Part shown: positions 1 through 64,000 of the stretch, piece after piece
Layout of the letters: each line of letters opens with the position of its first letter
How positions within the stretch are numbered: position 1 is the first letter of the stretch
Assembly (NCBI RefSeq): GCF_003019035.1
Contig: NZ_CP027448.1
DNA length: 64,000 nucleotides
DNA from: Escherichia coli
GTDB lineage: Bacteria; Pseudomonadota; Gammaproteobacteria; Enterobacterales; Enterobacteriaceae
Direction: 5' to 3' (one strand)
Translations under genes and position numbers: made by a program
Notes under the pieces: generated by a model
The model's input: only the letters and a program-made list of their open reading frames with translations
Told to the model about the DNA's origin: nothing
Database searches by the model: none

Positions 1-539
1 CGCTGTCTGTTTTCCCATTCAACACGACTGCGGCGCGCAGCAACCACTGCATCCTCAGACACATCAAGGGCGGCAAATAGCGCCGGTGTGAACGTGATAT
101 TGGTCGGAATGTAGCACCCGATAAGCGGATCATATTCCGTCTGGTAGGTAATCAGTCCCAGCTCTGCAAGGAACGTCAAGGCTCGGGTGGCCCGGGTGAT
201 GGAGAGTTTTCCGGCAGCAGACTCCGTCGCCAGTCCGCACTCAATGGCCAGCGTAGTGATGGAGCACTGGACGCGGTTGGCCAGCGGGTCATAGTGAAAA
301 CACAGCCCCTGCAGCAGCGCATCAATAGCCCGGCGACGCAGTACCGGTGGCATGCGCCGACGCAGTCCCTTCGAACGGGCATGTGCCACATGAATGGCGA
401 AATCAAAACGGGAGGTGAAGTCCACCGCCTTTTCCATCAGTTTTTCGCAGAACTTCAGCGTTCCGGCACCTTCACGGGGTGTGAATACCGGATTCGGGTT
501 CTTTACCTGGCGGTAATACGTTTGTTGAAGATCAGTCAC
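1..539 (-). CDS. repA1: RepA1 replication initiator, 5' part only (gene continues beyond window start)
   Basis: Manual minus-strand translation from a GTG at 539..537 gives [39 protein letters not shown]..., recognisable as IncFII RepA1; position downstream of copB/copA fits. Confidence 0.75.
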
Positions 540-606
540 ACCATCCTGCACTTACAATGCGCAGAAGGAGTGAGCACAGAAAGAAGTCTTGAACTTTTCC
601 GGGCAT
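532..606 (-). CDS. tap: Tap-like 24-aa leader peptide translationally coupled to repA1
   Basis: Minus-strand [27 protein letters not shown] whose stop overlaps the repA1 GTG; expected position in a RepFIIA control region. Confidence 0.5.
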
Positions 607-611
607 ATAAC

Positions 612-708
612 TATACTCCCCGCATAGCTGAATTGTTGGCTATACGGTTTTTAGATGGCCCCGGTAATCTTTCATGTCGCCAAACTTGAAGAAGATTATC
701 GGGGTTTT
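612..708 (+). ncRNA. copA: CopA-like antisense RNA (replication copy-number control)
   Basis: Two stem-loops on the plus strand (about 620..648 and 658..704) followed by a T-run at 705..708, antisense to the repA leader; ends approximate. Confidence 0.5.
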
Positions 709-822
709 CACTTTTCTGGCTCCTGTAAATCCACATCAGAACCGGTTCCCTGCCACCTTATGGCGTGGCCAGCCACAAAATTCCTTAAACGATCAGCAAT
801 CTATCACTCACGCCTGAGATAA

Positions 823-850
823 GCAATAATGTGAATATTCACATTATTGC
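823..850. promoter_or_regulatory. 28-bp perfect palindrome spanning the copB stop; candidate CopB operator at the repA promoter
   Basis: gcaataatgtgaat|attcacattattgc read directly; functional assignment is inference from RepFIIA biology. Confidence 0.4.
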
Positions 851-1096
851 TCTGCGTTTCAGCTCTGATTCAATCAGTTTTTCAAGCATCTGCGCCTGGG
901 TAATACCTTCCTCATCTGCCAGTTCACTCAGCCTGTCTTTTAAACGGGCCTGGATAACCGCATGAAAAGCCTTATGAGTGTTGCTTCTGCGAGCCAGAGA
1001 AGCCCTTTGCCTCTCTCTGGCCGGAACAGGGTTACCTTTCCGGTATGCACGCTTGTTACCTGATGAGGAAGTCACTGCATTTTCTGTCTGCGACAT
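839..1096 (-). CDS. copB: CopB/RepA2 replication regulatory protein
   Basis: 85-aa [16 protein letters not shown]...[19 protein letters not shown], recognisable as IncFII CopB; upstream of copA/repA1 as expected. Confidence 0.85.
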
Positions 1097-1335
1097 CTCG
1101 CCTCCTCAATACTTAAACAGGGATCATTTCGCAGAGGATACTACAGTTTTTTGAAATCAGCGACTTGAGAATTGTGACAAAGATCTGTGTTGGCGCACAA
1201 ATCAACGGGGATTACTGTCGTTTAATGTGATTTAAACTGTGAAATAGTATGGTTTTCAGTTATGGAAACGCCGGGAGCGGAGAAAACTTGCTTTTTCCCG
1301 TTTCCGGGGTTGGACAACTGAGCAACGCGAAGGCG

Positions 1336-1926
1336 TCAGCTACGATGTTCAGGTGGCTGCTGATCAGCCCCTGTTGTATTCAGCCATTCGCCGGTCATCT
1401 GCAGCAGTTTTCTGGCATCGTGGCTTCTGAGCAACGGTATACCAGCCTGCCTCATAACCTCTTCCAGAAGAATATCCCGGCGTCTGCGTTCCGGTCGTAA
1501 ATGGCTGGCATCATCCAGCTCTACTGCTGCAACAATACTGAACGAACGCCGCTCAACGATAACCACATCAACATGCCACTGGGACACCATCCTGAATAAC
1601 TGCCACCACTGACGTGATCGTGGCCGGATATTCCCGTTCAGCTGGACGATATCAGCGCCCCGTACCTGCGGGCACAGATACCACCGCTTCATATCCACAA
1701 TCCTGAACAACCCTTTCATGAAACTGACCTCTCTTTCTGTCAGCAACGTTTTCTGACGCTGCCAGTATTCACCGCTGACCAGTATTCGCTCAGCTTCACT
1801 GGGGCGTATGCCTGCTGCATGTAACCGTATCAGTGCGGGAGGACAGTTTTTACTCCTCCGGAATATTATCCGGACAGACAAAACAGCTATAATAATAACG
1901 ACTACAATGAAAATAATTAAATTCAT
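1336..1926 (-). CDS. Membrane-anchored hypothetical protein, possibly DUF2726/NERD-like nuclease fold
   Basis: ORF with N-terminal hydrophobic helix (MNLIIFIVVVIIIAVL) and motif HVDVVIVER...AAVELDD; likely start at 1926 rather than the track start 1995. Confidence 0.5.
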   Translation of the reverse strand: MNLIIFIVVVIIIAVLSVRIIFRRSKNCPPALIRLHAAGIRPSEAERILVSGEYWQRQKTLLTEREVSFMKGLFRIVDMKRWYLCPQVRGADIVQLNGNIRPRSRQWWQLFRMVSQWHVDVVIVERRSFSIVAAVELDDASHLRPERRRRDILLEEVMRQAGIPLLRSHDARKLLQMTGEWLNTTGADQQPPEHRS

Positions 1927-2077
1927 TATTATGTCCTTAATTACATATGAGTCCAGATGAACGAATGTAGTTTTCACCCGAAGTAAGACTCGCAATATTT
2001 ATCCCATGAATTACCTGAACGTTATCAGAAATACGACAAACCAGATCCGCAACAGATAATTCTGTTGTGATAAGGGG

Positions 2078-2740
2078 TCACCGCCTCGTTAACCAGACAA
2101 TTTTATCAGCCTGGATTTTAATTACCCCACGACGAACCAACTCACTACGTATACTAACAGCCCGTTCTTTATGCCATTCTCCTCGCATATGCGATTTTAA
2201 ATAATTATTAAACCCCTCCACTGACACCGGTAAATTCCGCACATCACTTCCGGATGCCTGCTGCATTCTGTTAGCCCACCGGATAATAACATCCCCCTCA
2301 GGGACAATCAGGTGAGATACCGGCAAATGACTCTCAGCGTGCTCTGGCGCAATACGTTCGCAACGAAAACCCCGTTTTTGCAGAGTATGAATTATTCCAT
2401 CATAGCCTTTATCGTTTGAAATAATATGCCAGGTGTTGTTTCCGGCACTGCAGCACGTCATCCTGCCGAGCTCCATAACAAGGTGAAAGTCAACATTATT
2501 CTTCGAAATGTTATCTATCTGTCTGATACTCACTCTGATATTATCTGGCCAGGTATCAGCAGGTAAGACCACTGTTTGCTGAAGAGGACCAGCAAATAAA
2601 ATCAAATCGGTATAATCAGCAAGCGATATATTTCTCAGATTGCAACAGTTTTCATAATCAATGAGCGCAATGCGTAATGCTTCATTTCTCATCATGTTTT
2701 CCATTATATATTCACCATAATAAAACAGAATAAACTGCAA
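2078..2740 (-). CDS. Hypothetical protein (possible NYN/PIN-like N-terminus)
   Basis: 220-aa ORF; N-terminal LIDYENCCN resembles a nuclease-like acidic motif; start may be an internal Met (MENMM). Confidence 0.5.
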   Translation of the reverse strand: MQFILFYYGEYIMENMMRNEALRIALIDYENCCNLRNISLADYTDLILFAGPLQQTVVLPADTWPDNIRVSIRQIDNISKNNVDFHLVMELGRMTCCSAGNNTWHIISNDKGYDGIIHTLQKRGFRCERIAPEHAESHLPVSHLIVPEGDVIIRWANRMQQASGSDVRNLPVSVEGFNNYLKSHMRGEWHKERAVSIRSELVRRGVIKIQADKIVWLTRR

Positions 2741-3115
2741 ACCCGACGCAGTGTATCTACCGGTCTGGTTAAGTTTTCATTATCGGAATATAAAATATTG
2801 TCTGCCGCCAGTCAGGCAGCCCGGAGTTCCGTGAGTGATATAACAAATCAATAAACCACCACTTAATTCATAAACATCCTTGTGTCACTATAAGCCGGTC
2901 GGTTATCCGGTGCGCCATGAGTAATCCGTTCTGAAGAACGGAAATACAGAGTGCCAGGTTGTCTCTCATAATACAAAAGCAAATTTCATGCATCATTCAG
3001 CCTCCTTACCCTGGAGAAACGGAGGCTGTTTTTTTATATTCCTGAAACACCATCCGCAATGATTCATCGCTGGTGAGTTTTATGAATTTAATCTCAAATA
3101 TGCCAGCCTCTTTAT

Positions 3116-3325
3116 TTATTCCTTCCGTCCATATTTCCGGCATCGTTCTGCGCGTAGCCGGGCAAATCGTCGCCAGTCCGCCCGGGGAGCAATTCCGGCG
3201 GCCTGACACCACGCCTCAGCAGCCTCCATCCAGAATCCACGGATTTCCAGATTAACAGCCCTGTGTCCGGTACGCTGCCAGCGCCAGACCTGGCCGTTTC
3301 GTGAACTGTTTCTGAATCCATTCAT
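3116..3325 (-). CDS. Small Arg/Trp-rich hypothetical protein
   Basis: 69-aa ORF preceded on the minus strand by AAAGGGGGACAGGAAA-ATG (good Shine-Dalgarno); no family recognised. Confidence 0.35.
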   Translation of the reverse strand: MNGFRNSSRNGQVWRWQRTGHRAVNLEIRGFWMEAAEAWCQAAGIAPRADWRRFARLRAERCRKYGRKE

Positions 3326-3429
3326 TTTCCTGTCCCCCTTTAGTTGTCAGTATTATTGTGATAAATAATTCAGTGGACTAGTTTTCTTTCGGGTACGGAA
3401 GTTATTTCCTTTTAAGCCTTATTTCCCTG

Positions 3430-3456
3430 CCTCCTCTCTCTGAGGGAGGCTTTTTT
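3430..3456 (+). terminator. Hairpin plus T-run (plus-strand orientation), role unclear
   Basis: gcctcc-loop-ggaggc followed by tttttt immediately before the finO stop region. Confidence 0.3.
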
Positions 3457-4016
3457 CATTTCTCATCAAGCACGGCCTGAAGTTCTGCCTTTATCCGGTT
3501 CTGGCGGCGGATTTTATCCAGACGCGTTGCCGCATACGCTTCCTCCTCCTGAGAAATATGCTCCGTCACATACCCTTCCGTGTCATACCGGCAGGCACCG
3601 GCTTTCATGGCACACAGATAGCTTTCTGAACGGGTGATGGCCTTCAGCGCCCTGCGCAGTTTTTTATGCGAGAGTGGGATATTCCGCTGCGCCACGTCTT
3701 CCATTAACACGTCCCGGATACCACAGGCCAGAAGCCGGGGTGTGTCACCGTCAAACAATCCCGGCCACCAGGGCTTCAGGGTGTTCACGGCCTCATCCAG
3801 CGTGGGCAGGTTCAGATAAATGGACAGCGCCTGTCTGGCCTGCGCTTTTTTTGCCGCCAGCTCCGCTTCCCGGGCTGCTTTCTCGGCCAGCTTCTGCTTT
3901 TTCACCTTCCATTTTGGTGGCGTGGTGACATTGATGATGGTTTTCCGGCTGCGGACAGGCGTCTCTCCTTCCGTTTTCCGCTTCAGTGTCAGTACAGGTC
4001 GTTTTTGCTCTGCCAT
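3456..4016 (-). CDS. finO: FinO fertility inhibition protein (RNA chaperone for FinP)
   Basis: ORF contains [40 protein letters not shown]..., near-identical to F/R100 FinO; start set at the internal Met, track ORF starts at 4091. Confidence 0.9.
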
Positions 4017-4118
4017 GCTTACTCTGACCTTCGTGAAAATATGCCCTGCAGGCCGTTGAAACAACTCATCGTAACAGGAAGTTAATTTCAACGACCTTTA
4101 ACGTATAAATACTGACAA

Positions 4119-4978
4119 TTAAAGATATTGTTTAAACCATTGTGTCTGCACAGCTACTACACGTTCAAAAAACGCGCCCTCATAAATATCATAATGGCAT
4201 GCATCAGCTTCCTCGTATAATTCCTTAGTACCAGAAGCAACAGCATCATATAATGCTCTTCCCTGTTCCGGTGGATTAACGCTATCCTGGCCGGCAATAA
4301 CAACCAAAACTGGGCACTGGACGCTGGCTGCACTCTCTGCCGGTTTATATTGCAACGTTTCCATGACCGTAAGGAAAGGTATTTTTATATCCATTTCGGG
4401 ATGCCGGGCTTTGATTTTCTCGAAGAATACCTTCGATTCATTATCACTTAGTACCCGTGTAACCCCCACAAACATCTCTTTCCCGGTGTTTTTCTTCTTC
4501 TCTGCCATTTTATTCAGCGTGGATAGAAAAGACGCTCTCTCCGATTCATTCATCTCTCCGGTAACCAGAACATCACCGTCAGCAAAAGCCAGCTGGCTGA
4601 CAATACATTTTACGCGTTGGTCCTGCGCAGCTGCACTGAAGACATGCCCCCTCCCAGCGATGTTCCCCATAACCCAATACGCTGATTATCAATACATTCC
4701 TGCTTTTCTGCCCAATTGATAACTGAAATAATATCTTCGGTCTGCATTGCAGGAACCAGACGCCCTCGTTCTCCATCACTCTCACCGAATCCTCGATAAT
4801 CAAAAGTAATCGTTGCGAATCCTGCTTCTGTGAAGGCATTCGCAAAGCAAGGGAGCAGAACATTCCTGATACCGCAAAACCCATGGCATAAGATAATCAA
4901 CGGATGTTTTATATTTCCTTCAGGAACACGAAATGTCAGGGCAATACCTTCAGAGAGTTTGTGATCCGTAATTTTCAT
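4119..4978 (-). pseudogene. Frameshifted alpha/beta-hydrolase (dienelactone-hydrolase-like) gene
   Basis: Two overlapping ORFs in different frames (4610..4978 with GxSxG elbow GLWGTSLGGG, and 4119..4670 continuing ...GHVFSAAAQDQRVK...) that read as one hydrolase if a 1-nt shift near 4620..4660 is corrected. Confidence 0.6.
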
Positions 4979-5036
4979 AAATATCCTGTGTTATGTTGTT
5001 TATTAATAATCAGAATCAGCGTCAGTATCATACCAG

Positions 5037-5783
5037 TCACAACGCCAGAATGCCCAGCACAGCCAGATGACAGGCATAGAACGTCGGGAAAAAATCCCCG
5101 GGCCAGAAACGGGGTAATGATTTCCCTGCACACGACACCAGACCAACGGTCAGCACCGTCATCACAAGACCAGCTACAGCCGCCACATCACTGATAGTAA
5201 GGTTAAGAGCAGGAATAACAGCCAGCAGGCATGTAACCAGAACCAGACTCTCCGCTCTGTATTCCGCCCGGTATACCCGGTAGCTGGCCGCTAACATCAA
5301 CACCCCGACAATACCGTAACTGGTACCGGACAAAGGCAGCCATACTGCCAGAAGCGACATAGTCCCTGCGGAACGCCACAGGCTGCGCGTTTCACACCAT
5401 GTCAGCACCTGTGCCGCAACGGCAAAGGCAAACAGGATATTCCCCTCATACCAGGGAAAGCCGGCCAGATAATATGCGAACTGGGCAATCACTGCCCATC
5501 CCCACAACCGGTTAATGGCCTCCTGCCGGATATGCGTATGACGGGACAGATTCAGCCCCCACACCAGGGCAAAAAGCGGAAAGGCTCCTCGACCGGCCAG
5601 AAACATCCACGTCTTGTCCAGATGCAGAATGCGGTTTGCATGGTCCAGTACCATCAGCACCAGTGCCACCGTTTTGATGATATCCCGCTGTCCGGGTGAC
5701 CAGACCAGCAACGACTGCAACCAGGTATCGGTCCGGGCAGCCAGTGAATCGTTACGTGTCGTGTTCGTGTTATCCGTTGTCAT
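5037..5783 (-). CDS. traX: TraX pilin N-acetylase
   Basis: ORF contains MTTDNTNTTRNDSLAARTDTWLQSLLVWSPGQRDI..., matching F TraX; start set at the internal Met. Confidence 0.9.
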   Translation of the reverse strand: MTTDNTNTTRNDSLAARTDTWLQSLLVWSPGQRDIIKTVALVLMVLDHANRILHLDKTWMFLAGRGAFPLFALVWGLNLSRHTHIRQEAINRLWGWAVIAQFAYYLAGFPWYEGNILFAFAVAAQVLTWCETRSLWRSAGTMSLLAVWLPLSGTSYGIVGVLMLAASYRVYRAEYRAESLVLVTCLLAVIPALNLTISDVAAVAGLVMTVLTVGLVSCAGKSLPRFWPGDFFPTFYACHLAVLGILAL

Positions 5784-5802
5784 CAGTGTTTGTCTTCCTG
5801 TA

Positions 5803-8800
5803 TCAGTCTCCGCCCAGGGTTTTCTCTTTCTGCAGGTCACGAACCATATCCCGCTCCATCTGCTGCAGACGCTCCTGCAGCAGATTTTCCCGGGCAACCT
5901 CCCGGACCGCTTCCCGCTCCCGTTGTGATTCACGCAGCACACTATCCGGCAGCGCGGCTTCCCGTTCAGTTATGGCAGCCCGGTCACGCTCCTGCCCGGC
6001 AATTTCCCTGACAGCCAGCTCTGTTTTGCCATCCGGCAGGTCAGGTTTGTTCTCTGCCATTTTACGGACAATTTCATCTGCGCGGCGTTCCGTTTCACGG
6101 CGGATGGCCTCTTCAGCCTGCCTCTGTGCCAGCACCTCTGCCGTGACCGGTTCGCCATTTCCGGCTCCCGGCTGGACGCTGTTGTCCGGGATATCCCCCC
6201 ACACGCGGCCACCGGTTATGGCACCGGGATTCCACGGACGGCCTTCACCGGCGATTCTTACCACCACACCACTGTCAGGATTATCACGGGCAATCCGGAC
6301 ACCATCCTGCATATTATCAGCCAGCAGGCTTTCTCCGTTACGGCTGCCCTGCAGGGCCACAAACTGTGCATCTTCACTGCCCTTCACCCGGCCTTCACCA
6401 CTGAATCCCCGCAGCCCGTTTCCGTCATCCGTGGTCAGCGGGTTCAGCCAGATACCGGCAGACTTGCCGTTACGGTCAAAAGCCGGCAGTGCCACATACG
6501 GCTGTGGGTATTTGCGCCCCGGAGCAATAAACCGTGCAGGACTGTCTCCCCCGGCCAGCCCCGCCTGACGAAGAACGGCTCGGCCTGCCGCCACGTCCCG
6601 CAGCTCCCGCGCCGTACTGAACAGCCGCTCTGCATTCATGACCTCCCGGTCCGATTTCGGCTCAAACACATCGTGGGCAGTTCCTTTCTGTTCGGCATTG
6701 TTAATGGCATCCGTCCAGCCCTGACGGTTATCGGTGTACACCTGCACATGCTGCTTCATACGCGACAGGGCCACGTAGGCTGACTCAAAGCCGGCCATCT
6801 GTTTCCGGCTGCCTTCCGTGCCTTCAAGCGCAATGGCAAAGGTTTCACTTGCCCCCTGCGCACCGTGGGCGGTGATGGCATAGGCCAGGTCAATATGTTG
6901 CTCTGCCCGCTCCTGACCGGGGCGAATCACCCGGGTCTGCTGTCCGCCCGACAGCGTGACACTGTCACCGGAAACCGCTGTCACCGTCCAGACGCTGTTG
7001 GCCACATAGCCGCGCTCCCGGTCACTCTTCGTGAAGCGCATCCGGTCACCGGTCCCCACCCGGATGGTGTCCGGGGTGTACAGTGTGACACCTTCAGCCA
7101 CCGCCTCCCGGGGCGAAATCAGCCGCGTGTTACCTTCCGCATCCTGCAGGGTTATCAGCCCGTCACCCTTACTGATACCGGCAATCCGGTGATACACATT
7201 ATCCACCAGGACAAGTGCGTCCCGATGTGTCTCCCAGGTGGAGAGACGACGCAACTCCCCGTCGCGTATATTCGCTGTGTTCAGGACAGGCACCATGACC
7301 TGCTCTTTCCCCAGCTCACCGGCCTTTTCCCGTGCATCATGAATCATGCTGTTCAGTACGCGCCGGTCCTCATTCAGGTGCGTGACAATAAGCGTCTGCT
7401 CCCGTGCTTCCGGCGTCCTGCCGGTATAGTCGCGGACAATGGCTTCATACAGTGTCATGGGGACATCCGGAAAAGCCTCGCCGTTCTGCATCGCCTTCTG
7501 CTGCGCTTCTGCCAGTTTCGCTTCCTGGCTGTGACTGAACTCCGTCACAGAGTGCTCCGGTACCCATGCGCCCTCCTGACGTGGCACCTGAGACGGTTTC
7601 ACACTCTCAAGCCCGGACAATGCCCTTTCCACATCCCGGTTAATCAGGCTGTATACCGCCTCCCGCAGTTCCGGCGTCTGACGCACAATCTCCTTCATGA
7701 TGGCCACATCGGCAGCGCTGCGCGTCTGCTGGAGACGGAAAGGCTGACCGGGCGCGATGGCCTGCAGCTGGTCCGTGTCACCGCTGGCCACTGCACGACC
7801 ACCACCGGCCGCAATCAGGGCATATGCCCGTGCCATGTCGGTATTGCCCACCATTGAGCTCTCATCGAGCAGGAACAGCGTGTTGCTGAAATCCGGCGTT
7901 TCTCCGCTGCGCAGCTGCAGCTGCGTGCCATGCAGAAAGGACGCCAGTGTCTGTGCATCCACGCCGGCGCTGCGCATCTCCCCGACCGCACGGTGCGTGG
8001 GCCCCAGCCCCACGACACGGGGACGCTCACTCTCCGGCAGCATGTTCACGGCTGACATCACCGCCCGGAACTGTGTGGTCTTACCCACACCGGCATAGCC
8101 CTGCACCACCGTGAAACGGTCGGACGTTTCCAGTATCATGCGGGTGGCGGCACGCTGTCCTGATGTCAGACTCTCCATGACTCCGCCAGGGACTCTCTCC
8201 ATCAGCGGCGTGACCGCCTCCTTACCTTCGAGAATATGGCGAAGAATGCTCTTTTCTGCCTCATACGACGCACGGGAAACCAGCAGGCCTGTGCCATAGC
8301 CTTTTGCCACATCCACATACAGTAAATCACCGCGTTTTATCTGCGCATTGATTTCCCCTCCCAGTTCAGTAAAACTGGTTCCTTCTGCAGCAAACGACTT
8401 CGCCTCTGTCAGCAGGTCCACCATGCTGAAGGCCAGGTTTTTACTTTCCAGCACAGGAAGGGCCAGATGAATGGCCTGCTGTGCCGGCGTGTGAAGCCCG
8501 GCTTTCTGCAGACTGATAGCGGTTTCCAGCAATGTCTCACCGGCACGCGCCTTTATCTGCTCAGAAACCACCGTAAAGGAGGGATGGCGGGCAAGGTTTT
8601 CCGCCGTACGGGTTTCATCCAGCGAGGAATACAGCCGGACATCACGACCGCTGCGGGCCAGACCGTTCAGGGTGGCGTTGTCCATTGCCATCTGTGTGAC
8701 GGAGGCAAAAACCTTCGCACTGTCGCTGACGGAATGCCCGGGCGTTTCCACCCAGCCGTTCTCCAGCTTCAGTGCCGTGAACGGTGAATCGCTCACAGGC

Positions 8801-11094
8801 AGGGAGGCCGGTTCAGCCCGCCCCGGCACAACAACCGTCATCGAATCTTCACTGACGGATGCCACCTGCAGGCGGTCACCGCCGGAGACGCGGAGTCCGG
8901 GAATTTTCCCTGTCACCCTCAGACGCTCGCCGTCTGCCACCGGCATTTTTTCCGGCCGGAACAGCGACCAGCTGCTGTCCAGGGAGGAAATACGCACCAC
9001 CTGCGTTTCGCCCTGCGCATCCCGCAGGGTCAGGCTGTGACTCTGCGCCGTCACCCGATCGATAACATAGAGGTCATGACTGCGTGTCTCCGGGTTCCAC
9101 TGCTCCATCACCATCCCCGGACGGTACATATCCCGCAGATAACGGCTCCGGCTGTCCAGCCAGACCGGTGACAGAGCGGTCATGGTCACCTCCGGGTGTC
9201 CGAGCACGCCCTGTGTTTTCAGCTCACTGCGAACGGCCTGTGTCAGTATGGCCTGTTCCCGTACCCCGCTGACCTGTGCCACGCTCTCTTCTCCGGCTTT
9301 CACGCTGGCCGCAAAATCTCCGGCCAGCCGGGCATAGCGGACATTACGGTCCGGTTCACTGATGATGGTGGCCGGTCGCTGTTCTCCCCCCTGCCAGCGA
9401 TATGTGTTCACCCCGGCATCTTTCATGGCCATCAGTGCACTGCCTGTACCGGTTCGCTGCCCGCTGTCGGTTATCAGGACCTGTACGTTATGACGTGCGG
9501 CACCGTCCAGCAGGGTTAACGTCTCTTTCAGGGAGAGTTTTTCGCCCTGGTCAACGATAACAGTACTGCCCAGCGTGAAGGCCATGCCTTCCAGCAGCTG
9601 ACGACGTCCGGTTATCAGCTCACCGGACAGCCGTTCATCCTGCTTCAGGTTCATCTGCGAGCGACGGTCAGCAGCGATAATCTGCACTTCCCGCCCCTGC
9701 TCCCGGGCCATCATGACCAGTTCAGCCACCCGCTCACGCTGCCCGGCTGCACCGCCCTGCCCGGACACAATGGCCAGCGACGGACGGTCCTGTGCCAGAA
9801 CACTGACGGCATCGCTGTAGCCGGCCGTCCGGGGGACACTTTTCTCCGGATGTACGGTCACCCGGTTCTGTTTCATGATATCGCGACTGAGTGCCCGGAC
9901 TGACAGTTCATCGAGCACATGAATCCCGGACGTGAACAGCCCCTTCTCACGGTCAAGGGGGATGAGTTGCTCACGGCTGATGGCCTCATCGATACCGGCG
10001 CGTGCCCGTTCAATCACACCATTTTCCGGCGGCAGTATACCGACCGTTCTGGCCAGCACGTCCGTGTACGTAAACTGCACTTTTCGTTCACTTAATCCGG
10101 CAATCGCCTGTGTCACCGCCTGCTGCACATCCGGCCCCTCCTGTGAAACAGCCCCGGGCGCCTGCGTGCGGGTCTCCGCACGCTGATCCGCCGCGTCACG
10201 ATATGCCCGGATGTCGAACCCGGTTTCCTTCAGCGTCTGCATCCATTCAGCCATTCTGACTTCAGGATCGACGTGCTGTTTGGATTTTCGCGTATCCAGT
10301 GCCGCCACATCCCGGGATTTCAGCGAGGCGTCCTCCCCGACGGCCTCCCGGATAGTCTGCGAGCGTCCAGAAAAGGCCTCCACCGGTATGCCCAGCATTT
10401 CCCACATACCGTGCTGACCCACCACTTCGGTTTCATAGCCCAGCGCCTCAACCTGCTCTTTCAGTTTTTCCCGGTAGAGCCTGCCAAAGGCAATCTGATT
10501 AGCGTACACATTCTCAATGAACCCCGTTTTCCCCACTTTGTCACTGCTCAGTGTCTTCCATTCGCCGTTATGCTGCGTGACATTAGCCACCACCGCATGC
10601 GTGTGTAACTGTGGTTCCTGATCGCGACTGGTGTCGTGGTTAAACAGTGCCATCACCAGATTACCGGTCAGCACCGTTTCTGACTGTCCGTCCGTCATCA
10701 CCCGTGTGGAGGCCAGCGCCTCCACCTGACGGACAGCAAAATCCACGGCCTGGTTATGTGCTTCAATAAGACGTTTGTCCCCCCCGAGCATGGCCATCAT
10801 GGAGACACTTTTGGGAGCGGAAAAGGTCAGGTCGTAGCCGGGACGATGCCTGTTACGGCCATCCTGCATGCGGCTTAAATCCGCCCCGTCTGGCAACCTG
10901 CCCTCCAGAAGGCGGGTAAAGACATCCTTATCGACACTGCCCTGCAGCCCCAGTTGTTCAGCCCCCTGGCCGGCCCAGCGTTCTCCCATGCTGCCCAGCA
11001 CATAGTAATTATCCTTGTCGGTATAATAGTTCCCGGCACTTCCGGCCGATCTGACCTGCGCAATACTCATCATAAACGTATATCCCTTTGACAT
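5803..11094 (-). CDS. traI: TraI relaxase/helicase
   Basis: 1763-aa ORF ...MMSIAQVRSAGSAGNYYTDKDNYYVLGSMGERWAGQGAEQLGLQG..., essentially F TraI; start may be a few codons inside the ORF. Confidence 0.97.
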   Translation of the reverse strand: MSKGYTFMMSIAQVRSAGSAGNYYTDKDNYYVLGSMGERWAGQGAEQLGLQGSVDKDVFTRLLEGRLPDGADLSRMQDGRNRHRPGYDLTFSAPKSVSMMAMLGGDKRLIEAHNQAVDFAVRQVEALASTRVMTDGQSETVLTGNLVMALFNHDTSRDQEPQLHTHAVVANVTQHNGEWKTLSSDKVGKTGFIENVYANQIAFGRLYREKLKEQVEALGYETEVVGQHGMWEMLGIPVEAFSGRSQTIREAVGEDASLKSRDVAALDTRKSKQHVDPEVRMAEWMQTLKETGFDIRAYRDAADQRAETRTQAPGAVSQEGPDVQQAVTQAIAGLSERKVQFTYTDVLARTVGILPPENGVIERARAGIDEAISREQLIPLDREKGLFTSGIHVLDELSVRALSRDIMKQNRVTVHPEKSVPRTAGYSDAVSVLAQDRPSLAIVSGQGGAAGQRERVAELVMMAREQGREVQIIAADRRSQMNLKQDERLSGELITGRRQLLEGMAFTLGSTVIVDQGEKLSLKETLTLLDGAARHNVQVLITDSGQRTGTGSALMAMKDAGVNTYRWQGGEQRPATIISEPDRNVRYARLAGDFAASVKAGEESVAQVSGVREQAILTQAVRSELKTQGVLGHPEVTMTALSPVWLDSRSRYLRDMYRPGMVMEQWNPETRSHDLYVIDRVTAQSHSLTLRDAQGETQVVRISSLDSSWSLFRPEKMPVADGERLRVTGKIPGLRVSGGDRLQVASVSEDSMTVVVPGRAEPASLPVSDSPFTALKLENGWVETPGHSVSDSAKVFASVTQMAMDNATLNGLARSGRDVRLYSSLDETRTAENLARHPSFTVVSEQIKARAGETLLETAISLQKAGLHTPAQQAIHLALPVLESKNLAFSMVDLLTEAKSFAAEGTSFTELGGEINAQIKRGDLLYVDVAKGYGTGLLVSRASYEAEKSILRHILEGKEAVTPLMERVPGGVMESLTSGQRAATRMILETSDRFTVVQGYAGVGKTTQFRAVMSAVNMLPESERPRVVGLGPTHRAVGEMRSAGVDAQTLASFLHGTQLQLRSGETPDFSNTLFLLDESSMVGNTDMARAYALIAAGGGRAVASGDTDQLQAIAPGQPFRLQQTRSAADVAIMKEIVRQTPELREAVYSLINRDVERALSGLESVKPSQVPRQEGAWVPEHSVTEFSHSQEAKLAEAQQKAMQNGEAFPDVPMTLYEAIVRDYTGRTPEAREQTLIVTHLNEDRRVLNSMIHDAREKAGELGKEQVMVPVLNTANIRDGELRRLSTWETHRDALVLVDNVYHRIAGISKGDGLITLQDAEGNTRLISPREAVAEGVTLYTPDTIRVGTGDRMRFTKSDRERGYVANSVWTVTAVSGDSVTLSGGQQTRVIRPGQERAEQHIDLAYAITAHGAQGASETFAIALEGTEGSRKQMAGFESAYVALSRMKQHVQVYTDNRQGWTDAINNAEQKGTAHDVFEPKSDREVMNAERLFSTARELRDVAAGRAVLRQAGLAGGDSPARFIAPGRKYPQPYVALPAFDRNGKSAGIWLNPLTTDDGNGLRGFSGEGRVKGSEDAQFVALQGSRNGESLLADNMQDGVRIARDNPDSGVVVRIAGEGRPWNPGAITGGRVWGDIPDNSVQPGAGNGEPVTAEVLAQRQAEEAIRRETERRADEIVRKMAENKPDLPDGKTELAVREIAGQERDRAAITEREAALPDSVLRESQREREAVREVARENLLQERLQQMERDMVRDLQKEKTLGGD

Positions 11095-11154
11095 ATCCCG
11101 GCATCAATCCCACAATGGATATACACAAGACATATCCACATAAGGAGGCAAATA

Positions 11155-11382
11155 ATGGAAACCACCGTATTTCTCAGCAACCGCAGCCAGGCGGTCAGAC
11201 TGCCAAAAGCGGTTGCATTGCCGGAAAACGTAAAACGCGTTGAAGTGATTGCTGTCGGACGAACCCGAATCATTACGCCTGCCGGAGAGACATGGGACGA
11301 ATGGTTCGACGGAAACAGTGTCAGCGCTGATTTTATGGATAACAGGGAACAGCCTGGTATGCAGGAAAGGGAGTCATTCTGA
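11155..11382 (+). CDS. vapB: VapB/VagC-type antitoxin (AbrB/SpoVT-like)
   Basis: 75-aa ORF immediately upstream of and overlapping a PIN-domain ORF; typical vagCD arrangement. Confidence 0.75.
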   Translation: METTVFLSNRSQAVRLPKAVALPENVKRVEVIAVGRTRIITPAGETWDEWFDGNSVSADFMDNREQPGMQERESF

Positions 11383-11780
11383 TGCTGAAGTTTATGCTCA
11401 ATACCAACATCTGCATTTTTACGATAAAGAACAAACCCGCCAGTGTCAGGGAACGTTTTAACCTGAACCAGGGGAGAATGTGCATCAGTTCGGTCACTCT
11501 GATGGAGCTGATATATGGTGCAGAAAAAAGCCAGATGCCTGAACGTAATCTCGCTGTGATCGAGGGATTTGTTTCCCGCATTGACGTTCTGGATTACGAC
11601 GCTGCTGCTGCCACACACACCGGCCAGATAAGAGCAGAACTTGCCCGTCAGGGACGCCCTGTCGGGCCATTTGATCAAATGATCGCAGGTCATGCCCGCA
11701 GTCGGGGACTGATTATTGTGACTAATAACACCCGGGAATTTGAACGTGTGGGCGGCCTGAGAATTGAAGACTGGAGTTGA
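11382..11780 (+). CDS. vapC: VapC/VagD PIN-domain toxin
   Basis: 132-aa ORF with PIN-like pattern (MLNTNICIF..., ...LIIVTNNTREFERV), start overlaps the antitoxin stop. Confidence 0.8.
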   Translation: MLKFMLNTNICIFTIKNKPASVRERFNLNQGRMCISSVTLMELIYGAEKSQMPERNLAVIEGFVSRIDVLDYDAAAATHTGQIRAELARQGRPVGPFDQMIAGHARSRGLIIVTNNTREFERVGGLRIEDWS

Positions 11781-11788
11781 CCTGTTCA

Positions 11789-13942
11789 TCAGAAATCATC
11801 TCCCGGCTCAACATCCTCCCCGCGCTCCCGGTGCACATTAATGTTCACCTCTTCACGACGCTGCATCTGCTGCTGGATGTCCGGATGATTTTCCTGTTGC
11901 CATGCCTCATAAGCGGCCATATCCACCACTTCACCGGATTCACTGATCCCGGGTGGCAGTTGCTGTTCCATCTCTTCTTCCGGTTTCATTTTCAGCTCCT
12001 GCTCGATCCCCCCTACCGGAACATTCACACCTGAATCTGACTTCTTATCGTTGATGGCAGGAGACACCGGCTGTTGCGGCTGTTCAGCCTGAGTCACGTC
12101 TTCTCCGGAAACAACCTCCGGGACATCCGGTTCGAAGAGGCTGGCCATCTGACGACCTTCTGCTTCCCTTGCGGCAAGTACGGCACTCAGACGGTTCTCC
12201 ATTTCCGGGTTGATGTCACGCGGAATAAACTCCGGAGCGACCTTCGGTCGTGTCTGATATTTCAGAGAGAGTTTTACTGCCGGATACGGTCCGGGCAGGG
12301 TGACATAACAGGTCAGATCCGGCAGAGACTGAATGTCGGAATAACTGACCAGCGTCTGGCGCTCCATATCCTTACCGGTCGATACCCCGTCACGTACCGG
12401 ATCAGCACCGTAGGAATACTGCTCGCTGGCTTTCAGGTGCTCTTTCTCACCAATTTCACCGGCAGCGAACTCTGCAATCTTATGGCTGGGAGAACGGAAA
12501 AAGGCACGGGTGTTCATGACGTCAAACAGCGAGGCAGCCGCTTTCTCACCGTAGATATCTTCCAGCTGGGCATAGGACTGGATACCAAACACATAACAGC
12601 CACCGAACTTACGGGCTTCCGGCAGGATCTCCACCAGGTCCGGCAGTTTGTGTAACGTGGGTAACTCATCACAGAAAAACCACACACGACGGTTACGGTT
12701 TTCTCCCATTGCCAGCAGACCACGAATGGCAATGGACAGCCACATGGAGATCACCGGCTTCAGGGAGGCATGGGTGTCGGCATTCGACGAAATAAACAGC
12801 CAGCCGTTTTTCTGATCTTCCCGGACACCACGCATCCAGTCACGGATGGTAAAAGACTCACCGTTATGCTCAATCCCCTGCAGGTAACGGATGGCTTTCA
12901 CGTAGTTGGTCAGCACAGCACGGATGGAAATCGCCGTTTTCTCAATTTTCTCTTCCACCAGGTTGGCCGCCGGTGAATTACGCAGGAAGGTACGCAGTTT
13001 TTCGATTTTGATGGAAAGCAGTGTGTCCACCAGTTTGCTGTAGCTGCGGTTGGGGTCATTACGCATCAGGTACGCCGCTTCCGCAAAAATGGTACGTCCT
13101 GACCCCTGCCAGAACGGGTCCTCTTTTGTGCCCATCGGGATCAGCGTGTTCGCGGTATTATCAAAATCCGGCTGTGTCAGGCACTCCTTCCACAAATCCC
13201 AGGCGGCACAGCGGGCATCCAGCGGATTCAGGATTTTATCGATGGAGGGATCATAGTAACTTTTAACAAATTCCCCTGAACGGTCATAAATCACCACCAT
13301 ATCTCCACGCTGACGGGCGTAGTTGGCCAGACGACGGATAACTTCCGACTTACCGGCCCCGACCGTGCCGTGCAGACAGAAGTTCTGGATTTCGGAATCC
13401 CGGATAATCGGCAGGTCGCCAATCCGTATATCGGAGTCCTTGCCGTCTTTTTTCAGCATCCGGGCAACGTCTTTCGGATTGTCTGTCAGCTGACGACCAC
13501 CTGTGACTTCATTTTCGCTCTGTTGTTTACCCTGACGCCCCAGAATCCAGGAGACAACAAAGAAGGTAATCAGGCAAATAACCAGTGCCACAACTGTGGC
13601 CAGAACGAATGCGGACCATAGCTGCTCTCCGCACCAGATCATATATTTATCATGCAGTACCTGAGCAGCATTCATCCGGAAGGTTTTGCCGTAATACTGG
13701 ATCTCATATACCGGCTGGGACTTGATTAAATCCCGCATGCCTTCCAGCGTGGTACACCACCAGTAAATACAGCCGTTCACAAACGTCTGCCAGCTTATTT
13801 TTACCCATAAAACCAGACCAACGAGTATCCAGAAAAAAATAAACAGGCAGTAAAGCATGATATTGGCGATCTGGCTGAACATGCGGATACGCATGGACGC
13901 AATCTGACCGCCCTGGGTCATATCCTTTGCGTTAAAACTCAT
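11789..13942 (-). CDS. traD: TraD type IV coupling protein
   Basis: 717-aa ORF with N-terminal TM segments, Walker A GTVGAGKS and Q/P-rich C-terminus; matches F TraD and gene order. Confidence 0.95.
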
Positions 13943-14193
13943 GATGATATTCCGAAGAAAAAAGTCAGTCGGACTGATTATTAATGATGAAAAGATTAAT
14001 AACCGTTAAATTCCGGCTTCGCCGGCAACACTTCACGGTCGCACAAAGAATTTGCACAACCGCTCAGTGTTTTCATATTTATTTCGGAAACGCCGGGGAG
14101 AAATAAAATTTATTTTATTTCTTTCCGGGGTTGGACAACGAGCAAAGCGAGGCGTCAGTCAGGAGGCCGGTCAGACCAGCCTCCGGAAGATAA

Positions 14194-14925
14194 TCAGAGA
14201 ATATTTGCGATTGATTTGGCCAGCTGGTCTTCGAGAACAGGCTTCGCCTCTTCAAATTTCAGGTTAACCTTGTTCGCACTGGAGACCACACGGGTCTGAT
14301 ATTTATGCTGGTTACCTGTTTCAGTACTGGTCTGAATTTTCGCACCTGAAGTGCCCTGACGCAGGGCGGCAACATTATCTGTTGTCACCGTTGTCTTAGT
14401 ACGCTCTGCAATCTGCACATCCGTGATCATGGTATAGTTCACATCTTCCACCATCGCATCTGCAGCCATACCCACCAGACCAGCAGCAAGGCCCACACCG
14501 AGTGTGGCACCGGCAGAATTGGAATTATATCCGGTAATACCGGCACCTAACGCTGCACCAACAGCTGCGCCTTCATAACCACGGTTCAGCCATCCCTGAG
14601 ACTCCCGCAGATCCATCTTATCGGCCTTCAGCACATTCGCCTGAATCCAGTAGTAGGCTTTATCCGGAGAAGTCACCACCTGATACCCTTTTGCTTTCAC
14701 AGCATCAGCAATTTTGCCCTGCAGCCCACTCATGTCTTTATCAGACGTGTTTTTGATCTGCAGAAATACCGTGCGTTCGCTGGCGGGTTCAAGCCAGATG
14801 GTCTCACTCATCTGGGTCTTCACCTCAAGGTTACGCTTCTTGATTGCTGTGCTCATCGCACCACACCCTGAAAGGGCCAGAGTGGAACTGACCAGTGCAA
14901 CCATCATCAATTTTTTTGTTTTCAT
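14194..14925 (-). CDS. traT: TraT surface exclusion lipoprotein
   Basis: 243-aa [50 protein letters not shown]..., matching F TraT. Confidence 0.95.
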
Positions 14926-14938
14926 CCAAAATATCCTT

Positions 14939-15448
14939 TTAACTAACAGACTCTTTTTTGAACAGCCCTATTACTGAGGCTATAGCTGAGAGATTATAAC
15001 GATTTATGTCTATAGCATAAATAAAGAAAAAGATTATAAACAAAGCAATTAATAAAAACTCATATAAGAGTGTATGGGCAAATGAAACCATTGAAAAAGC
15101 AATCAAAAATGACAAGATATAAGTTTTGTTCTTATCATACATAAAAGATATAACTTTCGACTCATCTCTGAATTTTTCAGGGATAGCAAGATACAACATC
15201 ATTCCATTAGTAATGGCAACAAAAAGGATAAAACCCATTACGCCACTAAAACATATATCAAATCCGGCATCTCGGATATCAATTTTATCTGCCAGCAAAC
15301 GAAGAAATGTTGGCCATAATAAAACCCATAAAAACACATACCCCCCTGGCTTTATGACCTGTAATAATGGCGGGATATTAACCCCGTCTACAGAGAGTAC
15401 ATCCTTTAGTTTCTGTGTCTCCATTTTTATATCATAGTGAGTGATCAT
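14939..15448 (-). CDS. traS: TraS entry exclusion protein
   Basis: Hydrophobic 169-aa ORF between traG and traT, the conserved position of traS. Confidence 0.65.
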
Positions 15449-18270
15449 AATGGCCCCTTCAGTCGTTCCTTTTTACCATCAATCATTTTTTTCACAGCCT
15501 CTCCTGATGGCTCAGGTATTATCTTTTGACTTTCTCGCTCTTCATTATATTTATTATTCTGAGATAATGCTTCTGTTTTATGGTGATTCTGCAGTTCAGA
15601 ATACTGTCCTCTTACAATATTTTCCTCGCCATGTATGCTGTTCTGAGTATCACCTATATTCCCTTTATATTCTGTGACCATATTATCAACCTGATGTTTT
15701 ACATCATTACGGATATTACTGTCCTGTGTTCTTTGATCAATAATGGCCTGATGCCCCTGATGGTCAGCAATAATATTCTGGCTGCCACCACCCGAAGGTA
15801 CGCTCTCCATTCCTTTACCAATATCGCCACGGGATTCACGCCAGGCATTATCAACACCAGGTTGTACCTGTTCTTGCACAAAAGACCATGCCATCGCCCG
15901 ACGGCGTTCTGCAATCTCCGGTGAACTGGTGTTTGTCAGAATAGCTTCTGCATACTGCGGCGCGTGTTTCATCACATACTGTGCAAACTGTTGCGACAGG
16001 TCTTCACTCATCTGCCCACTCATGCTTTCAGTACGGGATGCCATTTCAGCATATTCATGGCTGCGGGTCATATTCGTCGTGTACTGGTCGTAACTCTGTT
16101 TCGCTGAGTTCAGGGCTGCAGACAACTGGTCCACGCGGGAATCGGCATTATTGTCAGTATGGCTTCCGGATTCACTGACTTTGCGACTGGTAAAGTAATC
16201 GCTGGCCTCTTTAAAGTCCTTACTGGCTCTAGCGTCAATATCATGGCGAGCATCATGGGAAGCCCTGCTGCCACTACTGGCTTCATGTGAGTCCAGATCA
16301 CTACCGTCAATACTGGCTCGCCCACCAACCTTAGCGCCAACATCAACACGCACACCAAAAAGGCTGGGCTTTGCATCTAATCCGGCATGAGCATCACCAT
16401 ACAATCCAGCTGATGCAGTCGTACTTCTCGATGCCAGTTCTCTTGTCGCCTGCTCATTACTGATATTATGCGCCTTCGCATAGCTTTCCACTGCACTGCG
16501 CATACGGCTGGCCATCATGGAGTCCTGAGCACTCATCGTGCTGTCAGCACCACCGGTGACAGAATCACTGCTCCCCCGGTTAGAACCAAACTGACTGAGC
16601 GTGTTCCAGGCACTGGCAATACTGCTGCTGAACCCATGCAGGGCACTTTCTGCTCTGTTCGATGCTTCCCGGGCCATTTCCTGTTGTGCCGCCGCAATCT
16701 GACGCGTTGCATTGATGCCGACCGGTAACCGGGACATCGCTCCGCTTGCATCCATCACCATATTACCATCACGGGTCTGTGTGGCGGTTGCGCCACTGCC
16801 GGTCTGGTACATCATCTGACCAAACGACGTGGTGCTGTTGGTGCTCCAGCTGAAGCCGTTCACGTTCTCCGTCTGCATGTTGCCGTAGGAGTAATTACCG
16901 TCAACCACACTGCCTGCTGCACTGGCGGTCGGGCTGATAGCAGAGGAAGCGAAATGGCTGTACACACTGGAAAATCCTGCCCCGAGCCCCCTGACCATCA
17001 TCCAGGATAATGGCGGGATCATCATGGAAAGATACCCGGCAGTGGAAGCCAGATCGGAGTATTTCAGCTGTATCTGTGAAATTTCCGAGAGCACCACCGG
17101 TGCACCATTCTGCTTCGCATAAAATGTCATGGCGCTGTTCAGAATGGCGTACAACATTGGCCATGACTGCAACCACATCAGGGCAAACACATAGCCTTTC
17201 AGGACGGACAGCGTCAGTTTGTTGAAGACAGCCGCCAGTACCAGGAGCGGGAAAATACCGATGGCGATCCCCGTCAGGATGGTCTGCGTCATGGGCAGTG
17301 TCCGCATCGCCACATGACCGATGGAGACATGTGCCAGACGTTGCTTCTCCATCGATGATGTGGTGGCCAGATTCACCAGGCTGGCCGAATCACCATTACG
17401 TGCGGCATAACTGGTGATCCCCTCCTTCAGCGCATTGATGGTGACATTCTGGCGGATGATCTGGCTGGCTGATTTACTTGAGCCATAGAAGTAACTGTAA
17501 CTGTCGCCAATCAGCGTACTGAACAACAGGTTCGGATCAGGGCGTCCACCAAATAGCTGCTGGGCATAATAATGCCATGTTTTTCCGCCACTCTGTGTGT
17601 CCAGATTCAGCTTGTCTTTCAGCGAAACCGACGCGTCCTTACAGGTCACGAAATTATTATTGCTGTCATAAACGCCCCGCAGCGGACTGGGGCGGGAAAA
17701 AATCAGCGTGTAAGGATCAGCGGAGGCCATCAGTTCCTCCAGCGTGTATTTGTGGTTCAGGTAAATATCCCCCATCACGCAGTTCTGCACATAATCCTGG
17801 AAAAGATTGGCGATTTCCGGATTACGGGACAAAAAGTCGGTGCTTTTTGATACCAGTTCTGCGCCAAACAGCATCCCCGTTTTGCTGTAGGTGACACTGT
17901 CCGGTTGCGTGAAGATCATCTCGTAACTGGCCACCATTGCATGCCCGATACGGGTCGTCAGTGAAAGTGGCATCGCCAGTCCGACCGGCACATTATCCAC
18001 CCGGTGAATTTTGACCAGGTCACTGTTATCAATAATCTGCACCGATGTGCGGACATTAACCAGCAGGCTGATAAGCACAAACACGGCCACCCAGCCCAGC
18101 AAATCCATCACGTTGTGCCGCTGTACCCACATTACGGCCACCGCTAGAACAGACAATGTGAGCGCAATTTTTTCAATGGAATCCCACGTCCGGGTCCCCA
18201 TAAAGGCGGCAATGGCATTCAGGTTATTCCGCAACCACTCACCACCGGCAATCACATAAACTTCATTCAC
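15445..18270 (-). CDS. traG: TraG mating-pair stabilisation protein
   Basis: 941-aa ORF, size and position as F TraG. Confidence 0.9.
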   Translation of the reverse strand: MNEVYVIAGGEWLRNNLNAIAAFMGTRTWDSIEKIALTLSVLAVAVMWVQRHNVMDLLGWVAVFVLISLLVNVRTSVQIIDNSDLVKIHRVDNVPVGLAMPLSLTTRIGHAMVASYEMIFTQPDSVTYSKTGMLFGAELVSKSTDFLSRNPEIANLFQDYVQNCVMGDIYLNHKYTLEELMASADPYTLIFSRPSPLRGVYDSNNNFVTCKDASVSLKDKLNLDTQSGGKTWHYYAQQLFGGRPDPNLLFSTLIGDSYSYFYGSSKSASQIIRQNVTINALKEGITSYAARNGDSASLVNLATTSSMEKQRLAHVSIGHVAMRTLPMTQTILTGIAIGIFPLLVLAAVFNKLTLSVLKGYVFALMWLQSWPMLYAILNSAMTFYAKQNGAPVVLSEISQIQLKYSDLASTAGYLSMMIPPLSWMMVRGLGAGFSSVYSHFASSAISPTASAAGSVVDGNYSYGNMQTENVNGFSWSTNSTTSFGQMMYQTGSGATATQTRDGNMVMDASGAMSRLPVGINATRQIAAAQQEMAREASNRAESALHGFSSSIASAWNTLSQFGSNRGSSDSVTGGADSTMSAQDSMMASRMRSAVESYAKAHNISNEQATRELASRSTTASAGLYGDAHAGLDAKPSLFGVRVDVGAKVGGRASIDGSDLDSHEASSGSRASHDARHDIDARASKDFKEASDYFTSRKVSESGSHTDNNADSRVDQLSAALNSAKQSYDQYTTNMTRSHEYAEMASRTESMSGQMSEDLSQQFAQYVMKHAPQYAEAILTNTSSPEIAERRRAMAWSFVQEQVQPGVDNAWRESRGDIGKGMESVPSGGGSQNIIADHQGHQAIIDQRTQDSNIRNDVKHQVDNMVTEYKGNIGDTQNSIHGEENIVRGQYSELQNHHKTEALSQNNKYNEERESQKIIPEPSGEAVKKMIDGKKERLKGPL

Positions 18271-19643
18271 AGTGTGCTCCCTCCGAAGTGATAGTTGTTC
18301 TGGTAACGACTGAGCATGCGGGCGGAAAGCTGCTGACGCATGTAGCTCATCTGACGATCGACAACCAGCAGCGCATCCTGCTGTACCTGCACCTGTGACT
18401 GAAACGCCGCAATCTGCCGGGTGGCATCATTCATGTTGTCGTTAATATGCTCGATAACCGCTTCGTCATAATTTCCCGTGGCCACCATCGCCCGGGCCTG
18501 CTGTATCAGCTCCTGAATGTACTGCAGCAGGATGTCGTAACCGATATAGTCCGTCAGCTGGTAAATCATGCTGTTGGAAACGCCGAGCATCTGCGGGTCA
18601 ACCAGATATTTGAAGACGGGGATGGTGGTACTGGAAATAAAACCTTTTTCCTTGTCATCCAGAGGCGTGTCACTGACCGCTTTGTTCTGAATGCTGGCCA
18701 GAAGTTTAGTAATCTGAGACTTCAGTGCATTATCCCGGCTGATGGTCACCGGTGTGTCAGCCACCACTTTCAGGCATTTATCAGAATCGTTGCAGTGATA
18801 AATTTTTGCTGTGCCGCCTTCCATCATGGCCCGGATAATTGAGCGGTCAGAGGTTCTGGCTGACAGCGGTGTGATTTCGCCGTTGGGACCAAACACCAGT
18901 GAGCCGGTCAGCGTCATCACAAATTCTTTCAGCTCTTTGTTGCCGTCAAACATTCTGTTTTTGGAAAGCGCATTCCACATGATGTTGATGTTTTTGGTCA
19001 CCCGCTCCTTATCCTTGTCGCTGGCTTTATCCCTGACACTGTCAGATTTCCCGCCAACGGTACATCCCTGCCGGGAAGCCGCCCAGTCAGCAAAAATATT
19101 GCTCTCACCGGCAATGTCCTGACAGACTTTCTGCTGGGACACCTGCGTCCGGGGGAAAAGCCCGCCGATAATCCCCTGTGCAGCCTGGCAGGAACTGAGG
19201 TTCATACTGTTAATGTCGCTTGCCATTTTCTGCACGAAGTCTTTTGCGGTTTTTATTTCCGGCACCGTTGTCTGCAGGGCAAGGTCAAAAAAGTAACCGG
19301 CAGCATTGCTCATAATCTGCTTAACAAAACGCTGCAACTGCTCACCATTAATAAAACTGAACGAGCCGAGATAGGCGTCGATGCCGCCACATCCAGCATT
19401 GATATCCGGCAGCGTCATGGAAATTAGCTGAACATTTTTGACCTGAGTACGGGCATACAGGGAGCCACCGTAAGCATAGCCGGCGGCCTGCCCCTGCCAG
19501 ACGCCCGGCTGTGTGGTATTGGAAGCAAATCCCAGCTTATTAAAGAACTGATTCATGTCGCTGTTCACATCCGCTGACGCTGCAGGCGTCACCGTCAGTA
19601 AGGCGGCACAAAGAACCAGAAGAGGTTTAATGCGTGGCATCAT
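18267..19643 (-). CDS. traH: TraH pilus assembly protein
   Basis: 458-aa ORF with signal peptide, position between trbF and traG. Confidence 0.9.
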   Translation of the reverse strand: MMPRIKPLLVLCAALLTVTPAASADVNSDMNQFFNKLGFASNTTQPGVWQGQAAGYAYGGSLYARTQVKNVQLISMTLPDINAGCGGIDAYLGSFSFINGEQLQRFVKQIMSNAAGYFFDLALQTTVPEIKTAKDFVQKMASDINSMNLSSCQAAQGIIGGLFPRTQVSQQKVCQDIAGESNIFADWAASRQGCTVGGKSDSVRDKASDKDKERVTKNINIMWNALSKNRMFDGNKELKEFVMTLTGSLVFGPNGEITPLSARTSDRSIIRAMMEGGTAKIYHCNDSDKCLKVVADTPVTISRDNALKSQITKLLASIQNKAVSDTPLDDKEKGFISSTTIPVFKYLVDPQMLGVSNSMIYQLTDYIGYDILLQYIQELIQQARAMVATGNYDEAVIEHINDNMNDATRQIAAFQSQVQVQQDALLVVDRQMSYMRQQLSARMLSRYQNNYHFGGSTL

Positions 19644-20053
19644 TCTTGCCCTCCCTTAATGTGTTCTCCCGGTGCATACGACATTTCAGCAGGAATATCT
19701 TGATATTTCCGTATATTAATTCGTACATTGGGGACAGAAAAAAATGTAACAAGAAACCCGGCTGCAAGCGCATATAACGTATACGGAATGGCATATATCA
19801 GGATATTCCACATATAACTCGAATTATTTAATTCCGGGTCCGCTTTCCACGAATCAATACAGGCATCAAAAATAATATCCATAACTGTCCATAAAACAAT
19901 TCTGGCAGTCAGGAATACCAGAGACAACCCAGCATACCTGCCAGTAATTCTGGAAATGTATTTATAATCTCGTTCTGTACTTCTGATTTTGAGTTCAGGA
20001 TTACTTTTATTTTCTCTCATTATAAGCCCCCTCTGATATTTCCGATAATTCAT
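19640..20053 (-). CDS. trbF: TrbF
   Basis: Small membrane ORF directly upstream of traH; assigned by F gene order. Confidence 0.6.
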   Translation of the reverse strand: MNYRKYQRGLIMRENKSNPELKIRSTERDYKYISRITGRYAGLSLVFLTARIVLWTVMDIIFDACIDSWKADPELNNSSYMWNILIYAIPYTLYALAAGFLVTFFSVPNVRINIRKYQDIPAEMSYAPGEHIKGGQE

Positions 20054-20288
20054 TCAGACCGGTCATGCGGCTGTAATATATTTCAGACACCGAAATCCAT
20101 CCCACAATTGCCCCCACAAAAAACACAACAGAAACAGAAAAGGTAAGACTCAGAGAAACGACAATTTCTACAGGGCTGGCGGGATAAAAAAGCCCCTGAC
20201 GGATAAAGGGGATATTCAGGCTGACGATTATTCCCGTCACGATGCCGGATATTCCGGCAATGAGTAACACCACCTGCTTATTTCGCAC
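20007..20288 (-). CDS. trbJ: TrbJ
   Basis: 93-aa hydrophobic ORF between trbB and trbF; assigned by F gene order. Confidence 0.6.
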   Translation of the reverse strand: MRNKQVVLLIAGISGIVTGIIVSLNIPFIRQGLFYPASPVEIVVSLSLTFSVSVVFFVGAIVGWISVSEIYYSRMTGLNELSEISEGAYNERK

Positions 20289-20823
20289 CTTTTTTTCCTC
20301 CGTACATCTGCAAAACGGTATTCACCCGCGCCATAAAACCGGCGGCATCCGTTGCCCCCTGTAAAAGCGGTAATGCCTCAAGCGTGTTGACGTTGACCAG
20401 GAAGGTGGTCGGTGTGGCCACCGGGATATTCGGGAAGAAGGTCTGCATCACCTCCGGTGGCACCGGTAATGCTTCAGGAAAGGCCGTATCCCCCTGACCA
20501 TCCAGGGTGTAGGAAAAAACGGAAAAGCCGTACTGCTGTGCCAGCTGTTTCAGTACCGGGTCAAACTGGTGACAGTAAGGGCAATGCCCCTGCATAAACA
20601 GCACCACCTTCCAGTCGGCCAGGTTAACCTGCCTGCCATTACTGAGGCGGAACCAGCGGGGAGTCGGCTTTGCTGTCCTGGCTGACGTGCCTGCTGCCGG
20701 TTGTGCAGGCTGCGTAGCCATACCCTGCGGATTCCAGAGTCGCTCTATTTCATCCCGGGTGGAGGCCTGCACAGCAGCGGCGCTCAGCAACAGGGTGAAC
20801 AGCAGTGATTTAGTGAGAGACAT
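20278..20823 (-). CDS. trbB: TrbB periplasmic thiol-disulfide isomerase-like protein
   Basis: 181-aa ORF with signal peptide and CPYC thioredoxin motif; F order. Confidence 0.85.
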   Translation of the reverse strand: MSLTKSLLFTLLLSAAAVQASTRDEIERLWNPQGMATQPAQPAAGTSARTAKPTPRWFRLSNGRQVNLADWKVVLFMQGHCPYCHQFDPVLKQLAQQYGFSVFSYTLDGQGDTAFPEALPVPPEVMQTFFPNIPVATPTTFLVNVNTLEALPLLQGATDAAGFMARVNTVLQMYGGKKGAK

Positions 20824-21094
20824 GTCCGCCCTCCTGCTGCCCTTCCATCATGGCCTGTTGCCTGGCTTCCAGTGCCTCACGCTCTTCCCGGCTGACACGG
20901 GCAATCCATGCATCCAGCACCTGGTATGCGCCGAACAGTACGAGAATGGCCGCAATCAGCTCCGCCAGAAAAAAAGCCATCCAGGGTTTGCTGTAAACAA
21001 GACGGGCGACGATATGAAACCAGACACCCAGGGAAAATACCCACATTCCCGTAATATCAAGCCGGGGTAAAGAGAATCTGCGTTTACTTATCAT
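20810..21094 (-). CDS. traQ: TraQ pilin chaperone
   Basis: 94-aa membrane ORF at the F traQ position. Confidence 0.75.
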   Translation of the reverse strand: MISKRRFSLPRLDITGMWVFSLGVWFHIVARLVYSKPWMAFFLAELIAAILVLFGAYQVLDAWIARVSREEREALEARQQAMMEGQQEGGHVSH

Positions 21095-21174
21095 GTTAAA
21101 CTCCGGTTATTATTTACATGAGAGTATTCATGTCTGTAATATTCGCGTTTGTGTGATATTAATCAGAGGTACAA

Positions 21175-21489
21175 ATGGAAAAGCGATCTTTTAAAGAAAA
21201 ACTGGAAATAATCAGAAACATAATAAGAGAGTCGTTACTGGGAAATGCGGCAATTATTGCGCTGATATATGCAGCATCACATTCATTACCGGTCAATGCC
21301 TTCCCTGACTATCTTGTAATAACTTTATTAAGTATCGCAGCAGGCATCGTTGTATTATGGTTATTTTCAATTATCTATATTTATTTTTGTGAGCTATTCA
21401 GAAGCCACTGGATTGCGGTATGGTTTATCATATGGTCTTCAGTAATCAACCTCATTATTTTGTATGGTTTTTATGACCGTTTTATATGA
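21175..21489 (+). CDS. artA: ArtA-like ORF on the anti-tra strand
   Basis: 104-aa hydrophobic ORF on the strand opposite the tra operon between traQ and trbA, same size and location as F artA. Confidence 0.55.
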   Translation: MEKRSFKEKLEIIRNIIRESLLGNAAIIALIYAASHSLPVNAFPDYLVITLLSIAAGIVVLWLFSIIYIYFCELFRSHWIAVWFIIWSSVINLIILYGFYDRFI

Positions 21490-21490
21490 C

Positions 21491-21838
21491 TTAGCCTGTC
21501 ATAAGCCCCCTTATAAAAAACCACATCACTCCGGACCATACCGATGACAACACAATACAGATAAATATTCTTCTGAACCTGTCGAAGTTCGTAACGTCCG
21601 GTAATGCGGCCGCAACTATTGAAACAACCAGTGCTGCGCCCTGACTCATAATTGCACCACACAGAGACCAGAGACTGGCGGTAAGCACATATAAACACGC
21701 GATATTAATAACAAGGAAAACCAGTGAGCTCAAGAGAAACATTTTCCTGTCATTACGCTCAGAAAAGAAATAACCGGCAATAATGACAAATATTAACAGA
21801 ACAACACCTGTAAACATTTTCAAATAATCTTCACTCAT
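21491..21838 (-). CDS. trbA: TrbA
   Basis: 115-aa membrane ORF between traF and traQ; F order. Confidence 0.65.
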   Translation of the reverse strand: MSEDYLKMFTGVVLLIFVIIAGYFFSERNDRKMFLLSSLVFLVINIACLYVLTASLWSLCGAIMSQGAALVVSIVAAALPDVTNFDRFRRIFICIVLSSVWSGVMWFFIRGLMTG

Positions 21839-21853
21839 AAATCAAATCCGCGA

Positions 21854-22627
21854 TTAAAAATTGGGTTTAAAATCTTCAGAAACGTTCAGGAACTGTTTTG
21901 CCAGGTCGTCCTGCGAAATAAAGCCGTATGATAACGGGCGAACACTGCCCTGTTTCGGGTCAACCAGCATCATGGCCGGGAAATATTTCACGCCGAGGCG
22001 CTGCGCCTGCCCCTGGTCAGTCCGGGAATCCGGCAACAGCGGATTAATCACGCCATCCACGGAAACGGGAATAACACTCAGACCATACGTATCCCGGAAG
22101 CCATTAATGACCTGCGCCAGTTGCCCGTCGATGGGGTCCTGCCCCCGGTAAAAAAACATGATGCCGTAGTGTTCAGCCAGTTTCGCAATGGCCTGTCGCT
22201 GCTGCGCCTGGTCTGCTGCCAGCTGGTTCCGTACCGTGCCGTTGTAATGGCTGTACTGCAGGTTATAGTCCAGTTCAGGATGTGCCAGCATGGCCTTTCT
22301 GGCGCTCATGGTGAAAAGCCCGGCCTGCTGAGTCCAGTAATTTTGCAGCCGGAAATATTTCACAAAATTATCCACGCCGGGATACAGAATGGCTTCGTAC
22401 AGCGCCCGCTTTGTTGCCGTCTGCAGTGCGGCCAGTTTCTGCATAATATCCGGTTCCTGACGGGGGGCTGCAGGTACAGGTTTATTTTCTTTTTCCTTCG
22501 GATTTATTTTCTCGTTATACCACTGCCAGCCTGCATCTTTTCCTGACGCCGGAAAAATAAAGCAGCAGAGTAACAGTGGCAGTAATGCTTTATTCATCTT
22601 CATTCCTTTCATCACTTTTTCTTTCAT
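21854..22627 (-). CDS. traF: TraF pilus assembly (thioredoxin-fold) protein
   Basis: 257-aa ORF with signal peptide; size and position of F TraF. Confidence 0.9.
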   Translation of the reverse strand: MKEKVMKGMKMNKALLPLLLCCFIFPASGKDAGWQWYNEKINPKEKENKPVPAAPRQEPDIMQKLAALQTATKRALYEAILYPGVDNFVKYFRLQNYWTQQAGLFTMSARKAMLAHPELDYNLQYSHYNGTVRNQLAADQAQQRQAIAKLAEHYGIMFFYRGQDPIDGQLAQVINGFRDTYGLSVIPVSVDGVINPLLPDSRTDQGQAQRLGVKYFPAMMLVDPKQGSVRPLSYGFISQDDLAKQFLNVSEDFKPNF

Positions 22628-22850
22628 CAGGTTTCTGCAGGTCAGTCAGGGCAGAAAAACAAAAATACAGAATAAACAGGAGCACACCGGAGTAAAGGAT
22701 AACGAAAGCAGCGGCAAGCATCCCGTCTGCCGTGGTTTCTTTTACCGTATCCCACGACCAGATAATTACCGGAGAAATGACAATCGCTGTAATCAAAAGC
22801 CGGATAAGAAAATCAATAAAACGGTTCGACGTGAATATGACTTTCATCAT
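22590..22850 (-). CDS. trbE: TrbE
   Basis: 86-aa membrane ORF between traN and traF; F order. Confidence 0.6.
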   Translation of the reverse strand: MMKVIFTSNRFIDFLIRLLITAIVISPVIIWSWDTVKETTADGMLAAAFVILYSGVLLFILYFCFSALTDLQKPDERKSDERNEDE

Positions 22851-22873
22851 TTCCCCCGGTTATTTCCCATACC

Positions 22874-24682
22874 TTACTGTCCTGCCTGTTTCAGCTGGTC
22901 AGCAATCTGCTCTTTCACTTTCTGCGTCAGAACGCCACTGTCCGGGATTTTCTGGTTATTCATCAGGTCTTCGTAGAAGTTAGTGAAATCCAGTCTGTTG
23001 AACTGAATTTTCTGCAGCTCATCAACCGTAATCCCCCGACAGTCAGGATGCTTCGCTCTGCCAAAACTGATACGCAACTGACCGTTGCGCCCCTGCTGCT
23101 GGACTATCTGCGCCAGCTTCGAATCAAACTGACAGTAGCTGCGTTTTTTCTCCAGACAGACGCCCAGCACTTTCTTCGAACAGAACTCCCCGACGCTGAC
23201 GGTCAGTTTGTTTGATTTTGCTTTAGCCAGGGCTTTTTCATCACTGCTGCATTTGGCCAGCCCGATATCCTGTCCCCAGCCGCTGTCCTTACAGCAGTTG
23301 CTGTATCCGGCTGCAGCCTTCTTACAAAATTTCGCCTGACCGGTGAAAGCACGGACATCCACCCCGTTCAGCGCCGCAACATCCTTACCTGCAGCGGCCA
23401 GTGCTGCCAGCTGAGAAACAGCTTCAGCAAAATCATTACTCTTCCCGCCCTGAGCCTTATCGCATTCGCCATCGAGACAGAAGACGTCTCCCCCACAGAC
23501 CATCACTTTCCCTGATGTTTTTGACTCGCAGGAGTAGGTGGCATATTCATGCAGACAGGCACCTTCTTCGGAGTAAAAGGCGCACTGGTGTGACACCAGG
23601 GTACAGGCAGGATTGTCGGTGTAGGTCTGACAAGTTCCCTTGTCTGCTGACTGCGTGACATACGTGTCCCGGTATGCCCAGCAGCTCTGGTACATGCTGT
23701 ATGACTGACCATCTTTCACCAGCGTCCTGTTCCCGCCAGCCTCCGTACATTCTGTTTTTGTCAGTTTCCCCAGCTCCTTGCTGAACGGGCAGCTTTCAGA
23801 CCAGACAACATACGGGGTGTACGAGGCTTTTTTTACCCTGACAACCAGACGCAGCTTCATTGCCGTATGACGTTTGAATTTTGTATTCCCGACCCGGACG
23901 GGGTGAGATGACGTAAAAGCCACACCGGCAGTCAGTGTTTTCTGTACTGGTGTAAATGAGGCATCTGCTGAGTATTTGGCATTCCAGCTCAGTGGGGTTC
24001 CCAGTACTGTAATTGTCATAGGTACACTCTTCTGCAAGTAAGTACGACTCCAGCTGTAATGCGCATCGACAATTTCACCGGTAACGGGAGAGGTAATGGA
24101 GACAACATACTGACCATTCACTTCACGTGCAGGTAGCTGACTCATTTCATACTCCAGCGTCCGGGTTTCCCATGTGGTACTCCCCTGCAGCTTCATACGG
24201 GCAGTTCGTGTGCAGTACTGCTCCACCTGTAAATCCCGCTCACAGGTGTAATTCGTGTATTCACTCCTGCTAATCTCCTGCGCACTGCACTGCTGCCCGG
24301 TGTTTCCCACAATGCTGTCAGCCCGGTTCACCACATCCCTGCCGGTCTGGATAAACGGTGCATCCGGTGAAAGAATGTCTTTCGGCTTGTTCATGAATGA
24401 TTCTGTAATGGTTTTTCCGGTTTCACCGGTCGCCCATTCCGTGGTGCCGTCATTTTTCAGGCCGCCATCCCCGCCGGCAGTCACGCCACCGTAATATTTT
24501 GTCTCGTCCGGATTCGCGTTATAGCCGGGGATACTCTCCTGTGGCTTAAAGCCCTGAATACTGCTGCTTCCCTGCCCTTTGATCTGGTGAGCAAAATCAG
24601 AACCGGCCCGGTAATCACTGTTGCTGTCAGCCTGTGCCATGCCGGCAACCAGAGCCAGTATCAGAGGTAAAATACGTTTCAT
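22874..24682 (-). CDS. traN: TraN mating-pair stabilisation outer-membrane protein
   Basis: 602-aa Cys-rich ORF with signal peptide, as F TraN. Confidence 0.95.
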   Translation of the reverse strand: MKRILPLILALVAGMAQADSNSDYRAGSDFAHQIKGQGSSSIQGFKPQESIPGYNANPDETKYYGGVTAGGDGGLKNDGTTEWATGETGKTITESFMNKPKDILSPDAPFIQTGRDVVNRADSIVGNTGQQCSAQEISRSEYTNYTCERDLQVEQYCTRTARMKLQGSTTWETRTLEYEMSQLPAREVNGQYVVSITSPVTGEIVDAHYSWSRTYLQKSVPMTITVLGTPLSWNAKYSADASFTPVQKTLTAGVAFTSSHPVRVGNTKFKRHTAMKLRLVVRVKKASYTPYVVWSESCPFSKELGKLTKTECTEAGGNRTLVKDGQSYSMYQSCWAYRDTYVTQSADKGTCQTYTDNPACTLVSHQCAFYSEEGACLHEYATYSCESKTSGKVMVCGGDVFCLDGECDKAQGGKSNDFAEAVSQLAALAAAGKDVAALNGVDVRAFTGQAKFCKKAAAGYSNCCKDSGWGQDIGLAKCSSDEKALAKAKSNKLTVSVGEFCSKKVLGVCLEKKRSYCQFDSKLAQIVQQQGRNGQLRISFGRAKHPDCRGITVDELQKIQFNRLDFTNFYEDLMNNQKIPDSGVLTQKVKEQIADQLKQAGQ

Positions 24683-25320
24683 TTCCCGGCATCTCCTTTC
24701 CCTGCCAGTAAATCATGAGCCACCTGCCGGCAGTCACCCGTGGCGGCCACTTTCTCCAGCGCCTGGCCGACCCGCAGGTTTCCCCGGATGATGTCGTATC
24801 CCTGACTGCAGAACACCACCAGTGCCGGTACAGTGCGAATGCCGTACTGTGAAAACAGCGTCGGGTCGATCTGAACACCATCAGTCGCGCCGTCTTTCAC
24901 CAGGGACAACACAGCTTCAGCGGTGGTCTTCAGGTCATTGTTCACCATGCCCCGCAGTGTGGCCGGAATACCGTAGTGCCGGGTTTCGCCCAGCATTCGT
25001 TTCAGCCCCTCTTCGGGAATGGAAAACGACACAAAATACAGAGCACCCTGCCGGGGTTTCCCGTCCTGCGAAGCCTGCTGTTTACGAACCAGCTCATCCA
25101 GGAAATGGTTATCTGAACGCTGAAGGGGGTTTTCCAGCACCTGTTTCTCCGCCCAGGCTTTCAGCTGATGGTCAGGTTTTTCACGCAGTTGTCTGCTTAA
25201 ATTTTCCTGCTGCTTCAGGAACTGGCGGTTTTCAGGAGTGTTCACGTTTTCTGACGCCATAACCGCCCCGTTCAGCATCATCAGCAGTGCTGCCAGAGAT
25301 TTCATACTCAGCTTCATCAT
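24679..25320 (-). CDS. trbC: TrbC pilus assembly protein
   Basis: 213-aa ORF with signal peptide between traU and traN. Confidence 0.9.
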   Translation of the reverse strand: MMKLSMKSLAALLMMLNGAVMASENVNTPENRQFLKQQENLSRQLREKPDHQLKAWAEKQVLENPLQRSDNHFLDELVRKQQASQDGKPRQGALYFVSFSIPEEGLKRMLGETRHYGIPATLRGMVNNDLKTTAEAVLSLVKDGATDGVQIDPTLFSQYGIRTVPALVVFCSQGYDIIRGNLRVGQALEKVAATGDCRQVAHDLLAGKGDAGK

Positions 25321-25325
25321 TCACC

Positions 25326-26318
25326 TCACAGGAAGACACAGTTACGTTTACGCCACATCAGGTAGCCGAAGTTTTTCTTTGTGTTGGGCGGATTTTTCCC
25401 GGTTTCCCAGCGGGTCACGCTGCGCCCGAACGGGTGGCACTGCCCGCTGTCCGGATACATATTCACCATCTGGTAACGCCAGCGTTCTTTGGGCAGGATT
25501 GGGGACGGATATTCATTACAGACGGCGTTATTTTTCCCGATGGTTTCCATAATCATGCCCTGACGGTGCAGCTTGAACGCCATGCGTTCACTGACCAGCA
25601 GGGAGGACTGCAACGGACTGGACTCATTACTCACCCAGCCATTGAACGGGTACATACTTCCCTGCGAACCGGCACACCAGAACAGAACATCGAGAGGCAT
25701 ATTAAAGGCGCTGGCAATCGCATCTGCTGCGCAGGCTCCCTGTGCTATCGGATTGGCAAAGATGACAGCTTCCGGATTGAGAATGGTGGTCAGGCTGCTG
25801 TCCGTCCAGGTGGGGTCAATTTCAGAAAGATAAGCGATATCCAGGTCACCACCTTCCAGACAGCCCAGCGATGTGATGATGTTCAGCCAGTACGTCAGCG
25901 GGTATTTGTACCAGTGAACGTGATAGAACGCCCCATTTACCTGCTTCTCATCCTTTTTCGCCGTTCCCTGTGCCGTTTTACCAAAAGCCGGCAGGCTGAA
26001 GCCCAGGTTCACCATGCATCCCGGTGACCGGGTGACGTCCGTCAACGCCATCGGCTCCCAGTAACCAATGGCCAGCCCGATACGCCTGAACAGCGGCGGC
26101 GGTGCCGGACAAATCTGAATGGGCATCGACGGGTTCGCCGTGTCGGGGACCTTACCCTGACTGACTTTGATACTGCCCAGCGAGAGCGGGAAAATACAGC
26201 TCCAGCAGATATCTGTGATCGGGTTTACAAAACGCCCCTCACAGGCAGAATCCGCAGACGCCGCAGGGACATGACCGGCGAAAAGGAATAACATCAGCAG
26301 CCACAGCCTTCGCTTCAT
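25326..26318 (-). CDS. traU: TraU pilus assembly protein
   Basis: 330-aa ORF with signal peptide; F order and size. Confidence 0.95.
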   Translation of the reverse strand: MKRRLWLLMLFLFAGHVPAASADSACEGRFVNPITDICWSCIFPLSLGSIKVSQGKVPDTANPSMPIQICPAPPPLFRRIGLAIGYWEPMALTDVTRSPGCMVNLGFSLPAFGKTAQGTAKKDEKQVNGAFYHVHWYKYPLTYWLNIITSLGCLEGGDLDIAYLSEIDPTWTDSSLTTILNPEAVIFANPIAQGACAADAIASAFNMPLDVLFWCAGSQGSMYPFNGWVSNESSPLQSSLLVSERMAFKLHRQGMIMETIGKNNAVCNEYPSPILPKERWRYQMVNMYPDSGQCHPFGRSVTRWETGKNPPNTKKNFGYLMWRKRNCVFL

Positions 26319-26947
26319 TTTCTGCCCTCCTCTGCCGGAATAAATTCCACCTTCAGGAAGCGATCGCCGGGAACGGCGTTCACCCGTGCCGGGACCTGAT
26401 CAATGCCGAGGCGCTGGCAGAGCACACCGTTCTGGTCAAAGTAAACACGGCTGTCCAGAGACTTCTGCATCTCCGGGATACTGCCCTGCACGAGGATAAT
26501 TTTGCTCTCCAGTGTGGGCGGCGTCTGGCGTTTCATCCAGGCCACCTGCGCCGGATCATCGCCATTGATGAAATACAGCGTCTGGTTAAAAGGAACATAC
26601 TGCAGCGGATTCATCACTTCACCCTGACGGGCAAACACCCGCCCTTCGTTATCCCGGATATCCGCAGCCAGTCTGACGGACGGGTCAAACAACCGGCTGC
26701 CGTATTTCTCCGTGCGTCCGATACCGGGCACGGCAGGGGGCCGCAGACTGTTGCGGATCACCCGCTCCTTAAAGGCATCCATTTTCCGGCCCATCTCACC
26801 GGACTGCTCCAGTGCCGTCAGGCGCTGCATGATCACCGTCAGCATGTCCGGCTCCTTTACCGGCCACAGATCGCCCCAGGTACCAAGATCGGCGGCGGCC
26901 ACACTCTGCCCCCATATCAGCAGGGCAATCAACCCCCGGCATCTCAT
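26315..26947 (-). CDS. traW: TraW pilus assembly protein
   Basis: ORF 26315..27061; likely start at the internal Met (MRCRGLIALLIWG, signal peptide) giving about 210 aa as in F. Confidence 0.85.
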   Translation of the reverse strand: MRCRGLIALLIWGQSVAAADLGTWGDLWPVKEPDMLTVIMQRLTALEQSGEMGRKMDAFKERVIRNSLRPPAVPGIGRTEKYGSRLFDPSVRLAADIRDNEGRVFARQGEVMNPLQYVPFNQTLYFINGDDPAQVAWMKRQTPPTLESKIILVQGSIPEMQKSLDSRVYFDQNGVLCQRLGIDQVPARVNAVPGDRFLKVEFIPAEEGRK

Positions 26948-27330
26948 GGTTCCGCCCTCATTCGCCGGGCAATATCCTGCTGGATTTCCCGGGTGATATC
27001 CGGTGCCCCCTGTACCACAGCAGGCGACACCAGAATGACCGCGTGGTGTTTCTGCTGCCACGCCTGCAGGCTGGCTTCCAGTGCCGTGTTAAAACGCGCT
27101 GAAAGAGCTTTTGACTGCGCTTCTGACAGTTGTTTCTGACTGGCGCTGTCAAAAAACGCATCCACGGTCTGTTTCATGTTGAAGGCGACAGTCACCGGTG
27201 CGTTCAGTCTGACAATGCCGTAACTGACGGCTGCGTTCAGTAACACCATTGCCAGGCATCCCGGCACCGTCCACCACCAGTGGCTGCGTCGTTCTGCCGT
27301 GACGTCGGCGGGTTTCTGCGTTGAACTCAT
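26944..27330 (-). CDS. trbI: TrbI
   Basis: 128-aa ORF between traC and traW; F order. Confidence 0.8.
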   Translation of the reverse strand: MSSTQKPADVTAERRSHWWWTVPGCLAMVLLNAAVSYGIVRLNAPVTVAFNMKQTVDAFFDSASQKQLSEAQSKALSARFNTALEASLQAWQQKHHAVILVSPAVVQGAPDITREIQQDIARRMRAEP

Positions 27331-29954
27331 GCCACACTCCTGTATTTCTCATGTTCTTCCAGCCAGGCTTCCAGCGAAGCCATTTCCGGCCCTGACTTCT
27401 TCCACGCCAGCTGCCACACTGCCTCATGAATACTCAGCCCCTCTTTACGCTTCTGCTGCACAAACTCAAAATCCGGGCCGTCAGAGCTGTACATGGCGCG
27501 GCTTAACGGGTCCACAAACAGACGGTGCCAGGAGGAATGGTTTTCCACCTGCAGCAGGAAGGAACTGAACCACTGGTCTTTGGCCGCACCAAACTTACCA
27601 ATCATGTCACGCTGCAGTGGCAGGAACTGGTCCGGATACAGTTGGTTGTATTTCGCGAACTCCTTCGCACTCTGTTTGAGGATAATTTTGTAGGAGGAGT
27701 TACCCCATGCCGCGCGGGCAGCACTGGAGGCCTTATCAGAGTCAAAGTCGACGATGTTCTGTGTGATGGTGATATAGGCACCGGTATGACGGCGGGCCGT
27801 ACGGTAGCCTTTCTCAATAAATTCACCGACCTTGTGATTTTTGAAGTCCAGCAGACGCCAGCCTTCATCAATAACGTTCAGTTTCTTGAGGTTACGCGGC
27901 GTGCGGTACATCCTGTTCTCGATGTAGATAATCAGGGAGAACATCACCGCAACCAGCAGTGACGGACGGTCTTCCAGTCCGCCCAGCTCCAGCACCACCA
28001 TTTTTGCGTCATCCCTCAGGGACGGCTCATCAGAGTTAAAATACTGGCCGTAAGTGCCGTTGGCAGTGTACTGGTCAAGCAGCACAATCATTTCGTCCAG
28101 ACGGCTGCGTATAGTTGGTGACTCGGCATACTGCTCGCTGTCACTGGCGTTTTTCAGGAAATCCACCACGTCATCAATACGTGCTCTGTTCTCTTTGGCC
28201 AGCCAGGAGGCTCTGACCGCCTGCAACAGCAGACCTTCATGCACTTCATCCAGGTTACCGTTGGGGCTGGCCATCACTGACAACTGGTCACGGACACGCT
28301 CCGCTGACTGGTCAATATCGGTGATGTTCGCAAACGGGTTAAAACGCAGGGTTTCACCGTCCAGATACACCCCGCCCATGTTCTCACACAGGGACTTGTA
28401 TCCATCCCCCATGTCGAACACCACGGCAAAGCCTCCGGAGTCCAGCACGCTGCGGATAAGTGGCTGTATCAGCCCGGTTTTACCGGCCCCGGAGGTGCCA
28501 CAGACCGCCATGTTGTAGTTGGTGTTATTCATCCCCCGGAAGAAAATATCGATAAACGCCAGCTGGTTACGGTAGGTGGGTGCCAGCAGACCTGCCGGTG
28601 TCAGGGGGTTATCCGCCACTAACGGCATCAGGTTGGCAACATTAAAGCTCTCTGCGCGCTGAACCACTCCGGCCTCTTTCAGCTGTTTAAACAGCCCTTT
28701 CCCGGCCATAAAGGGCAGGCAGGTCAGGAAATTGCGCATGTGGTTAAAGCGCGGTGAAATCAGCTCAAAACCGTTTTTACGAAAGCTGTTCAGGATGTCC
28801 TGCTCCACTTCCAGCGCCGTTTCATTATTGTCCTTGCAGAATGCTGTGATGTTGAGGAAGTAGGACACCACGGAGGACTGACCGGAGCCCAGCCGCTGAC
28901 GCAGTTCCCCCCACTCCTTCGCCTCTTTCTCCACGGACGGAAACCATTTGGCATAGGAGGTCTTCGACTTTTTCTCCAGGTCCATGTACTTCAGGTTGGC
29001 TTCGCTGTGGGTTTTCACCTGGTCTTCCACCACCAGAGTCAGCGTCAGGATGAACGGACAGGAGATGGACAGTTCCGGGTTCAGCAGGTTGCTGTAGTTG
29101 TCGGCCATGTTCCACAGGAAAGCGATTTCCGGGTTACGGGCCAGATGGAAATTCAGGATGCGGGCCGTGCTGTTCCTGCCGTTCTCACGCAGGCCCAGCG
29201 TCAGGTAATCAGCCCGGACTTTCAGATCAAAACTGTCCTCCACACACTGATAATTCAGATCAGAATACGGGTCCAGCTGACGTCTTTTCGGGTACAGGGA
29301 GTCCGGGTTATGGTTAATCATCTCCCCGACAATATCGATAAAGACCTGTGCATCCACCGTCTGTGTGGTGATACTGGCCCCCTGTAACGACGCCCGGATG
29401 ATTTTCACCAGGTTTTCCATTTCCAGAATGTCGGCCCGGCTTTTTTTCTTCGAAGGAGAACAGTACGAGATAAACACCCGGTAATGGCGCAGGGTCAGGG
29501 GCAGATTCATCCCCTCCGGCAGCGGAAACTGTGTCGCTGCCGCTTTCATATAATAGGCCCGGGTAATGGCGTTAAACCGTTCAGCCTGTTCACCTGACCA
29601 GGAGAACTCACGCAGCCCGTATTCAATCCTGTCACCAACCAGCTGACTGGACATCAGATGGATACACAACGGAATACCGCGCGGCAGTTTGGTGCGCAGC
29701 ATGTGATCGAGGGCCTCCACAATGGACTCATTCGCCCCATTGATGGGAATGGCTTCCAGCATAAAGCCCATCGTGGTGTCATTCATGAACAGACCGGATT
29801 CCTGGTTGTAATCACGGTACGGCAGCAGACGGCTGAACTGCGGGAAGCTCATTTCGCCCAGAACTTCATTGGCCTTTGCGGATTCGTCAGGCAGTTTCAG
29901 TGCTGTGACGAGGGAGTTAACCGCCTGAGTGACGGCCTCAAGTGGGTTATTCAC
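27327..29954 (-). CDS. traC: TraC VirB4-like conjugation ATPase
   Basis: 875-aa ORF with Walker A GTSGAGKTG; size and position of F TraC. Confidence 0.97.
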   Translation of the reverse strand: MNNPLEAVTQAVNSLVTALKLPDESAKANEVLGEMSFPQFSRLLPYRDYNQESGLFMNDTTMGFMLEAIPINGANESIVEALDHMLRTKLPRGIPLCIHLMSSQLVGDRIEYGLREFSWSGEQAERFNAITRAYYMKAAATQFPLPEGMNLPLTLRHYRVFISYCSPSKKKSRADILEMENLVKIIRASLQGASITTQTVDAQVFIDIVGEMINHNPDSLYPKRRQLDPYSDLNYQCVEDSFDLKVRADYLTLGLRENGRNSTARILNFHLARNPEIAFLWNMADNYSNLLNPELSISCPFILTLTLVVEDQVKTHSEANLKYMDLEKKSKTSYAKWFPSVEKEAKEWGELRQRLGSGQSSVVSYFLNITAFCKDNNETALEVEQDILNSFRKNGFELISPRFNHMRNFLTCLPFMAGKGLFKQLKEAGVVQRAESFNVANLMPLVADNPLTPAGLLAPTYRNQLAFIDIFFRGMNNTNYNMAVCGTSGAGKTGLIQPLIRSVLDSGGFAVVFDMGDGYKSLCENMGGVYLDGETLRFNPFANITDIDQSAERVRDQLSVMASPNGNLDEVHEGLLLQAVRASWLAKENRARIDDVVDFLKNASDSEQYAESPTIRSRLDEMIVLLDQYTANGTYGQYFNSDEPSLRDDAKMVVLELGGLEDRPSLLVAVMFSLIIYIENRMYRTPRNLKKLNVIDEGWRLLDFKNHKVGEFIEKGYRTARRHTGAYITITQNIVDFDSDKASSAARAAWGNSSYKIILKQSAKEFAKYNQLYPDQFLPLQRDMIGKFGAAKDQWFSSFLLQVENHSSWHRLFVDPLSRAMYSSDGPDFEFVQQKRKEGLSIHEAVWQLAWKKSGPEMASLEAWLEEHEKYRSVA

Positions 29955-30113
29955 ATGAATTCCTTAGTTGAAAAATAAAGCGAGAAATGCGGTAGCCATG
30001 AAGGGAATACCTGTAATTAACGCACCATTTCCCGGCGCATATACAAAGATTTCTGTTTTCTGAATATCCACTCATGTTCATCCGGAATTAAATCACTATG
30101 TTCTGCGACTGAC

Positions 30114-30335
30114 TTATGCATAATGTTTTCTCTGTCTTTCCTGATACGCCTGACATTCAACGCACAACGTCACACCGGGAAATATTTTCCGCCGGGCTTC
30201 CGGAATAGGATTTCCGCATGCTTCACAGAGATAAACAGGAATACCATGAGCATTTATTTTCTGGCGTATCCGGTTTATTCCTGTCATGCTCAGTTGTTCT
30301 GTCACTGAATATGCTTCATCGGCTTCATCACTCAC
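30114..30335 (-). CDS. traR: TraR (DksA/TraR-family C4 zinc finger)
   Basis: 73-aa ORF with CEACGNPIPEARRKIFPGVTLCVECQ zinc-finger pattern. Confidence 0.85.
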   Translation of the reverse strand: MSDEADEAYSVTEQLSMTGINRIRQKINAHGIPVYLCEACGNPIPEARRKIFPGVTLCVECQAYQERQRKHYA

Positions 30336-30469
30336 GGAATATTCCTCCCGACATGTTCTGACACGCTACCGCCCATCCCTTTTCACGCACAGGGCACTCG
30401 TTTTACAGGCAGATTTTGAATACAGAAAGCCCGCCGGCATTGCCGGCTGATATACAACTTCAGGGCCAG

Positions 30470-30985
30470 TTAATTAATACGTGGTTTTCCCCATGCAGAC
30501 GGTTTAATAACAAAAAACACACTGGATGGCTGATGATAAACATCCTGATTATCAATATAAGGCGCTATCCATAATGCAGCCGTCTGCTCACCTGTTCTTA
30601 GCGGACGGGGAGGTGTTACCGGCGCAACTGAACTGACCGGAACAACCGTTTTCACTTCCCGGGCAGCGGTAAACAGCGGGCGTGGTGCCAGCAGTTTCTG
30701 CTCCGGATGAGCAGTCACTACAGGCCCGCTGCCGGATGGACTGGCCGTGCTGGCGGCCCGCACCGTGGTTGTCCGGAAGTTCCCTTCAGCCAGGCGCGGC
30801 AGTGATGCCGCAGCCGGCTTTGCATCTGCAGGCTGTTCCAGCTTTTTGGCCTTCTCGTTGGCCTGCTCCATCGTCATACAGGTATCGGATGTGGTGGCGT
30901 TACACTCAAATTCCGTACTGGTTCCGGCACAGCCGGAAAGTAATAAGGTCCCCAGCAGAGGAATAAATAAAGAAATCTGTTTCAT
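30470..30985 (-). CDS. traV: TraV lipoprotein (outer-membrane core complex)
   Basis: 171-aa ORF with lipobox LLSGCAG; F order. Confidence 0.9.
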   Translation of the reverse strand: MKQISLFIPLLGTLLLSGCAGTSTEFECNATTSDTCMTMEQANEKAKKLEQPADAKPAAASLPRLAEGNFRTTTVRAASTASPSGSGPVVTAHPEQKLLAPRPLFTAAREVKTVVPVSSVAPVTPPRPLRTGEQTAALWIAPYIDNQDVYHQPSSVFFVIKPSAWGKPRIN

Positions 30986-31233
30986 TGTCCCTCACCTTTC
31001 TCATCGCAGTTCACAAAATCCTTCTTCAAATCCCTGACCGTACAGGTTTTTACAATGTCAGGATTTTCAAAAACCGTACTCCGTGATGATTTATAAACAT
31101 ATGCCACAATGCGTTTTCCCCCCGCATCAGGTTCTGGTGCACTGACTTCACATAACGGAGGTGTTATTCCGGACTCATACAGCACCGGATAATTTATTTT
31201 TTTGACGCTGCCATCAGAAACCAGCTTATTCAT
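30982..31233 (-). CDS. trbG: TrbG
   Basis: 83-aa ORF upstream of traV; F order and size. Confidence 0.55.
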   Translation of the reverse strand: MNKLVSDGSVKKINYPVLYESGITPPLCEVSAPEPDAGGKRIVAYVYKSSRSTVFENPDIVKTCTVRDLKKDFVNCDEKGEGQ

Positions 31234-31244
31234 CGAAGGGTTCC

Positions 31245-31475
31245 TTATATTTCTGAATTCTTCATCACACCGACAGCAGTCATATTAAAATTGTCCGGCA
31301 ATGACTCAGAACCGAATTTCTCCGGTGCAGGAAGTACGATTCTTGTGGCGCAGTTACTGAGAACAGCATGCATAAAATCATCTGACACGGTTTTACCCGG
31401 CACAGAGAGGGCTGTAATAACATTAATATTACGCATGTTCATTTTTATCTCCGTTGTTTCTGTTTGTTCTGTCAT
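31245..31475 (-). CDS. trbD: TrbD
   Basis: 76-aa ORF between traP and trbG; F order. Confidence 0.55.
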   Translation of the reverse strand: MTEQTETTEIKMNMRNINVITALSVPGKTVSDDFMHAVLSNCATRIVLPAPEKFGSESLPDNFNMTAVGVMKNSEI

Positions 31476-32019
31476 CAGGAAGATAAACAGGGCATTTCCT
31501 GATTTTTCCCGGCAGGGAAGCGTCTTCCGTATAAACTTCCTTCAGATGTTCATCTGCGGTTACCCCCCGGATACATTTCATTTTTCCGGGTCGCACCGGA
31601 TATTTCCCGGTGATCGCTGCCAGCGAGACATACATCAGTGCCAGTGTTGCCCATAATGCGGTGACCAGTTGCATCAGTGACCGGTCAGTCTCCCTGACAT
31701 AATCTGCAGCATCAGCCGCACGGTAATGGCAGATATCCTGTATTTCTGATCTGCCTGAAGAATCAGAGGAAGAAAACCAGCATTCACTGACCGGGAACTG
31801 TCCGGCAGGTGCTGTTTGTCTTACGAAGTTAATCTCCTTAACCAGTAATTTCCCCGGCGTGGTGTTGTCCTTCCATAAAACAAACAGAGCCATCAGGGCC
31901 ATTGTGGCCAGTGGCAGAATGACTGTGTACTTCAGACACCAGAACAGTCCTCGCAGAACCCGGGCGACAACATACCGAGCGGCATGGCACGCCTGACGGG
32001 ACGACATATTATTTGCCAT
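31429..32019 (-). CDS. traP: TraP
   Basis: 196-aa membrane ORF downstream of traB; F order and size. Confidence 0.7.
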   Translation of the reverse strand: MANNMSSRQACHAARYVVARVLRGLFWCLKYTVILPLATMALMALFVLWKDNTTPGKLLVKEINFVRQTAPAGQFPVSECWFSSSDSSGRSEIQDICHYRAADAADYVRETDRSLMQLVTALWATLALMYVSLAAITGKYPVRPGKMKCIRGVTADEHLKEVYTEDASLPGKIRKCPVYLPDDRTNRNNGDKNEHA

Positions 32020-33436
32020 CGTTGCCCCCTCCCTGGCTGCCGGACATAAACTGCTGCGGATTCAGGTTGCCCAGCTGCTTCAGCATCTGGTCAGTATTAA
32101 AGCCGTTAAGATGACTTTCAGCCGATGGCGGAACAGGAACCGGACTTTCCGGATTGTCTTCTTCCGCTCTGCTCTGCGTGCGTTCCAGCGCCATCTCTTC
32201 CACGGTTTTCAGCTGGAAGCCGTCCTGGAACACCACGGTCACTTCGTTGCCCGCACCAATCGGTATCACCGGGTGATACTGTTCGGCACGTTTGATGTAG
32301 TAGTCACTGAGCGTCTGTGCGGCTTTCGATGCGCCGCCACCGATACCCATTTTCAGGACATCACCAGCCCCGTAAGCGGCTGTGGCACCCAGCCCGACAG
32401 CCGGCTGGGAGGCGCGCTCCATTCCCTGACCGATACCGTCAACAAATCCCGCGCCCCATGCCCAGCCGAGGATTTTGCCGTTACGCATCACCACTTCGCC
32501 CTTGATACCGTTTTTACCCCGGAAGCTGACATGCCCCTTAATCGGCATATCAATAGTTTTGCCGTCCTTCAGGCAACTGATATTGCGGGTGCGTACAATG
32601 GCACGCTCACTGGACACATCCCCCCAGGCTTCCAGACCCACAAAACATCCCGTTGCGTCATACGTCTTGCTGTTCGGCATTTCCACCAGGCCGGTGATAC
32701 GCAGCTGCATCGGCACCGTGGATTCATTACCGGTGACAGAGGCATTGGCATCCGCCCCTTCAATCAGCATGGCTTTCGCAAAACTTCCTGACGGAATGTA
32801 CGGCAGTGATGGTCCCTGTTTTCCCTCATTACGGGTAAACACCTTACGCTGTATCCGGTTAGGCACCGGCACAGACTGGTACGTCACCTGTGGTGGTGGC
32901 GTGACACCATTCCCGGGATAAAACGCCGTCGGCGGTGGAACAGCAACGCTGCCCTGCGGCGGGAAGGATACGGGGCTGTTTCCTGGCTGTGGTTCGCCTT
33001 CCGGGCCGGGCGGTGAGGCTGGCATCTGCGGTACTGGCTCACCGGTCGCCGTGACAGGATTAGCACCTAGGGCTTTCACCTGCTCTGCCAGGGCGGCATT
33101 GTCCTGTCCCAGCTTTTCAATACGACGCTGGTCATCACCGCGCTGTTTGTTCAGGACATCCAGCTCGCGACGGATTTCCTCATACTGCTTCTGCATCTGC
33201 GCTGCCGTCACCTGCATCTCTGTGGTGGCATGCTGACGCACCTTGTCATCAAAGGTCGTATCCACCACACCGGTCATATCCGGCACGGGTTCCTGTTCAG
33301 CCACGGCCTCACCGTTACCGGACATGTCCACATCAGACAGATACAGTGCACCACCAATCGCGGAGGCTGTACCGACAACCACAATCCCCAGCCACAGGTA
33401 CTGCTTGCGTTTCACAATGGTATTGATACTGGCCAT
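32009..33436 (-). CDS. traB: TraB (VirB10-like) inner-membrane core protein
   Basis: 475-aa ORF with proline-rich region; F order. Confidence 0.95.
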   Translation of the reverse strand: MASINTIVKRKQYLWLGIVVVGTASAIGGALYLSDVDMSGNGEAVAEQEPVPDMTGVVDTTFDDKVRQHATTEMQVTAAQMQKQYEEIRRELDVLNKQRGDDQRRIEKLGQDNAALAEQVKALGANPVTATGEPVPQMPASPPGPEGEPQPGNSPVSFPPQGSVAVPPPTAFYPGNGVTPPPQVTYQSVPVPNRIQRKVFTRNEGKQGPSLPYIPSGSFAKAMLIEGADANASVTGNESTVPMQLRITGLVEMPNSKTYDATGCFVGLEAWGDVSSERAIVRTRNISCLKDGKTIDMPIKGHVSFRGKNGIKGEVVMRNGKILGWAWGAGFVDGIGQGMERASQPAVGLGATAAYGAGDVLKMGIGGGASKAAQTLSDYYIKRAEQYHPVIPIGAGNEVTVVFQDGFQLKTVEEMALERTQSRAEEDNPESPVPVPPSAESHLNGFNTDQMLKQLGNLNPQQFMSGSQGGGNDGK

Positions 33437-34164
33437 CAGTTGCCCTCCCCGTCACGGATGACATACACATCCATGCGCGCACCTGCCAGTAACTGGCTGG
33501 CAGGCTGGCTGAACATCACGGCACGGGTTCCCGGCTGCCAGAAGTCACTTTCCCGGATATTCAGGGCAGACAGCGTTTTATTTTCCACGGCAAAGCGGAC
33601 CATCTTCAGGTGATTCCCCGTCCATACGGCATCTGCCACTGAAGACAGCCCCGCTGGGGCCTGCAGGGTTTCCTTTGTCACCGGGACCTGATACCAGCCT
33701 GCGGGTAATTTTCCGCCACGGACGGCCTGGCTGATGGTCACAAGCAGGGATTCGTAAGGCGTGGACGTTTCCCACGCACCGGCTTCTTCTCCGGTTCCGC
33801 GCAGGTCACTGACCAGCTGAATGGTACGCCCCGCGCCTTCACGGGGAACGGCCTGAATGGAAAGATTCAGACCACGTTCTGTTTCCAGAATGAACGTAAA
33901 GGGCTTTTTGTTGACGGTGGCAACCACCACACCGCCGGAGGCGGTCTGCTCATTATTGGTCAGGGCACCATCCAGACTGTTCACGGCGATAATCCGGTCA
34001 CCGGGAACGGTAAACAGATTCGGACTGGTATTGCTGATGGCAATACTGGCCTGACCACCGTTCACCATTGGCACCACGGTGGGGGCCAGCGTACCGTTTG
34101 CGGCCATCACGCTGCAGGAAAAAAACAGGCTGCCGAATATTATTGCCGTATTATTTTTTCTCAT
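33436..34164 (-). CDS. traK: TraK (secretin-like/VirB9-like)
   Basis: 242-aa ORF with signal peptide; F order. Confidence 0.9.
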
Positions 34165-34717
34165 CGTCTGTTTCCCCGAAATTATCCAGCCAGGTCACCC
34201 CGTTTTCCCGCTTCAGAATAAGGATGTAATGTTTGATATCAGTGAAAGGTTTTGAATCACCAATCCAGGTTTTAAGCACACCACGAATTTCCACACGGCC
34301 ATACTGAGGCCAGACACGAACACTGGTCTGGAAAAAGGCTGAGTTCACGTTATCGTTTTTAATACGCTTAGCTTCTTCAGCCAGAATAACTTTCATCTGG
34401 TTCTGTGCGCCCGGGCGGATATATTGCAGAAGCGCCTGATGTGAGGCATCGACGGTTTCTGATGAAACATTCAGACGGAGGGCAATAAATGACAGCGCCA
34501 TCTGCTGTAAATAAGAGGCGTCGGCACTGTTCTGTGACACGGCAAAGGGGGCATTAAATGCCATTGGCGTCACGGCAGTGCGTTGCTCATTCTGAAGACG
34601 GTAGTTATTCACCCCCTGAATGACGTTAACAGAGAGGCTGAGAACAATAAGCACTGACATAAATATAAAGGCGATGGCCATTACACGACTGGTACTTAAA
34701 CGGGCACCGTGTTCCAT
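34151..34717 (-). CDS. traE: TraE (VirB5/VirB8-like pilus assembly)
   Basis: 188-aa ORF with N-terminal TM; F order. Confidence 0.9.
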
Positions 34718-34738
34718 ATAACAATCCTGGTATCAGTT

Positions 34739-35050
34739 CTATTTAATCCACTGCCGGAAACACGAATCGGGAACATTATGAAAAATACCGCGCAGCAGGG
34801 CTGTTGGCATATACCAGTAAATCAGGTCTCGTAACCAGGAACTGCCCCGCCCTTTTTTCAGTTTTTTAATCCCGAAATAAACCAGAACCGCTGCACCAAT
34901 ACCGAACAGATATTTCGATGTTGTGATACCCCAGCCAATACAGATTGCTGCGGGGATCAGTTCATCCAGTGGCAGGCCAAACCAGCGGCTCTGGTTGGTC
35001 AGTGTTTCCGGGAAACGATATTTCTTAAGTTTATTCTCGTCTCCCGACAT
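34739..35050 (-). CDS. traL: TraL (VirB3-like)
   Basis: 103-aa membrane ORF between traA and traE. Confidence 0.85.
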
Positions 35051-35064
35051 CGTTTTATTTCCTG

Positions 35065-35430
35065 TCAGAGGCCAACGACGGCCATACCCACAGCAATAAA
35101 TACAGAGATGATGGCAAAACCGGCCAGGAACTTGACGTTTTTGGTCATCATGTACATGACAGCACCGACCAGAACTTCAGCCAGAACAACCCATTTAACA
35201 ACACTGGAGTCCTTACCGAAGGTCGCCTTAACCGTGGTGTTACCGCTTGCCATCAGGTCCTGACCACTGCTACCGGCGGCCATCGCCAGCTGCGGGAAGA
35301 ACATCATCAGAACAGCAGCCGGGATCACAGCGCGAGCCAGGCGAAGTATATTCAGACGAGTGAATTTGGAAAAAAACGATTTCTTTTTGACGGGCGAAGA
35401 AGCACCCTGAACACTTAAAACGGCGTCCAT
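35065..35430 (-). CDS. traA: TraA propilin (F-pilin)
   Basis: 121-aa [85 protein letters not shown]..., matching F-type propilin. Confidence 0.95.
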
Positions 35431-35463
35431 ATGATTCCTCTGTTTAATATTGATAGATAAAAA

Positions 35464-35691
35464 CTAAAGTTCTTTAAATGTTGACTCGCTCTCTTCGGTC
35501 ACCTCCCTGAATATTTCTTCGTTATAGAAATCAGGAAACCGTTTCAGATGATCTCTGAGACGGATCTGGACTTCTATCGTTTTACTTCTTCCACTACGAT
35601 CTTTGGCCTTAATAAGTCGGTTATTTGTATCCTCATCGAGATACACCGAGACCGTTCTGCTTATACCGCCTCTCGCGTTACGCCTCCTCAC
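35464..35691 (-). CDS. traY: TraY relaxosome accessory protein (ribbon-helix-helix)
   Basis: R100-type TraY sequence RRRNARGGISRTVSVYLDEDTNNRLIKAKDRSGRSKTIEVQIRLRDHLKRF...; probable GTG start at 35691, track ORF extends to 35784. Confidence 0.75.
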   Translation of the reverse strand: MRRRNARGGISRTVSVYLDEDTNNRLIKAKDRSGRSKTIEVQIRLRDHLKRFPDFYNEEIFREVTEESESTFKEL

Positions 35692-35784
35692 TAAATTCAC
35701 CTCTGTTTCCCGACTAATAAAATTATGATTGCACAGAAATCGGCGAAAAAAAACACGCCAAAATTGGCGTGTCTTATTTAACAT

Positions 35785-36471
35785 TTATTTAACACCATAA
35801 AATTCACGAATTATACTTAATAGCGAATCTATTTCTCCTTTATATATACATGACACTCTGAATAAATCAAAGTGTTCAAAAAACTCTTTTATTTTCCGTT
35901 TAACTGGTTTAATTCGATCCTCAGATGCTCTGTCTGTAATACCCAATTCTCTGGCAATTGTTGCGTGACCAACACCCAGCATATAAAAAGAGAAAACAAC
36001 CAATGTTCCTGGAGAAAGATCATTCCATATCGTTAATTGACCAGAAGTATTTGTATTACTTACACTCTGATTTAACGCAAAAAATGGATAATCAGGAAAC
36101 GGATTAATTTGCCATAAAACAACAGATTCGTCATTATAAAAAGAAACATTCTCCATCCTTATCTGATAGATTTCGCCATGAAAATTAAAACGACGACAAA
36201 ATGCAGAGCCATGTCCAAGAGCCTGGCATTCCAGTTCAAGTGATGAAAGAAAAATTTCAACCTGCAGACGTATATAACTCTCTCCGGATAAAGGTTTATC
36301 TTCTCTGGAAAAGAGTTCAATAAAAGCCCCATTGGCATAAAGGATTTTCCGGTTTTTGTTACGGACACAAACCGGAACGGGAGAATTTCTGTAGATATTC
36401 TGAACGTTAAGGATGTATTTATTTACAGATTGACTGTTTAGTGGCCTTTCTCTACGATCCAGCGCACACAT
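35785..36471 (-). CDS. traJ: TraJ transfer-operon transcriptional activator
   Basis: ORF contains [38 protein letters not shown]..., which I recognise as an R100-type TraJ allele; GGAGG Shine-Dalgarno before the ATG at 36471. Confidence 0.8.
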
Positions 36472-36540
36472 AGGAACCTCCAGTAAGGATTCTATGGACA
36501 GTCGATGCAGGGAGTTACAGCTCCCTGCATCGGCGATTTT
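36466..36540 (+). ncRNA. finP: FinP antisense RNA
   Basis: Plus-strand sequence antisense to the traJ RBS and start, with stem-loop gatgcagggag-ttacag-ctccctgcatc followed by ggcgatttt; ends approximate. Confidence 0.55.
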
Positions 36541-36660
36541 CAGTTTCAATTTTTAACGTGGTATTAACCACATAATTAATATACTAATTATCTGACGTAT
36601 TGTCATCTTTTTGAATCATAAAAATTCTTATATTTGAACCAACTCAAACTTCATTTTCAT

Positions 36661-37044
36661 TTATTCATCATCATTTTTTGGGAAAAACCGGTCCATCTCA
36701 ACAGACACTTTCTCTCTGATATCGTCAACCATACTGGCATATTCAAACTTCGGGTTTCCGGAGACATGAGGACTGAGAGACTCAATACCTAAAATTTTCG
36801 CTACTGATGATTGTGTTTTTACAACGCATTCAAGAAGTAATTTATTAAACTCAGTCTGATTAAATGCAGACTCTTTACGCTCCATCTGAGCGTCATATAC
36901 ACGGAGCCCTAATTCAAGAAGCATTGAAGCAGTTCCTGAAAGGCTTATATCTTTATCTCTTGCTCCCTCCTGACGACGCTTTTCAACAATCATGTTAATT
37001 TTTTCATGAACCTCATTACTGATATACAGATTTACTCTGGCCAT
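36661..37044 (-). CDS. traM: TraM relaxosome protein
   Basis: 127-aa ORF MARVNLYISNEVHEKINMIVEKRRQEGARDKDISLSGTASMLLELGLRVY..., matching F-like TraM. Confidence 0.9.
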   Translation of the reverse strand: MARVNLYISNEVHEKINMIVEKRRQEGARDKDISLSGTASMLLELGLRVYDAQMERKESAFNQTEFNKLLLECVVKTQSSVAKILGIESLSPHVSGNPKFEYASMVDDIREKVSVEMDRFFPKNDDE

Positions 37045-37120
37045 AAGACAGTACCTTTTAGATTCTGAAATAAGAGTTTTATTTCATCTACTCATAGTAT
37101 GGTCTGAAAAAATAAGAGCA

Positions 37121-37176
37121 CCCCTAGCAGCGCCCCTAGGGGCATACTATAAAAAAACGCACGGCGCTGCTAGGGG
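37121..37176. promoter_or_regulatory. 14-bp inverted repeat pair flanking a palindromic core upstream of traM; candidate TraM autoregulatory/relaxosome binding sites
   Basis: cccctagcagcgcc (37121..37134) and its exact reverse complement ggcgctgctagggg (37163..37176), with cccctagggg at 37133..37142. Confidence 0.4.
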
Positions 37177-37220
37177 CGGCCCTAATATATCCAAATGTTT
37201 TTCATGAAAATTGTCAAAAC

Positions 37221-37272
37221 TGACCCTAACAAGGGTCGTCATAGGGTCGTTATAGGGTCGTCAACGACCCTA
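37221..37272. promoter_or_regulatory. Three phased direct repeats (agggtcgt at 11-bp spacing) plus an inverted copy; candidate accessory-protein binding sites in oriT
   Basis: agggtcgt at 37232, 37243 and 37254, followed by caacgaccct; spacing of one helical turn. Confidence 0.4.
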
Positions 37273-37344
37273 TTTAATAATGTAAAATAAATTAAAATAC
37301 ATTATTTAGAACATAAACTAATGATTTAAAAAACAAATCAGCAA

Positions 37345-37400
37345 AAACTTGTTTTTGCGTGGGGTGTGGTGCTTTTGGTGGTGAGAATCACCAACCTGTT
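37345..37400 (+). other. oriT: oriT nic region (F-type relaxase site)
   Basis: tttgcgtggggtgt|ggtgcttttggtggtgag matches the F-family nic motif as I remember it, with the adjacent inverted repeat ggtggtga/tcaccaacc; lies between traM and gene X. Confidence 0.8.
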
Positions 37401-37458
37401 GAGCCTTTTTGTGGAGTTGGTTAAATTATTTACGGATAAAGTCACCAGAGGTGGAAAA

Positions 37459-37968
37459 ATGAAAAAATGGATGTTAGCCATCTGCTTGATGTTTATAAAT
37501 GAGATCTGCCATGCCACTGATTGCTTTGATCTTGCAGGCTGGGATTACAAAATAGATCCTGATTTACTGAGAGCAATATCATGGAAAGAATCCCGTTACC
37601 GGGTTAATGCCATCGGTATTAATCCGGTAACGGGATATGGCAGCGGACTGATGCAGGTAGATTCCCAGCATTTTAACGAACTGGCCCGCTACGGAATTAA
37701 GCCAGAACATCTGACAACAGATCCCTGCATGAACATTTATACCGGTGCTTATTATCTGGCAATAGCATTTAAAAAATGGGGCGTCACCTGGGAGGCCGTT
37801 GGTGCATACAATGCAGGATTCAGGAAATCCGAACGCCAGAACCAGAGACGTCTTGCCTACGCATCAGAGGTTTACCGGATTTATACCGGGATAAAAAGCA
37901 GTAAAGGTATCCGGCTTCCGGCCACGAAGAAATCACTTCCGGAAATTAACAGCGTGCAGAACAATTAA
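37459..37968 (+). CDS. Gene X / Orf169 lytic transglycosylase
   Basis: ORF contains [57 protein letters not shown]..., matching F orf169; start set at the internal Met, track ORF starts at 37366. Confidence 0.9.
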
Positions 37969-38220
37969 TCTTACAGATATTGTCAGATACCGGTTATGCC
38001 GCAAAAGCGGCATGGAAGGCCACACACAAAAATATCATATGAGTGACAATACTGACTGGCCGAAGCCCCGCGAAGAGGTAACCCATCTTATATATACCCG
38101 GTAACTGCGCAGCCTCCTGCCAGACCATTTTTCGCGGGCACAATATTTACAGACAACCGGAAATCCGGTCGATGAAATTGAGGTATATCAGACGACACAG
38201 CAATGCCGAAAAATGATAAT

Positions 38221-38260
38221 ATAAGTAAAGCCCCGAAAAATTTTTCGGGGCTTTACTTAT
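38221..38260. terminator. 40-bp perfect palindrome, candidate bidirectional terminator between convergent genes
   Basis: ataagtaaagccccgaaaaa|tttttcggggctttacttat; GC stem with A/T runs on both sides. Confidence 0.6.
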
Positions 38261-38378
38261 ATTATCATGACTTCCACTTTCTGAACTGTTCGGCAATCAC
38301 CCATAACGCCTTGTTGATTCTTATATCACCATCAATACCTGTAATGGCTCTTGTCCTGGTATTTTTCCCGGAGGCACT

Positions 38379-39167
38379 TCACCCCGATAATCCACCTTTT
38401 ATCATATTCTCCTGAACCCGCTGCCAGGTTGTCCAGAGATCGTTCTGTTTGTCTTCCCGACGACGGGGAGTAATTATCTGTTCAGGTGTCACTGGCGTTT
38501 TATTTTCATCTTCATACCTGACCATCAGTGCAGCTCTGCCAAATAAATGTTGCTCGTCACTGTTAAGATGAATTTCTTTCATCGCCTCCATATTATCAGT
38601 GACCTTATCAAAGACACCGAGCACTTCATACGCTCCCTCGATAACCTGCCCGACAATATCACCTTTATGTGGAACGCGGATTTCGCCAAAATTATTTCCG
38701 CACACCAGGCCATTTGTGCAGACAAAACGAAAAATTCCGGGGATCATCTGATAACTGGATGAACCATCATGTGAATTAAGCAGGATAATTTCAGGAGCTT
38801 CCTGTCCGTTAATATGCCCTTCCCTGCGAAGACGTAACATATGTTTACTGTATTCGCGACGTCCCAAATCACGAACCCGACTCTGACAGGCAAAGAATGG
38901 CTGGAAACCTTCATCACGTAACTTATTGATGATATTGATTGTTGGAATATACGTATAACGTTCACTCCGGGACTCATGTTTATCACCGGAAAATACCGAA
39001 GGCACGAACTGCATTAATTCATCATCCGTTAAAGGACGTTCACGGCGGATGGAATTATACCGACCAAAACGGGAAGCTAATCGCATAACAGCTACTCCTT
39101 TATGAAAGAATAAATTTAATAAAAAATTTTTCCGCTTAATATCATCCCCCCTGATCTCCATTAACAA
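38379..39167 (-). CDS. Leading-region protein, DUF932-like
   Basis: 262-aa ORF convergent with gene X, the position of F orf273; family assignment from memory only. Confidence 0.6.
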   Translation of the reverse strand: MLMEIRGDDIKRKNFLLNLFFHKGVAVMRLASRFGRYNSIRRERPLTDDELMQFVPSVFSGDKHESRSERYTYIPTINIINKLRDEGFQPFFACQSRVRDLGRREYSKHMLRLRREGHINGQEAPEIILLNSHDGSSSYQMIPGIFRFVCTNGLVCGNNFGEIRVPHKGDIVGQVIEGAYEVLGVFDKVTDNMEAMKEIHLNSDEQHLFGRAALMVRYEDENKTPVTPEQIITPRRREDKQNDLWTTWQRVQENMIKGGLSG

Positions 39168-39204
39168 GATTGCAACAATCAGGAGGGATATTCATCACAT
39201 CCGG

Positions 39205-39492
39205 TCAGCAGATCGCCCGGATATCGAGGCCGGCACGCTTAATCTGACGCAGGAACTGTTTGAAGTGATCGGCTTCCGCAATGTTGATATGGCGGAACTG
39301 CTTATCCACACCCTGACTGAGCGCGTAGCTATAACTGAAGGCCATCTTTTCCGGGTGGCTTTTGCGATATTTTTTCAGCTCAGTCAGGCTGCTGAATTCC
39401 AGGACGTCCCACTCTTCCCTGGTGTTTTTTTTCTTCCCGGCAACAAGAAGCGTGTACGACGCGGTGTTAACGTGGATATTTCGGGTACTCAT
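39205..39492 (-). CDS. Leading-region protein, DUF905-like
   Basis: 95-aa ORF directly downstream of repeat copy 1, with GGAG Shine-Dalgarno; family assignment from memory only. Confidence 0.55.
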   Translation of the reverse strand: MSTRNIHVNTASYTLLVAGKKKNTREEWDVLEFSSLTELKKYRKSHPEKMAFSYSYALSQGVDKQFRHINIAEADHFKQFLRQIKRAGLDIRAIC

Positions 39493-39514
39493 CCTGCTTT
39501 CTCCTCTCTCTGGT

Positions 39515-40142
39515 TTTCAGCCCCCATCATCTTTTGAGTTTCGGGAGCCGCGGTTTTGACGTTTTGCGGGGACCTGCCTTTTGTTCCCTCCGGTATTCAC
39601 CATCACCTTTTTGAGAACCTTCGCCGCAAGGGGCATCACTGCCACGGACGGAAACGACTGTCCGGGGGCAGACCGCAAAAGTTTTTGCCTGCTTTTGAGC
39701 AAAAAGTTTTGCGGGATGTACATTTCACCCCTGGACTGGCGGAGACGGTTGTGGCTGTATCAGCCCCCGGCGACAGGGGCTTAAACAGGTGAATGGCACC
39801 GGACAGAACAACGGGCAGGGACCCGCCGCAACGACGTGAAGCGCGGTTTGCGAAACGGCGTTGCCCCTTACATCCCGGCGGCCTTTTGCCGGGATGCCGG
39901 GAGCGCAGGCCACGGCGCGACAGAGGCGGCGCGACCGGAACGGTCGCTGCAAGCCCGGGGTTTTCACGCATCGGACCGTAGCGACAGCCCGAAACCGCGC
40001 CAGCGGGTTCGGCGGAGACTGGCAGGTGCGCCAGCAGCTGCCTGTCGGAGTCGGGCCTGACGACCGGATGCCGCCAAGCAGCCGGGAGCCGAAGGTGCGC
40101 CCGGCAGATAGGACAACACTGCAGTAGTCAGAATCAGAGCAG
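39515..40142 (-). repeat. Frpo/ssi-like structured repeat, copy 1
   Basis: About 620-bp GC-rich block shared with 44936..45565 and 48265..48880, each directly upstream of a minus-strand gene set. Confidence 0.7.
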
Positions 40143-40413
40143 AAAGAAAAAGAGAATAATCACAGGGAAGGTGATGTGATTTCTGACAGGCCATAACCAG
40201 AGAAGGCGGGGGAAAAGAACGGGCGCCGCAGGCGCGCGTTCATCCCCGTTCCTGAAGGGAAACGACCTTCCTGAAGTCAGGTTGTTCATGCCCGTACAAC
40301 ATCAGCAAGGAGAAAGGGGCTACCGGCGAACCAGCAGCCCCTTTATAAAGGCGCTTCAGTAGTCAGACCAGCATCAGTCCTGAAAAGGCGGGCCTGCGCC
40401 CGCCTCCAGGTTG

Positions 40414-40572
40414 CTACTTACCGGATTCGTAAGCCATGAAAGCCGCCACCTCCCTGTGTCCGTCTCTGTAACGAATCTCGCACAGCGATTTTCGTGTCAG
40501 ATAAGTGAATATCAACAGTGTGAGACACACGATCAACACACACCAGACAAGGGAACTTCGTGGTAGTTTCAT
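40414..40572 (-). CDS. hok: Hok-family membrane toxin
   Basis: Manual minus-strand translation gives [52 protein letters not shown]. Confidence 0.9.
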
Positions 40573-40630
40573 GGCCTTCTTCTCCTTGCGCAAAGCGCGG
40601 TAAGAGGCTATCCTGATGTGGACTAGACAT
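40418..40630 (-). CDS. mok: Mok (modulation of killing) overlapping reading frame
   Basis: 70-aa ORF overlapping hok in another frame, the canonical hok/mok arrangement. Confidence 0.65.
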
Positions 40631-40670
40631 AGGGATGCCTCGTGGTGGTTAATGAAAATTAACTTACTAC
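40600..40670 (+). ncRNA. sok: Sok-like antisense RNA (approximate)
   Basis: Inferred from hok/sok architecture, antisense to the mok start region; boundaries not resolved. Confidence 0.3.
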
Positions 40671-40851
40671 GGGGCTATCTTCTTTCTGCCACACAACACG
40701 GCAACAAACCACCTTCACGTCATGAGGCAGAAAGCCTCAAGCGCCGGGCACATCATAGCCCATATACCTGCACGCTGACCACACTCACTTTCCCTGAAAA
40801 TAATCCGCTCATTCAGACCGTTCACGGGAAATCCGTGTGATTGTTGCCGCA

Positions 40852-41571
40852 TCACGCTGCCTCCCGGAGTTTGTTCGGCACCATCCACCGCTCCATCTCA
40901 CGGACAGCGTGACCGGCCTCTCTTGCTGCAAGACTGGCTTCCGCAATAACCTGCCAGAACGGCATATCCTGCCACTGCCAGCGTTCCATTCCGGCCAGTG
41001 ACGGAAAACGCTCGCCCCACTGCCAGAACAGGGTTTCCAGGTCATGCTCTGCCACCCGGTCACTCCAGCGTGCATGCCAGCTTCCGACTGTTTCCGGCGA
41101 ATGGAATGCCAGTTCGATTTCAGCCTGAGCGACCAGCGCCTGGTACGCACGGGCTTTCTGCTCTGCCTCCCTCGCCTGCTGGCGGCTGTACTTCTGCATG
41201 ACCAGCGCGGATTTATGGCGACTGCGTTCCCTGACACGAAACCGCACCGACGGGAACAAGCGCTCTGCTGCATCACCGGGAAGGGGAAGGAGGCAGACCT
41301 CGCCCTGTGTTTCAATCAGCACATCGATGGCATACAGCCACTGAAGACGGTTGCCGTGCAGTTCTTCTGCGGTCAGGGACGGCATGAAAAATCGCAGGTC
41401 AGACAGCGATATCCTGCGGCTTCCGTTCAGACAGCGGAAAAACGCCCCCGCATACGGATATTCAGCCAGCGTGTTACCCTGATGGCGGCGTTTTTCGGTC
41501 TCCGCCACCGCCCGCCATACGGCCTGTTGCTCTGTGCTGAGGGGAACCAGTGCCTGTGAACGTGCGCTCAT
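40852..41571 (-). CDS. psiA: PsiA
   Basis: 239-aa ORF directly downstream of psiB, as in F-like leading regions. Confidence 0.85.
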
Positions 41572-42005
41572 GCCTGACCTCCTTCCGCCATCAGGATATG
41601 GATGATGTCACTGACGCTGTACCCCTGCGCGTCCAGTGACGCCGCCAGTGCCAGTGAATGGCTGACGGCTTCCGGTGCAAACCGCCGCTGTACCTGAACC
41701 ACCGCAAACGGCTCACCACCGGCATTCACCAGAACCAGCACCCAGACCTGAGAGACATCGCCCGGTGAACATAACGCCAGGTGAAAACGTTCGTGGGCAG
41801 GCGTGAAACGGACCTGGACGGGGAAAAATCCGCCAAACTCGCTGCCGTACTCGCCGTTCATCGTCCAGTTGTCCGGCGCATCCAGCTCCCGCATCACGGC
41901 GTGTGTCAGCTCACGGCGTTCATCACTTCCGGCAGCCCGGATATCTTCATATTCCTGTGTGTTCATGGTCTGTAATACATTCAGGGTCAGTTCAGTTTTC
42001 ATCAC
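41568..42005 (-). CDS. psiB: PsiB (inhibitor of RecA/SOS induction)
   Basis: 145-aa [67 protein letters not shown]..., matching PsiB. Confidence 0.9.
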
Positions 42006-42056
42006 GGTATCTCCCTTGCTGCCGCCCCGTCTCCGGCGGGGCGGTGTGGTTGTTCA

Positions 42057-44015
42057 TCAGGCGGCATCAGCCAGGTTATCGGTGCGTTCAGTGGCATCCG
42101 TCTGTGGGCGTGGTGCACACATCCAGCCAGGCACCCAGCGGTTGTCTTTCATATGGTGCTCTGCATGTTCAGCCGCATCGCCTTTCTTCATCTTCTCCGC
42201 GTCCCGTGCAGCACCGGACAGTCCTGCCTCATTCAGGGCTGCGATAATCTGCGGCTTTTTCAGGTGTCCGAAGAAGTTTGCTTTTGTCGGCTGCCACCAG
42301 TCGCGCATGTGAAAGCCGATGGCGCTTTCCAGCGAATCCAGCGGACTGCGTGACGTGTGACCATACTCACGGGTCTGAACACCGTGGATGCTGCATGCAG
42401 TGCAGAAACTGAGCAGGGACAACAGAACCTCCTGGCTGAGTGACAGGAACGTCGTCATATCCCGTGCCCATCCCTCCGGTAACAGGGCTGCAAGACGGGC
42501 TTTTTCTGCCATCATCGCCATGAATGCGGCACCGTCCTTCCCCGATGGCGCATCGCTGGTCAGCGCATAATGCTCACATTCCAGACGAATTTTTGCGGGA
42601 TTGCTGTACGCCCCGCTACCAAACACATTCAGGCAGAGCGTCCATGCCAGCAGTGCCAGGGATTTGTCCGGCTGTTGCATAAGCGCCGCCTGGACTGCCA
42701 GCGTGCGCTCTGAGGACATTTTCGTCAGCAGTGGCAGACTGATTTCCTCCACGGAGGCTTTCTCCTGCACCTGTTCCGTGTGGTCAGCGTCGTCAGCCAC
42801 ATCATCCTCACTGCGTAACTGCACACCACGCTGGACACATACGTTTCCATAACGCCAGGACACCACCACGCCACTTCCGGCACGCATCTCCGGCGTCCAC
42901 GCCCTGACCTTCGCCATGCAGTCAATCAGCTTCATTTCTGCTTCCAGCAGGTCGGATTCCTCACACTGGTTTTCCAGCGCATCGTAACGTGCCATCAGTT
43001 CGTTCAGGCGTTCTTCTTCTGCCTCCGTCAGCACCGCTTCCGGCTCCGGCAGACTGCGGTATGTTCCGGCATCCTCACGGCACTCACCAACGGCCTCCAT
43101 GCGTCCGGCACACCATCCCCAGCCCTCGGCTTCCCGAAGGTGTTCAGCAACAGCCTGGAGTTTTTCCAGCAGGGCAGCATCGAGCGCAACACAGTCCACA
43201 TAGCCACCCTCGTCGTCGCTGAACAAATCGGTGCGCAGTTCATCTGGCGAGAAGGCATCAGCCCCCACAAAGCGGAATTTAGTGTTCCCCACCACCGCCA
43301 CTTCACTTTCGGTCACCAGACGACGAATGGTCTGTACTCCCGGTTTTCCGCCCCATCCCGACTGACAGGCAGCTTCAAACACCTGCACCTGACGCGCGGT
43401 GTCGTTCTCCAGCGCCAGCGCCTGACAGTGCTCTGTGGTGATGCGGTCTTCTGCCAGCGCATCGAGGATGACAGGCGCAAGGTCTGCCAGTTTCAGCATT
43501 CGCTGAACGTGGCGGGGTGAATAGCCCAGCAAATCACCGATTTGTGCAGGCGTTTTGCCTTCCTGCGCCATTGCACGGAATCCGGCAATCTGTTCGGCAG
43601 GGTGCATATCCCGACGATGACCGTTTTCAGTCATTGATGCGGCAGTCGCCAGTTCCTGCGGAATAACCTTCACGCGGACAGGCCAGTCAGCAGGAAGGAT
43701 GTTGCGCTCTGCCAGCATGTTGAGTGCTGCCAGTCGGCGACCGCCTGCGGCGACACCGTAACGGTCACCTGGCAGGGCATGAACAACCAGATTCTGCAGC
43801 AGGCCGACGCCCTTAATGGACTCTGCCAGTTCGCTGACGGACTCCGCAGAATACGGCACCGTGCGCACATTCAGCGGTGACTTAATCAGCGAGGCCAGCG
43901 GCACGCTCACTTCAGCCGTCTCCGCCAGCAGGGCCGACAGGACTGTTTCCTGCGTTTTTGCAGGTTTACGGCTGGATTTACGCTCCGTTTTTACCTTAGA
44001 CTCTGTAACTGACAT
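42057..44015 (-). CDS. ParB-like nuclease-domain protein of the leading region
   Basis: Large ORF with N-terminal ParB-like region (GLLQNLVVHALPGDRYGVAAGGRRLAA); start set at MSVTESKVK, track ORF starts at 44111. Confidence 0.8.
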   Translation of the reverse strand: MSVTESKVKTERKSSRKPAKTQETVLSALLAETAEVSVPLASLIKSPLNVRTVPYSAESVSELAESIKGVGLLQNLVVHALPGDRYGVAAGGRRLAALNMLAERNILPADWPVRVKVIPQELATAASMTENGHRRDMHPAEQIAGFRAMAQEGKTPAQIGDLLGYSPRHVQRMLKLADLAPVILDALAEDRITTEHCQALALENDTARQVQVFEAACQSGWGGKPGVQTIRRLVTESEVAVVGNTKFRFVGADAFSPDELRTDLFSDDEGGYVDCVALDAALLEKLQAVAEHLREAEGWGWCAGRMEAVGECREDAGTYRSLPEPEAVLTEAEEERLNELMARYDALENQCEESDLLEAEMKLIDCMAKVRAWTPEMRAGSGVVVSWRYGNVCVQRGVQLRSEDDVADDADHTEQVQEKASVEEISLPLLTKMSSERTLAVQAALMQQPDKSLALLAWTLCLNVFGSGAYSNPAKIRLECEHYALTSDAPSGKDGAAFMAMMAEKARLAALLPEGWARDMTTFLSLSQEVLLSLLSFCTACSIHGVQTREYGHTSRSPLDSLESAIGFHMRDWWQPTKANFFGHLKKPQIIAALNEAGLSGAARDAEKMKKGDAAEHAEHHMKDNRWVPGWMCAPRPQTDATERTDNLADAA

Positions 44016-44079
44016 ATATTTCTCCTTTGACCGGGGTGGTTGTATGTCTGCCGGACGTGATCCCCGTCCGGCACCTCTC

Positions 44080-45565
<1,486 letters not shown>

Positions 45566-45667
45566 CAGGAAAAAGAAGAACAGTAGCAGTAGCAGTAGCA
45601 GGAACAACAACATCAGTAACAGACAAATGACAGGCATGAAGAAACAGAAGCCCCCATCAGAACGTCC

Positions 45668-45700
45668 GCGTAATGAAAGGGGCGGCGCGTGAGCGCGGCC
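45668..45700. terminator. GC-rich hairpin downstream of the methyltransferase gene
   Basis: gaaaggggcggcgcgtgagcgcggcccctttc inverted repeat. Confidence 0.4.
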
Positions 45701-45777
45701 CCTTTCAGCGCCACCGGCGCGCGGTCTTTTCCCGGCGCGGGCAGACGGGCATTTATCCTCCCGCCTGCCCGGCGTCT

Positions 45778-46341
45778 TCAGGCACGCAGACGAATAATCA
45801 TCGTCGGGACATCGGTATAAGCAAACGTGCCGCGCGGCAGCTCCTCGCGGACGTCAGAAAACGGTAACAGCTTCTCCTGCTGGCGTGGTCCGTTGAGACA
45901 GACGGCGACCAGCACGCCACCCGGACGCAACAGGGAAAAGGCCCGCAGGATATGCCGGATATCCTGCCCGTGGCTGAACGGCGGATTCATGATAACCCGG
46001 CTGTAATACTGCGCCGGCTGCCATTCCATGAAGTCGCCACACTGAACCCTGACACCGTTAAAATTTTCCCGCAGATACCGGACCAGCCCGCTGTTGATTT
46101 CCACCGCATCACACATGGCCCCCGGCGCGGTATCCCGAATCGCCCGCAGTATGGCCCCGGTGCCGGCAGAGGGTTCCAGAATGTGATCACGGTTGCTGAT
46201 CTCCGCCAGCATCACCAGGCGATCACAGACCGGGGCAGGAGTCACAAAAAGCTGAGATTCAGCCCGGATTTCAGCAACCGGCGCGGCGTTATCCAGCCTT
46301 GCGCGCATCAGCCGGATACGTTCTCTTAACTGACTGTGCAT
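45778..46341 (-). CDS. SAM-dependent methyltransferase (NPPF motif)
   Basis: 187-aa ORF with motif I-like EPSAGTGAI and motif IV NPPF. Confidence 0.75.
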   Translation of the reverse strand: MHSQLRERIRLMRARLDNAAPVAEIRAESQLFVTPAPVCDRLVMLAEISNRDHILEPSAGTGAILRAIRDTAPGAMCDAVEINSGLVRYLRENFNGVRVQCGDFMEWQPAQYYSRVIMNPPFSHGQDIRHILRAFSLLRPGGVLVAVCLNGPRQQEKLLPFSDVREELPRGTFAYTDVPTMIIRLRA

Positions 46342-46388
46342 GTCATTATCTCCGTCATCCCCCGGGGATTTTCCCGGGGGGATATACC

Positions 46389-47750
46389 TTATTTCTGTGG
46401 AATTTCCGTGATTTTCATGTCGGTGATATACACATTCACCAGGCGGAAATTATTGTCCATTGTGCGGCGGTAGCGGTATGCCCCGTGGTCTTCTGCTTCT
46501 GCCACACTGCGCACGGCCTTACAGTCCCGGGGCAGGGCGGCCCACTGTGCCTTTGTCATTTCCCGGAAACCTTCCCCCGGATAGTTGACTACCGGCGGAC
46601 GCTTCGCGGCCTGACTGGCGACGGCAGCCTCTTCTGCCGATGGTGCTTTGTAGTCCGTGATGCGATCGGGCGTCACTTTCATCGTGCCGCTGTACCCGAG
46701 AAAACTGTAATTTGGCGTTGTGACTGAACTCACCACCCCGTTGCTTTTGTTCACACGGATGATGGTCAGCCACTCGCCCCGGCTGAAAACCTGTCCGCCC
46801 GGCTCAAAATCCTGTGTCCGGGTAACCACGCCGCCGCTTTCGTCCAGCATGGCACGCTCATAGATCAGGCGGTTCTGATAGTGGTTAACCCAGCGTTGCT
46901 GACGCTGGATCTGCCGTTCATGACAGCGGATCGCAATTTCGCGGGCCTGCTCCGTGGTGATGATGTCATCATCCAGGGCCGACCATAACGATCGACTTCC
47001 TTCATACTGGCTTTTTTCTGCCGGGCGCGGATACGTATCCAGCGGGAAACAGGCGCTAATATGGTCATGACTGCTGATGAGTTTTGCCATATTCAGATCC
47101 AGCGATTCAGCCCGCCACATCGTCAGATATTTCTGCGACTGTGCGATGGTCTTTTCAGCCTTGCGCAAATCAGCTTCGATTTTTTTGATACGACGCCAGC
47201 GAACGTCCGGACGTTCTTTATACTTCGCGTGAAGCAGTGCCGACCGCGCGCGTTCTTCCCAGTATTCCGCACGTTCAAAGAGCATCACGGCACGTTTCAT
47301 GCCGTTTTCAATACGCTGCGCATCACGACGGGCGCGGCGTTCGCTGTGATGCCCCACAAGAATGGGCTGACCGGGCGGGATCATCGCGGCCAGTCTTTCC
47401 ACTTCATCAAGTGCCTGTGCGGATTCACTGGCCCGCTTTCCGCTGTATCCGGTAAACCGCTCCGCCCGTGCTTCCTGACGTTCAGCGAGCGTGCTGTCTT
47501 CATCCTCAATCTCTCCGGCAAGTGAGAGGAGCACGTCTTCCCGGCCCGGTGTCCAGGCTGGCGCGACAAACAGCGCCTGTTTGGGTGCCCAGCGAAAACC
47601 GGCATCATGCACTTTTTTATACGTCTCCGGGTCGAGGCGTGACGCGGCATACAGGCGCAGTTTGTTGTCATCCGGTGAGTAGGTCGCGCGGTACATCTGC
47701 ACAGGGCTGGCGGCTTCCGGGGCGGTCATGGTGATGGCTGCTAATGTCAT
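46389..47750 (-). CDS. Leading-region protein, DUF3560-like
   Basis: 453-aa ORF in the operon between repeat copy 3 and the methyltransferase; family assignment from memory only. Confidence 0.6.
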   Translation of the reverse strand: MTLAAITMTAPEAASPVQMYRATYSPDDNKLRLYAASRLDPETYKKVHDAGFRWAPKQALFVAPAWTPGREDVLLSLAGEIEDEDSTLAERQEARAERFTGYSGKRASESAQALDEVERLAAMIPPGQPILVGHHSERRARRDAQRIENGMKRAVMLFERAEYWEERARSALLHAKYKERPDVRWRRIKKIEADLRKAEKTIAQSQKYLTMWRAESLDLNMAKLISSHDHISACFPLDTYPRPAEKSQYEGSRSLWSALDDDIITTEQAREIAIRCHERQIQRQQRWVNHYQNRLIYERAMLDESGGVVTRTQDFEPGGQVFSRGEWLTIIRVNKSNGVVSSVTTPNYSFLGYSGTMKVTPDRITDYKAPSAEEAAVASQAAKRPPVVNYPGEGFREMTKAQWAALPRDCKAVRSVAEAEDHGAYRYRRTMDNNFRLVNVYITDMKITEIPQK

Positions 47751-47801
47751 AAAATGTTCTCCTTCCGTCTGTTGCCGCCCCTCGCGGGGCGGCTCACCTC
47801 A

Positions 47802-48032
47802 TCAGTTAAAAGCGCGTTTCAGTTCGAGTGTGCGGAGCACCTGCCCGAAGGCCGTGTTTTTCATGGCGGGGATGTGTACACCACGCCCCCGGTGAAAACT
47901 CCGGGCTATGTGTCGCCCGAAGGCTTTCAGCACGGGGTCAATTTCCGGCGCGGGGATGTCTTCGCGTCTGAAACGGGGATGACGGCGGGGCTTTACAGCC
48001 GCTGCGGAAGGTGAAACAATACTTACCGTCAT
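47802..48032 (-). CDS. Small hypothetical protein (76 aa)
   Basis: First ORF downstream of repeat copy 3, co-oriented with the operon; no family recognised. Confidence 0.4.
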   Translation of the reverse strand: MTVSIVSPSAAAVKPRRHPRFRREDIPAPEIDPVLKAFGRHIARSFHRGRGVHIPAMKNTAFGQVLRTLELKRAFN

Positions 48033-48264
48033 AAATGAAACTCCTTATGACTGTTGAATGGAACCGCAGAAACTGCTCGAACAGTTTTTGCGGTGTGGAT
48101 TAAGCAGGTCCTCCCCGGCCTGCTTTTTTCATATCTGCGTCTGACGTTCTCCGGTGTTTTCCTCCTTCTGTTCCTGCGTTCTCATTACCTGCCAGCCGGA
48201 TGACTGACAGAACAAATAAATGCGTATTGCCGGAGCCTGAAATAAATCCTGATTTTTAAAGAAC

Positions 48265-48880
48265 ATCACCCGTTGAGTTTCGGGAGCCGCGGTTTTGACG
48301 TTTCGCGGGAACCTGCTGCTGTATTCCCTGTGGTATGAACTTCACCCGTTTGAGAACCTTCGCCGCAAGGGGCATCACTGCCACGGCCTGACGCACCTGT
48401 CCTGGGCAGAACGCAAAATTTTTTACCGGGTTTGGGGTAAAAAATTTTGTGGGCTGTTCATTTACCCTGGACAGTCAGTGCGGCAGGTTGTGGCTGTATC
48501 AGCCCCCGGCGACAGGGACTCATACGGGTGTGTGGCACCCGGCAGGCAATGAGCAGGGACCCGCCGCAACGACGGAGAGCGCGTGCGCGAAACGGCGTTG
48601 CCCCTTACATCCCGGCGGCCTTTTGCCGGGATGCCAGGAGCGCAGGCCACGGCGCGACAGAGGCGGCGCGACCGGAACGGTCGCTGCAAGCCAGGGGGTT
48701 TCACGCATCGGACCGTAGCGGCAGCCCGAAACCGCGCCAGCGGGTTCGGCGGAGACTGGCAGGTGCGCCAGCAGCTGCCTGTCGGAGTCGGGCCTGACGA
48801 CCGGATGCCGCCAGGCAGCCGGGAGCCGAAGGTGCGCCCGGCAGACAGAACAACACTGCAGTAGTCAGAATCAGAGCAGC
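48265..48880 (-). repeat. Frpo/ssi-like structured repeat, copy 3
   Basis: Third copy of the repeat; 5' end slightly diverged. Confidence 0.7.
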
Positions 48881-49072
48881 AGATAAAGGAACAACAACAA
48901 CATCAGGAACAGTTCCACAACATAAGAAAGAAACACTCCTGAGTCAGACACATCACAGACGGGAAGGGTAACGGGCGACGCGCCAGCGTGGCCCGCTTCC
49001 CTTCCGGCAGGCGTCAGCCTGCCAGGGGTTTTCGCGCGGGCTGACAGGCGGCCTCCACCGCCTGCCCCTGTA

Positions 49073-49264
49073 TCACCTGTTTCTGCTGCCCTGTAAGATG
49101 TAGTGACCGCCCAGGAAAACCGCCTGCTGATTCGCCACAAAATCGCAGATTTCATCAACAATCTGCGCGGTGGTGAGCGGTTTCTGCCCCATTTCACGAC
49201 GCCGCGCATTAATCACGGCCCTGTAATTACGCAGAATTTCGCGGGTTTCTGTGCTGATATTCAT
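49073..49264 (-). CDS. Small hypothetical protein (63 aa), start overlaps upstream gene
   Basis: Start overlaps the stop of the 140-aa ORF upstream (ATGA); no family recognised. Confidence 0.45.
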   Translation of the reverse strand: MNISTETREILRNYRAVINARRREMGQKPLTTAQIVDEICDFVANQQAVFLGGHYILQGSRNR

Positions 49265-49683
49265 GACATCGTCTCCCCGTCCAGCGCCTGTAACACAACG
49301 TCCATTGCTTCGCGTTCCTCCCTGACGAATGCGTCACCGTCGCCCCCGTTCTCACTCCCGACGGCATACAGGCGCTTCATTTCACTGCCTGCCAGCGCCA
49401 TCACTTTTTCCAGCATCACCGCCGGGACTGTCACATGACGGCTGGCGCGCTTTTCTTCCATCAGTTCACGAACAACGTCGTGAACAACGCTGACATCCGC
49501 ACCATGCTCAAAGGCATCGTCCAGCCGCTGCATGACGGTTTCCAGCTCATCGTCTGCCAGACTCCAGTCCTGAGCTATGTGGCGCACATCCCCACGGGTC
49601 AGCACCACGGCAAAAACGCATTCACTGTCCGGCACGTCTGTATCCAGCACTTCGCGGATAATTTCTTTAACAGTACAGTACAT
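49261..49683 (-). CDS. Leading-region acidic protein, possibly DUF1380-like; paralog of 51390..51824
   Basis: 140-aa ORF MYCTVKEIIREVLDTD...VTVPAVMLEKV... sharing the MY.T N-terminus and VTVPA motif with the 144-aa ORF at 51390..51824. Confidence 0.6.
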   Translation of the reverse strand: MYCTVKEIIREVLDTDVPDSECVFAVVLTRGDVRHIAQDWSLADDELETVMQRLDDAFEHGADVSVVHDVVRELMEEKRASRHVTVPAVMLEKVMALAGSEMKRLYAVGSENGGDGDAFVREEREAMDVVLQALDGETMS

Positions 49684-49729
49684 GTTCTCGTCTCCTTTAC
49701 AGGGGCGGCATTGCCGCCCCGTCCGTTAA

Positions 49730-50155
49730 TCAGTCCAGTGCCGCGTAAATCGCGTTACATTCGGGGTGAAATTCGATGTGGCTCCACAACTGCGCATCGC
49801 GCATCCTGTACAGGTGAGTCAGTCCTGCATCACCGCTGTCGTGGTACAGCCACAACTGACGGTTAATCACAAGGGAAGTCACAATGATGCCTGCGGCATC
49901 GGCGCTGACCGTACGGTCAAACCAGTTTTCACCGTTCACCATGTGGAAACGGTCGCCATCCGGCATCATGTAACCGCCACCGTCCGGCAGGCGGATGAAG
50001 TGCCAGAATCCGCCTTCATATTCCGGCATCATTTTTTTCGCCAGCGCGTACACAGATGCCTCGGCATACAGAAAATCATTGCCAAACAGATACAGCAGAA
50101 AGGAGAGACGGTCGCATTCTTCAACATTCAGAGTGACAGGTTTCGCATACTGCAT
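49730..50155 (-). CDS. Putative antirestriction protein (ArdB/KlcA-like)
   Basis: 141-aa ORF from [41 protein letters not shown]... with GGAGG Shine-Dalgarno; family call from memory, moderate certainty. Confidence 0.55.
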
Positions 50156-50567
50156 GGGATTTCCTCCGTTGTTCACATATTCCGCGACACCGGGCGGTGC
50201 CGTGCCTCCATAAAAGCCGGGCGATAAGGCGGGGATGCACAGGGCGCAAGGGAAGCCGCAGCCTGACGCACACGGCTGACGGGAGTTGGAGGGGGAGACC
50301 GCGAAATCTGAGCGGGTGAACGACCGGAAAATCACGGCAGACGGGAAGGAGGGACCGGGTGACCGCAGCGTTCATTTTACCCTTGCATCCCCGCCAGCCC
50401 GGCTAAGATGGAGGCACGGCACAGCCCGCACACGACACGGTGGCCACATAACTGAAAACCCACAAGGCCATGCCTGCATGGCCGGGTAAAGCGGAGCCGG
50501 CGGCGACTTCCTTTGTGCTCTGTCCGGGGACCGGCAGAAAAAAAAGCGGGGATTTTCCCCGCCATCA

Positions 50568-51344
50568 TCAGCCCCTGATTTTTGCCAGGGCATCCGCCAT
50601 GCTGCGGATTTCGGCCCGGGCTTCCCGGACAACTTCCCGCAGAACACCACGGTCAAACCTCTGGCGGGGCGGTTCATCCGGTATACGCAGCACATCGCAG
50701 GCCAGCCCACTGGACAGGATATGTTCAATACAATCGCTGACCAGATACATTTCCACCGCCGAAAAACGTGCGCCCCGGTTCAGGATGGCATCGAGCACCA
50801 CGGGCAGGTTTTCGTCGTCCTCATCGAGCCAGCAGGGGTGATCGCTTTCCTTCACGACCAGGCGAAAGCGGCGCGTCTGGCGGGTCAGTAACGTCTGACC
50901 AGTGGTGGTCAGCGCCGCCCGGATACGCCGCGTATCTTCTGCCACCCGGCAACTGACACTGCGTACCGCATCGCGCACCGCCGCAAGTACAGCCCTGATT
51001 TCGTCTTCGGTCAGCCATTCACCGGCATACGGAAAAGACACCTGCGTTCCGTCTGCCGGAAGTACCGGCAGCGACTGCCACTGACTGCCGGACAGTACAA
51101 GTTCCTCCCCGGTTCCGGTCAGTTTGTGAATGGCGGAGGCCAGGAGCGGCGGCAGTACGCCGCCGTGACGGTTTATAAGTAACGTCGCCAGCTGGGGCGC
51201 ATCCAGCCGCACGTAAATGCTGATCCAACCCGGATAGTTCGGGTTTCGCTGGTCAACATCAGTCTCTTCCGGCCAGCCCTGCGCCAGCAGCAGGTCGCGG
51301 GCGTGACGACAAATCAGTGCATTCAGCGTTGTGTTTTCGTTCAT
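50568..51344 (-). CDS. Hypothetical leading-region protein (258 aa)
   Basis: Long ORF co-oriented with neighbours; no family recognised. Confidence 0.65.
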
Positions 51345-51389
51345 GATTAATCGTTCTCCCTGTATCGCCGCCCGGAGGCGGCGATAACA

Positions 51390-51824
51390 TCAGTCGTTTT
51401 CGTGTGTGTTGTTTTTCAGCAGGCTGCGGGTCTGATTAACCACCGCCTGACGGCGGGTGACGCATTCCGGGACGGCGAGGCCGTTATCACGGGCGGCCCA
51501 TTCACGCTTCCACAGTGCCTGTTCAGCGGTCTGAATCAGGGACGCCAGCAGTTCAGCAGGGACGGTCACCTGGCGGTTTTCACTCACGTTGCTGATAATC
51601 TCCATCGCCGCACAGGAAGAAATACCGGACTCAGTCCGCTGGTCTTCCGGGATGTCCTCCAGCCGCGCCAGGACGGTCCTGATTTCATGATCGGACAGGG
51701 AAATATCCATTCCGTCAGCGAGGGCCTGAGTTTCTTCCGGGGACCAGATAACCAGCATCAGCGGCGTGTCTCCCGGATACTGCGCTGCCAGCTCCCGGCA
51801 CAGCGTTTCGCATGTTCCGTACAT
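51390..51824 (-). CDS. Leading-region acidic protein, possibly DUF1380-like; paralog of 49261..49683
   Basis: 144-aa ORF MYGTCETLCRELAAQYPGDTPLMLVIW...VTVPAELLASL... Confidence 0.6.
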   Translation of the reverse strand: MYGTCETLCRELAAQYPGDTPLMLVIWSPEETQALADGMDISLSDHEIRTVLARLEDIPEDQRTESGISSCAAMEIISNVSENRQVTVPAELLASLIQTAEQALWKREWAARDNGLAVPECVTRRQAVVNQTRSLLKNNTHEND

Positions 51825-51837
51825 TCTCGTCTCCTTC

Positions 51838-52059
51838 TCAATCTTTGAAGCAGGAATCCAGTTCCAGAATTTCGGTATACGCCTCCATAAACAGGCGATT
51901 GGCGCGATACAGCGTCTGGCGTGTCAGGCGTTCAACAAGCACATCGGAATCAAAGCGACAGCGATGCTCCATATCGTTCAGCCTGGCCCGAAGGTCACAC
52001 ATGGTGTTGGCCACCTCCGCCACGTCGGCGCGAAGTTTTTCGTGTCCGGCATAGTTCAT
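51838..52059 (-). CDS. Small hypothetical protein (73 aa)
   Basis: ORF abutting the methyltransferase stop at 52060; no family recognised. Confidence 0.45.
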   Translation of the reverse strand: MNYAGHEKLRADVAEVANTMCDLRARLNDMEHRCRFDSDVLVERLTRQTLYRANRLFMEAYTEILELDSCFKD

Positions 52060-52743
52060 TTACGCAGCCTCCGGTTCAAACCAGTTATCATTCGCGGCCC
52101 CCTGCTGCATGGCCCGTTGCACGGCGGCCATTCGTTGCTGTCCGGCACGGTGATACTGTTCAAGCAGCTCGATACCGATATACCGGCGTCCGGACTGAAG
52201 GGCGACCACGCAGGTTGAGCCGCTGCCTGCAAACGGGTCCAGCACAATCGCGTTCGGATGTGTGAAGCTCTCAATCAGTGGTTGCAGGCTGGTAACGGGC
52301 TTTTCCGTCGGGTGATGGCGGTTGCCTGAATATTTCCAGCCCAGCACGTCCGGCAGCAGGTTTTGTGGCAGACGTGGACGGCCTTTTGCCAGGATGTAGG
52401 CGCATTCGTGGCGATAGCCCACATATGCGGCCTTCGATGTGTAGTTTTTGGTGAAGACCAGGTGCTCGACCACACTGAATCCCGCATTTTTCCAGGCGGC
52501 CATAAAGCGATCGACGCGGTTCCAGCCATAGAGGCTCACCATCAGCGCGTCTTTTTTCAGCACACGGTACATTTCATTACAGGCCGGTTGCAGCCATTCA
52601 TCGGTTTTATCACCCGCGATGGTACGTCCCTGACGGTCACGAAAACCGACGAGGTACGGCGGGTCAGTCAGCATGAAATCAATGGCGTTATCAGGGATAC
52701 GGGCCATAACATCGATGCAGTTACCGAGGACAAAACGGGACAT
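52060..52743 (-). CDS. Orphan DNA methyltransferase (beta-class N6A/N4C type, DPPY motif)
   Basis: 227-aa ORF with DPPY early and FAGSGST later (motif IV before motif I), YhdJ-like order; no adjacent restriction enzyme gene. Confidence 0.85.
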   Translation of the reverse strand: MSRFVLGNCIDVMARIPDNAIDFMLTDPPYLVGFRDRQGRTIAGDKTDEWLQPACNEMYRVLKKDALMVSLYGWNRVDRFMAAWKNAGFSVVEHLVFTKNYTSKAAYVGYRHECAYILAKGRPRLPQNLLPDVLGWKYSGNRHHPTEKPVTSLQPLIESFTHPNAIVLDPFAGSGSTCVVALQSGRRYIGIELLEQYHRAGQQRMAAVQRAMQQGAANDNWFEPEAA

Positions 52744-53126
52744 AACAACGCTCCTTCTTTCACAGAGGGCACCGGGAGGGCCCCCTGTGGTGCCCGTTCC
52801 CCGCTGCCTGTGGGCTGTTCACCGCGTCCGGTAACTGGTCAGGCCGACCGTGGAATACCGCAGCCGTCGTCTTTTTGACGGCAAGGTTATGCCGCGAAAG
52901 CGGCTTGAAGGGCGTTCATCAGAAAAGGGCGACGGGCTGGCGTACACTGTCACCGACGCCAGCCGGGAGCGGTAAAAGCGACCGTTCCGTGCCCGCCGGA
53001 CGCGGGACACTGACCACAGGCAGCGTTCCTGCCGCGCCGCGTCAGCCGGCGCAGTAAAAAGAGGAGCACGGCGACATCCTTTGTCGGAAAAGAAACGGGC
53101 GGTTGCCCGCCCGTCTCCGTCATACT

Positions 53127-54053
53127 TCATCCGCCATAATGCGCCACATTGTCGACTATCCACGCAGGTCCGGTGACCTCCGGCAGCTCATCGTCATCTG
53201 TCGGGGAAGACCATTCCTGTTCCCCCCACAGAACATCAACAAGCTCTCCACGCTCATATCGCTGCCAGCCACAGAAATTGCAGCCCTGTTCGGCATACCA
53301 GTGCTCCAGCGTGCAGCCGAAACGGCGGCTTAATTCTGCAACAACGTCGCTTTCCGGCTGACACCACGGCGTGTCAAAATCCACCTGAATGAAGTTTTCT
53401 CCCTGACGGCCGATATTCAGGTCATACCCACAAGGCCACTTCACGCCATACCGTTCCGTATACCAGTGATATGCAGAAGGAACACCGTTCAGAACACCAC
53501 CGTTAAAGCCGTTCACTTCAACATCCAGGCGGGTCGGCAGAACCGTCAGCAGGTCAAACGGCATGGTTTTTTCCGGCACTACGTTGTCACACAGACGGTT
53601 CCACCACACCGATACATCCTCGTTACTCCAGAAGCCACACCAGTCACCTCTTTTTGCGGTGAAAAGTGCGGTGATGGTATCCCTGACATCGTCCGGTAAT
53701 CCTTCCCAGCGACGCTGTCCAGTACCGCTCTGCAGCCAGAGTTCATGCAGCATCAGGCAGTTTTGCTCATCCAGCAGTACACCGTCCTGCAGATATGTCA
53801 GCCAGCGGGTGAACGCGATATTCTCCGGCGATACAACGCCACGCCCGGCAGCCGTCAGTCCGGGGCATGGTTCAAACCGCACATCTTCAGTGGTCTGCAG
53901 AAGTCCGGCACTTCCGGCCAGAAACAGCTGAATACCTTCATTTGTGGCGCGGCGATAAAGCGGTGTGACTGCGCCGCTGGCCAGTCGTTTAATCTCAGCG
54001 ATCTGTGCCGGTTCACCAGAAAAATACATACGATTCGAGCACCAGTTTGGCAT
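53127..54053 (-). CDS. Leading-region protein, DUF1281-like
   Basis: ORF with likely start MPNWCSNRMYFSG and GGAG Shine-Dalgarno; track ORF starts at 54098; family assignment from memory only. Confidence 0.6.
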   Translation of the reverse strand: MPNWCSNRMYFSGEPAQIAEIKRLASGAVTPLYRRATNEGIQLFLAGSAGLLQTTEDVRFEPCPGLTAAGRGVVSPENIAFTRWLTYLQDGVLLDEQNCLMLHELWLQSGTGQRRWEGLPDDVRDTITALFTAKRGDWCGFWSNEDVSVWWNRLCDNVVPEKTMPFDLLTVLPTRLDVEVNGFNGGVLNGVPSAYHWYTERYGVKWPCGYDLNIGRQGENFIQVDFDTPWCQPESDVVAELSRRFGCTLEHWYAEQGCNFCGWQRYERGELVDVLWGEQEWSSPTDDDELPEVTGPAWIVDNVAHYGG

Positions 54054-54375
54054 GGGAATTCTCCTCTCACATGCGGCCTCCATCAGGCCGTGCCGCACCT
54101 GTAACCGGGCGACCGCATACGAATGCAGGTGCGGCCCCGAAGCCGCAGCGCGTGGAGGAGGAACGACGAAACGTGACCGGGTGAGGAGGCCGGCGACAGC
54201 GACACACTTGCATCGGATGCAGCCCAGTTAACGTGCCGGCACGGCCTGGGTAACCAGGTATTTTGTCCACAGAACCGTGCACAAAATGCTGTGGATAAGC
54301 TGGACACAGCAGCCCACAGCAGGCATACAGCCACACCCTCAGAGAATTGAACGTTTTTTAGCCGCAACAATGACA

Positions 54376-54423
54376 TTTGACTGTATGTGGATTCAGTTAT
54401 TAGAATGCTGTATATGCATACAG
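54376..54423 (+). promoter_or_regulatory. imp promoter with LexA (SOS) box
   Basis: TTGACT (54376..54381), 18-bp spacer, TAGAAT (54400..54405), then CTGTATATGCATACAG (54408..54423), a perfect CTGT-N8-ACAG box; a half-like box CTGTATGTGGATTCAG lies at 54381..54396. Confidence 0.7.
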
Positions 54424-54446
54424 CAAAAGAAAAGAGAGATGAGAAC

Positions 54447-54695
54447 ATGATCCGCATTGAAATTCTTTTCGACCGCCAGAGCACAAAAAACCTCAAATCA
54501 GGCACACTTCAGGCGCTACAGAATGAAATCGAACAACGACTGAAACCACACTACCCGGAAATCTGGCTGCGTATAGACCAGGGCAGCGCCCCGTCTGTAT
54601 CTGTCACAGGAGCCCGCAACGACAAGGATAAAGAACGTATCCTGTCTCTGCTGGAAGAAATCTGGCAGGACGACAGCTGGCTGCCTGCAGCATGA
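54447..54695 (+). CDS. impC: ImpC (DinI-family SOS regulator)
   Basis: MIRIEILFDRQS...ILSLLEEIWQDDSWLP resembles the DinI C-terminus; first gene of an imp/umu-type operon; track ORF starts earlier at 54387. Confidence 0.75.
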   Translation: MIRIEILFDRQSTKNLKSGTLQALQNEIEQRLKPHYPEIWLRIDQGSAPSVSVTGARNDKDKERILSLLEEIWQDDSWLPAA

Positions 54696-55129
54696 GTACC
54701 GTTTATCACCGTCCGGCTGACCCTTCAGGCGATGACAGTTACGTGCGACCGTTGTTTGCCGATCGTTGCCAGGCCGGTTTTCCTTCGCCTGCCACTGATT
54801 ATGCTGAGCAGGAACTGGATCTGAACAGCTATTGCATCAGCAGACCTGCAGCCACCTTCTTTCTGCGCGCCAGCGGTGAATCGATGAACCAGGCTGACGT
54901 GCAGAATGGTGATCTGCTGGTAGTGGACAGGGCCGAAAAACCACAACACGGGGACATCGTTATCGCTGAGATCGACGGTGAGTTCACCGTCAAACGACTG
55001 CTGTTGCGCCCACGCCCGGCACTGGAGCCGGTTTCAGACAGCCCGGAGTTCCGCACACTGTATCCGGAAAACATCTGTATTTTTGGTGTTGTCACTCACG
55101 TGATACACAGGACGCGGGAGTTACGCTGA
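54692..55129 (+). CDS. impA: ImpA (UmuD-like S24 peptidase-domain protein)
   Basis: 145-aa ORF with LexA/UmuD-type Ser-Lys dyad context (ASGESM ... K) and overlap with impB start. Confidence 0.85.
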   Translation: MSTVYHRPADPSGDDSYVRPLFADRCQAGFPSPATDYAEQELDLNSYCISRPAATFFLRASGESMNQADVQNGDLLVVDRAEKPQHGDIVIAEIDGEFTVKRLLLRPRPALEPVSDSPEFRTLYPENICIFGVVTHVIHRTRELR

Positions 55130-55251
55130 TGTTTACACTGGCTGATATCAACAGTTTCTACGCCTCATGTGAAAAAGTTTTCCGCCCGGACCTTCGCAAC
55201 GAACCGGTCATCGTACTCAGCAATAACGATGGCTGTGTGATCGCACGCAGC
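55126..55251 (+). pseudogene. impB: impB (UmuC-like Y-family polymerase), 5' fragment cut by insertion
   Basis: MFTLADINSFYASCEKVFRPDLRNEPVIVLSNNDGCVIARS matches the UmuC N-terminus, then leaves homology and hits a stop at about 55284. Confidence 0.8.
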
Positions 55252-55301
55252 CCAGATTATGTGGAATTGCAAGTAACGTTGTAGTGCTGATGAGGAAAAT
55301 T

Positions 55302-57530
55302 TTATCTGACTACAATATTGATATCGTTTTCCGCAACAATCAGCATCACGGCAGGTAAACCCTCCACACGCATTTTCTGGTGTAATTTTTTGATTAAATT
55401 ATCATCTTCATTACTGGCTTTTGCGGAAAAGCCTTGTGGATGGGAGTGCCATTCGCCAACATAATCGACAACACGAGCGGTCAACTGGTGAACCCGTTCT
55501 AATGCTTCTTGTTGTCCCGCTTCTCCCCGGACAAAGGAGGCTGGAGAGGATTTACTGTCGATAGGTTCAGGGAGCACGTCAACCAGAATAATCGTTTTGT
55601 TCTTAAAATCTGTTATGCCAACAATTGCACCTCCTGTTTCATTAGGCAGTGCCTGTAAGCGGGTGTGCTGCAATTTTTGCGCTAAGCCCTGGTCATATTT
55701 AACAACCCATTCGCCAGAAATTATAGATACCACGGAATAGAGTTCAATTTCATGTGCATCCATCGCGCCTGATATTTCATCAGATACCCAGATACACAAT
55801 CGAGCATTTCCTTTGAGTGCAGTCTGGCGAAGTTGGCGTGAGAGGATACCGGCATGAACATGAATACATTCACTGGACATACGTACAGAAATATCCCGAC
55901 ATCCACCACCGACCCAACGATCGCCATAATTGTGCTGTAGGTGAGTACTTCCCCACTCACTGCTCAAAATTGCCCGATAGTATTGCCCCTCAATTGCATC
56001 AATTCGGCATTGTCTGTCTACATCCTCCATTAACATCACGCTAGACTGACCCGATGGAGTCAGAAACAGGCTAACTATTCTGGGTATATCATCTTTTAAC
56101 ACTAGAGTCCTCGGCACCTCAAAGGTGGTACTGACATCCACAACTAAGTCTGCCTCATTCATTGCCTTAGCAATATCATCATCGTCATCAAGAATACTTT
56201 TATGGATCGCCTGAGGGAGGGGCTCATGCGGATAAATAGATTTGGCAATATGCTGAATAATATGGGGTTTTGAGACTCCAATATGACAATCAAACCCAAT
56301 ATGGCGAGACAAATTATGTGGAAGAAGCCGATCTGGATCAATAAAAGTCCATGTCCCCCACCCCATTCGAATCCAAATATCAGCCAATGTACTACCAAGA
56401 GCGCCAACTCCAGCTAAAATACCTCGAAAAGCTGCACTCTCTGAATCAACAGCAGATATGTCTCTCGCATGTGTGGCCTTCATAGCCGAACGTATTTCAA
56501 CTGGTAAAAGCGGTAATTGTCGCCACTTGGTACTAATTGATCCGCCAAGAAGCCGTACGCGATGCTGTACTCCTCGCTCATTTTTTGGCGCCAGCATATC
56601 TAGTGCAGTGGCAAGTTCACCGAGTGAACTTTGCACAACATAGCCCATCACATCCGTACGTTCTGTTTCTCCGTTTCTTAGACGGGGGATCCAAAGCAGG
56701 ATAAGTAAGCCTTCTCCTTTACCAGACGTTGGGCGGATACCATCACTTGGTATTGCTTCATAAACAGCGTCAGTTAGTGGTTTTAGGAGCTCACTTCCCC
56801 ATTCATTAAGTTGTTCTTCTAATTTTCCCAGATTATCCGGGTATGTAGCCACCGTAGAAACATCGACAGGAGGAACAGCAATAGTTAATAAGCGAAATGG
56901 CTTAACGCTTGAGGTATCTTGTTCTGGTACAGCCCTTAAAATAATCGGTCGCCCCTCACTGACCATCTGGAGACTGAGCTTATTGTCAGTCGCGTGATGA
57001 TAATCGGGGTAATTGGCTGGCAAAATGAGCTGATAGGGACTCAAATAAAAAAGTTGCTCAAGTGGCTGATCTTCTCGATGTAGATGCAGTTCGGCCGATT
57101 CTCTAAGCCACCAAAAAATGCGCTCAAGGAATCTCTCGGGGGTCCAACTGCGCTCAACTGCGCTCCAGGAGGCCTCATATAGGCAAAGAATTCGTGGTGA
57201 GCCAGGTTCTCCAGCATGCTGGTGAGAAAGAACAGGGAAATCTTTCCGCAATGCATGAACCAAGATAGGTATGCTTGATTTGGGATTGACCTCAATAGCC
57301 AATCGTTCTTTACGACGAATACGGGCTTGATTACCAGAAGCCACAGTCCCATCAGCAGCATCAATGATTAGATATTCCGAGCGGTTATCATTTATTTCAG
57401 AAAATCGTAATTCTCTGACTGTGACGTAAGGATGATTCTCGCATGCTTTAAGCAGCGAAATCGTTTGTGGATAAAGGCTATCGCGCCCCGATGAATCGAG
57501 GCGCTCACCCAATTCGAAATATTCGATCAT
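55302..57530 (-). CDS. Fused E2-like / E1-like (ThiF/MoeB) / JAB-MPN peptidase protein
   Basis: 742-aa ORF: N-terminal H...C pattern (HQHAGEPGSPRILCLY, UBC-like); central Rossmann GILAGVGALGSTLADIWIRMGWGTWTFIDPDRLLPHNLSRH (E1 signature); C-terminal JAMM-like EWHSHPQGFSAKASNEDD. Confidence 0.75.
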   Translation of the reverse strand: MIEYFELGERLDSSGRDSLYPQTISLLKACENHPYVTVRELRFSEINDNRSEYLIIDAADGTVASGNQARIRRKERLAIEVNPKSSIPILVHALRKDFPVLSHQHAGEPGSPRILCLYEASWSAVERSWTPERFLERIFWWLRESAELHLHREDQPLEQLFYLSPYQLILPANYPDYHHATDNKLSLQMVSEGRPIILRAVPEQDTSSVKPFRLLTIAVPPVDVSTVATYPDNLGKLEEQLNEWGSELLKPLTDAVYEAIPSDGIRPTSGKGEGLLILLWIPRLRNGETERTDVMGYVVQSSLGELATALDMLAPKNERGVQHRVRLLGGSISTKWRQLPLLPVEIRSAMKATHARDISAVDSESAAFRGILAGVGALGSTLADIWIRMGWGTWTFIDPDRLLPHNLSRHIGFDCHIGVSKPHIIQHIAKSIYPHEPLPQAIHKSILDDDDDIAKAMNEADLVVDVSTTFEVPRTLVLKDDIPRIVSLFLTPSGQSSVMLMEDVDRQCRIDAIEGQYYRAILSSEWGSTHLQHNYGDRWVGGGCRDISVRMSSECIHVHAGILSRQLRQTALKGNARLCIWVSDEISGAMDAHEIELYSVVSIISGEWVVKYDQGLAQKLQHTRLQALPNETGGAIVGITDFKNKTIILVDVLPEPIDSKSSPASFVRGEAGQQEALERVHQLTARVVDYVGEWHSHPQGFSAKASNEDDNLIKKLHQKMRVEGLPAVMLIVAENDINIVVR

Positions 57531-58714
57531 TGGTTTGATACACCTGCCCTAGGAGCGGCGGCCGTAGCAGCACTTACCGCAGCTGAAACAGCACCAACAA
57601 TAGCGGGTATTAACTTCCCGTCTCCAGCCACTTCAAATTCAAGGAACGCTGTATCTTTAAGATCCCCCGTACAGCTAAACCAACCATCAACACTGTCCAG
57701 AATATCCTCATACTCACGCTTAGCCCGGATGCACGGTGGATCATAATCATCATCAAGTATCTGATTGCTACTCGATACAATTGTTGCCCCGGAACGAGCC
57801 TGACCTAAAGCATTACGGGCCGCATCACAAACTTCAGCATTCTCCCCCCATTGTGACCAGCTATCATAGGAAAGTGAATGCCATGAACAATGATGCGGTG
57901 TGAGGAGAAGATCATATTCTAGTGCCTCAGCATTGCTTTTGTAACGATCCCATAATCGCTCCCAGATGAGAACTTCTGCGTCTCCACCTAATAGAAAGTG
58001 CATAGGATTACGGGAATATGCAGAGGGCAGTATTTTCATGTTCATGATGATACTGGATTCGTTTTTAGAAAGAGCTTCTTCCAAATATTCATCATCTTCA
58101 TGTGGTGCGGGCGCCAGAAGCTGTGCGGAGAACACTTCTGAAATTTGCCCGTCAATTCTGGTGAATGTATCTCCAGCTTTGATAAGAATGGCACTCAGAT
58201 CATCTGTTTTGCCATTAATATCTTCACCCATGATAAGGATTCGATTACCGCTAGATGCATAACCATGTTCCCGCCAGTATTTTACTCGGCGCCGTGCTTC
58301 TGTATTAAATGCCTGAGCATCTTCGCAAAGTGTGTGACTTTTGGAACGACGCCGAAAAATCAATGGTGATGACCACAATTCTCGAATAATGATACGCTTT
58401 TCTGAACGTTTCACATCGTCATCTGGATAATCTTCAGGACGGCCCAGCCAGAAATGTTTACGCAGGCCACCGCAATGATCCTGATCGGGATGACTGAGCA
58501 TAAAAACATCAATAAAGGGACGATCTTTTTCATCATACTTCAATCTGCTACGTAATGCCGAGGCAACATCAGGTGTGTCATCATTGGGGTTATCAGCAGC
58601 AGAGCGAATATGTACATCAATCAGAATGGATGTGCCCCGGGTGTCGGCCAAACGTACCAGTGTCATATCACCGTTGCCGACTTGGAAAAAAGTAATTTTG
58701 GCTGCCATCGACAT
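57527..58714 (-). CDS. Metallo-beta-lactamase-fold protein
   Basis: 395-aa ORF with HPDQDHCGG (HxHxDH metal site); stop overlaps the downstream start (ATGA). Confidence 0.8.
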   Translation of the reverse strand: MSMAAKITFFQVGNGDMTLVRLADTRGTSILIDVHIRSAADNPNDDTPDVASALRSRLKYDEKDRPFIDVFMLSHPDQDHCGGLRKHFWLGRPEDYPDDDVKRSEKRIIIRELWSSPLIFRRRSKSHTLCEDAQAFNTEARRRVKYWREHGYASSGNRILIMGEDINGKTDDLSAILIKAGDTFTRIDGQISEVFSAQLLAPAPHEDDEYLEEALSKNESSIIMNMKILPSAYSRNPMHFLLGGDAEVLIWERLWDRYKSNAEALEYDLLLTPHHCSWHSLSYDSWSQWGENAEVCDAARNALGQARSGATIVSSSNQILDDDYDPPCIRAKREYEDILDSVDGWFSCTGDLKDTAFLEFEVAGDGKLIPAIVGAVSAAVSAATAAAPRAGVSNQ

Positions 58715-58767
58715 CTCCTTTAGGGATACGAAAGATTGAGGTTAAGAGCATCTATTGCTAAGATACA

Positions 58768-58796
58768 TCTAGTAATTATACTAGTCTAGTAATTAG
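58768..58796. promoter_or_regulatory. Direct repeats in the divergent promoter region; candidate operator
   Basis: tctagtaatta at 58768..58778 and 58785..58795, in the 128-bp gap between divergent operons. Confidence 0.35.
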
Positions 58797-58842
58797 ACGT
58801 ATATTTTGGACTTAAATTGTAAGTACAGGAAATTATTGATAA

Positions 58843-59697
58843 ATGAGTGATAAAATGGTGAGAACTGGTCATTGGAGCCAAGAAAGACGGCTTGAATTCA
58901 TCGATTTTCGCCTACTGTGGGAAGGTCGGCTTAACCGTGCAGATCTCACGACATTTTTCAGAATTTCAGTTCCGCAAGCCTCATTAGATTTGGCAAAATA
59001 TCAAGAAGTTGCGCCAAACAACATGGTGTATGATCGAACTCAGAAGGCTTACATTACGACTCCTGATTTCAAACCTGTTTTTACAAGCTTTGACAGTAAT
59101 CATTACCTGAATGAACTACTTGGGCGAGAAAATGAAATAGTGGATCCTGATGATAGTTTCATTGGGTGGGTACCCCCGGTAGCCAGCCTTCCTCTCCCTG
59201 CCAGGAAAGTACAACCTGAAATATTGATTGATTTAATTCGAGCCATGCAAAGAAAACAGGCTTTGGTTGTTGATTATCGCTCAATGACTAATGAACCAGC
59301 AATTCGTACGCTATACCCAACAGCATTTGCACATGATGGGCATCGGTGGCATGTTCGTGCTTATTGTTTTAAGTCTACAATGTTTAAAGATTTTGTTCTT
59401 GGTAGGTTTTTTAAAATCGTTGAATTTGTTTCCCCACCGACATCAATTCCACAAGATGTGGACTGGAATACATTTATTGACGTGGTAATAGGTCCAAACC
59501 CTAACTACGATATGAATAAACGGCTATCTATTGAACATGATTATCAAATGGTAAAAGGAGAAGCAAAAATCCACATACGTAAAGCGCAATTATATTATCT
59601 TAATCGTCGATTAAATTTGGATGTAAATAGCGATGGTTCAATAGATGACAAACAGCAGATCATCATGCTCAGAATAGACGAGTCTAAAACCTATTAA
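58843..59697 (+). CDS. wHTH-WYL regulator (BrxR/CapW-like)
   Basis: 284-aa ORF with N-terminal HTH-like region and WYL-like segment LVVDYRSMTNEPAIRTLYPTAFAHDGHRWHVRAYCFKSTMFKDFVLGRF. Confidence 0.65.
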   Translation: MSDKMVRTGHWSQERRLEFIDFRLLWEGRLNRADLTTFFRISVPQASLDLAKYQEVAPNNMVYDRTQKAYITTPDFKPVFTSFDSNHYLNELLGRENEIVDPDDSFIGWVPPVASLPLPARKVQPEILIDLIRAMQRKQALVVDYRSMTNEPAIRTLYPTAFAHDGHRWHVRAYCFKSTMFKDFVLGRFFKIVEFVSPPTSIPQDVDWNTFIDVVIGPNPNYDMNKRLSIEHDYQMVKGEAKIHIRKAQLYYLNRRLNLDVNSDGSIDDKQQIIMLRIDESKTY

Positions 59698-59709
59698 GGG
59701 AATATTTAT

Positions 59710-60228
59710 ATGAATGCGAATGATGTTAACAAACGGAATAAAGAATGGATGATTGTAATCATTATTATCTATCTTTTTATTTTGTTATGTATAGCAACAT
59801 ACGCTATTGGGGCTATGTCTCTAGGTTGGTTACCAACACCTTACGCACCATTAAGGGTGCCACTGATGTGCGGAGCAATTGCCTATATAGGTGGTTGTTT
59901 ATATTGTTTTCGTGCAATTTACCTCAATAAATGTATTAGAAAACAATGGGATCCAGATTGGCATGTATGGTATTTCATTCGCCCACTGACCAGTACAATC
60001 GCAGGTGCTATCAGTTATTTATTCCTTAAGGCGGGGTTGTTAGTTTTGGAGTCTAGTTCCAATGTAGGAGCTAGTGAAATGGGTTTCTTTGCGCTGGCAT
60101 TTATTGCTGGTTTTAACGTCGATAAATTTGTCGCAAAAATCGAGGAAGTTGCAAAGGCTGTCTGGGGTATTGAAAAAACTCGAAGCTCGACTAATAATGA
60201 TGCGAAAAATTCGGAAAAAAAAGAATAG
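59710..60228 (+). CDS. Small multi-pass membrane protein (about 4 TM helices)
   Basis: 172-aa hydrophobic ORF 13 bp downstream of the regulator gene. Confidence 0.6.
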   Translation: MNANDVNKRNKEWMIVIIIIYLFILLCIATYAIGAMSLGWLPTPYAPLRVPLMCGAIAYIGGCLYCFRAIYLNKCIRKQWDPDWHVWYFIRPLTSTIAGAISYLFLKAGLLVLESSSNVGASEMGFFALAFIAGFNVDKFVAKIEEVAKAVWGIEKTRSSTNNDAKNSEKKE

Positions 60229-60274
60229 TCTGGATGTATTTAAATTAAAATGAAATTAGTGCTGAGCTATTTTA

Positions 60275-61594
60275 TTACTTTCTCTTATTTCCTGGGGTCG
60301 CGCCCCCAGTGAGCTTATTCAAAAGTTTGTCCACTGCCTGTATATCGTTTTCTACAGCGGCTTGTTCGTCATCAGTCAAAGGGATTTCCTGCATCAGCTT
60401 GAGTAGATTCTGGCGACCTTCCAAGTATTGTGCTTCAGATGAAGATTTTGGCATATAAAATGAGCATTTTGCACATGCCATCCGATGGGGGCATTGCTCA
60501 AAAAAGTCATAAGTACAGAAACCGTGTCCAAGATCATAATAACGCCATGGCTTCCCGGATGCTACCAGCCCTTCAGCTATCGCGTCTTGATCAATGAGAA
60601 CTGAAACCATGCGGCGATTACATTCAAAGTAACCAGCTTTATCCAGTGATCCTGCCAACCTCGTCGGTGTAATTTCGACATAATGTCGGGTAGATTCAGG
60701 TGAAGAATGCCCCAACCATTTCTGTAGCTCAAAAATATCAAGTGGTTCCCTGGCGTTGTAAAGCTGACTGGCTATAGTGGCTCTTGCCCGATGGCTGGTG
60801 ATTTTACCTCTGGCATCCTGCTCAGGTATACCAGCCTTTCTGCATAGCAAAGGGATTAGCGAATTATTAATATAACTACTGTGTACCCGTTTCCCCCTGT
60901 GCATGAACAAAAAACGGACGCTTTCACCTGTTTTAGAATCTTCCTGGAGGGGGTGGGGGTTACGAACAAGTTCCCATTGTTCGATATATTCCCCGATAAT
61001 AGGGTCAACTGGCTTTGTGAATGCCGCGTAAGTCTTGCTAACGGGTACATCTATCAGACAGATACGGGATACATTATTTTCTTCTGGCTGTTGCCAGCGG
61101 ATACACCCACACTGCATACGTAGAATTTCATCACGTCTGAGGCCTCCAAATAACCAGAGAACGCTGAGTGCTCTGACCATCTCCAGTGGATAAAAATAAG
61201 GATATGCAACACAGTTTGGTAAATCCGACTCCTGCAGGTTCTGTCCGGCGTGAAGTAATTTACACCACATATCATCGGCCACAATACGAGGCTCTGGTCC
61301 AACCAGGGAAGTCAAGCTACGCGGTGCCCTGAAAACTCTTTCTGGGCTGAATCGTACAGGTATCCATCCCCATTCCTGCAAGTCATGAAAGAAAGTTCTA
61401 ATATGACCCAACATCCTGGCTCTCGCTGCAGGCATCATCATTTTGCCACGACGGTCACGATACATGCCCCCAGGGGTTGCCCATTCACCAACTTTCATTC
61501 TACAAGCGGCGGTCACCCAGACGATCGCGGTGTCCCGTGTCCAATCAGATGGTGACAGACAGGTTGGATAGCACTCAGCTAACCAGCTGACCAC
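60275..61594 (-). CDS. Tyrosine recombinase (large, with C-terminal Cys/His cluster)
   Basis: 439-aa ORF with GGLRRDE, HRARAT, LGHSSPESTRHY catalytic-type motifs and CPHRMACAKC cluster. Confidence 0.8.
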   Translation of the reverse strand: MVSWLAECYPTCLSPSDWTRDTAIVWVTAACRMKVGEWATPGGMYRDRRGKMMMPAARARMLGHIRTFFHDLQEWGWIPVRFSPERVFRAPRSLTSLVGPEPRIVADDMWCKLLHAGQNLQESDLPNCVAYPYFYPLEMVRALSVLWLFGGLRRDEILRMQCGCIRWQQPEENNVSRICLIDVPVSKTYAAFTKPVDPIIGEYIEQWELVRNPHPLQEDSKTGESVRFLFMHRGKRVHSSYINNSLIPLLCRKAGIPEQDARGKITSHRARATIASQLYNAREPLDIFELQKWLGHSSPESTRHYVEITPTRLAGSLDKAGYFECNRRMVSVLIDQDAIAEGLVASGKPWRYYDLGHGFCTYDFFEQCPHRMACAKCSFYMPKSSSEAQYLEGRQNLLKLMQEIPLTDDEQAAVENDIQAVDKLLNKLTGGATPGNKRK

Positions 61595-62525
61595 ACTTTA
61601 GCAAAACGTACCAACCGGACAAAATAGATGAAGGGCGAAGTACTGAGGTAGCACGCCACCGTTTGCACCATACCAGCCATTTAGTTGGTACATCAGCTGT
61701 TGCATTATATTCGCGGGGAGGACGGCGACGTTGTGTTATTCGGTAATCAACCCCTTCCTCAATAGTCCCTGATGCAGCCAGTATACGCGATAGAGTAGCT
61801 GAGGCTTCCCGGAGGGAATCCGGGCACGTTGCAGCAATCTGTTGCAACGTGGTCACGGTGATATGGTCTAGTTGAGCATCCCTTTGCAGAAGCATTGCCA
61901 TACACATGGCATTTCTGATGCCGTTGTTCCGACTATCACGAGGCACATATCCCAGAACCTGCATCATATTGTCAAGCTGGCTGACGGCAAAATCGGTGCT
62001 CTGTCGGCCAAAAACCTTAAGACAGAGCCGATATTGATAGAATATGCCACAGTGTTCCAGCCGCTCAAACCCACATAGCAACCATGCTAACGCTATAACA
62101 TATTGCCGACAGTTGCCGCTGGCTCCAAACCGTCGACGAAATTCCCCTTCGCTGTTGCAAATAACTTCTAACCACTCTTCTTGTGTCCAGGCCCAGTATG
62201 TTTTCCGGATGCGCTGCATCTCTAGGACTATATCGTGAATAGATGAATTGTAGGGGGCCTTGGCCGCATGCATTTTTGTTAGCGTGTCGCGTAGTGGTAA
62301 AAGAAGGCGGGAAAGCCGTTTTTGTATATCAGGTGACCAGTTTTTACCTCCTTGCTGGAAGTGGTCGACCAATGTATCCAGTGCCGCAAGCTCGCTTTCA
62401 GAGATCTCCGATCGGGTATCCCAAAGTAGGGCAGGAAGACTGAGTGATGTTGTCGGACAAGGCGCTGTATGTTCAGATTGCATCATGGAGAAGGATCCTG
62501 CTGTTGTAGTACAGTAAGGCGGCAA
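61575..62525 (-). CDS. Recombinase-associated ORF (overlaps both flanking recombinase genes)
   Basis: 316-aa ORF overlapping the upstream gene by 43 nt and the downstream gene by 20 nt; no catalytic motifs seen; could be an accessory protein or the frameshifted N-terminal part of the 439-aa recombinase. Confidence 0.5.
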   Translation of the reverse strand: MPPYCTTTAGSFSMMQSEHTAPCPTTSLSLPALLWDTRSEISESELAALDTLVDHFQQGGKNWSPDIQKRLSRLLLPLRDTLTKMHAAKAPYNSSIHDIVLEMQRIRKTYWAWTQEEWLEVICNSEGEFRRRFGASGNCRQYVIALAWLLCGFERLEHCGIFYQYRLCLKVFGRQSTDFAVSQLDNMMQVLGYVPRDSRNNGIRNAMCMAMLLQRDAQLDHITVTTLQQIAATCPDSLREASATLSRILAASGTIEEGVDYRITQRRRPPREYNATADVPTKWLVWCKRWRATSVLRPSSILSGWYVLLKCGQLVS

Positions 62526-63535
62526 GTATGCAAGGATGCGACCGTGTAATTGAAACGACTACTCAGATCACGTGCGCTGAGATGAATATAGAGCAGAGTT
62601 GACTGGATACGACGGTGGCCAGCGAATGCAGCAATTTCGTGGATGTCCCACCCCACGCGTGCCAGTTCTGTCAGACAAAGATGTCGGAATGTGTGGGTGC
62701 TGATGAGTGGAAGATCAGCCTTAATAGCTAAACCGCGAACTACTTTTGACCAAGTCCAGTTGCTAATAGGTTCTGCCCGATTACGCGGAGAGCGTGAGAG
62801 AAACAACGGACCGCGAGATGAGCTTAGCATACGACGTTCAGTGAGCCATGCTGTGTAGAGTTCCCCCGTCACAGGAGAATAGGGCACAACCCGACCAAAG
62901 CGGTTTTTGGTATGCTCAGCGCGCACAGTGAGCAAGCGTTGAGAAGGGTCAATATCTCCGGTAGCTACTGTGCAAAGTTCTTCTCTGCGTAATCCGCAGT
63001 CGTAGGCCAGTGCCAGCATAAAACGAGTACGGATATCAGCTTGTCCGGCTACCTCAAGAAAGCGCAACCACTCCGCATCATCCGGGATCCACGGTAGCCG
63101 CCGCTGCAACGGCACTATACCAGCTTTTCCTTTCCCTCCGTTTTTCCAGACACCTCGTCTGACAGGATTTCTCTCCCGTATCCCCTCCTCACAAAGCCAA
63201 TAGTTGTACAGTCGTACCACCGTCAGCCGGTGGCGGATAGTGGCAGCTGCCAGCTGGCGACCGGTATGCAGGCTGCGGACATAGAGTGCGACCGTATCAC
63301 GTCCAGCGACAGCAGCCGTCAGGGCAACAGAGTGACAGAAAGCGAGCCAGTCATTGACGCCACGGGCATAGGCATCAATGGTGTTTGGAGCACACAGCAG
63401 GTCCTCCTGCAGGCACACCCACCGGCAAGCTGAAGGATCGGCCGACAGAAAAGGCAGCGCATCCAGCAGTTTCTTGTGCACAGCATCCCCCTTTTCGATA
63501 ACAGAATGTGTTGTATGAAATATAGTCAATTCCAA
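62483..63535 (-). CDS. Tyrosine recombinase (XerC/D-like)
   Basis: 350-aa ORF with GLRREE, HTFRH, GHRRIQSTLLYIHL catalytic-type motifs. Confidence 0.85.
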   Translation of the reverse strand: MELTIFHTTHSVIEKGDAVHKKLLDALPFLSADPSACRWVCLQEDLLCAPNTIDAYARGVNDWLAFCHSVALTAAVAGRDTVALYVRSLHTGRQLAAATIRHRLTVVRLYNYWLCEEGIRERNPVRRGVWKNGGKGKAGIVPLQRRLPWIPDDAEWLRFLEVAGQADIRTRFMLALAYDCGLRREELCTVATGDIDPSQRLLTVRAEHTKNRFGRVVPYSPVTGELYTAWLTERRMLSSSRGPLFLSRSPRNRAEPISNWTWSKVVRGLAIKADLPLISTHTFRHLCLTELARVGWDIHEIAAFAGHRRIQSTLLYIHLSARDLSSRFNYTVASLHTCRLTVLQQQDPSP

Positions 63536-63543
63536 ATAACATA

Positions 63544-64000
63544 GAAGCGAAGCGGCTGGGCATAAAAATGGGAGTACCGTGGTTTCAGCTGAAGTCGGTG
63601 AAATTTCCGGAGCCGGTCATCGCCTTCTCCAGTAATTACGCGCTATACGCATCGATGTCGAACAGGGTTATGTCTCATCTCGAGGAGCTGGCGCCGGGCG
63701 TGGAGCAGTACAGTATTGATGAGATGTTTCTCGACGTGCGGGGTATTGACAGCTGCATCGATTTCGAGGATTTCGGCCGGCAGCTGCGTGAACACGTCAG
63801 GAACGGGACTGGCCTGACTATCGGTGTCGGAATGGGGCTAACCAAAACGCTGGCAAAGTCAGCACAGTGGGCTTCCAAAGAGTGGCCACAGTTTGGTGGC
63901 GTGCTGGCGTTAACGCCAGGCAATATCCGCCGTACGGAAAAACTGCTGTCACTGCAGCCGGTGGAGGAAATCTGGGGGGTAGGCAGCAGGATATCAAAGA
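63544..64000 (+). pseudogene. impB: impB (UmuC-like), 3' portion after the insertion (continues beyond window end)
   Basis: In-frame EAKRLGIKMGVPWFQLKSVKFPEPVIAFSSNYALYASMSNRVMSHLEELAPGVEQYSIDEMFLDVRGID... matches the UmuC region that follows the N-terminal fragment. Confidence 0.8.

Follow-up and report, generated by a model that had tools for sequence, protein, structure and literature searches.

A perfect 30-bp palindrome lies across the end of copB and the putative repA promoter (PrepA) of a minus-strand, IncFII-family (RepFIC-type) replicon in the Escherichia coli DNA analyzed here, a stretch of 64,000 nucleotides to which we refer as the window. Comparison with sibling alleles leads us to a two-layer reading that we consider probable, in which the position of the palindrome reflects a junction under CopB control and the perfect symmetry would have been produced by a template switch and would since have corrected itself. 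The control region is of a known kind and lies at a known place; the twist is evolutionary, with the perfect symmetry as a probable mutational product.

Layout of the replicon

The genes for copB, the CopA RNA, tap, and repA1 follow the canonical IncFII order of a minus-strand replicon, with these features:

1..539, minus strand: 5' part of repA1, with a GTG start at 539..537, running off the start of the window; homologous loci are annotated as incFII family RepA
532..606, minus strand: tap leader peptide, 24 aa; open reading frame, named tap in homologous loci
589..617, plus strand: CopA promoter-like site TTGAAC-17-TATACT, just upstream of CopA, from a promoter scan
624..713, plus strand: CopA antisense RNA gene (Rfam RF00042, 97.8 bits, E=1.5e-18)
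798..806, minus strand: putative extended -10 of PrepA, TGATAGATT (the TGnTAGATT block), from the alignment, where conservation across all types resumes with this block at the end of the variable cassette
821..826, minus strand: putative -35 hexamer of PrepA, TTGCTT, with 3 of 6 consensus matches, from reading of the sequence
822..836, minus strand: promoter-side arm of the palindrome, containing TTGCT of the -35, near-invariant in RepFIC-type alleles, and the putative template of the other arm
827, minus strand: promoter-side member of a variable pair, immediately 5' of the -35 hexamer; A in the window, with C and T in the RM and KM alleles, respectively
822..851: 30-bp perfect palindrome, AGCAATAATGTGAAT|ATTCACATTATTGCT in minus-strand reading, equal to its own reverse complement
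837..851, minus strand: copB-side arm, made up of the last base of R82, codons A83, I84, and M85, the TGA stop, and the next two bases; the arm that would have been overwritten
846, minus strand: copB-side member of the variable pair, at the second position of codon 84; the window has T (Ile), against G (Arg) in RM and A (Lys) in KM alleles
839..1096, minus strand: copB (repA2), 85 aa, RepFIC type, ribbon-helix-helix repressor family, C-terminus ...RRAIM, from its open reading frame and Pfam

The CopB protein matched the Pfam family RepB-RCR_reg (PF10723, E=3.4e-31) and, weakly, RHH_5 and RHH_1 (RHH_1 E = 0.041), and it clusters with COPB1_ECOLI of the F plasmid; it is therefore of the RepFIC/F type and not of the RepFIIA type of R1 or R100. 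The Pfam match spans residues 1 to 82 of 85, which suggests that the last CopB residues probably lie outside the folded domain. A PDB sequence search with CopB returned no meaningful structure match.

On the minus strand between finO (3456-4091) and copB lie an open reading frame of the DUF2726 family (1336-1995) and one with an NYN domain (2078-2740), whereas in related plasmids a Hok/Gef toxin gene lies directly upstream of copB; because the window and its relatives have different genes there, the upstream edge of the replicon appears to be a recombination boundary.

Extent of the palindrome and its improbability by chance

The sequence-only reading of this DNA had described a 28-bp perfect palindrome overlapping the copB stop codon. 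The segment at 823-850, gcaataatgtgaatattcacattattgc, does equal its own reverse complement, but the symmetry gains one more pair on each side (a822/t851), so that the true extent is 30 bp (822-851), divided into arms 822-836 and 837-851 with no spacer. The 3' end of copB reads ...AGA GCA ATA ATG TGA on the minus strand, and the overlap was borne out, with the stop (841..839) falling inside the 837-851 arm. Perfect palindromes with arms of at least 15 are expected 5.9e-5 times by chance in a 64-kb window, an expectation at which we reject a chance origin, and the longest arm in 200 Markov-1 simulated 64-kb sequences ranged from 6 to 12.

An assembly artefact is rejected because the same or sister perfect palindromes are found in the finished plasmids CP043829, CP062205, and CP025844; they also occur in hundreds of draft and metagenome contigs. 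The 96-bp junction of the window had no exact match in RefSeq complete E. coli genomes or in PLSDB (best 97.9%). A palindrome identical to that of the window is present in a draft genome (GCA_020350545.1; locus L019), and the scored flanks of this locus (120 nt upstream, copB, and 130 nt downstream) are identical as well.

A larger perfect palindrome of 56 bp, ATGATAATATAAGTAAAGCCCCGAAAAA|TTTTTCGGGGCTTTACTTATATTATCAT, is located at 38213-38268, between the 3' ends of the convergent open reading frames 37366-37968 (plus strand) and 38379-39167 (minus strand). The former is transglycosylase-like, with an R100 homologue annotated as an SLT domain protein, and the position of the latter matches that of the DUF932 gene of R100. 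The 56-bp palindrome looks like a bidirectional intrinsic terminator; perfect arms of 28 bp far exceed what chance would give, and the palindrome could be another repeat perfected by template switching.

The palindrome lies over the putative repA promoter

PrepA was not reported by a consensus promoter scan because its -35 has only 3 of 6 consensus bases; its placement here comes from conservation across cassette types and not from mapping. An alignment of eight copB cassette types showed near-identity upstream of copB, a variable block that begins inside the first ~25 codons of copB and stops just short of the -10, and near-identity again after TGnTAGATT, a block conserved in all eight types. 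The window hexamer TTGCTT sits 17 nt upstream of this block, and the palindrome covers five of its bases (TTGCT). Other cassette types also have a TTGnnn hexamer 17 nt upstream of TAGATT, with the exception of the R1-type locus L010 (TTTACT, 16 nt). These patterns support TAGATT as the -10 of PrepA, and they support a view in which the DNA-binding part of CopB is co-inherited with the -35 and spacer as a single specificity cassette.

By analogy with characterized relatives, the position of the palindrome supports its assignment to the CopB control region. The sequence-only reading had placed it at the CopB-repressed repA promoter of a RepFIIA replicon; position and replicon context agree with this, but the CopB allele is of the RepFIC type. 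The target of R1 CopB, from the work of Riise and Molin in 1986, is reportedly a dyad over the -35. If the R1 mapping is followed, the region of the inner dyad TGTGAAT|ATTCACA would be the expected seat of tetrameric CopB, which would there block RNA polymerase. The palindrome may contain only part of the true CopB contacts, or these may be made elsewhere in the -35 and spacer, since the copB-side arm varies freely among functional sibling alleles and the inner promoter arm of one locus (L003) differs; this locus has the same beta-strand as the window type (HKAFHAVIQ) and a different promoter-side inner arm (ATTTGCG).

An inverted repeat with 4-bp arms is also present in the PrepA spacer, between the -35 and the -10 (807-818; minus strand CTCAGGCGTGAG). 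It formed a minor hairpin in all folds and is at chance level on its own, and the real CopB target could include it.

Comparison with R1 and other cassette types

Tetrameric CopB binds in the promoter region of PrepA and thereby represses it (PMC5717011, PMC4344636, PMC12779154), and two of these sources (PMC5717011 and PMC12779154) cite Riise & Molin 1986 for CopB binding at the repA promoter region. The CopB/PrepA system of R1 is similar to that of the window in its copB-PrepA-copA/tap-repA order, its PF10723 repressor, and its dyad over the stop and the -35, and this likeness suggests that the window CopB, too, would work at the promoter region as a tetramer (PMC5717011). The two types differ in the CopB beta-strand (HKEIKVFV in the R1 type, HKAFHAVIQ in the window) and in the dyad, which is 9+1+9 in the R1 type and 15+15 without a spacer in the window, with a different sequence.

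Dyads are found at the matching place in three other cassette types, each of the three having its own dyad across the stop codon and beside the -35. In the R1-type locus L010 this is AAAGTAAAG-A-CTTTACTTT (9+1+9), which lies over the TAA stop and the TTTACT -35; the CopB of this locus is Swiss-Prot COPB3_ECOLX, and we take its cassette to be the plasmid R1 sequence. Locus L011 has AGAAAGTAACT-A-AGTTACCTTCT (11+1+11 at 91%), and locus L012 has ATGTGAT-GGG-ATCACAT (7+3+7). In R100 (NC_002134), no dyad of 10 bp or more is present at the junction. The comparison with R1 and R100 that the sequence-only reading had proposed gave a dyad at the matching place in the R1-type locus and no long dyad in R100, so that R100 offers no support for conservation of the palindrome.

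In yet another CopB type (...SAFS), one synonymous TTC-to-TTT change distinguishes loci L006/L007 from L004/L005 and results in a perfect 6+4+6 repeat, TTTTAGCTAACTAAAA, across the TAA stop, possibly by the same arm-homogenising process on a small scale.

A second point of reference is CopG (RepA) of pMV158/pLS1, which like the window CopB is a small ribbon-helix-helix copy-number repressor, with rep co-transcribed, and which binds a 13-bp symmetric operator element at the promoter (PMC5717011). The promoter that CopG controls is its own, upstream of copG, whereas the putative target in the window is on the downstream side of copB and runs into its 3' end, and the sequence similarity between the two proteins is weak (RHH_1 E = 0.041).

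Perfect symmetry is confined to one sublineage of RepFIC-type alleles

We fetched 56 comparison loci; 47 loci with RepFIC-type CopB, the window included, could be scored at the junction. The alleles, designated by the end of CopB, were as follows:

TL, TAA stop: 10/15 pairs, 11 loci, F-plasmid type
TL, TGA stop: 11/15 pairs, 1 locus (L014)
TS: 9/15 pairs, 1 locus (L002)
SS: 8/15 pairs, 6 loci
AS: 8/15 pairs, 5 loci
IS: 11/15 pairs, 1 locus (L013)
KSL: 6/15 pairs, 1 locus (L003), more distant
RM, G-C at 846/827: 15/15 pairs, 11 loci, perfect
KM, A-T at 846/827: 15/15 pairs, 5 loci, perfect
IM, T-A at 846/827: 15/15 pairs, 2 loci, perfect (the window and L019)
L020 (IM): 14/15 pairs, with T at 846 and C retained at 827
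L016 and L040: 14/15 pairs, central T-to-C change
L025: 14/15 pairs, promoter-side T-to-C change

The four loci at 14/15 pairs derive from perfect alleles and are one pair short of full symmetry. Only one sublineage has the perfect form, which occurs there on several plasmid backbones. Collection blocks listing the exact protein numbered 8815 for TL, 1443 for SS, 1208 for RM, 113 for AS, 111 for IM, and 57 for KM.

Variation is concentrated in the copB-side arm, with seven variable positions compared to essentially one in the promoter-side arm. Codons 84 and 85 of CopB (842-847) are hypervariable (TL, TS, SS, AS, IS, RM, IM, and KM) and the remaining protein is far less so across L001-L056. 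The full 28 to 30 bp is not conserved among replicons that share the CopB DNA-binding region; conservation is limited to the promoter-side arm and the greater part of the inner dyad. Identification of the 28-bp perfect symmetry as the CopB operator, which the sequence-only reading had favored, is not supported by this comparison, as siblings whose repA is intact and whose CopB has an unchanged DNA-binding region show pairing at only 8 to 11 of 15 positions. The related proposal that the sequence is constrained jointly by coding and binding is not supported either, since the copB-side arm is the most variable part of the gene and appears to have been overwritten by the promoter arm. The long perfect palindrome is dispensable for a working replicon, as is its full symmetry for CopB control, because the imperfect L014, SS, and AS alleles carry a full-length repA; absence of the palindrome from functional replicons, named in advance as an observation that would speak against an operator, was therefore found in part, in TL, SS, and AS alleles with an intact repA.

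The RepFIC copy of the F plasmid (L015 and L047-L056; F, F', and Hfr) has TAA in place of the TGA stop and has lost one more inner pair. Most of these loci have a truncated or interrupted repA, and the TAA change could represent decay of a disused control region.

A template switch as the probable origin of the perfect symmetry

The perfect alleles cluster tightly, with L014 as their neighbor; the junction of L014, AGCGACTTTGTGAAT|ATTCACATTCTTGCT, is paired at 11 of 15 positions with seven perfect inner pairs. Outside the palindrome, no difference separates L014 (RRATL, TGA stop) from the perfect allele L001 (RRARM) in 245 nt of coding sequence and 90 nt downstream (335 nt). Inside it there are four differences within 5 nt, all at mismatched (unpaired or G·T) copB-side positions, and each of the four changed bases in L001 is the Watson-Crick complement of the opposing promoter-side base. 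By our own estimate, four independent substitutions with this outcome, and nothing else in 335 nt, would have a probability of ~1e-10. All alleles outside the RM/KM/IM group, including the distant L003, are imperfect and have (C/T)TT(T/C)G at the matching copB-side positions; because this motif is common to every one of them, parsimony indicates that the imperfect state is ancestral and the perfect form derived. DNA of the L014 type folds into an inner stem-loop with a 5-bp stem and a 4-nt loop, as required for the priming of a switch.

Several studies have described processes of this kind. Imperfect inverted repeats become perfect through clustered change templated on the other arm (PMC7202029, PMC5941160), and those of proteobacteria are preferentially corrected to perfect (PMC5941160); template switching is also reported to create stems and compensatory changes (PMC8794818) and to expand promoter inverted repeats (PMC13100816). 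In the case of the window, the starting point would have been an imperfect inverted repeat in which 11 of the 15 positions were paired and the 7-bp inner stem was perfect. The nascent strand would have folded on the inner stem, copied the promoter-side arm, and gone back to the original template, and this single event would have corrected four mismatches in the copB-side arm and changed the C-terminus of CopB from TL to RM. Selection would simply tolerate the resulting palindrome, given that the last CopB residues would lie outside the folded domain. We infer template switching from its footprint; comparison of alleles points to the origin of the palindrome, and the mechanism is deduced from that pattern.

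Short-patch recombination from an unsampled donor, which would carry GCAAGAATGTGA, may have acted instead of a template switch, but the flanks of L014 and L001 are free of the accompanying changes that would speak for a diverged donor. We also considered descent of the window allele from L013, which likewise has A at 827; this was rejected since the coding sequence and flanks of the window are identical to those of L001/L014 and have 10 differences from L013. An L013-derived window allele may nevertheless have arisen via short-patch conversion.

Proposed maintenance of symmetry and concerted change at 846/827

Three Watson-Crick states (G-C, A-T, and T-A) are found at the 846/827 pair among the perfect alleles, whose flanks have between 0 and 3 differences from the window over 495 nt. 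Alleles with the three different pairs are separated by 0 to 2 flanking bases. Once perfect, the palindrome would correct itself, with a point change in one arm being either erased or copied across by the same mechanism, and the shifts from G-C to T-A (in the window) and from G-C to A-T would be concerted changes by template switching. Such self-correction would explain both the concerted changes and L020, a natural half-changed intermediate with T at 846 and C at 827. A self-correcting palindrome that selection tolerates is the account that we favor. Both concerted changes strike the same pair, and the imperfect L013 (NZ_CP049202.1, RRAIS) also has T-A there, with C/C in its relatives. A neutral templated process alone would not predict one pair recurring, which provides a hint of selection; the repeated change suggests a local hotspot, or selection on either base 827 (beside the -35) or codon 84.

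Quasipalindrome mutations in E. coli (the Ripley model; thyA, rpsL, and the lacZ QP5/QP6 reporters) leave the same footprint, which here comprises correction of 4/4 mismatches with unchanged flanks. Such mutations are stimulated by AZT and by ciprofloxacin (PMC7202029). The reporter cases are laboratory reversions, whereas the case in the window is natural, fixed, and widespread, affects a plasmid regulatory region, and has the C-terminus of a protein rewritten. In rRNA genes, Monttinen & Loytynoja 2022 (PMC8794818) described one-step formation of a perfect stem followed by concerted pair changes, as we propose here, and a further likeness is the expansion of an inverted repeat at the promoter site of a multimeric regulator in yeast GRE2 (Rozenfeld et al. 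2026; PMC13100816). Unlike rRNA genes and yeast promoters, the window presents a bacterial plasmid copy-control promoter lying over the coding end of its repressor, with a half-changed intermediate among the sampled loci.

Alternative explanations

Selection for a nucleic-acid structure, in the form of an RNA hairpin or a DNA cruciform, could also have kept the palindrome perfect, although we regard this as unlikely. The hairpin would form around the copB stop in the copB-tap-repA transcript that reads through from PcopB and would act on termination, mRNA decay, or the CopB:RepA ratio, while a cruciform at the -35 would render PrepA sensitive to supercoiling. The folding of the palindrome region is in keeping with both forms, with an RNA stem of ~14 bp (59-nt segment, minimum free energy -21.5 kcal/mol, z = -4.6, 0/200 shuffles as stable) and a DNA fold z-score of -5.9. 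The presence of G-C, A-T, and T-A at one stem pair in near-identical backgrounds is the classic covariation of a paired structure, and the perfect alleles are common (RM 1208, IM 111, and KM 57 blocks) and found on several plasmid backbones. However, only perfect alleles gave a significant RNA fold (z = -4.6 and -4.05), in contrast to L014 (-0.7), the F type (+0.6), and the SS type (+1.2); as these sibling alleles have the same CopB and an intact repA, the structure does not appear to be an ancestral requirement. The stem is not followed by a U-tract for termination, and it is shorter than the substrates of RNase III, which have a stem of about 20 bp or more. Template switching alone yields the same covariation without selection (PMC8794818), and the imperfect derivatives L016/L040, L025, and L020 persist in nature. 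A conserved structured RNA element was rejected since the sibling alleles do not fold significantly, and Rfam gave no match besides CopA. In an extended version of the structural explanation, to which we give somewhat less credence still, the stop-codon RNA hairpin or AT-centred -35 cruciform would provide the RepFIC sublineage with extra, CopB-independent control of copy number, with 846/827 as a tuning knob under diversifying selection.

Protein binding offers another route to symmetry. The whole 30 bp could be an optimised CopB operator, built by selected point mutations for tighter symmetric binding, which we think decidedly improbable even though a dyad is present at this position in four cassette types (the window, R1-type L010, L011, and L012), a dimer-of-dimers repressor would favor equal half-sites, and the perfect alleles are successful in nature. 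Four independent point mutations in an otherwise unchanged 335 nt are very improbable, and a protein that reads two half-sites does not predict a complementary change in the second half, as intramolecular pairing or templating does. The occurrence of three different pairs at one position further implies that base identity is not read there. The outer five pairs of the promoter-side arm seem to be set by the -35 and not by CopB specificity, and ACATTCTTG is common to six of the eight aligned cassette types, across different CopB types. Binding of a host factor (CRP or Fur) or intrinsic termination of copB is hardly credible as an explanation. When compared by eye with the consensus sequences, the core TGTGA...TCACA looks like two CRP half-sites and the window-specific AATAAT/ATTATT arms look like Fur-box hexamers. 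The CRP consensus, TGTGA-N6-TCACA, has 6 bp between its half-sites, and a CRP site was rejected on this ground, as the window has TGTGA-ATAT-TCACA with a spacer of 4 bp. A Fur site was rejected because the best ungapped match to the 19-bp consensus was 11/19 by hand count, and 10/19 in the commoner RM allele. We rejected a Rho-independent terminator as well, because the AT-rich stem is followed by TATCTCAGG and no T-run; a terminator scan reported nothing at the palindrome, and repA must be transcribed through it from PcopB (PMC5717011).

Implications

If the perfect symmetry was indeed produced and maintained by template switching, these alleles constitute a compact natural series in which a quasipalindrome became a perfect palindrome and was then kept perfect by concerted double changes, with the intermediate still extant. 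For annotation, the series cautions against taking perfect symmetry at a known operator position as the definition of the operator. The series would also provide a test case for how much of the apparent "compensatory evolution" in symmetric sites and stems is due to mutation rather than selection, and for how new repressor-operator specificities arise in plasmid incompatibility cassettes. The CopB-PrepA circuit governs the recovery of IncF resistance and virulence plasmids from low copy number, and our reading suggests that its control region can be rewritten in one mutational step, with the end of the repressor altered along with it.

Follow-up and report, generated by a model that had tools for sequence, protein, structure and literature searches.

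An abundant, covarying hairpin element of fixed strand polarity at gene-module junctions of F-like plasmids

Why should two unrelated intercistronic gaps of one conjugative plasmid, upstream of copB and between traT and traD, carry the same non-coding sequence, and what might that sequence do there? The question is raised by a stretch of 64,000 nucleotides from Escherichia coli (contig NZ_CP027448.1; the window, hereafter), part of an F/R100-like IncF plasmid whose transfer genes lie on the minus strand, for which a first-pass annotation had proposed a shared element of roughly 90 bp acting as a terminator, a regulatory RNA structure or a recombination site. The core of that proposal, a conserved and structured non-coding element common to two unrelated loci, is right. 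BLAST of copy 1 against the window finds copy 2 at 78.9% identity over 76 columns (E=8e-11), the next-best match having E=0.04, and the 18-mer TTTCCGGGGTTGGACAAC occurs exactly twice in the window, as against 0.07 occurrences expected even with three mismatches allowed. The blocks common to both copies are GGAAACGCCGG, TTTCCGGGGTTGGACAAC and GAGCAA.GCGA.GGCGTCAG, with differing centres, and the similarity survives alignment in sequence that is not of low complexity (GC 0.47-0.58). The intervals first given for the two copies (1256-1340 and 14086-14175) do overlap the element but are too wide (Table 1): the second starts correctly and ends inside a hairpin belonging to traT. Both copies do lie between minus-strand genes, in the orders yihA ORF, element, copB and traT, element, traD, and the yihA stop codon (reverse complement of 1336-1338) falls within the last 4 nt of copy 1. 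Three single-base insertions or deletions separate the copies, which hence share no reading frame, and coding potential was rejected.

Table 1. Positions of the element copies, their parts and the neighbouring features in the window (the slash in the oriT motif marks the nick).
Feature	Position	Strand	Basis
copB	839-1096	minus	
Element copy 1, 76 nt, between DUF2726/yihA ORF and copB	1264-1339	+	covariance model, 93.6 bits
Copy 1 hairpin	1267-1311	+	folding
GGTTGGACAAC block at hairpin 3' foot, copy 1	1308-1318	+	
Copy 1 tail, ends in GGCGTCAG	1319-1339	+	
DUF2726/yihA ORF	1336-1995	minus	
traD	11789-13942	minus	
Element copy 2, 73 nt, between traT and traD	14086-14158	+	covariance model, 76.9 bits
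Copy 2 hairpin	14089-14132	+	folding
GGTTGGACAAC then tail GAGCAAAGCGAGGCGTCAG, copy 2	14129-14158	+	
traT's own stem-loop, beside copy 2 (10 nt away)	14170-14187	minus	folding
traT	14194-14925	minus	
oriT nick motif GTGGGGTGT/GGTGCTTT	37359-37375	+	motif match

The plasmid setting fixes which strand is which. Besides its transfer genes, the window holds the Rfam families CopA, FinP with the traJ leader, sok, AS-traG and AS-pc01. Copy 2 is 100% identical to the copy of plasmid F (NC_002483.1), in which finO is interrupted by IS3, and the finO ORF of the window (3456-4091) is apparently full-length; a seemingly uninterrupted finO together with a traT-traD element of F type makes the plasmid a mosaic of F-like and R100-like segments. 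Within the oriT motif, on the + strand, the nick is placed as in F TraI substrates. Of the leading-region genes, ssb, psiB and psiA lie on the minus strand in the window, and these genes use the transferred strand as template (PMC9849209). With the nick motif on the + strand, and the + strand the template of the leading-region genes, the + strand is the transferred strand; it is also the template of the tra genes.

In both copies the element folds into a hairpin that is much better formed in the + strand than the first-pass annotation could see. In copy 1, AAC (1267-1269) pairs with GTT (1309-1311) at the foot, G1270 and G1308 stay unpaired, and a 5' arm (1271-1286) and a 3' arm (1292-1307) enclose the loop CTTGC (1287-1291). 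Copy 2 repeats the plan, with AAC (14089-14091) paired with GTT (14130-14132), arms at 14093-14108 and 14113-14128, the loop TTTA (14109-14112), and two tandem G·T wobbles above the CCGG base. The stem arms themselves, GAGCGG(A)GAAAA/TTTTTCCCGTTT in copy 1 and GGAGAAATAAAA/TTTTATTTCTTT in copy 2, are an example of co-variation. Folding of both strands favours the plus sense in each copy (-38.6 against -29.9 kcal/mol as RNA in copy 1; -28.7 against -19.3 in copy 2). The tail of copy 1 holds a small second hairpin, ACGC-GAAG-GCGT, whose register varies among subfamilies by inspection: Klebsiella-type copies have GACGCC-N7-GGCGTC, and in E. coli types the register is shifted. Copy 1 also bears a private change, A1281, a G-to-A substitution at stem position 11 that gives an A·C mismatch in the plus sense.

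The same anatomy recurs throughout a family of 133 instances and 34 distinct sequences, 73-80 nt long, gathered by a gapped-pattern scan of metagenome contigs together with a few real genome matches. Folded in the + strand, all 34 variants take the form AAC-G-(16-bp stem)-G-GTT and have a loop of 4-5 nt, and in all of them the foot GAAAC-G-CCGG...CCGG-G-GTT is invariant. The four CCGG/CCGG base pairs, GGTTGGACAAC and the terminal GGCGTCAG are likewise unchanged in these pattern-selected variants, an invariance that is partly circular, since the scan pattern and the extraction regex demanded GAAAC.CCGG, CCGGGGTTGGACAAC and GGCGTCAG. Independent support for the conserved parts comes from unconstrained BLAST matches and from a divergent copy found by the covariance model (loci L134 and L245), the most divergent that the model found, in which the GGTTGGACAAC block is altered at only one base, to GGTTGGATAAC, and the CCGG base by a compensatory pair. 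Above the foot, stem positions 5-13 (the upper 9 pairs of the 16-bp stem) co-vary, position 8 being CG, GC, UG or UA and position 12 GU, GC, CG, UA or AU. The stem is continuous, its irregularities being one invariant G·G and a bulged G in a few variants. Across 35 distinct sequences, 97.1% of cells are paired and both sides have changed in 9 of 19 pairs (53 cells), in a model-based alignment that is fitted to the structure and so leans towards it, a register-free count on the raw sequences agreeing with it. None of 500 shuffles reached the observed pairing or co-variation, and sliding the partner column by 1-3 positions lowers pairing to 40-75%.

The substitutions in the stem also tell which strand is selected to fold. 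Non-Watson-Crick cells read in the plus sense as 63 G·U against 4 A·C or C·A; the same structure read in the minus sense has 88.2% of its cells paired, with 63 A·C or C·A and 4 G·U. Three of the four plus-sense A·C or C·A cells could be traced: two are single-variant substitutions, one of them position 1281 of the window, and the third comes from a bulged-stem variant of uncertain register; the fourth is seen in the model-fitted count alone. Wherever a pair has changed between G-C and A-T it has done so by way of the plus-sense G·T, and this in at least six separate lineages; every variant folds more stably in the plus sense, by 3-16 kcal/mol. A one-strand C-to-T mutational bias alone does not explain the missing A·C cells, since G-to-A changes that turn G·T into A-T do occur on the + strand. 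The stem-loop of traT serves as an internal control of opposite polarity (-19.7 kcal/mol in the minus sense, with a U·G pair, against -15.8 in the plus sense). The strand selected to fold is the transferred strand or else an RNA antisense to the genes; the pairing evidence reads alike for single-stranded DNA and plus-sense RNA, and the share of G·U (about 10% of pairs) and the tandem G·T of the F-type copy 2 would suit RNA better.

Although the covariance model detects no third copy in the window, each of the two matches at least 5000 plasmid records in PLSDB, which answers the first-pass call for a search for further copies. Among the matches listed for copy 1, one is 100% identical to it and nearly all others are 97.8-98.9% identical. 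The matching plasmids are mostly conjugative and are hosted by Escherichia, Klebsiella, Shigella, Salmonella, Enterobacter, Citrobacter and others; complete E. coli genomes, in which the median count is two, carry the element at 6209 places on plasmids as against 55 on chromosomes. In some plasmids the similarity to copy 1 is confined to the element itself and the neighbouring genes differ, and a Citrobacter F-like plasmid that lacks traT has no traT-traD copy. The element matched nothing in a phage collection or in viral contigs. Rfam gave no match at gathering level, the best scores at E up to 10 being 12-19 bits with E above 1 and no family match, and literature searches by motif and by topic found no description of it in the papers searched; the family is apparently undescribed and uncatalogued, and missing from Rfam. 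A scan of a genome collection with a bare 15-mer returned almost exclusively chance matches in unrelated phyla, the real ones being only L010, L016, L053, L063, L064 and L115. Three of these (L053, L063 and L064) are contigs assigned to Streptomyces morookaense and to a Lachnospiraceae MAG that hold enterobacterial F-plasmid DNA with the element, likely through contamination or mis-binning.

What the copies have in common, besides their structure, is the kind of place they occupy. They lie between co-directional genes, always in one orientation, either between traT and traD or in the variable stretch from the last transfer genes to copB-repA. Their 120-nt flanks fall into 14 left and 12 right clusters, to be read as minimum numbers of families, which are joined in 24 left/right combinations with sharp element ends: a yihA-type right flank is joined to four different left flanks, and one hok-type left flank to four right flanks. 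All assignable immediate neighbours lie on the gene strand, those upstream including traT, yihA, DsbA, a FinO-like protein, a colicin immunity protein and several without a Pfam family, and those downstream traD, copB, nuc, hok and others. Four unrelated ORFs terminate at a TGA inside the last bases of the element, and at L172 a 98-aa gene is inserted on the traT side of the traT-traD copy, flush with that copy's right edge. Arrays occur as well. At L197 the order is DsbA, element, a 2.4-kb module, a second and different element, and nuc-copB-repA; at L134 and L245 it is a hypothetical gene, element, a 337-aa gene, a further divergent element, a 65-aa gene, element and copB-repA, so that positions 6825-8784 of L245 (E. 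coli plasmid NZ_CP027332.1) hold three mutually divergent copies within 2 kb. At L248 the second copy is decaying (27.7 bits).

Several observations concern the neighbourhood itself. The 337-aa protein (L134, 10046-11059) has no Pfam family and occurs in about 340 plasmid records; its homologues at L246 and L247, of 66-68% identity, in Klebsiella and some E. coli plasmids, have no element nearby and adjoin genes of leading-region type (an SOS-response peptidase, Hha, ccdAB and a DNA methylase). Upstream of the element at L203, in a Klebsiella-type context, lie a colicin/klebicin-type DNase with an HNH C-terminus and its immunity protein (Colicin_Pyocin, E=3e-29). On the + strand the flanks are rich in T (about 40-44% in the adjacent 12 nt), and in seven of the 12 unrelated right flanks a stretch of 3-5 T begins 2-6 nt after GGCGTCAG.

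The element is, then, a real and abundant covarying hairpin, selected in the + sense and of fixed orientation, that lies at module junctions and in arrays. For its function our best reading, offered tentatively and short of an even chance, is that the hairpin is recognised in the single-stranded transferred DNA, at places where gene modules are joined. It would work as folded DNA while the transferred strand is single-stranded in conjugation, the hairpin foot and the invariant 3' flank forming a putative target of a protein acting on single-stranded DNA, and it may be here that accessory gene modules are joined or exchanged, much as at attC or REP hairpins, whose recognition depends on structure and strand. 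Arrays of divergent copies would be hard to produce without some insertion of units made of a module plus an element. Among the functions first proposed it is the recombination site that fits the new evidence best, with its unrelated flanks at exact ends, reassortment and arrays, yet a strict cassette model has three observations against it. The flank pairs L3/L7 and L1/L12 share 20-50 nt past the element, which fits selection-filtered random breakpoints as well as exact site-specific crossover; the distant 337-aa homologues without an element mean that it does not always travel with the gene; and artificial empty-site queries for both loci found no one-piece match among the matches listed, filled and empty sites ranking alike because the alignment bridges the element and unites the two halves of the query. 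Against module joining more generally, a crossover between copies 1 and 2 would remove traD, traI, traX and finO, and there is no recombinase among the genes examined beside the element. In a bolder version, the promoter-distal end of the transfer region would house a gene-capture platform proper to F-like plasmids, integron-like but with no integron integrase, in which element-bounded cassettes would be inserted, excised and shuffled by the TraI relaxase or another enzyme acting on single-stranded DNA; we hold it to be improbable.

Comparison with known systems places the element near several of them and inside none. It resembles integron attC sites (59-base elements) in length class, in its position at gene 3' ends in one orientation, in arrays separating single genes, in having a conserved foot with a variable upper stem, and in folding in the strand opposite the coding one; for attC, the single-stranded DNA that conjugation delivers is a natural substrate. 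Its 3' foot GTTGGAC even fits the attC R box, GTTRRRY, with an AAC/GTT pair at the base. The 5' box, however, is RGAAAC rather than RYYYAAC, so that only 3 bp of the 'R box' pair and the complementary R boxes of attC are absent; in place of extrahelical bases and an unpaired central spacer there is a single G·G; a conserved tail of 20-25 nt extends beyond the foot; the element need not accompany the gene next to it; and the annotated regions examined contain no integron integrase. With the extragenic REP/BIME sequences and their RAYT transposases it shares the form of a short imperfect palindrome at gene 3' ends or between cistrons, sharp ends in many contexts, and a hairpin with a conserved foot suited to strand-specific recognition, but there is no sequence similarity and no GTAG foot, and whereas REPs are chromosomal, number hundreds and occur in both orientations, the element is plasmid-restricted, in 1-3 copies and one orientation. 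The Frpo and ssi hairpins of F, R100 and ColIb-P9 are similar, belonging to the same plasmids and functioning in the transferred strand alone; Frpo, however, is a leading-region structure of about 300 nt that reconstitutes -35 and -10 boxes, whereas the element has 75 nt, lacks such boxes in its stem (by inspection), lies in the last-transferred region and shares no motif with them.

Other candidates were compared too. F-like oriT nick sites consist of an inverted repeat followed by the TraI recognition sequence GGGGTGT/GG, and the GGGGTTGG of the element resembles the nick sequence GGGGTGTGG, but it is base-paired in the element and invariant across plasmids with different nick sequences; the 13-nt likeness between the loop region of copy 1 (1283-1295, AAAACTTGCTTTT) and the oriT inverted repeat (37344-37356, AAAACTTGTTTTT) is at chance level (E=5.9). 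A MITE was rejected, the ends RGAAACGCC... and ...GGCGTCAG sharing only ACGCC/GGCGT and the 24 flank combinations having no target-site duplication, as was target specificity of IS200/IS605 type, the bases 5' of the element being T-rich with no fixed tetranucleotide. Xer/dif, Tus-Ter, IHF, LexA and RfaH-ops sites gave partial matches only, none of them supported. A sigma-70 promoter within the element or its junctions was rejected as well: TGGACA is a good -35 box, but by inspection neither strand has a -10 box 16-18 nt beyond it.

If the folded molecule is RNA, it would be transcribed from the minus-strand template, antisense to the genes, and the hairpin would stabilise it, process it or stop it, the transcripts running from the promoter region of the downstream gene, as by read-through of CopA or Sok, or by divergent transcription. 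To this extent the regulatory RNA of the first-pass annotation survives, for an antisense RNA and not for mRNA, the structure being selected in the + strand. The plus-sense polarity is RNA-like, with about a tenth of the pairs G·U and tandem G·U tolerated; plus-sense RNAs are present on the plasmid (CopA, FinP, AS-traG, AS-pc01); and the flanks are T-rich on both sides in the plus sense, with the T-run after the element in 7 of 12 right flanks. The left flanks, however, are unrelated, several being the RBS and coding start of the next gene, which leaves no common promoter possible, and no promoter was called. There is also no U-tract directly after either hairpin and no Rfam family, although IncFII antisense sRNAs are catalogued there, and arrays and sharp ends would go unexplained. 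We regard an antisense RNA as rather unlikely.

A lower probability still attaches to the idea that the element is an initiation signal of ssi or sso type on the transferred strand, where PriA, primase or RNA polymerase would be recruited for complementary-strand synthesis and module exchange would be a by-product of ordinary homologous recombination in conserved sequence. Rolling-circle plasmids carry sso elements, hairpins that likewise are strand-specific, keep a conserved base and move about as modules. The polarity of the element matches the transferred strand, and ssi signals, likened to sso elements, are already known on F and R100 (PMC7690428). Its stem, however, unlike that of Frpo, is too short for -35 and -10 boxes, the CTG start triplet of primase is not conserved (by inspection), and the invariant motif is absent from the Frpo and ssi sequences tabulated in PMC11541004; the element lies, moreover, in the portion of the strand that enters the recipient last, and priming would hardly account for three copies in 2 kb, of which some are decaying.

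Quite as doubtful is a hairpin of mRNA sense, on the minus strand, between cistrons or at 3' ends, which would insulate traD or copB-repA as a terminator or attenuator, or act as a REP-like barrier to 3' exonucleases. Its position speaks for it, immediately 3' of the stop codons of co-directional genes and ahead of the copy-number control genes, into which read-through would be harmful, as do a minus-sense tail that is C-rich and Rho-site-like by inspection and the terminator activity reported downstream of traT (Jalajakumari 1987, as cited in PMC9849209). Against it stands the polarity, 63 A·C or C·A to 4 G·U in the minus sense being the reverse of selection on an mRNA hairpin and the minus-sense fold being the weaker one in all variants. 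With a Rho-independent terminator the element shares a GC-based hairpin just after a stop codon, but its stem is selected in the antisense strand and no U-tract directly follows the stem in either strand (CGUUUC in the minus sense, GGUUGG in the plus). Scans of both strands called no terminator or promoter over either window copy. In Klebsiella-type and some other plasmids the RBS of nuc or of the 337-aa gene begins 12-25 nt past the element, and the RBS and start codon of the next gene lie within 12-46 nt of it (a PLD-family nuclease, the 337-aa gene, a 78-aa gene, mok/hok), which leaves no room for a promoter between, so that these genes are transcribed through the element. The element is not a Rho-independent terminator, and a shared terminator, with 1-4 A·C mismatches in the mRNA sense besides, fares worst of the three functions first put forward. 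As for chance or low-complexity similarity, the in-window E value, the thousands of family members and a co-variation beyond all 500 shuffles make it next to impossible.

In Enterobacteriaceae, resistance and virulence genes are carried chiefly by F-like plasmids, and how the backbones of these plasmids gain and swap genes outside transposons and integrons is poorly understood; a conserved, covarying element that folds in the transferred strand only, at the exact joints of gene modules and in arrays between genes, offers a concrete, testable handle on this backbone mosaicism. It also bears on what further roles the single-stranded transferred strand may have beyond the known leading-region promoters. 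Even if it should prove to be a priming or an RNA element, it constitutes an abundant structured family, in at least 5000 plasmid records and absent from Rfam, whose strand polarity contradicts the obvious annotation as a 'terminator'.

Follow-up and report, generated by a model that had tools for sequence, protein, structure and literature searches.

The window analysed here is a stretch of 64,000 nucleotides from an IncF plasmid of Escherichia coli (contig NZ_CP027448.1, assembly GCF_003019035.1), and it includes the distal end of an F-like tra operon, with traI at 5803–11073. Between traX and finO are two open reading frames (ORFs) that overlap by 61 nt (4610–4670) in different frames, and their arrangement raises the question of whether they are two small genes, one gene broken by mutation, or one intact gene misread during sequencing. 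The preliminary description of this locus put the overlap at about 60 nt, placed the pair between finO and traX, and read it as a single hydrolase interrupted by an indel that was either recent and inactivating or a sequencing error in a homopolymer. The layout is as it described, with both neighbors also on the minus strand, and intact copies elsewhere are 861 nt long and encode 286 aa. The features are arranged as follows.

3456–4016, minus strand: finO, 186 aa, intact; the downstream neighbor, 102 nt beyond the uilS stop codon
4119–4978, minus strand: uilS pseudogene, UilS-family alpha/beta-hydrolase; 860 nt, compared with 861 nt when intact
4119–4670, minus strand: C-terminal fragment ORF, 183 aa; 8 aberrant residues (MGNIAGRG) followed by native residues 112–286
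4194–4196, minus strand: His262 codon CAT, putatively catalytic, in the second ORF and its frame; invariant in a 16-sequence alignment
4284–4286, minus strand: Asp232 codon GAT, putatively catalytic, in the second ORF and its frame; invariant in the same alignment
4610–4978, minus strand: N-terminal fragment ORF, 122 aa; native residues 1–111 followed by 11 aberrant residues (MSSVQLRRTNA) and then TAA at 4610–4612
4647–4651, minus strand: the lesion, a run of five G residues on the coding strand (C5 on the plus strand); intact relatives have six
4658–4660, minus strand: Ser107 codon TCG, putative nucleophile, within G-T-S-L-G; invariant in the 16-sequence family alignment
5037–5783, minus strand: traX, 248 aa, intact; the upstream neighbor of uilS

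The two ORFs match colinear parts of the same profiles and are therefore halves of one protein, in agreement with the preliminary description. In the Pfam Abhydrolase_1 profile, the first ORF corresponds to positions 1–84 and the second to positions 85–244. The pattern is repeated with NCBIfam NF047920, an equivalog model for the UilS family of quorum-quenching N-acyl-homoserine lactonases with a curated cut-off of 400 bits: the 122-aa product scores 198.4 bits (profile 1–110) and the 183-aa product 300.1 bits (profile 105–285), both below the cut-off, whereas the protein with the missing base restored scores 510.6 bits across the full profile (1–285). The intact plasmid gene is named uilS in the current RefSeq annotation, and, as judged from these sequence matches, the locus is a pseudogene of a UilS family member and not a member-encoding gene.

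The GxSxG nucleophile elbow pointed out in the preliminary description is G105-T-S107-L-G109. Across 16 aligned homologs with 62–92% identity, residues S107, D232 and H262 never vary, and from this invariance together with the canonical order of such residues in the fold we infer that they form the catalytic triad. The closest solved structures are uncharacterized or esterase-type alpha/beta-hydrolases, of which 7qjm is the top match (E 3e-32). In the window the three residues do not reside on one polypeptide, the Ser being on the 122-aa product and the Asp and His on the 183-aa ORF.

The lesion itself can be located exactly. Over positions 4092–5036 the sole difference between the window and NZ_CP062205.1 (E. 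coli C311 plasmid p1) is a 1-nt gap that reduces a run of six G residues (G6) to five (G5), and alignment of the same interval with pO157 Sakai reveals the same single gap; against locus L001 the G6/G5 difference is the only indel in 6,946 nt. As one 1-nt gap in the G6 run, and nothing else, sets the window apart from its intact relatives, this is a specific lesion and not a chance pair of ORFs, and the homopolymer indel that had been proposed can be equated with a 1-bp deletion in a mononucleotide run of an otherwise identical intact allele. The run sits three codons past the nucleophile Ser107. Intact copies read CTG GGA GGG GGG CAT (L108 G109 G110 G111 H112) and the window reads CTG GGA GGG GGC ATG TCT, with the frame lost after Gly111, 11 aberrant residues preceding the TAA codon, and truncation at codon 123. 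The deletion would have arisen through replication slippage on the G homopolymer. Of the 16 aligned sequences, 15 have Cys at residue 111 and only the repaired allele of the window has Gly, which suggests that a third Gly codon, and with it a complete G6 run, may be peculiar to this allele group.

At this locus it is the unbroken reading frame that is conserved and under selection. A 75-nt probe centred on the G run finds the intact form in 1684 of 1696 matching PLSDB records and exactly the G5 form in the other 12; among RefSeq complete E. coli genomes, where 1366 matching records came from 1316 of 5426 genomes, 1365 are intact and one has G5. The G5 frequency in curated complete genomes is thus about 0.07–0.7%. 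A homolog search returned 762 matches at E≤1e-10, and the large majority of the best 120 of these are about 286 aa in length with full query coverage, in several Enterobacterales genera; full-length homologs of this size are present in Salmonella, Citrobacter, Enterobacter, Klebsiella, Pantoea, Erwinia and other genera, and off-length entries among the best 120 are mostly labelled partial at source or are singleton clusters. The dN/dS values among plasmid uilS haplotypes are 0.07–0.28, which places the intact protein under purifying selection. The view that the locus natively consists of two short, separate genes can draw on OR902841.1, whose submitter annotated two coding sequences here (a hypothetical protein and aidA), but frameshifts abound in that record, where traD, vapC and traI are split as well. 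Moreover, either half alone falls short of the NF047920 cut-off (198 and 300 bits against 400), and a single 286-aa ORF is found in more than 99% of records and in homologs of several genera. The preliminary description would have been overturned by conservation of two short genes, but it is the 286-aa form that is near-universal in PLSDB, RefSeq and the homologs, and we regard a native two-gene arrangement as almost certainly wrong.

Whether the missing base is a property of the plasmid or of its sequencing is the harder matter, and we consider it very probable that the uilS G deletion is real and recent, leaving an ordinary pseudogene of a 286-aa serine alpha/beta-hydrolase. Of the two alternatives left standing by the preliminary description, real mutation is favored by the cleanness of the window and by assemblies in Logan that carry G5. 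All ORFs of 100 aa or more in three relatives were compared with the window by tblastn, covering 53 kb of it (1–53 kb), and uilS is the only gene there that is split across frames; in TraI (1756 aa), TraX (248 aa) and FinO (186 aa) the alignment runs through without a break, and the other split matches correspond to defects in the references (such as traC and ssb-region ORFs) or to non-coding repeats. With uilS alone split in this screen, the possibility that the window is an error-rich assembly was rejected. The Logan assembly of SRR27538782 has 100.000% identity to the window over 10,670 nt and that of SRR27538780 has 100.000% identity over 9,236 nt, G5 included in both (these are neighboring accessions, perhaps of one study or of the window's own strain, and so are independent assemblies but perhaps not independent isolates), and there are 21 further similar contigs with the same neighbors among Logan read-set assemblies. 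Exact copies of the 122-aa product are encoded on 376 public contigs, and exact copies of the 183-aa product on 61. The window itself is absent from PLSDB and RefSeq complete E. coli, where its best match has 97.5% identity over 25 kb. A sibling, a G6 contig in GCA_012647285.1 (L031), differs from window positions 1–10978 by this base only, and contigs of this type were found in three samples. Since there is no other change in 10,978 nt relative to this G6 sibling, the deletion must be very recent, in keeping with the preliminary description of the mutation alternative; and since both G5 and G6 are reproducible within one plasmid lineage, an inherited, very recent mutation fits better than a stochastic miscall. 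The G5 allele is probably carried by a plasmid lineage represented by more than one assembly.

The competing explanation, that the plasmid is truly G6 with an intact uilS and that the homopolymer was miscalled, does account for much of what is seen at this position in other records. In 11 of the 13 other complete G5 records, traI switches frame 1 to 9 times; the lone RefSeq E. coli G5 record carries frameshift flags on traI, traX, uilS, finO and a nuclease gene alike; and 11 of the 12 PLSDB carriers of G5 have GenBank-only accessions outside RefSeq. The window departs from this pattern, with no other split gene in 53 kb, only one indel relative to two near-identical relatives, and the same G5 call repeated at 100% identity over 10.7 and 9.2 kb, as well as 21 similar contigs. 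The G6 sibling is likewise reproducible across several samples, and both states look stable and not stochastic. A miscall is therefore unlikely here, although an identical call can be either a true mutation or an artefact that long reads often produce, which is a caution for anyone meeting it elsewhere. The distinction is well illustrated by NZ_JBUXMK010000002.1, where WNL14_RS26575 has the same G5 allele and is annotated by RefSeq as a 'frameshifted' uilS pseudogene: its neighbors are frameshifted too, pointing to assembly error, whereas the lesion in the window is isolated and is repeated in other read sets. This plasmid (L003) and NZ_CP122732.1 (L004 and L005), although 'complete' RefSeq references, contain many frameshifted genes of their own (traC, trbG, parB, ssb, traI, traX and finO), and references of this kind can falsely imply indels in the window.

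The same reading frame has been lost more than once. In a set of 24 shift-carrying loci compared besides the window, at least six distinct uilS haplotypes bear the −1 shift. In two of these loci, L021 (an ENA metagenome scaffold; 10321–10334) and L024 (GCA_002229215.1), it is the A of GGGAGGGGGG that is lost, leaving a run of nine G residues (G9); this deletion yields exactly the same 122-aa product but is a separate −1 event, and hence an independent recurrence. Of ten shift loci found through the exact product, three have intact neighbors (L018, L021 and L024) and the others are frameshift-rich. With the −1 shift present on at least six haplotypes and common in error-rich assemblies, the G tract is, as far as can be read from these sequences, a hot spot, if a modest one, at which slippage mutations and homopolymer miscalls both arise. 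The G9 run in L021 and L024 had prompted consideration of a longer, hypermutable G10 allele; this was rejected, because none of the 1696 PLSDB records contains G10 and G9 is explained by the A deletion.

Recurrence of this kind invites the interpretation that the split state is put to use, either through a phase-variable or contingency G tract or through bypass by programmed frameshifting. In its favor are the repeated origin of the −1 shift on those haplotypes, including the adjacent-A deletion with its identical 122-aa product, and the occurrence of the truncated product on as many as 376 contigs. The tract, however, is only 6 G in length, with no G10 form in PLSDB; the shifted state is found in less than 1% of records, and its frequency of about 0.07–0.7% in curated complete genomes fits sporadic loss. 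Nor do the codons CTG GGA GGG GGC, read directly, contain a slippery heptamer of the form X XXY YYZ, and an Rfam scan of 2800–6000 found no frameshift element, or anything else, within uilS. (The Rfam model of a Neisseria frameshift element has a match inside finO at 3621–3650, but at 19.3 bits against a gathering score of 50, and with E 0.79, it is far below threshold.) We therefore think a functional switch of this sort highly improbable, and prefer the interpretation of the locus as an ordinary pseudogene.

The pseudogene presumably has no hydrolase activity, and neither product would be a complete enzyme, because the frameshift parts Ser107 from Asp232 and His262 and because the second ORF is without an evident ribosome binding site. 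The 122-aa product would retain Ser107 but not the other two residues; the 183-aa ORF would provide the Asp and His but neither the nucleophile nor the N-terminal half of the protein, and its ATG has no recognizable Shine-Dalgarno sequence upstream when the sequence is read directly.

A second consequence could be felt downstream. If the genes are co-transcribed, the stretch of about 490 nt that now goes untranslated ahead of finO could depress expression of finO through polarity, although such a polar effect of the uilS frameshift is speculative. A simple scan of the gene strand from the uilS stop to the finO start found no promoter-like or terminator-like site. There is a weak consensus match to a promoter-like site at 5056–5027, upstream of uilS, and a weak hairpin with a T-tract at 4601–4588, just past the premature stop, and neither is counted as evidence. 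The IncF uilS is, we assume, the 'orf286' upstream of finO in R6-5 (that of Cram et al. 1991 and van Biesen & Frost 1992), and in 1992 van Biesen & Frost reportedly tied an elevated finO mRNA level to a 286-codon ORF lying ahead of that gene in R6-5; a literature search for 'orf286' together with finO gave no relevant text match beyond the citation of the 1992 paper in PMC7690428. Put together, these considerations would make the G6 tract a recurrent mutational switch, in which loss of a G turns the lactonase off, lowers FinO and partly de-represses conjugation. The occurrence of the shift on at least six haplotypes and the persistence of G5 lineages in many samples are compatible with this, and if it were true then G5 lineages would be mild 'superspreader' variants and not cases of neutral decay; the polarity step is hypothetical, however, and we give the scheme as a whole very little credence. 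The transfer genes of the donor strain SM10 lambda pir are presumably of the RP4/IncP type and not F-like. It was with this donor that suppression of conjugation by AHL and SdiA was described (PMC5247672), and with a donor that is not F-like the study was set aside as a direct parallel, offering only a loose rationale for a lactonase beside tra genes.

What the intact enzyme might do is best approached through its characterized relative. UilS of Serratia marcescens is an AHL-degrading protein that is induced by urea and is under LuxR and CpxR control, its AHL degradation having been shown with biosensor assays (PMC11633161). UilS of strain RM66262 (NF047920; Tuttobene et al., mBio 2024, PMC11633161) is of the same size and has the same alpha/beta-hydrolase fold as the IncF plasmid protein, to which an AHL-lactonase role can be ascribed by family assignment, by analogy with the activity shown for the Serratia protein. 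The settings differ: Serratia uilS is chromosomal and lies beside luxR, whereas in the window the order is traX-uilS-finO on an IncF plasmid and the gene is broken, and control by urea, CpxR and LuxR as well as a virulence role have been shown for Serratia UilS only (PMC11633161). A literature search found no published functional test of the IncF plasmid homolog. AidA of Acinetobacter baumannii, an alpha/beta-hydrolase AHL lactonase, is of the same enzyme class but is a distant relative, likened to this protein through the literature and through annotation; Serratia UilS and AidA share 28% identity (PMC11633161), and the submitter's aidA label in OR902841.1 is attached to the C-terminal fragment. 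Much closer are the intact uilS genes of F-like plasmids (pO157 Sakai BAA31820.1 and NZ_CP062205.1 WP_069917653.1), at the same locus with the same neighbors and with 99.6–99.9% nucleotide identity, each a single ORF where the window has one G fewer and two ORFs. Going by the plasmid sequences compared, most F-like plasmids carry a 286-aa uilS between traX and finO.

A pseudogene of a named gene, inactivated by the commonest kind of inactivating mutation, is nothing new in itself; the present analysis adds the identity of the gene and the exact base lost, and gives evidence for regarding the lesion as real and very recent and its site as recurrent. For annotation, the locus should be entered as one frameshifted uilS pseudogene and not as two hypothetical proteins. 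The G5 lineage of the window and the G6 contig of GCA_012647285.1 are in addition a natural pair, identical over 11 kb save for one base, which could be used to examine AHL degradation by IncF uilS, finO expression and plasmid transfer.

Several other features of the window and its relatives are recorded here. Between traD and traI is a 239-aa ORF (11070–11789, minus strand) with no Pfam match, whose size and position fit trbH of the F plasmid; in the close relative NZ_CP122732.1 this slot is occupied by vapBC instead. The spacer between finO and a PIN7/NYN gene matches the Rfam model AS-pc02 (antisense to pHK01_099) at 2959–3216 on the plus strand, but below threshold (27.2 bits, gathering score 40, E 0.0005). 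The block of finO, PIN7, DUF2726 and repA-regulator genes is present as an inverted, head-to-head duplicate in a metagenome contig (L035, 10146–12861; ENA ERZ27258076 k141_66378), probably an assembly fold-back artefact. Toward the other end of the window, a 742-aa protein encoded within 55302–58714 (minus strand) has Prok-E2_A, ThiF (E1) and Prok-JAB domains fused, and PADLOC models match it as E1-E2 and JAB, modules as in CBASS Cap2/Cap3. Its 395-aa upstream partner has weak LmuA-N and MBL-like matches only, a divergent WYL-domain regulator (58843–59697, plus strand) adjoins it, and no CD-NTase was seen at 55302–59697; this region may be a ubiquitin-like conjugation defence cassette on the IncF plasmid. 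Adjoining the cassette, at 60275–63535 on the minus strand, is a series of three ORFs (439, 316 and 350 aa), each overlapping the next; two of them have Phage_integrase domains, and the series resembles a tyrosine-recombinase trio element.

Follow-up and report, generated by a model that had tools for sequence, protein, structure and literature searches.

The traD-traI junction of this F-like plasmid carries, against the direction of the tra operon, a small gene pair described in an earlier note as an AbrB-type antitoxin and a PIN-domain toxin, and the locus raises the question of whether the pair still works as an addiction system and whether it is coupled to expression of the transfer genes. 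The window analysed is the whole stretch of 64,000 nucleotides of Escherichia coli contig NZ_CP027448.1 (assembly GCF_003019035.1). Both flanking genes, traI (relaxase/helicase, 1756 aa from the MMSIAQ start; 5803..11073) and traD (coupling protein, 717 aa; 11789..13942), are located on the minus strand. The true start of traI was taken at 11073, as in the F annotation, and the listed open reading frame (ORF) reached the upstream ATG at 11094. The gap thus defined is 715 bp, close to the 700 bp given in the note. On its plus strand lie vapB (75 aa; 11155..11382) and vapC (132 aa; 11382..11780), so that the placement of the pair at 11155-11780, opposite in direction to traD and traI, was correct to the base.

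VapB matched the NCBIfam model TA_anti_VapB (NF040493) at 1.1e-32 and, just above the cut-off, Pfam MazE_antitoxin (AbrB/SpoVT fold) at 2e-5. VapC matched the NCBIfam model of tRNA(fMet)-specific endonuclease VapC (NF010285, 7e-87) over residues 1-132 of 132, and its PIN-domain fold was recognised by Pfam PIN at 3.3e-19; the nature of both proteins was therefore borne out. The best PDB matches of the two proteins were the solved VapBC structures of F, S. sonnei, and S. flexneri, with E-values near 1e-83 for VapC, and VapB was identical at 75/75 residues to 9H6A_B (F) and 6SD6_A (S. sonnei). One source name still attached to this protein is "Uncharacterized protein in traD-traI intergenic region". 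VapB residues Q12, R64, and Q66 are all wild type, R64 and Q66 being the C-terminal residues that occlude the active site; the roles of Arg64 and Gln66 in blocking the VapC active site have been described (PMC3384007). A Shine-Dalgarno sequence of vapB, AGGAGG, is present at 11143-11148, and the TGA of vapB and the ATG of vapC share 1 nt (11380-11384), giving a coupled bicistronic order with the antitoxin first. Since the family matches are far beyond chance, the identity as vapBC is firm, and by sequence the locus is a canonical vapBC (mvpAT/vagCD) type II toxin-antitoxin cassette of F-like plasmids.

The same gap carries on the minus strand an ORF of 239 aa (11070..11789), "trbH" in older annotation, and the strand opposite to vapBC could be supposed to hold the real gene, vapBC being then a chance antisense reading. 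This ORF spans the gap, stays open also in Salmonella plasmid pSLT, and is annotated in older records (AF386526), but a search of Pfam with it returned no family match. The coding strand was examined by comparing the cassette of the window with the collinear cassette of pSLT (716 bp vs 716 bp, 104 differences). The codon differences were 22 synonymous and 5 non-synonymous for vapB and 44 and 6 for vapC, altogether 66 and 11, indicating strong purifying selection, whereas the trbH frame had 24 and 66, respectively. Inside vapBC, third positions of its codons account for 68 of the 83 substitutions. This substitution pattern, together with the absence of a family match, identifies vapBC as the protein-coding content of the gap and leaves trbH without protein-level selection; VapBC in addition has solved structures and a demonstrated function. 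Reading trbH as the gene of the gap thus retains a negligible probability and was rejected, and trbH is probably not a gene. The tra mRNA includes the trbH strand of the cassette, and from Shigella an antisense RNA, as-trbH, has been reported.

The traI start and the vapB start are separated by 81 bp, in which the vapBC promoter and two palindromic operators are packed. The promoter (11088..11116, plus strand) consists of a -35 box TTGACA (11088-11093), a 17-nt spacer, and a -10 box CACAAT (11111-11116); it is kept at the homologous position in pSLT, and its position agrees with the legend of Fig. 5 in PMC3384007. Both operators fit the pattern G(G/T)ATAT-N9-ATATCC. The one overlapping the -35 box (11072..11101, GTATAT-N9-ATATCC) is identical at 30/30 positions to oligo DNA III, and the one adjoining the -10 box (11112..11141, GGATAT-N9-ATATCC) at 29/30 positions to oligo DNA II, these being EMSA-tested oligos of Shigella vapBC (PMC3384007). 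The two elements are accordingly similar in sequence to tested sites and are predicted to be VapBC octamer sites, each overlapping one of the two promoter boxes. The first operator has one end inside the start codon of traI and takes in the Shine-Dalgarno sequence of this gene, the ribosome-binding site of traI in this plasmid being supplied by the vapBC cassette. At the other end, the stop codons of vapC and traD are 8 nt apart and the 3' ends converge, leaving no room for a terminator between them; a search for a vapBC terminator gave no convincing candidate, only a weak hairpin inside traD (11951-11968). No promoter of traI or as-trbH was accepted within the cassette, because the sole minus-strand consensus match (11449 to 11421, 9/12) is absent from the homologous pSLT sequence and was taken as chance. 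A literature search on a traI-specific promoter in F returned nothing relevant.

The traD-traI interval was compared across F-like plasmids using a 1.2-kb query, comprising the cassette and both flanks, against PLSDB, in which 4,203 records matched. The whole cassette with both flanks was found collinear in 1,160 of them (about a quarter), and the site was empty in the other 3,043 (about 72%). Compared with the empty-site plasmids, the cassette (11074..11789) is an extra 716 bp, made up of 712 bp and one TCAT unit of the 4-bp direct repeat that bounds it at 11070-11073 and 11786-11789. In empty-site plasmids (loci L005-L007) the TGA of traD overlaps the ATG of traI; the insertion thus removed this stop/start overlap and replaced the ribosome-binding site of traI. 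This vapBC occurs in 1,172 PLSDB records, 1,165 of them with 80% or more of it, a number close to the 1,160 records with both flanks; nearly every copy thus seems to be located at traD-traI, the traD/traI remnants of Shigella pINV included. In the F plasmid itself (NC_002483.1), vapB and vapC occupy the traD-traI gap and point the same way. No complete plasmid equal to the present one was found in PLSDB, the best match being 97.5% over the first 25 kb. The arrangement is already known: an AbrB-type antitoxin and a PIN toxin antisense to tra between traD and traI have been published (PMC4285173, PMC5065971, PMC11796401), pSLT vapBC2 was described as "encoded within the trbH gene" and homologous to mvpAT (PMC5065971), and for VapBC of the F plasmid both a structure and tolerance mutations are available (PMC11796401; PDB 9H6A-D). 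The published names are mvpAT, vagCD, and vapBC2, and the place is given as "inside trbH" or "traD-traI intergenic region". The cassette and its position are thus of textbook level for F-like plasmids, nothing new arises on architecture, and what is new is confined to D7N, a vapC allele altered at the catalytic site and occurring naturally in one plasmid lineage.

Codon 7 of vapC (11400..11402, plus strand) reads AAT (Asn) in place of the GAT (Asp) of its relatives, owing to a G to A change at 11400, so that VapC starts with MLKFMLNTN instead of MLKFMLDTN. The closest relative, pO177A2, differs in 781 bp by this change only, leaving VapC identical at 131/132 and VapB at 75/75 residues; in the antisense trbH frame the change is synonymous (ATC to ATT, Ile). 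The active site of VapC has been defined as D7/E42/D98/E119, with D7A as the standard non-functional control (PMC8923223), and this quartet is incomplete here (N7, E42, D98, E119). Loss of the PIN acidic residues had been named in the earlier note as evidence against its proposal; E42, D98, and E119 are intact, but Asp7 is lost. The locus is a vapC allele by descent, but whether it counts as a working toxin is doubtful. Asp was found at position 7 in all 119 homologue representatives having a residue there, from 120 clusters of 72-98% identity. With a 72-nt probe over codon 7, the D7N allele was found in 0/959 plasmid records and 0/772 complete E. coli records, the best matches all being 71/72. 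Changes D7A, D7G, D98N, and E42K on the same VapC backbone gave no hit in a collection of 15 billion proteins. Two of the VapC representatives, P0081 and P0059, have broken catalytic residues, E42A (cluster size, 31 sequences) and D98I, and several further cluster representatives are shortened proteins; these cases suggest that toxin inactivation recurs in the VapC family.

In the public collection, the exact D7N protein was detected on 86 draft contigs (119 indexed blocks), with assemblies GCA_020350545.1 and GCA_012647285.1 among its carriers; its D7 counterpart, with no other difference, and the F allele were each on at least 1,000 contigs. The D7N contigs that were read have one common neighbourhood. 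Contig GCA_020350545.1 is 100% identical to the window over 5382-17780 (12.4 kb, 0 mismatches), and in another the sole difference from the window is an indel of 11 nt. The 86 contigs and the 100% match over 12.4 kb therefore ruled out that the substitution is an artefact of the window or a sequencing error. Based on the number of contigs, their one neighbourhood, and their near-identical sequence, D7N is real, having arisen recently by mutation in a single plasmid lineage and then spread. In view of the essential lack of sequence diversity, it may be a very recent hitch-hiker, neutral or slightly deleterious, rather than a selected state.

Asp7 helps to hold an active-site water contacted by VapB Arg64 (PMC3384007). 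VapC(D7A) is non-toxic, yet in excess it still releases VapBC from the operator (PMC3378870), which indicates that the regulatory role survives the loss of the D7 carboxylate. A natural VapC of pAA1070 with Asn at an active-site position was non-toxic by experiment (PMC11950199). The same substitution exists as an engineered Shigella VapC D7N (PDB 5ED0), an entry without VapB. Among the papers searched, none paired "VapC" with "D7N". D7N is reported to be one of three catalytic-site mutants that Xu et al. (2016) crystallised without the antitoxin.

Among the closest known systems, VapBC of the F plasmid (PDB 9H6A-9H6D; PMC11796401) has the same site, orientation, promoter, and operators and an identical VapB. 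The F cassette differs from the window by 3 nt in 781 bp, and F VapC has D7, V43, and L89 where the window has N7, L43, and R89, position 7 alone touching the active site. MvpAT/VapBC of Shigella pINV (PDB 3TND, 6SD6) is 96-98% identical in DNA and is located between remnants of traD and traI, the tra operon of pINV being largely deleted. It has the same operators, EMSA-tested, its VapC cleaves initiator tRNA, and pINV is stabilised chiefly by this system. Asp7 is retained in the natural alleles of Shigella, where D7N is present only as the laboratory construct. In Salmonella pSLT, VapBC2 (vagCD) fills the junction with a collinear cassette of 716 bp that is 85% identical and preserves the half-sites of the operators. 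The divergence is greater, the two proteins together differing at 11 residues; D7 of VapC is kept, and the system modestly stabilises pSLT (PMC5065971). Two plasmid type II toxins, VapC of pAA1070 (PMC11950199) and CcdB of pSLT (PMC5065971), are naturally non-toxic, being disabled by one residue with operon and antitoxin intact, but they belong to other loci or families and the changed residue is other than in D7N; the pAA1070 VapC is a 133-aa paralogue adjoining ccdAB and not the traD-traI cassette.

In wild-type copies, as known from F, pINV, and pSLT, VapC acts as a Mg2+-dependent PIN endonuclease cutting initiator tRNA, and VapB wraps VapC and inserts Arg64 and Gln66 into its active site. 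A VapB4C4 octamer represses its own promoter at the two operators; VapB is degraded by Lon, and upon plasmid loss VapC is set free, leading to post-segregational killing, by which the pINV and pSLT homologues stabilise their plasmids. In the present lineage a single G to A turns the catalytic Asp7 into Asn. The product, VapC(N7), would be non-toxic or nearly so, and would still fold, dimerise, bind VapB, and act as co-repressor. The locus would then autoregulate and produce VapB without enforcing plasmid retention, and stability would rest on other systems such as the hok/sok of the window. Judging from the D7A results, the invariance of the residue, and the general chemistry of PIN domains, VapC(N7) is likely non-toxic; for D7N we infer the loss of toxicity and of the addiction function together with the retention of complex formation. 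Taken as a whole, the locus is likely explained as a vapBC allele whose toxin is dead but whose two proteins still form an autorepressing complex.

The chief competing explanation is residual activity. Since Asn remains a weak ligand of Mg2+, some activity of VapC(N7) is possible, and even a low level might suffice for killing on loss of VapB. If D7N keeps enough nuclease for this, the cassette is a fully functional addiction module and the substitution a harmless polymorphism, in keeping with the isosteric nature of Asn and Asp, the three of four acidic residues and all VapB contact residues that are intact, and the persistence of the allele on 86 contigs. Such a module is nevertheless unlikely, considering that D7 is invariant in the 119 representatives and in about 1,700 complete records, that D7A abolishes toxicity (PMC8923223, PMC3378870), and that the natural Asn in the active site of pAA1070 VapC goes with a non-toxic protein (PMC11950199). 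Retention of a toxin-free VapBC for another job, rather than its decay, appears improbable. As an anti-addiction module, its VapB would neutralise the VapC of competing F-like plasmids during displacement; as a pure DNA-binding complex, its operators on the ribosome-binding site and start codon of traI would tune traI relative to traD.

The earlier note had further proposed that head-on transcription of vapBC and tra might couple addiction to transfer, putatively by collision. In such a model, tra expression would lower the supply of VapB, or vapBC expression would limit traI. The geometry is real, with the vapC and traD stops 8 nt apart and no terminator between, an operator covering the traI ribosome-binding site, and the as-trbH transcript of Shigella, and expression of traI from the main tra promoter requires antisense reading of the whole cassette. 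Against this, F carries an identical layout. F is derepressed and highly transmissible and transfers at high frequency. About 72% of F-like plasmids have no cassette, traD and traI overlapping instead, and the cassette is therefore dispensable for transfer. Its constant orientation follows from a single ancestral insertion, as indicated by the collinear cassette with 85% identity in pSLT. In the present plasmid finO is intact, and tra is thus probably repressed in most cells; moreover, if VapC(N7) is dead, no addiction function is left to couple, as is probably the case in this copy since the acidic residue Asp7 of the PIN domain is lost. Coupling by collision thus found little support and is highly improbable.

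With the toxin-dead, autorepressing allele as the favoured explanation, D7N is of modest interest as a toxin that is probably disarmed. Annotation pipelines label the D7N vapC as a functional toxin although an invariant catalytic residue is gone, a caution that homology alone gives no ground for counting toxin-antitoxin genes as functional addiction systems. If the toxin is dead, the lineage would provide a natural experiment on the persistence and spread of an F-like plasmid without VapC activity, and would show whether VapB with an inert VapC has a value of its own.

The window includes a second post-segregational killing system, hok/sok (40417-40746, minus strand), located in the leading region adjoining psiA (40852-41571), with a hok ORF identical to the queried Hok at 52/52 residues and a sok RNA (Rfam, 88.9 bits). 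A tblastn search of the window for a second vapBC, ccdAB, pemK, and relE, any of which might account for tolerance of a dead toxin, found only hok, the ccd, pem, and rel queries being approximate and the negative result accordingly soft; hok/sok may help to carry the stability of the plasmid. The finO gene (3456-4091, minus strand) appears intact, covering model positions 1-186 of 186 at 3e-108; in F it is interrupted by IS3. FinP and the traJ 5' UTR are also present (36465-36573), and together with the apparently intact finO they indicate that the plasmid is probably fertility-repressed. Between finO and traX, an ORF of 183 aa (4119-4670, minus strand) matched, below the cut-off, only positions 105-285 of the 285-position model of UilS-family lactonases, and may be a truncated or mis-started hydrolase gene.

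The window opens with an IncFII-type replicon, recognised from a CopA-like antisense RNA (624-713, plus strand; Rfam, 97.8 bits). Two other plasmid antisense RNAs, AS-traG (17466-17551) and AS-pc01 (48027-48128), both on the plus strand, matched above the Rfam gathering score, so that antisense transcription in tra and leading-region genes has curated precedents here. At 60275-63535 (minus strand), three consecutive overlapping ORFs were found, of which those of 439 aa (60275-61594) and 350 aa (62483-63535) showed similarity to tyrosine recombinases (Xer-like); the 316-aa ORF between them gave no match, and by these similarities the set resembles a recombinase trio. At 55302-58714 (minus strand), two adjacent ORFs matched the NCBIfam equivalogs of the anti-phage "6A-MBL" system, a cap2_3 protein of 742 aa (2e-198) and an MBL-fold enzyme of 395 aa (1.4e-127), and from these matches the pair is predicted phage-defence cargo on an F-like plasmid.

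Follow-up and report, generated by a model that had tools for sequence, protein, structure and literature searches.

artA of the F plasmid, read against the transfer operon: a gene probably for an accessory inner-membrane protein, under purifying selection and frequently lost

The gene artA has been known since the late 1980s (1989). It was reportedly named by Wu and Ippen-Ihler in 1989, who are said to have used galK and lacZ fusions to show that its promoter is active and that it is translated, and an artA insertion mutant of Kathir and Ippen-Ihler (1991) reportedly still transferred. It is among the last classic genes of the F transfer region to lack an assigned function, and it is the sole protein-coding gene of the F transfer operon that reads backwards.

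We analysed a stretch of 64,000 nucleotides of Escherichia coli DNA (contig NZ_CP027448.1), referred to here as the window. An F-type transfer operon lies on its minus strand, and every tra gene flanking artA is found on that strand:

5803-11094, minus strand: traI, in the tra operon.
Between traI and traH in the operon listing, minus strand: traD and traG, in the tra operon.
18267-19643, minus strand: traH, in the tra operon.
Between traH and traQ, minus strand: trbF, trbJ and trbB, in the tra operon.
20810-21094, minus strand: traQ (Pfam PF09679 and TIGR02741), with its start codon 19 nt from the -35 element of artA.
21175-21489, plus strand: the artA coding sequence, an ATG-initiated ORF of 104 codons plus a TGA stop, matching F ArtA and being the only stop-free frame.
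21491-21838, minus strand: trbA (NCBIfam NF010266 equivalog, 212 bits), a convergent neighbour whose stop codon is separated from that of artA by 1 nt.
Between trbA and traN, minus strand: traF and trbE, in the tra operon.
22874-24682, minus strand: traN, in the tra operon, with more genes upstream.

Two low-GC islands were seen along this operon, at 19650-20250 and 21000-21900 (GC 0.35-0.42, against 0.50-0.60 elsewhere in the operon). These islands match the small non-essential membrane-protein genes trbF/trbJ and artA/trbA.

A preliminary description of the window had pointed to a hydrophobic product of 104 aa, encoded opposite the tra operon between traQ and trbA, and had likened it to F artA in location and size. 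Each of these points is borne out. The ORF listing contains the reading frame, whose translation is MEKRSFKEKLEIIRNIIRESLLGNAAIIALIYAASHSLPVNAFPDYLVITLLSIAAGIVVLWLFSIIYIYFCELFRSHWIAVWFIIWSSVINLIILYGFYDRFI; both neighbours are called by Pfam and NCBIfam equivalog models; and the Kyte-Doolittle profile of the product has three hydropathy segments. When window positions 21095-21495 were compared with the canonical F plasmid (NC_002483.1), 399 of the 401 bases were identical, and the matching locus in that record (82206-82520, on the strand opposite traQ and trbA) is annotated as 'protein ArtA' (WP_000415566.1). The two proteins share 102 of 103 aligned residues (E=6e-73), and the two differences over the 401 nt comprise one synonymous change and one S50T replacement. 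Judging from this comparison, the window ORF is almost certainly the artA of the F plasmid. The gene itself is already known and the preliminary finding is accurate; what our analysis adds is a family-level description, the picture of selection set against frequent loss, and a number of annotation problems.

The gap between traQ and trbA spans 396 nt at 34% GC, and DNA of that composition offers many potential stop codons. A first-order Markov model of a gap with this length and GC content, run 20,000 times, produced an ORF of at least 104 aa by chance with P=0.0056. To see how the frame has evolved, lineages for selection tests were defined from public plasmids:

Lineage F, the window: ORF of 104 aa.
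Lineage T2, locus L001: ORF of 111 aa, about 78% nucleotide identity over the locus and 73% within the ORF, with 619 PLSDB records.
Lineages T3a and T3b, loci L005 and L007: ORF of 113 aa.
Lineage T4, locus L003, from Salmonella: ORF of 112 aa, 23-32% amino-acid identity, BLASTP E=3e-7.
Relatives of T4, loci L008 and L009: ORFs of 111 and 107 aa, mostly unannotated.
Klebsiella lineage, locus L010: ORF of 108 or 113 aa, depending on the start codon chosen.

The reading frame is kept among these F-like plasmids, and it is kept under purifying selection. In every lineage compared it is the only one of the six frames without stop codons, and in all inter-lineage comparisons it has the lowest dN/dS of the six. 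By the NG86 (Nei-Gojobori) method this ratio was 0.25 for F-T2, 0.24 for F-T3b and 0.28 for T2-T3b, whereas the five control frames read from the same aligned DNA of these three lineages gave 0.43-1.54 and contained 5-17 stop codons each. The T4 clade served as a replicate, with a dN/dS of 0.10-0.21 in the artA frame versus 0.37-1.45 in the control frames. The artA values resemble those of its neighbours trbA (0.30-0.54) and traQ (mostly 0.10-0.33).

These results bear on whether the ORF could be fortuitous, that is, an untranslated open spacer between trbA and traQ. Such a reading could draw on the absence or breakage of artA in more than half of the related plasmids, and on the fact that no function or family is known for it. 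However, the low chance probability, a frame that is open in eight or more divergent lineages and keeps conserved residues at identities as low as about 20%, and a frame-specific low dN/dS replicated in two clades make this hardly credible, and we regard a spurious ORF as effectively excluded. artA is very probably a real, selected membrane-protein gene.

A profile search of 1.84 billion representative proteins returned just 37 representatives of ArtA, and the family is therefore a small one. Its intact members, the distant ones included, measure 100-120 aa, and the ORF is colinear and recognisably homologous in F, T2, T3, T4, L008, L009 and the Klebsiella locus L010. The proteins share an N-terminal motif that reads roughly LEIIR(N/D)IIRE(S/T)LLGNAA, together with three hydrophobic segments. 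In an alignment of 19 members, R14 and W62 never vary and R18 is nearly invariant; among nine closer members, I16, I17, N24, A26, L30, Y70, F84 and W87 are invariant as well, and R18 too is invariant in the colinear lineages named above. In both alignments conservation is highest in the N-terminal helix that carries the motif.

At each of the 11 loci examined, four distant metagenomic contigs among them, artA is encoded opposite its neighbours and runs toward, up to or into the 3' end of a small, usually hydrophobic gene. One of the distant loci, L012, is clearly of F type (TraN, TraF, TrbB-like, TrbF, TraH), and no recognisable traQ was found at its artA locus. Divergent artA-like ORFs of 107-112 aa (L008 1501-1836; L003 1196-1534) lack annotation in most of the plasmid records from E. 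coli and Salmonella in which they occur; these unannotated ORFs are under purifying selection, with an omega of 0.10-0.21.

We found nothing above threshold for ArtA in Pfam, NCBIfam, PADLOC or PHROGs. A match to Oxidored_q2, at 19 bits against a cut-off of 26, was set aside as ordinary transmembrane-helix noise. A sequence-profile search of the PDB and a Foldseek comparison of the AlphaFold model of ArtA with PDB folds returned only generic or designed helical bundles, at E>1. Descent of ArtA as an inverted paralogue of TrbA was ruled out by profile comparison (hhalign probability 0.07%). The statement that the function of artA is still unclear thus holds, as neither the family libraries nor the literature searched provided one.

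Two features describe the architecture of the predicted protein:

21178-21252, plus strand: a charged N-terminal amphipathic helix with the family motif (residues 2-26, KEKLEIIRNIIRESLLGNAA), from the alignments.
21232-21474, plus strand: three transmembrane helices, predicted from the Kyte-Doolittle profile and AlphaFold2 at about residues 20-38, 44-72 and 78-100.

The AlphaFold2 model, made with the 19-sequence alignment, has helices at residues 2-35, 43-74 and 79-103 (mean pLDDT 77, pTM 0.59), and the hydropathy segments agree with these three helices. Positive charge is found at the N-terminus and in the loop between the second and third transmembrane helices (RFKRKK in T4). Hydropathy and charge distribution suggest that ArtA is a three-pass inner-membrane protein, predicted to be N-in/C-out. 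Such a protein would have a mass of about 12 kDa, a cytoplasmic N-terminus and a periplasmic C-terminus, and the conserved Arg-bearing helix at its N-terminus (LEIIRNIIRESLLGNAA; R14 invariant, R18 nearly so) is probably a functional surface.

Alongside its conservation, artA shows frequent loss and decay, for which three positions are most informative:

21168-21445, no strand: the R100-type deletion of 278 bp, which removes the ribosome-binding site, the start codon and codons 1-90 (from exact prefix and suffix matching of the window against R100).
21337-21375, no strand: a 39-nt in-frame deletion between short TATC repeats, which removes half of the second transmembrane helix (L015 and protein variants).
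21433-21435, plus strand: the Trp87 codon (TGG), a stop in recurrent 86-aa and 73-aa alleles (variants P0032, P0033 and P0064-P0070 end in ...WFII).

The locus is matched by 2,799 PLSDB records, and the interior of the ORF is present in only 1,297 of them. About 1,500 records match the flanks and not the interior, almost all of them R100-like with the same remnant of about 187 bp. Because they share this junction, the 278-bp deletion probably arose once in an ancestor and then spread with a successful plasmid lineage, so that it does not stand for many separate losses. R100 and the roughly 1,500 related plasmids with this deletion are nearly all typed as conjugative, and pEC_B24, a published plasmid without artA, transfers readily. 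This shows that plasmids which appear transfer-proficient do without artA.

Smaller lesions are also common. The allele with the 39-nt deletion encodes 91 aa, or 73 aa when a stop is added, and 134 PLSDB records in the 80-90% identity band are tied to its 91-aa form. The 73-aa form was seen on 375 contigs, and frameshifted alleles give rise to forms of 89 aa. Alleles with read-through tails into insertion sequences occur at no fewer than seven positions and derive from at least two different IS ends, so that artA looks like an insertion-sequence target; an IS5 copy also lies between artA and trbA in a Klebsiella plasmid (L004 1920-2725). Insertions of this kind in artA should be polar on traQ through traX.

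With artA missing or damaged in more than half of the sampled plasmids, any benefit that it brings would be conditional. On this comparative evidence a dispensable, accessory role is very likely, and ArtA would not be required for building pili or for transferring DNA. Purifying selection in divergent lineages, a small family limited to F-type transfer regions, and loss in about half of the sequenced relatives together point to a conditional accessory role and not to a core conjugation function.

We also searched for signals that might drive artA. Two were found ahead of the gene:

21113-21142, plus strand: a candidate artA sigma-70 promoter, from consensus scans, with its -35 element TTTACA at 21113-21118.
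21165-21169, plus strand: a Shine-Dalgarno-like AGAGG, read from the sequence, 5 nt before the artA ATG.

A promoter had been named beforehand as a feature to check, and a sigma-70-like TTTACA-16-TGTAAT is indeed present upstream of artA. It lies in the 80-nt spacer adjoining the traQ start. The -10 element may be TGTAAT at 21135-21140 (16-nt spacer) or TAATAT at 21137-21142 (18-nt spacer); the candidate matches the consensus at 10 of 12 positions, a score that 4% of shuffles also reach. Its sequence is identical in F, T2 and R100, but the upstream segment common to these three also carries the traQ ribosome-binding region and has been shared recently (traQ dS 0.065), so that this identity says little on constraint on the promoter. 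The T3b counterpart, TTTACA-16-TATAAT, matches at 11 of 12 positions. In the distant lineages T4 and L008-L014 the promoter consensus did not rise above shuffled controls, and purine-rich motifs resembling ribosome-binding sites precede the artA start codon in most other lineages. A Salmonella study that used a stranded RNA-seq kit listed an IncFIB-plasmid artA as differentially expressed; strand-aware counting is not stated in that paper, and we take the result as weak support for artA transcription. The transcriptome paper on pBIC1a leaves this ORF out of its annotation and thus offers no expression value for it.

On these signals, a promoter of its own is a likely prediction for artA. In the F, T2 and T3 lineages the gene would be driven by a sigma-70 promoter within the 80-nt spacer beside the traQ start and, being read from the opposite strand, it falls outside the tra transcript. 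A second promoter-like sequence, ATGACA-16-TATTCT, recurs on the anti-tra strand in the 3' part of trbA (window 21544-21571, plus strand; L003 1534-1561; L007 2870-2897), and may simply reflect the conserved C-terminus of TrbA.

No terminator-like site was found in 20700-22000, nor between artA and trbA, and no Rfam RNA family or sRNA matched in 20600-22000. With convergent transcription of artA and tra and no terminator between them, expression of artA might be highest at times of weak tra transcription.

The same convergent layout, with no terminator-like site in 20700-22000, would also suit a locus that works mainly at the level of RNA or transcription, where the promoter fires against tra and the encoded protein is secondary. 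A transcript fully complementary to the trbA-traQ segment of the tra mRNA could then modulate the expression of traQ and of the genes distal to it, whether polymerases collide, a promoter is occluded or RNase III cuts the duplex. The anti-tra orientation, kept in every lineage examined, fits this proposal, as does the R100 deletion, which takes the coding region and leaves the 73-nt promoter-bearing segment intact. However, purifying selection acts at the amino-acid level and is specific to the artA frame; protein motifs are kept at 20-38% identity, where nucleotide similarity is gone; motifs resembling ribosome-binding sites are retained; no Rfam family matches; and R100, which lacks most of the antisense segment, still transfers well. 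We therefore consider a mainly RNA-level role improbable, and favour an encoded protein as the product that matters.

The surroundings of artA have a mosaic evolutionary history. Between F and T2, dS is 0.065 for traQ, 0.89 for artA and 0.92 for trbA; between T3b and T4, trbA is nearly the same (dS 0.098) and the artA alleles are saturated for change. These contrasting divergences imply that the artA/trbA slot is a recombining, low-GC variable region inside a conserved operon. Sharp recombination breakpoints were observed between window positions 20810-21838 and L001, L002, L003 and L007, and the trbA of R100 is T2-like save for an F-like 3' end.

Across F-like plasmids, small hydrophobic proteins fill the trbA position. 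They belong to at least four families that are unrelated to one another, and several of the proteins lack annotation; this part of the operon behaves as a variable site for accessory genes. The small genes at this position are the following:

L008, 1797-2162.
L009, 1825-2193.
L010, 1803-2189.
L011, 480-890.
L012, 3340-3639.
L014, 604-978.

One lineage offers a view of artA next to a broken trbA. In T3a (L005 and L006, Salmonella plasmids) an internal deletion has left only the two ends of trbA (L005 about 2843-2919, compared with L007 2817-3161). The artA of T3a carries 10 non-synonymous and 4 synonymous changes, against 0 and 1 in its sister T3b; helical positions of the T3a protein acquired L>P (twice), L>R, S>P and Y>C. 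This excess has a binomial p=0.015 against an omega of 0.27, and traQ in the T3a/T3b pair is still constrained (0.10). The pattern, seen in a single lineage, is a hint that artA is coupled to trbA. The idea of a conserved ArtA-TrbA pair is weakened by partner genes that elsewhere come from unrelated families, and a strict pairing is further opposed by R100, which keeps trbA without artA, and by T3b and T4, whose trbA genes are nearly the same yet whose artA genes are very different.

ArtA may act together with whichever small membrane protein the variable trbA position encodes. We hold a link of artA either to the tra-off state or to TrbA as tentative at best, and rather unlikely. A more ambitious proposal would have ArtA define a conserved, so far unrecognised 'counter-transcribed' module of F-type transfer operons. 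In it, a protein with three transmembrane helices and a cytoplasmic helix bearing an invariant arginine would always be encoded against the operon, its gene converging on that of a variable small membrane protein. Made mainly at low tra transcription, it could act as a brake in the membrane or as an immunity partner, gating or antagonising the partner protein or tra genes distal to it; this we find improbable. On a point of naming, Pfam PF27686 calls the hydrophobic F-type TrbA (L007 2817-3161) 'Conjugal_tfr_repressor_TrbA', which looks like a confusion with the unrelated IncP TrbA repressor.

ArtA has a naming problem of its own, as many RefSeq/PGAP records of the F-type protein call it 'toxin ArtA', and a transcriptome paper repeats the label by listing artA as an 'IncFIB encoded toxin gene'. 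Taken literally, the name would make ArtA an ADP-ribosylating toxin of the ArtAB type, or else a membrane-damaging addiction toxin held in check by antisense tra mRNA; the second sense might suit a membrane protein that is small and hydrophobic and whose gene faces a complementary transcript from the opposite strand. However, neither an ADP-ribosyltransferase (Pertussis_S1-type) domain nor another toxin domain was matched by Pfam or NCBIfam in 19 members, and we found no NCBIfam model or toxin domain behind the name in these two libraries. No artB lies beside artA, whose neighbours are traQ and trbA. A literature search on 'toxin ArtA' led to nothing beyond the ArtAB toxin of Salmonella and the ArtA regulator of pSK41; the papers that use the term concern the prophage ArtAB toxin, and the one RNA-seq paper just echoes the label. 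Type I toxins (Hok/Gef-like) have at most about 50 aa, a single transmembrane helix and a dedicated antisense sRNA, unlike the 104 aa and three helices of ArtA. Finally, artA is readily lost from plasmids that keep the supposed antidote intact, and cases of the opposite are seen too. The ArtAB version is refuted by the sequence, and we judge a toxin of either kind to be highly improbable. The RefSeq name appears to be a collision with the Salmonella ArtAB toxin. Two practical points follow for annotation: the 'toxin ArtA' label is apparently unfounded, and many divergent artA-like ORFs are left unannotated.

The immunity proteins of pore-forming colicins (E1, Ia, A) are small proteins with 3-4 transmembrane helices, encoded by an AT-rich gene that lies opposite an inducible operon and has its own promoter. 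By analogy, ArtA could be an immunity- or exclusion-type membrane protein, made constitutively and shielding the host membrane from a plasmid or competitor factor. What favours this is architecture (the opposite strand, a promoter of its own, AT-richness with a GC of 0.35, and three transmembrane helices), along with divergent alleles and mosaic recombination at a fixed position. Yet none of the 19 ArtA members matched a Pfam family of colicin or microcin immunity proteins at E<=1, PADLOC gave no match, and the ORF listing places no colicin activity gene, and no toxin gene, next to artA. The dN/dS values stay far under 1 and, at the resolution of this analysis, give no hint of diversifying selection; the loss of artA is frequent and apparently harmless. 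We therefore view an immunity or exclusion role as very unlikely; membership of ArtA in the colicin immunity protein family itself is ruled out, given the absence of both a profile match and an adjacent colicin gene.

Taken as a whole, the evidence makes it probable that artA is a genuine F-plasmid gene with its own promoter, encoding a three-pass inner-membrane accessory protein that does not come from the tra transcript.

Compared with known systems, two namesakes share only the name with F-type ArtA: the Salmonella ArtA, the A subunit of ArtAB, is a soluble ADP-ribosyltransferase, and the ArtA of the Staphylococcus plasmid pSK41 is an RHH DNA-binding repressor. Colicin immunity proteins share the genetic layout of ArtA and differ from it in having no sequence or profile similarity and in their adjacent colicin gene; ArtA is not known to confer immunity. 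Within the transfer region, TrbA, TrbE, TrbF and TrbJ are like ArtA in size, hydrophobicity, low GC, patchy distribution among F-like plasmids and the absence of a known requirement in transfer; unlike ArtA, they are encoded on the tra strand and co-transcribed with the operon. The ArtA of the F plasmid shares its length, its position between traQ and trbA, and its anti-tra strand with the window gene, which differs from it by the conservative S50T replacement and one synonymous change.

Follow-up and report, generated by a model that had tools for sequence, protein, structure and literature searches.

[quoted passage not shown] F sbmA is a palindromic four-repeat site in which repeats of the A(G/C)CG(G/C)T type are arranged around a symmetry centre, and a 75-bp F DNA containing sbmA and sbmB was bound by four TraM tetramers (PMC3159463). 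Each TraM tetramer of pED208 recognises 5-bp motifs, separated by about one turn, through two ribbon-helix-helix (RHH) dimers, with specificity given by beta-ribbon residues; Wong et al. showed experimentally that beta-ribbon residues 3 and 5 set the specificity of F versus R100 TraM, and the proven motifs are GANTC for pED208 TraM and A(G/C)CG(G/C)T for F TraM (PMC3159463). Motifs bound by one tetramer are spaced by 12 bp in sbmA of both F and pED208; when pED208 TraM was tested by EMSA on two-motif DNAs, it bound much better at a spacing of 11 bp than at 12 bp, and hardly at all at 10 bp (PMC3159463). On the nic side of these sites, according to the cryo-EM paper on the F relaxosome, the relaxase site extends from bp-2 to bp+9, IHF makes contacts from +23 to +60, and the arm with three TraY molecules runs from +43 to +94; a DNA whose end is at +143 is said there to include 'the full sbmC site' (PMC12117103).

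The repeats considered here occupy a 415-bp gap between traM and a lytic transglycosylase gene (ORF list) in a 64-kb window, by which we mean the whole stretch of DNA that was analysed. Features of the region are collected in Table 1. On the minus strand, traM is followed by traJ, traY, traA and traL (all seen as ORFs), and the gene on the opposite side of the gap, gene X or orf169, is annotated as an SLT-domain protein in every matching plasmid. The region lies where an oriT would be expected, between the SLT gene and traM-traJ-traY, with FinP and the traJ 5' UTR downstream, as seen from the ORFs, the annotation of matching plasmids and Rfam. The initial annotation had placed the control region of an oriT upstream of traM, together with an F-type nic motif at about 37357..37385. 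This was borne out by the ORFs and by alignment with F (NC_002483) and R100 (NC_002134): the nic stretch GCGTGGGGTGTGGTGCTTTTGGTGGTGAG (37357-37385) is identical to F over its aligned part, 37357-37372, where the F and R100 sequences used for alignment end. The cut is predicted on the plus strand, which would therefore be the transferred strand; as in an F-like oriT, this strand carries GTGGGGTGT^GGTGC, and a cognate TraI is encoded in cis. The relaxase domain of this TraI is about 97% identical to that of F TraI and keeps E153, Q193 and R201, which have been named as determinants of relaxase-associated ssDNA affinity (PMC3245843). The imperfect inverted repeat beside nic has a counterpart in the repeat, important for TraI binding, that is drawn at this place for the R1 and F oriT (PMC3245843, Fig. 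1 legend). Judged from its sequence, the region is a canonical F-like (MOBF12, MPF-F) oriT; it was matched in 4389 PLSDB plasmids, with an identity of at least 95% in 1214. Rfam matches at gathering score to three antisense RNAs elsewhere in the window, namely CopA (IncFII replication control, 624-713), AS-traG (17466-17551) and AS-pc01 (48027-48128), are consistent with an IncFII-type conjugative backbone.

Table 1. Features of the oriT region and its neighbouring genes, by position in the window. Positions from nic are counted with +1 at 37367 and rise toward traM.
Feature	Position	Strand	Position from nic	Basis or remark
traI	5803-11094			encoded in cis with nic
FinP and traJ 5' UTR (traJ_5)	36465-36573			Rfam matches
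traM	36661..37044	minus		127 aa, ORF; adjoins the repeats
sbmA-equivalent putative TraM site	37120..37143		+225 to +248	aligned with F column for column
TATAGT, -10-like hexamer	37146..37151	minus		between sbmB and sbmA equivalents; read by eye
sbmB-equivalent putative TraM site	37159..37182		+186 to +209	aligned with F block GGGGTGCTGCTAGCGGCGCGGTG
AT-rich spacer, IHF site B position	37184..37220			GACAATTTTCATGAAAAACATT block conserved in R100 and F
sbmC-equivalent putative TraM array	37221..37272		+98, +109, +120, +131, +142	repeat calls, register versus other alleles
sbyA-equivalent TraY site, R1 type (predicted)	37280..37302		ATGT +66, ATTT +76, ACAT +85	
IHF site A (predicted)	37314..37340		+28 to +54	TGATTTGTTTTTTAAATCATTAGTTTA toward traM
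TraI relaxase putative binding site and nic	37359..37369	plus		GTGGGGTGT^GG; cut predicted at 37367/37368
Imperfect inverted repeat beside nic	37377..37397		leading-region side	TGGTGGTGA gaa TCACCAACC, read from sequence
Gene X / orf169, lytic transglycosylase	37460..37968	plus		ORF; first leading-region gene, bounds oriT

Putative IHF and TraY sites were found between nic and the first TraM site, again as in an F-like oriT. At the predicted IHF site A, 22 of the 27 bases equal the R1 IHF sequence quoted in PMC12117103, and the core AATCATTAGTTTA (37314-37326) has one mismatch to the IHF consensus WATCAANNNNTTR. The predicted TraY subsites lie within an inverted repeat, AATAATGTA / TACATTATT, and R1 has the same ATGT, ATTT and ACAT subsites with the same 11-bp gap after its IHF site (PMC12117103). 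Farther toward traM, the AT-rich spacer holds only a two-mismatch match to the IHF consensus (37188-37200); it would occupy the slot of IHF site B, an assignment made by position alone.

What follows on anatomy, positional homology, co-variation with TraM and mosaic boundaries was worked out in the present analysis. Alignment toward traM revealed no indels relative to F and R100 from nic through the repeats, and the distance from nic to the traM ATG is 323 bp in the window, 324 bp in R100 and 322 bp in F. As first described, three direct AGGGTCGT repeats follow one another at one-turn spacing and end in an inverted copy: they start at 37232, 37243 and 37254, an 11-bp period, and the inverted copy occupies 37264-37271. 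Beyond these four, the 64-kb window has no exact copy; 1.21 would be expected over its whole length. A fifth core, the inverted GACCCT at 37222-37227, lies in the same 11-bp register; the array range originally given, 37221..37272, spans this core, although the accompanying description left it out. Read toward traM, the array pentamers are GGGTC, GACCC, GACCC, GACCC and GGGTC (+98 to +146), and their register equals that of the R100, R1-like, Klebsiella-type and F alleles. In 37118-37275 we counted nine copies of the hexamer AGGGKY, compared with 0.2 expected from the window's own density, and this count is the highest for any 158-bp stretch of the window. A chance origin of the phased repeats was rejected. 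A full-text literature search for CGACCCTAT returned only unrelated primer sequences.

Nearer to traM lies a perfect 14-bp inverted repeat, with arms CCCCTAGCAGCGCC (37121-37134) and GGCGCTGCTAGGGG (37163-37176). The initial annotation had this pair surrounding a CCCCTAGGGG core; both the perfect repeat and the palindrome exist, but the palindrome (37133-37142) abuts and overlaps the left arm and is not central to the pair. Palindrome and left arm both belong to a block that reads, toward traM, as four contiguous hexamers, GCCCCT, AGGGGC, GCTGCT and AGGGGT. In the aligned columns F has ACCGCT, AGGGGC, GCTGCT and AGCGGT, so that the inner hexamers are identical and the outer hexamers alone differ. 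Since the F block, from ACCGCT to AGCGGT, fits the account of F sbmA in PMC3159463, the window block would be the sbmA equivalent. The right arm of the 14-bp repeat falls within a second block, the sbmB equivalent. Both labels follow from the F alignment and the verbal description of F sbmA in PMC3159463, not from a printed footprint sequence. The core of the sbmB equivalent, GCTGCTAGGGG, is inverted relative to that of the sbmA equivalent, whereas the homologous F cores (GCTGCTAGCGG twice) are direct repeats. This flip amounts to two or three substitutions only and is of doubtful significance because the core is quasi-palindromic.

The hexamer TATAGT lies between the two blocks, and the matching F column is TATAGG. 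A sigma-70 consensus scan called no traM promoter, TATAGT included, so the hexamer is promoter-like by inspection only; we infer no more than that it may be a traM promoter element. The 'terminator-like' matches from the same scan are sbm palindromes followed by T runs.

The array and the GC-rich blocks had originally been presented as separate repeat architectures. This distinction did not hold, as both share one hexamer core, AGGG(G/T)(C/T), and the simplest reading is that, as in F, a single protein has three sites here. Their positions are those expected of sbm sites, with one in the distal slot and two (+186 to +209 and +225 to +248) by the traM promoter. The array, running from +98 to +146, lies past the F TraY arm, which ends at +94, and F sbmC is contained within +143; the array therefore fills the sbmC slot. 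The motifs are likewise of the sbm kind, multiple and 5-6 bp long, with a spacing of 11 bp in the array and of 12 bp between alternate hexamers in the sbmA equivalent.

The window TraM begins its N-terminal RHH domain with MARVNLY and so has Arg3 and Asn5. It shares 89% of its residues with R100 TraM and 87% with F TraM, and it matches the solved TraM structures 3on0, 4qpo and 2g7o (E = 4e-22 for chain 3on0_A); its exact-sequence cluster carries only the generic name 'relaxosome protein TraM'. A literature search returned no published footprint or binding experiment for this TraM allele, and for the ColB4 and P307 alleles it returned reference-list mentions only. We compared the pentamers with TraM residues 3 and 5 at 19 plasmid loci in five residue 3/5 classes, a sample picked from DNA and protein BLAST lists that is neither exhaustive nor phylogenetically corrected. 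Pentamers were present at +97 to +99, and then every 11 bp, at all 19 loci. Their sequence tracks TraM residues 3 and 5, each of the five classes having its own pentamer in the same register. TraM with Lys3/Gln5 (R1-like and others) goes with GANTC, and TraM with Lys3/Asn5 (F, Salmonella-type) with GCGGT-type pentamers. Arg3/Ile5, the R100 class, goes with GAGTC, GATCC, GACCC, GACTC and GGATC (GRRTC; the class also includes GGGTC), and Arg3/Asn5, found in this window and in pMAR2, with GGGTC / GACCC. The Klebsiella-type class, Arg3/Gln5, has six RAGTY sites: in two Klebsiella plasmids (L018, L019) with TraM of class MARVQAYASDEV, these are GAGTC, AAGTC, GACTC and similar pentamers with 11-bp phasing from +99 to +158, and the motif again appears near the traM promoter.

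R1 was represented by R1-like plasmids such as NZ_ON461901.1, and the comparison gave a view of which segments travel together. An R1-like plasmid matches the window over 37273-38500 (94.9%) and 36083-37002 (88%) and has no match over 37003-37272, the segment that holds the codons of the TraM N-terminal domain and all three sbm equivalents; the similarity ends precisely at the array edge, 37272/37273. Its nic, IHFa and TraY subsites are about 95% identical to those of the window, and its TraY and TraJ are 96% and 98% identical, compared with 75% for TraM, which has a different N-terminal domain (Lys3/Gln5). Its array stands at +98, +109, +120 and +131, with GANTC sites. Because the flanks match and 37003-37272 does not, the TraM N-terminal codons and the sbm sites appear to act as one exchangeable specificity cassette. 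In the window this cassette has R1-type flanks (TraY, TraJ, IHFa, sbyA) and stands beside an F-type nic and TraI. Among the other loci, L016 (NZ_CP095522.1) has the R100-type nic variant ACACACTACG together with an R1-type TraM and a GANTC array, whereas L009 and L017 have an F-type nic with the same R1-type TraM; from these pairings, nic/TraI and TraM/sbm specificities reassort independently.

The phased repeats, which the initial annotation had regarded as not assignable to TraM, TraY or IHF, can be assigned by their position in the sbmC slot and by their co-variation with TraM and not with TraY. A TraY site, in the form of an sbyA variant, is nonetheless an explanation to be weighed, since TraY is also an RHH protein that uses direct and inverted subsites: in F, three TraY molecules sit on two direct subsites and one inverted subsite, superficially like the three direct and one inverted copies seen here. 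However, the R1-like plasmid has GANTC rather than GGGTC at these positions, and a nearly unchanged TraY with different pentamers excludes TraY as their reader. The R1-type TraY subsites moreover stand apart at 37280-37302, separated from the IHF site by the 11 bp published for R1, and the array begins at +98, beyond the +94 end of the F TraY arm. With a sequence that does not follow the TraY allele and a start beyond that arm, we consider the array very improbable as a TraY site. Least probable of the explanations considered, in our estimate, is that the repeats are bound by IHF or some other host factor, or that they serve as replication or partition iterons with no relation to the relaxosome. 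Iterons and centromeres do typically have short repeats spaced by about one helical turn, but the array lies between nic and traM, colinear with the F oriT, and the replicon is elsewhere, as marked by CopA. No match to WATCAANNNNTTR with two or fewer mismatches was found within 37221-37272, and the repeat sequence changes with the plasmid-encoded TraM, whereas host IHF is constant.

A role mainly as single-stranded hairpins or cruciforms in the transferred strand, acting as a signal for termination, recircularization or helicase loading, is improbable as well, though less so than a TraY or host-factor site. As ssDNA, the two strands of 37215-37280 fold with -15.9 and -16.1 kcal/mol (z of -5.7 and -6.7 relative to shuffled controls), and the region of the 14-bp inverted repeat also folds well (z of about -3.4). 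Good folding is, however, expected of any inverted repeat. Across alleles, the identity of the pentamers and their 11-bp register are conserved, whereas hairpin geometry is not: the 13-bp arms of F have their centre about 11 bp away, R1-like arrays pair differently, and an extra unit in pMAR2 alters the pairing options with phase kept. A hairpin role does not exclude TraM and would be at most an addition to TraM binding. On the evidence of sequence and co-variation, the reader of the repeats is TraM, not TraY or IHF.

We conclude that the region is very likely an F-like oriT with two repeat systems that both serve as sites for the TraM which the plasmid itself encodes. The crystal structure of pED208 TraM with sbmA (PDB 3ON0) provides a mechanistic template for the window TraM, and for actual binding, stoichiometry, autorepression and TraD recruitment we draw on the biochemistry of F, R1 and pED208. 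A TraM tetramer would present two RHH dimers, each reading 5-6 bp, here AGGG(G/T)(C/T) with the core GGGTC. The array elements are 11 bp apart and so all lie on one helix face, along which tetramers would dock their RHH dimers on successive GGGTC elements. By analogy with F, TraM at the sbmC equivalent would sit just past the IHF-bent TraY arm, where it would connect the relaxosome with TraD, the coupling protein, and stimulate TraI at nic. The hexamers of the sbmA equivalent adjoin one another, which puts alternate hexamers 12 bp apart, a geometry in which two tetramers could bind cooperatively on opposite faces. The -10-like TATAGT lies between the sbmA and sbmB equivalents, whose occupancy would be expected to cause autorepression of traM. 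The array nevertheless differs from the sbmA of pED208, which has GANTC motifs, 12-bp spacing and two tetramers on opposite faces, in its 11-bp spacing and asymmetric motif. As GGGTC is non-palindromic and the elements are oriented one-three-one, unlike the inverted repeat of F sbmC, the exact docking geometry may also differ.

An early suggestion that the binding pattern might depart from that of F applies in part. F has the TraM sites sbmA, sbmB and sbmC together with IHFa, sbyA/sbyC and IHFb; the order, spacing and register of the elements in the window are as in F, as is evident from the indel-free alignment, and the nic/TraI site is identical. What differs is the sequence of the sites, the orientation of sbmB and the R1-type IHFa/TraY segment. 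The F motif is A(G/C)CG(G/C)T, with Lys at TraM residue 3, compared with AGGG(G/T)(C/T)/GGGTC and Arg in the window, and F sbmC is one long inverted repeat with 13-bp arms, compared with five near-identical 11-bp units. The repeats would differ from those of F because the TraM of the window belongs to another specificity allele, Arg3/Asn5, which is very common. F TraY is 131 aa long, whereas the window encodes a short, R1-type TraY of 75 aa, and its TraY site, IHFa segment and TraJ are also R1-type.

The closest sbm sequences are those of R100. Four TraM sites, sbmA-D, were reportedly identified in the R100 (NR1) oriT by Abo, Inamoto and Ohtsubo in 1991; a literature search did not find the R100 sbmA-D footprints. 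R100 has pentamers at exactly +98, +109, +120, +131 and +142 and the same AT-rich spacer, and its TraM shares Arg3 with the window, but residue 5 is Ile rather than Asn and its pentamers are degenerate. R100 also has its own nic variant, ACACACTACG. An R100-type origin of the window TraY and TraJ was rejected, as these are 49% and 24% identical to the R100 proteins, compared with 96% and 98% for the R1-like plasmid. The window locus is best described as a mosaic of known specificity modules, in which an Arg3/Asn5 TraM allele would operate together with R1-type TraY, TraJ, IHFa and sbyA and with F-type TraI and nic. The architecture itself is canonical, as known in F, and the TraM allele is very common. 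It is also possible, although we lean slightly against it, that Arg3/Asn5 TraM and GGGTC sites form a distinct, biochemically uncharacterised specificity class, a natural intermediate between F (Lys3/Asn5, AGCGGT) and R100 (Arg3/Ile5, GRRTC) whose sites are not recognised by F, R100 or R1 TraM, and that the number of 11-bp units tunes relaxosome-TraD coupling and transfer frequency.

At least 952 plasmids in PLSDB (E. coli, Klebsiella and Salmonella) encode a TraM at least 99% identical to that of the window, and the 86-bp array region was found in 509 plasmids (megablast). One of the former is pMAR2, the EAF plasmid of EPEC E2348/69 (NC_011603.1; L020), whose TraM is 99.2% identical and which has the same GGGTC/GACCC array and the same sbmA/sbmB blocks. 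Its array holds four central GACCC units rather than three (+98 to +157), and its nic-to-ATG distance is 334 bp rather than 323 bp. A 416-base query from the window aligned in one match to a 427-bp stretch, 11 bp longer. As the extra unit of pMAR2 is exactly 11 bp, the number of units is polymorphic and helical phase is kept.

The biological stakes are small. The analysis confirms the standard F relaxosome layout in a widespread IncF lineage, which includes the EPEC EAF plasmid pMAR2 and many resistance plasmids of E. coli, Klebsiella and Salmonella. The pentamer at +98+11n, taken together with TraM residues 3 and 5, offers a quick sequence-only means of typing TraM/oriT specificity groups, and such typing could help to predict which F-like plasmids are able to mobilise one another's oriT. 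Arg3/Asn5 TraM, in addition, is a naturally occurring single-residue step with which side chains of the beta-ribbon could be matched to the bases that they read. Elsewhere in the leading region, a stretch at about 39700-40200 reaches 72% GC and adjoins hok/sok (sok at 40570-40746). More than 5000 plasmids match this stretch, typically at about three places per record, and it overlaps only 'hypothetical protein' annotations; it may be a repeated leading-region single-strand promoter or initiation element.
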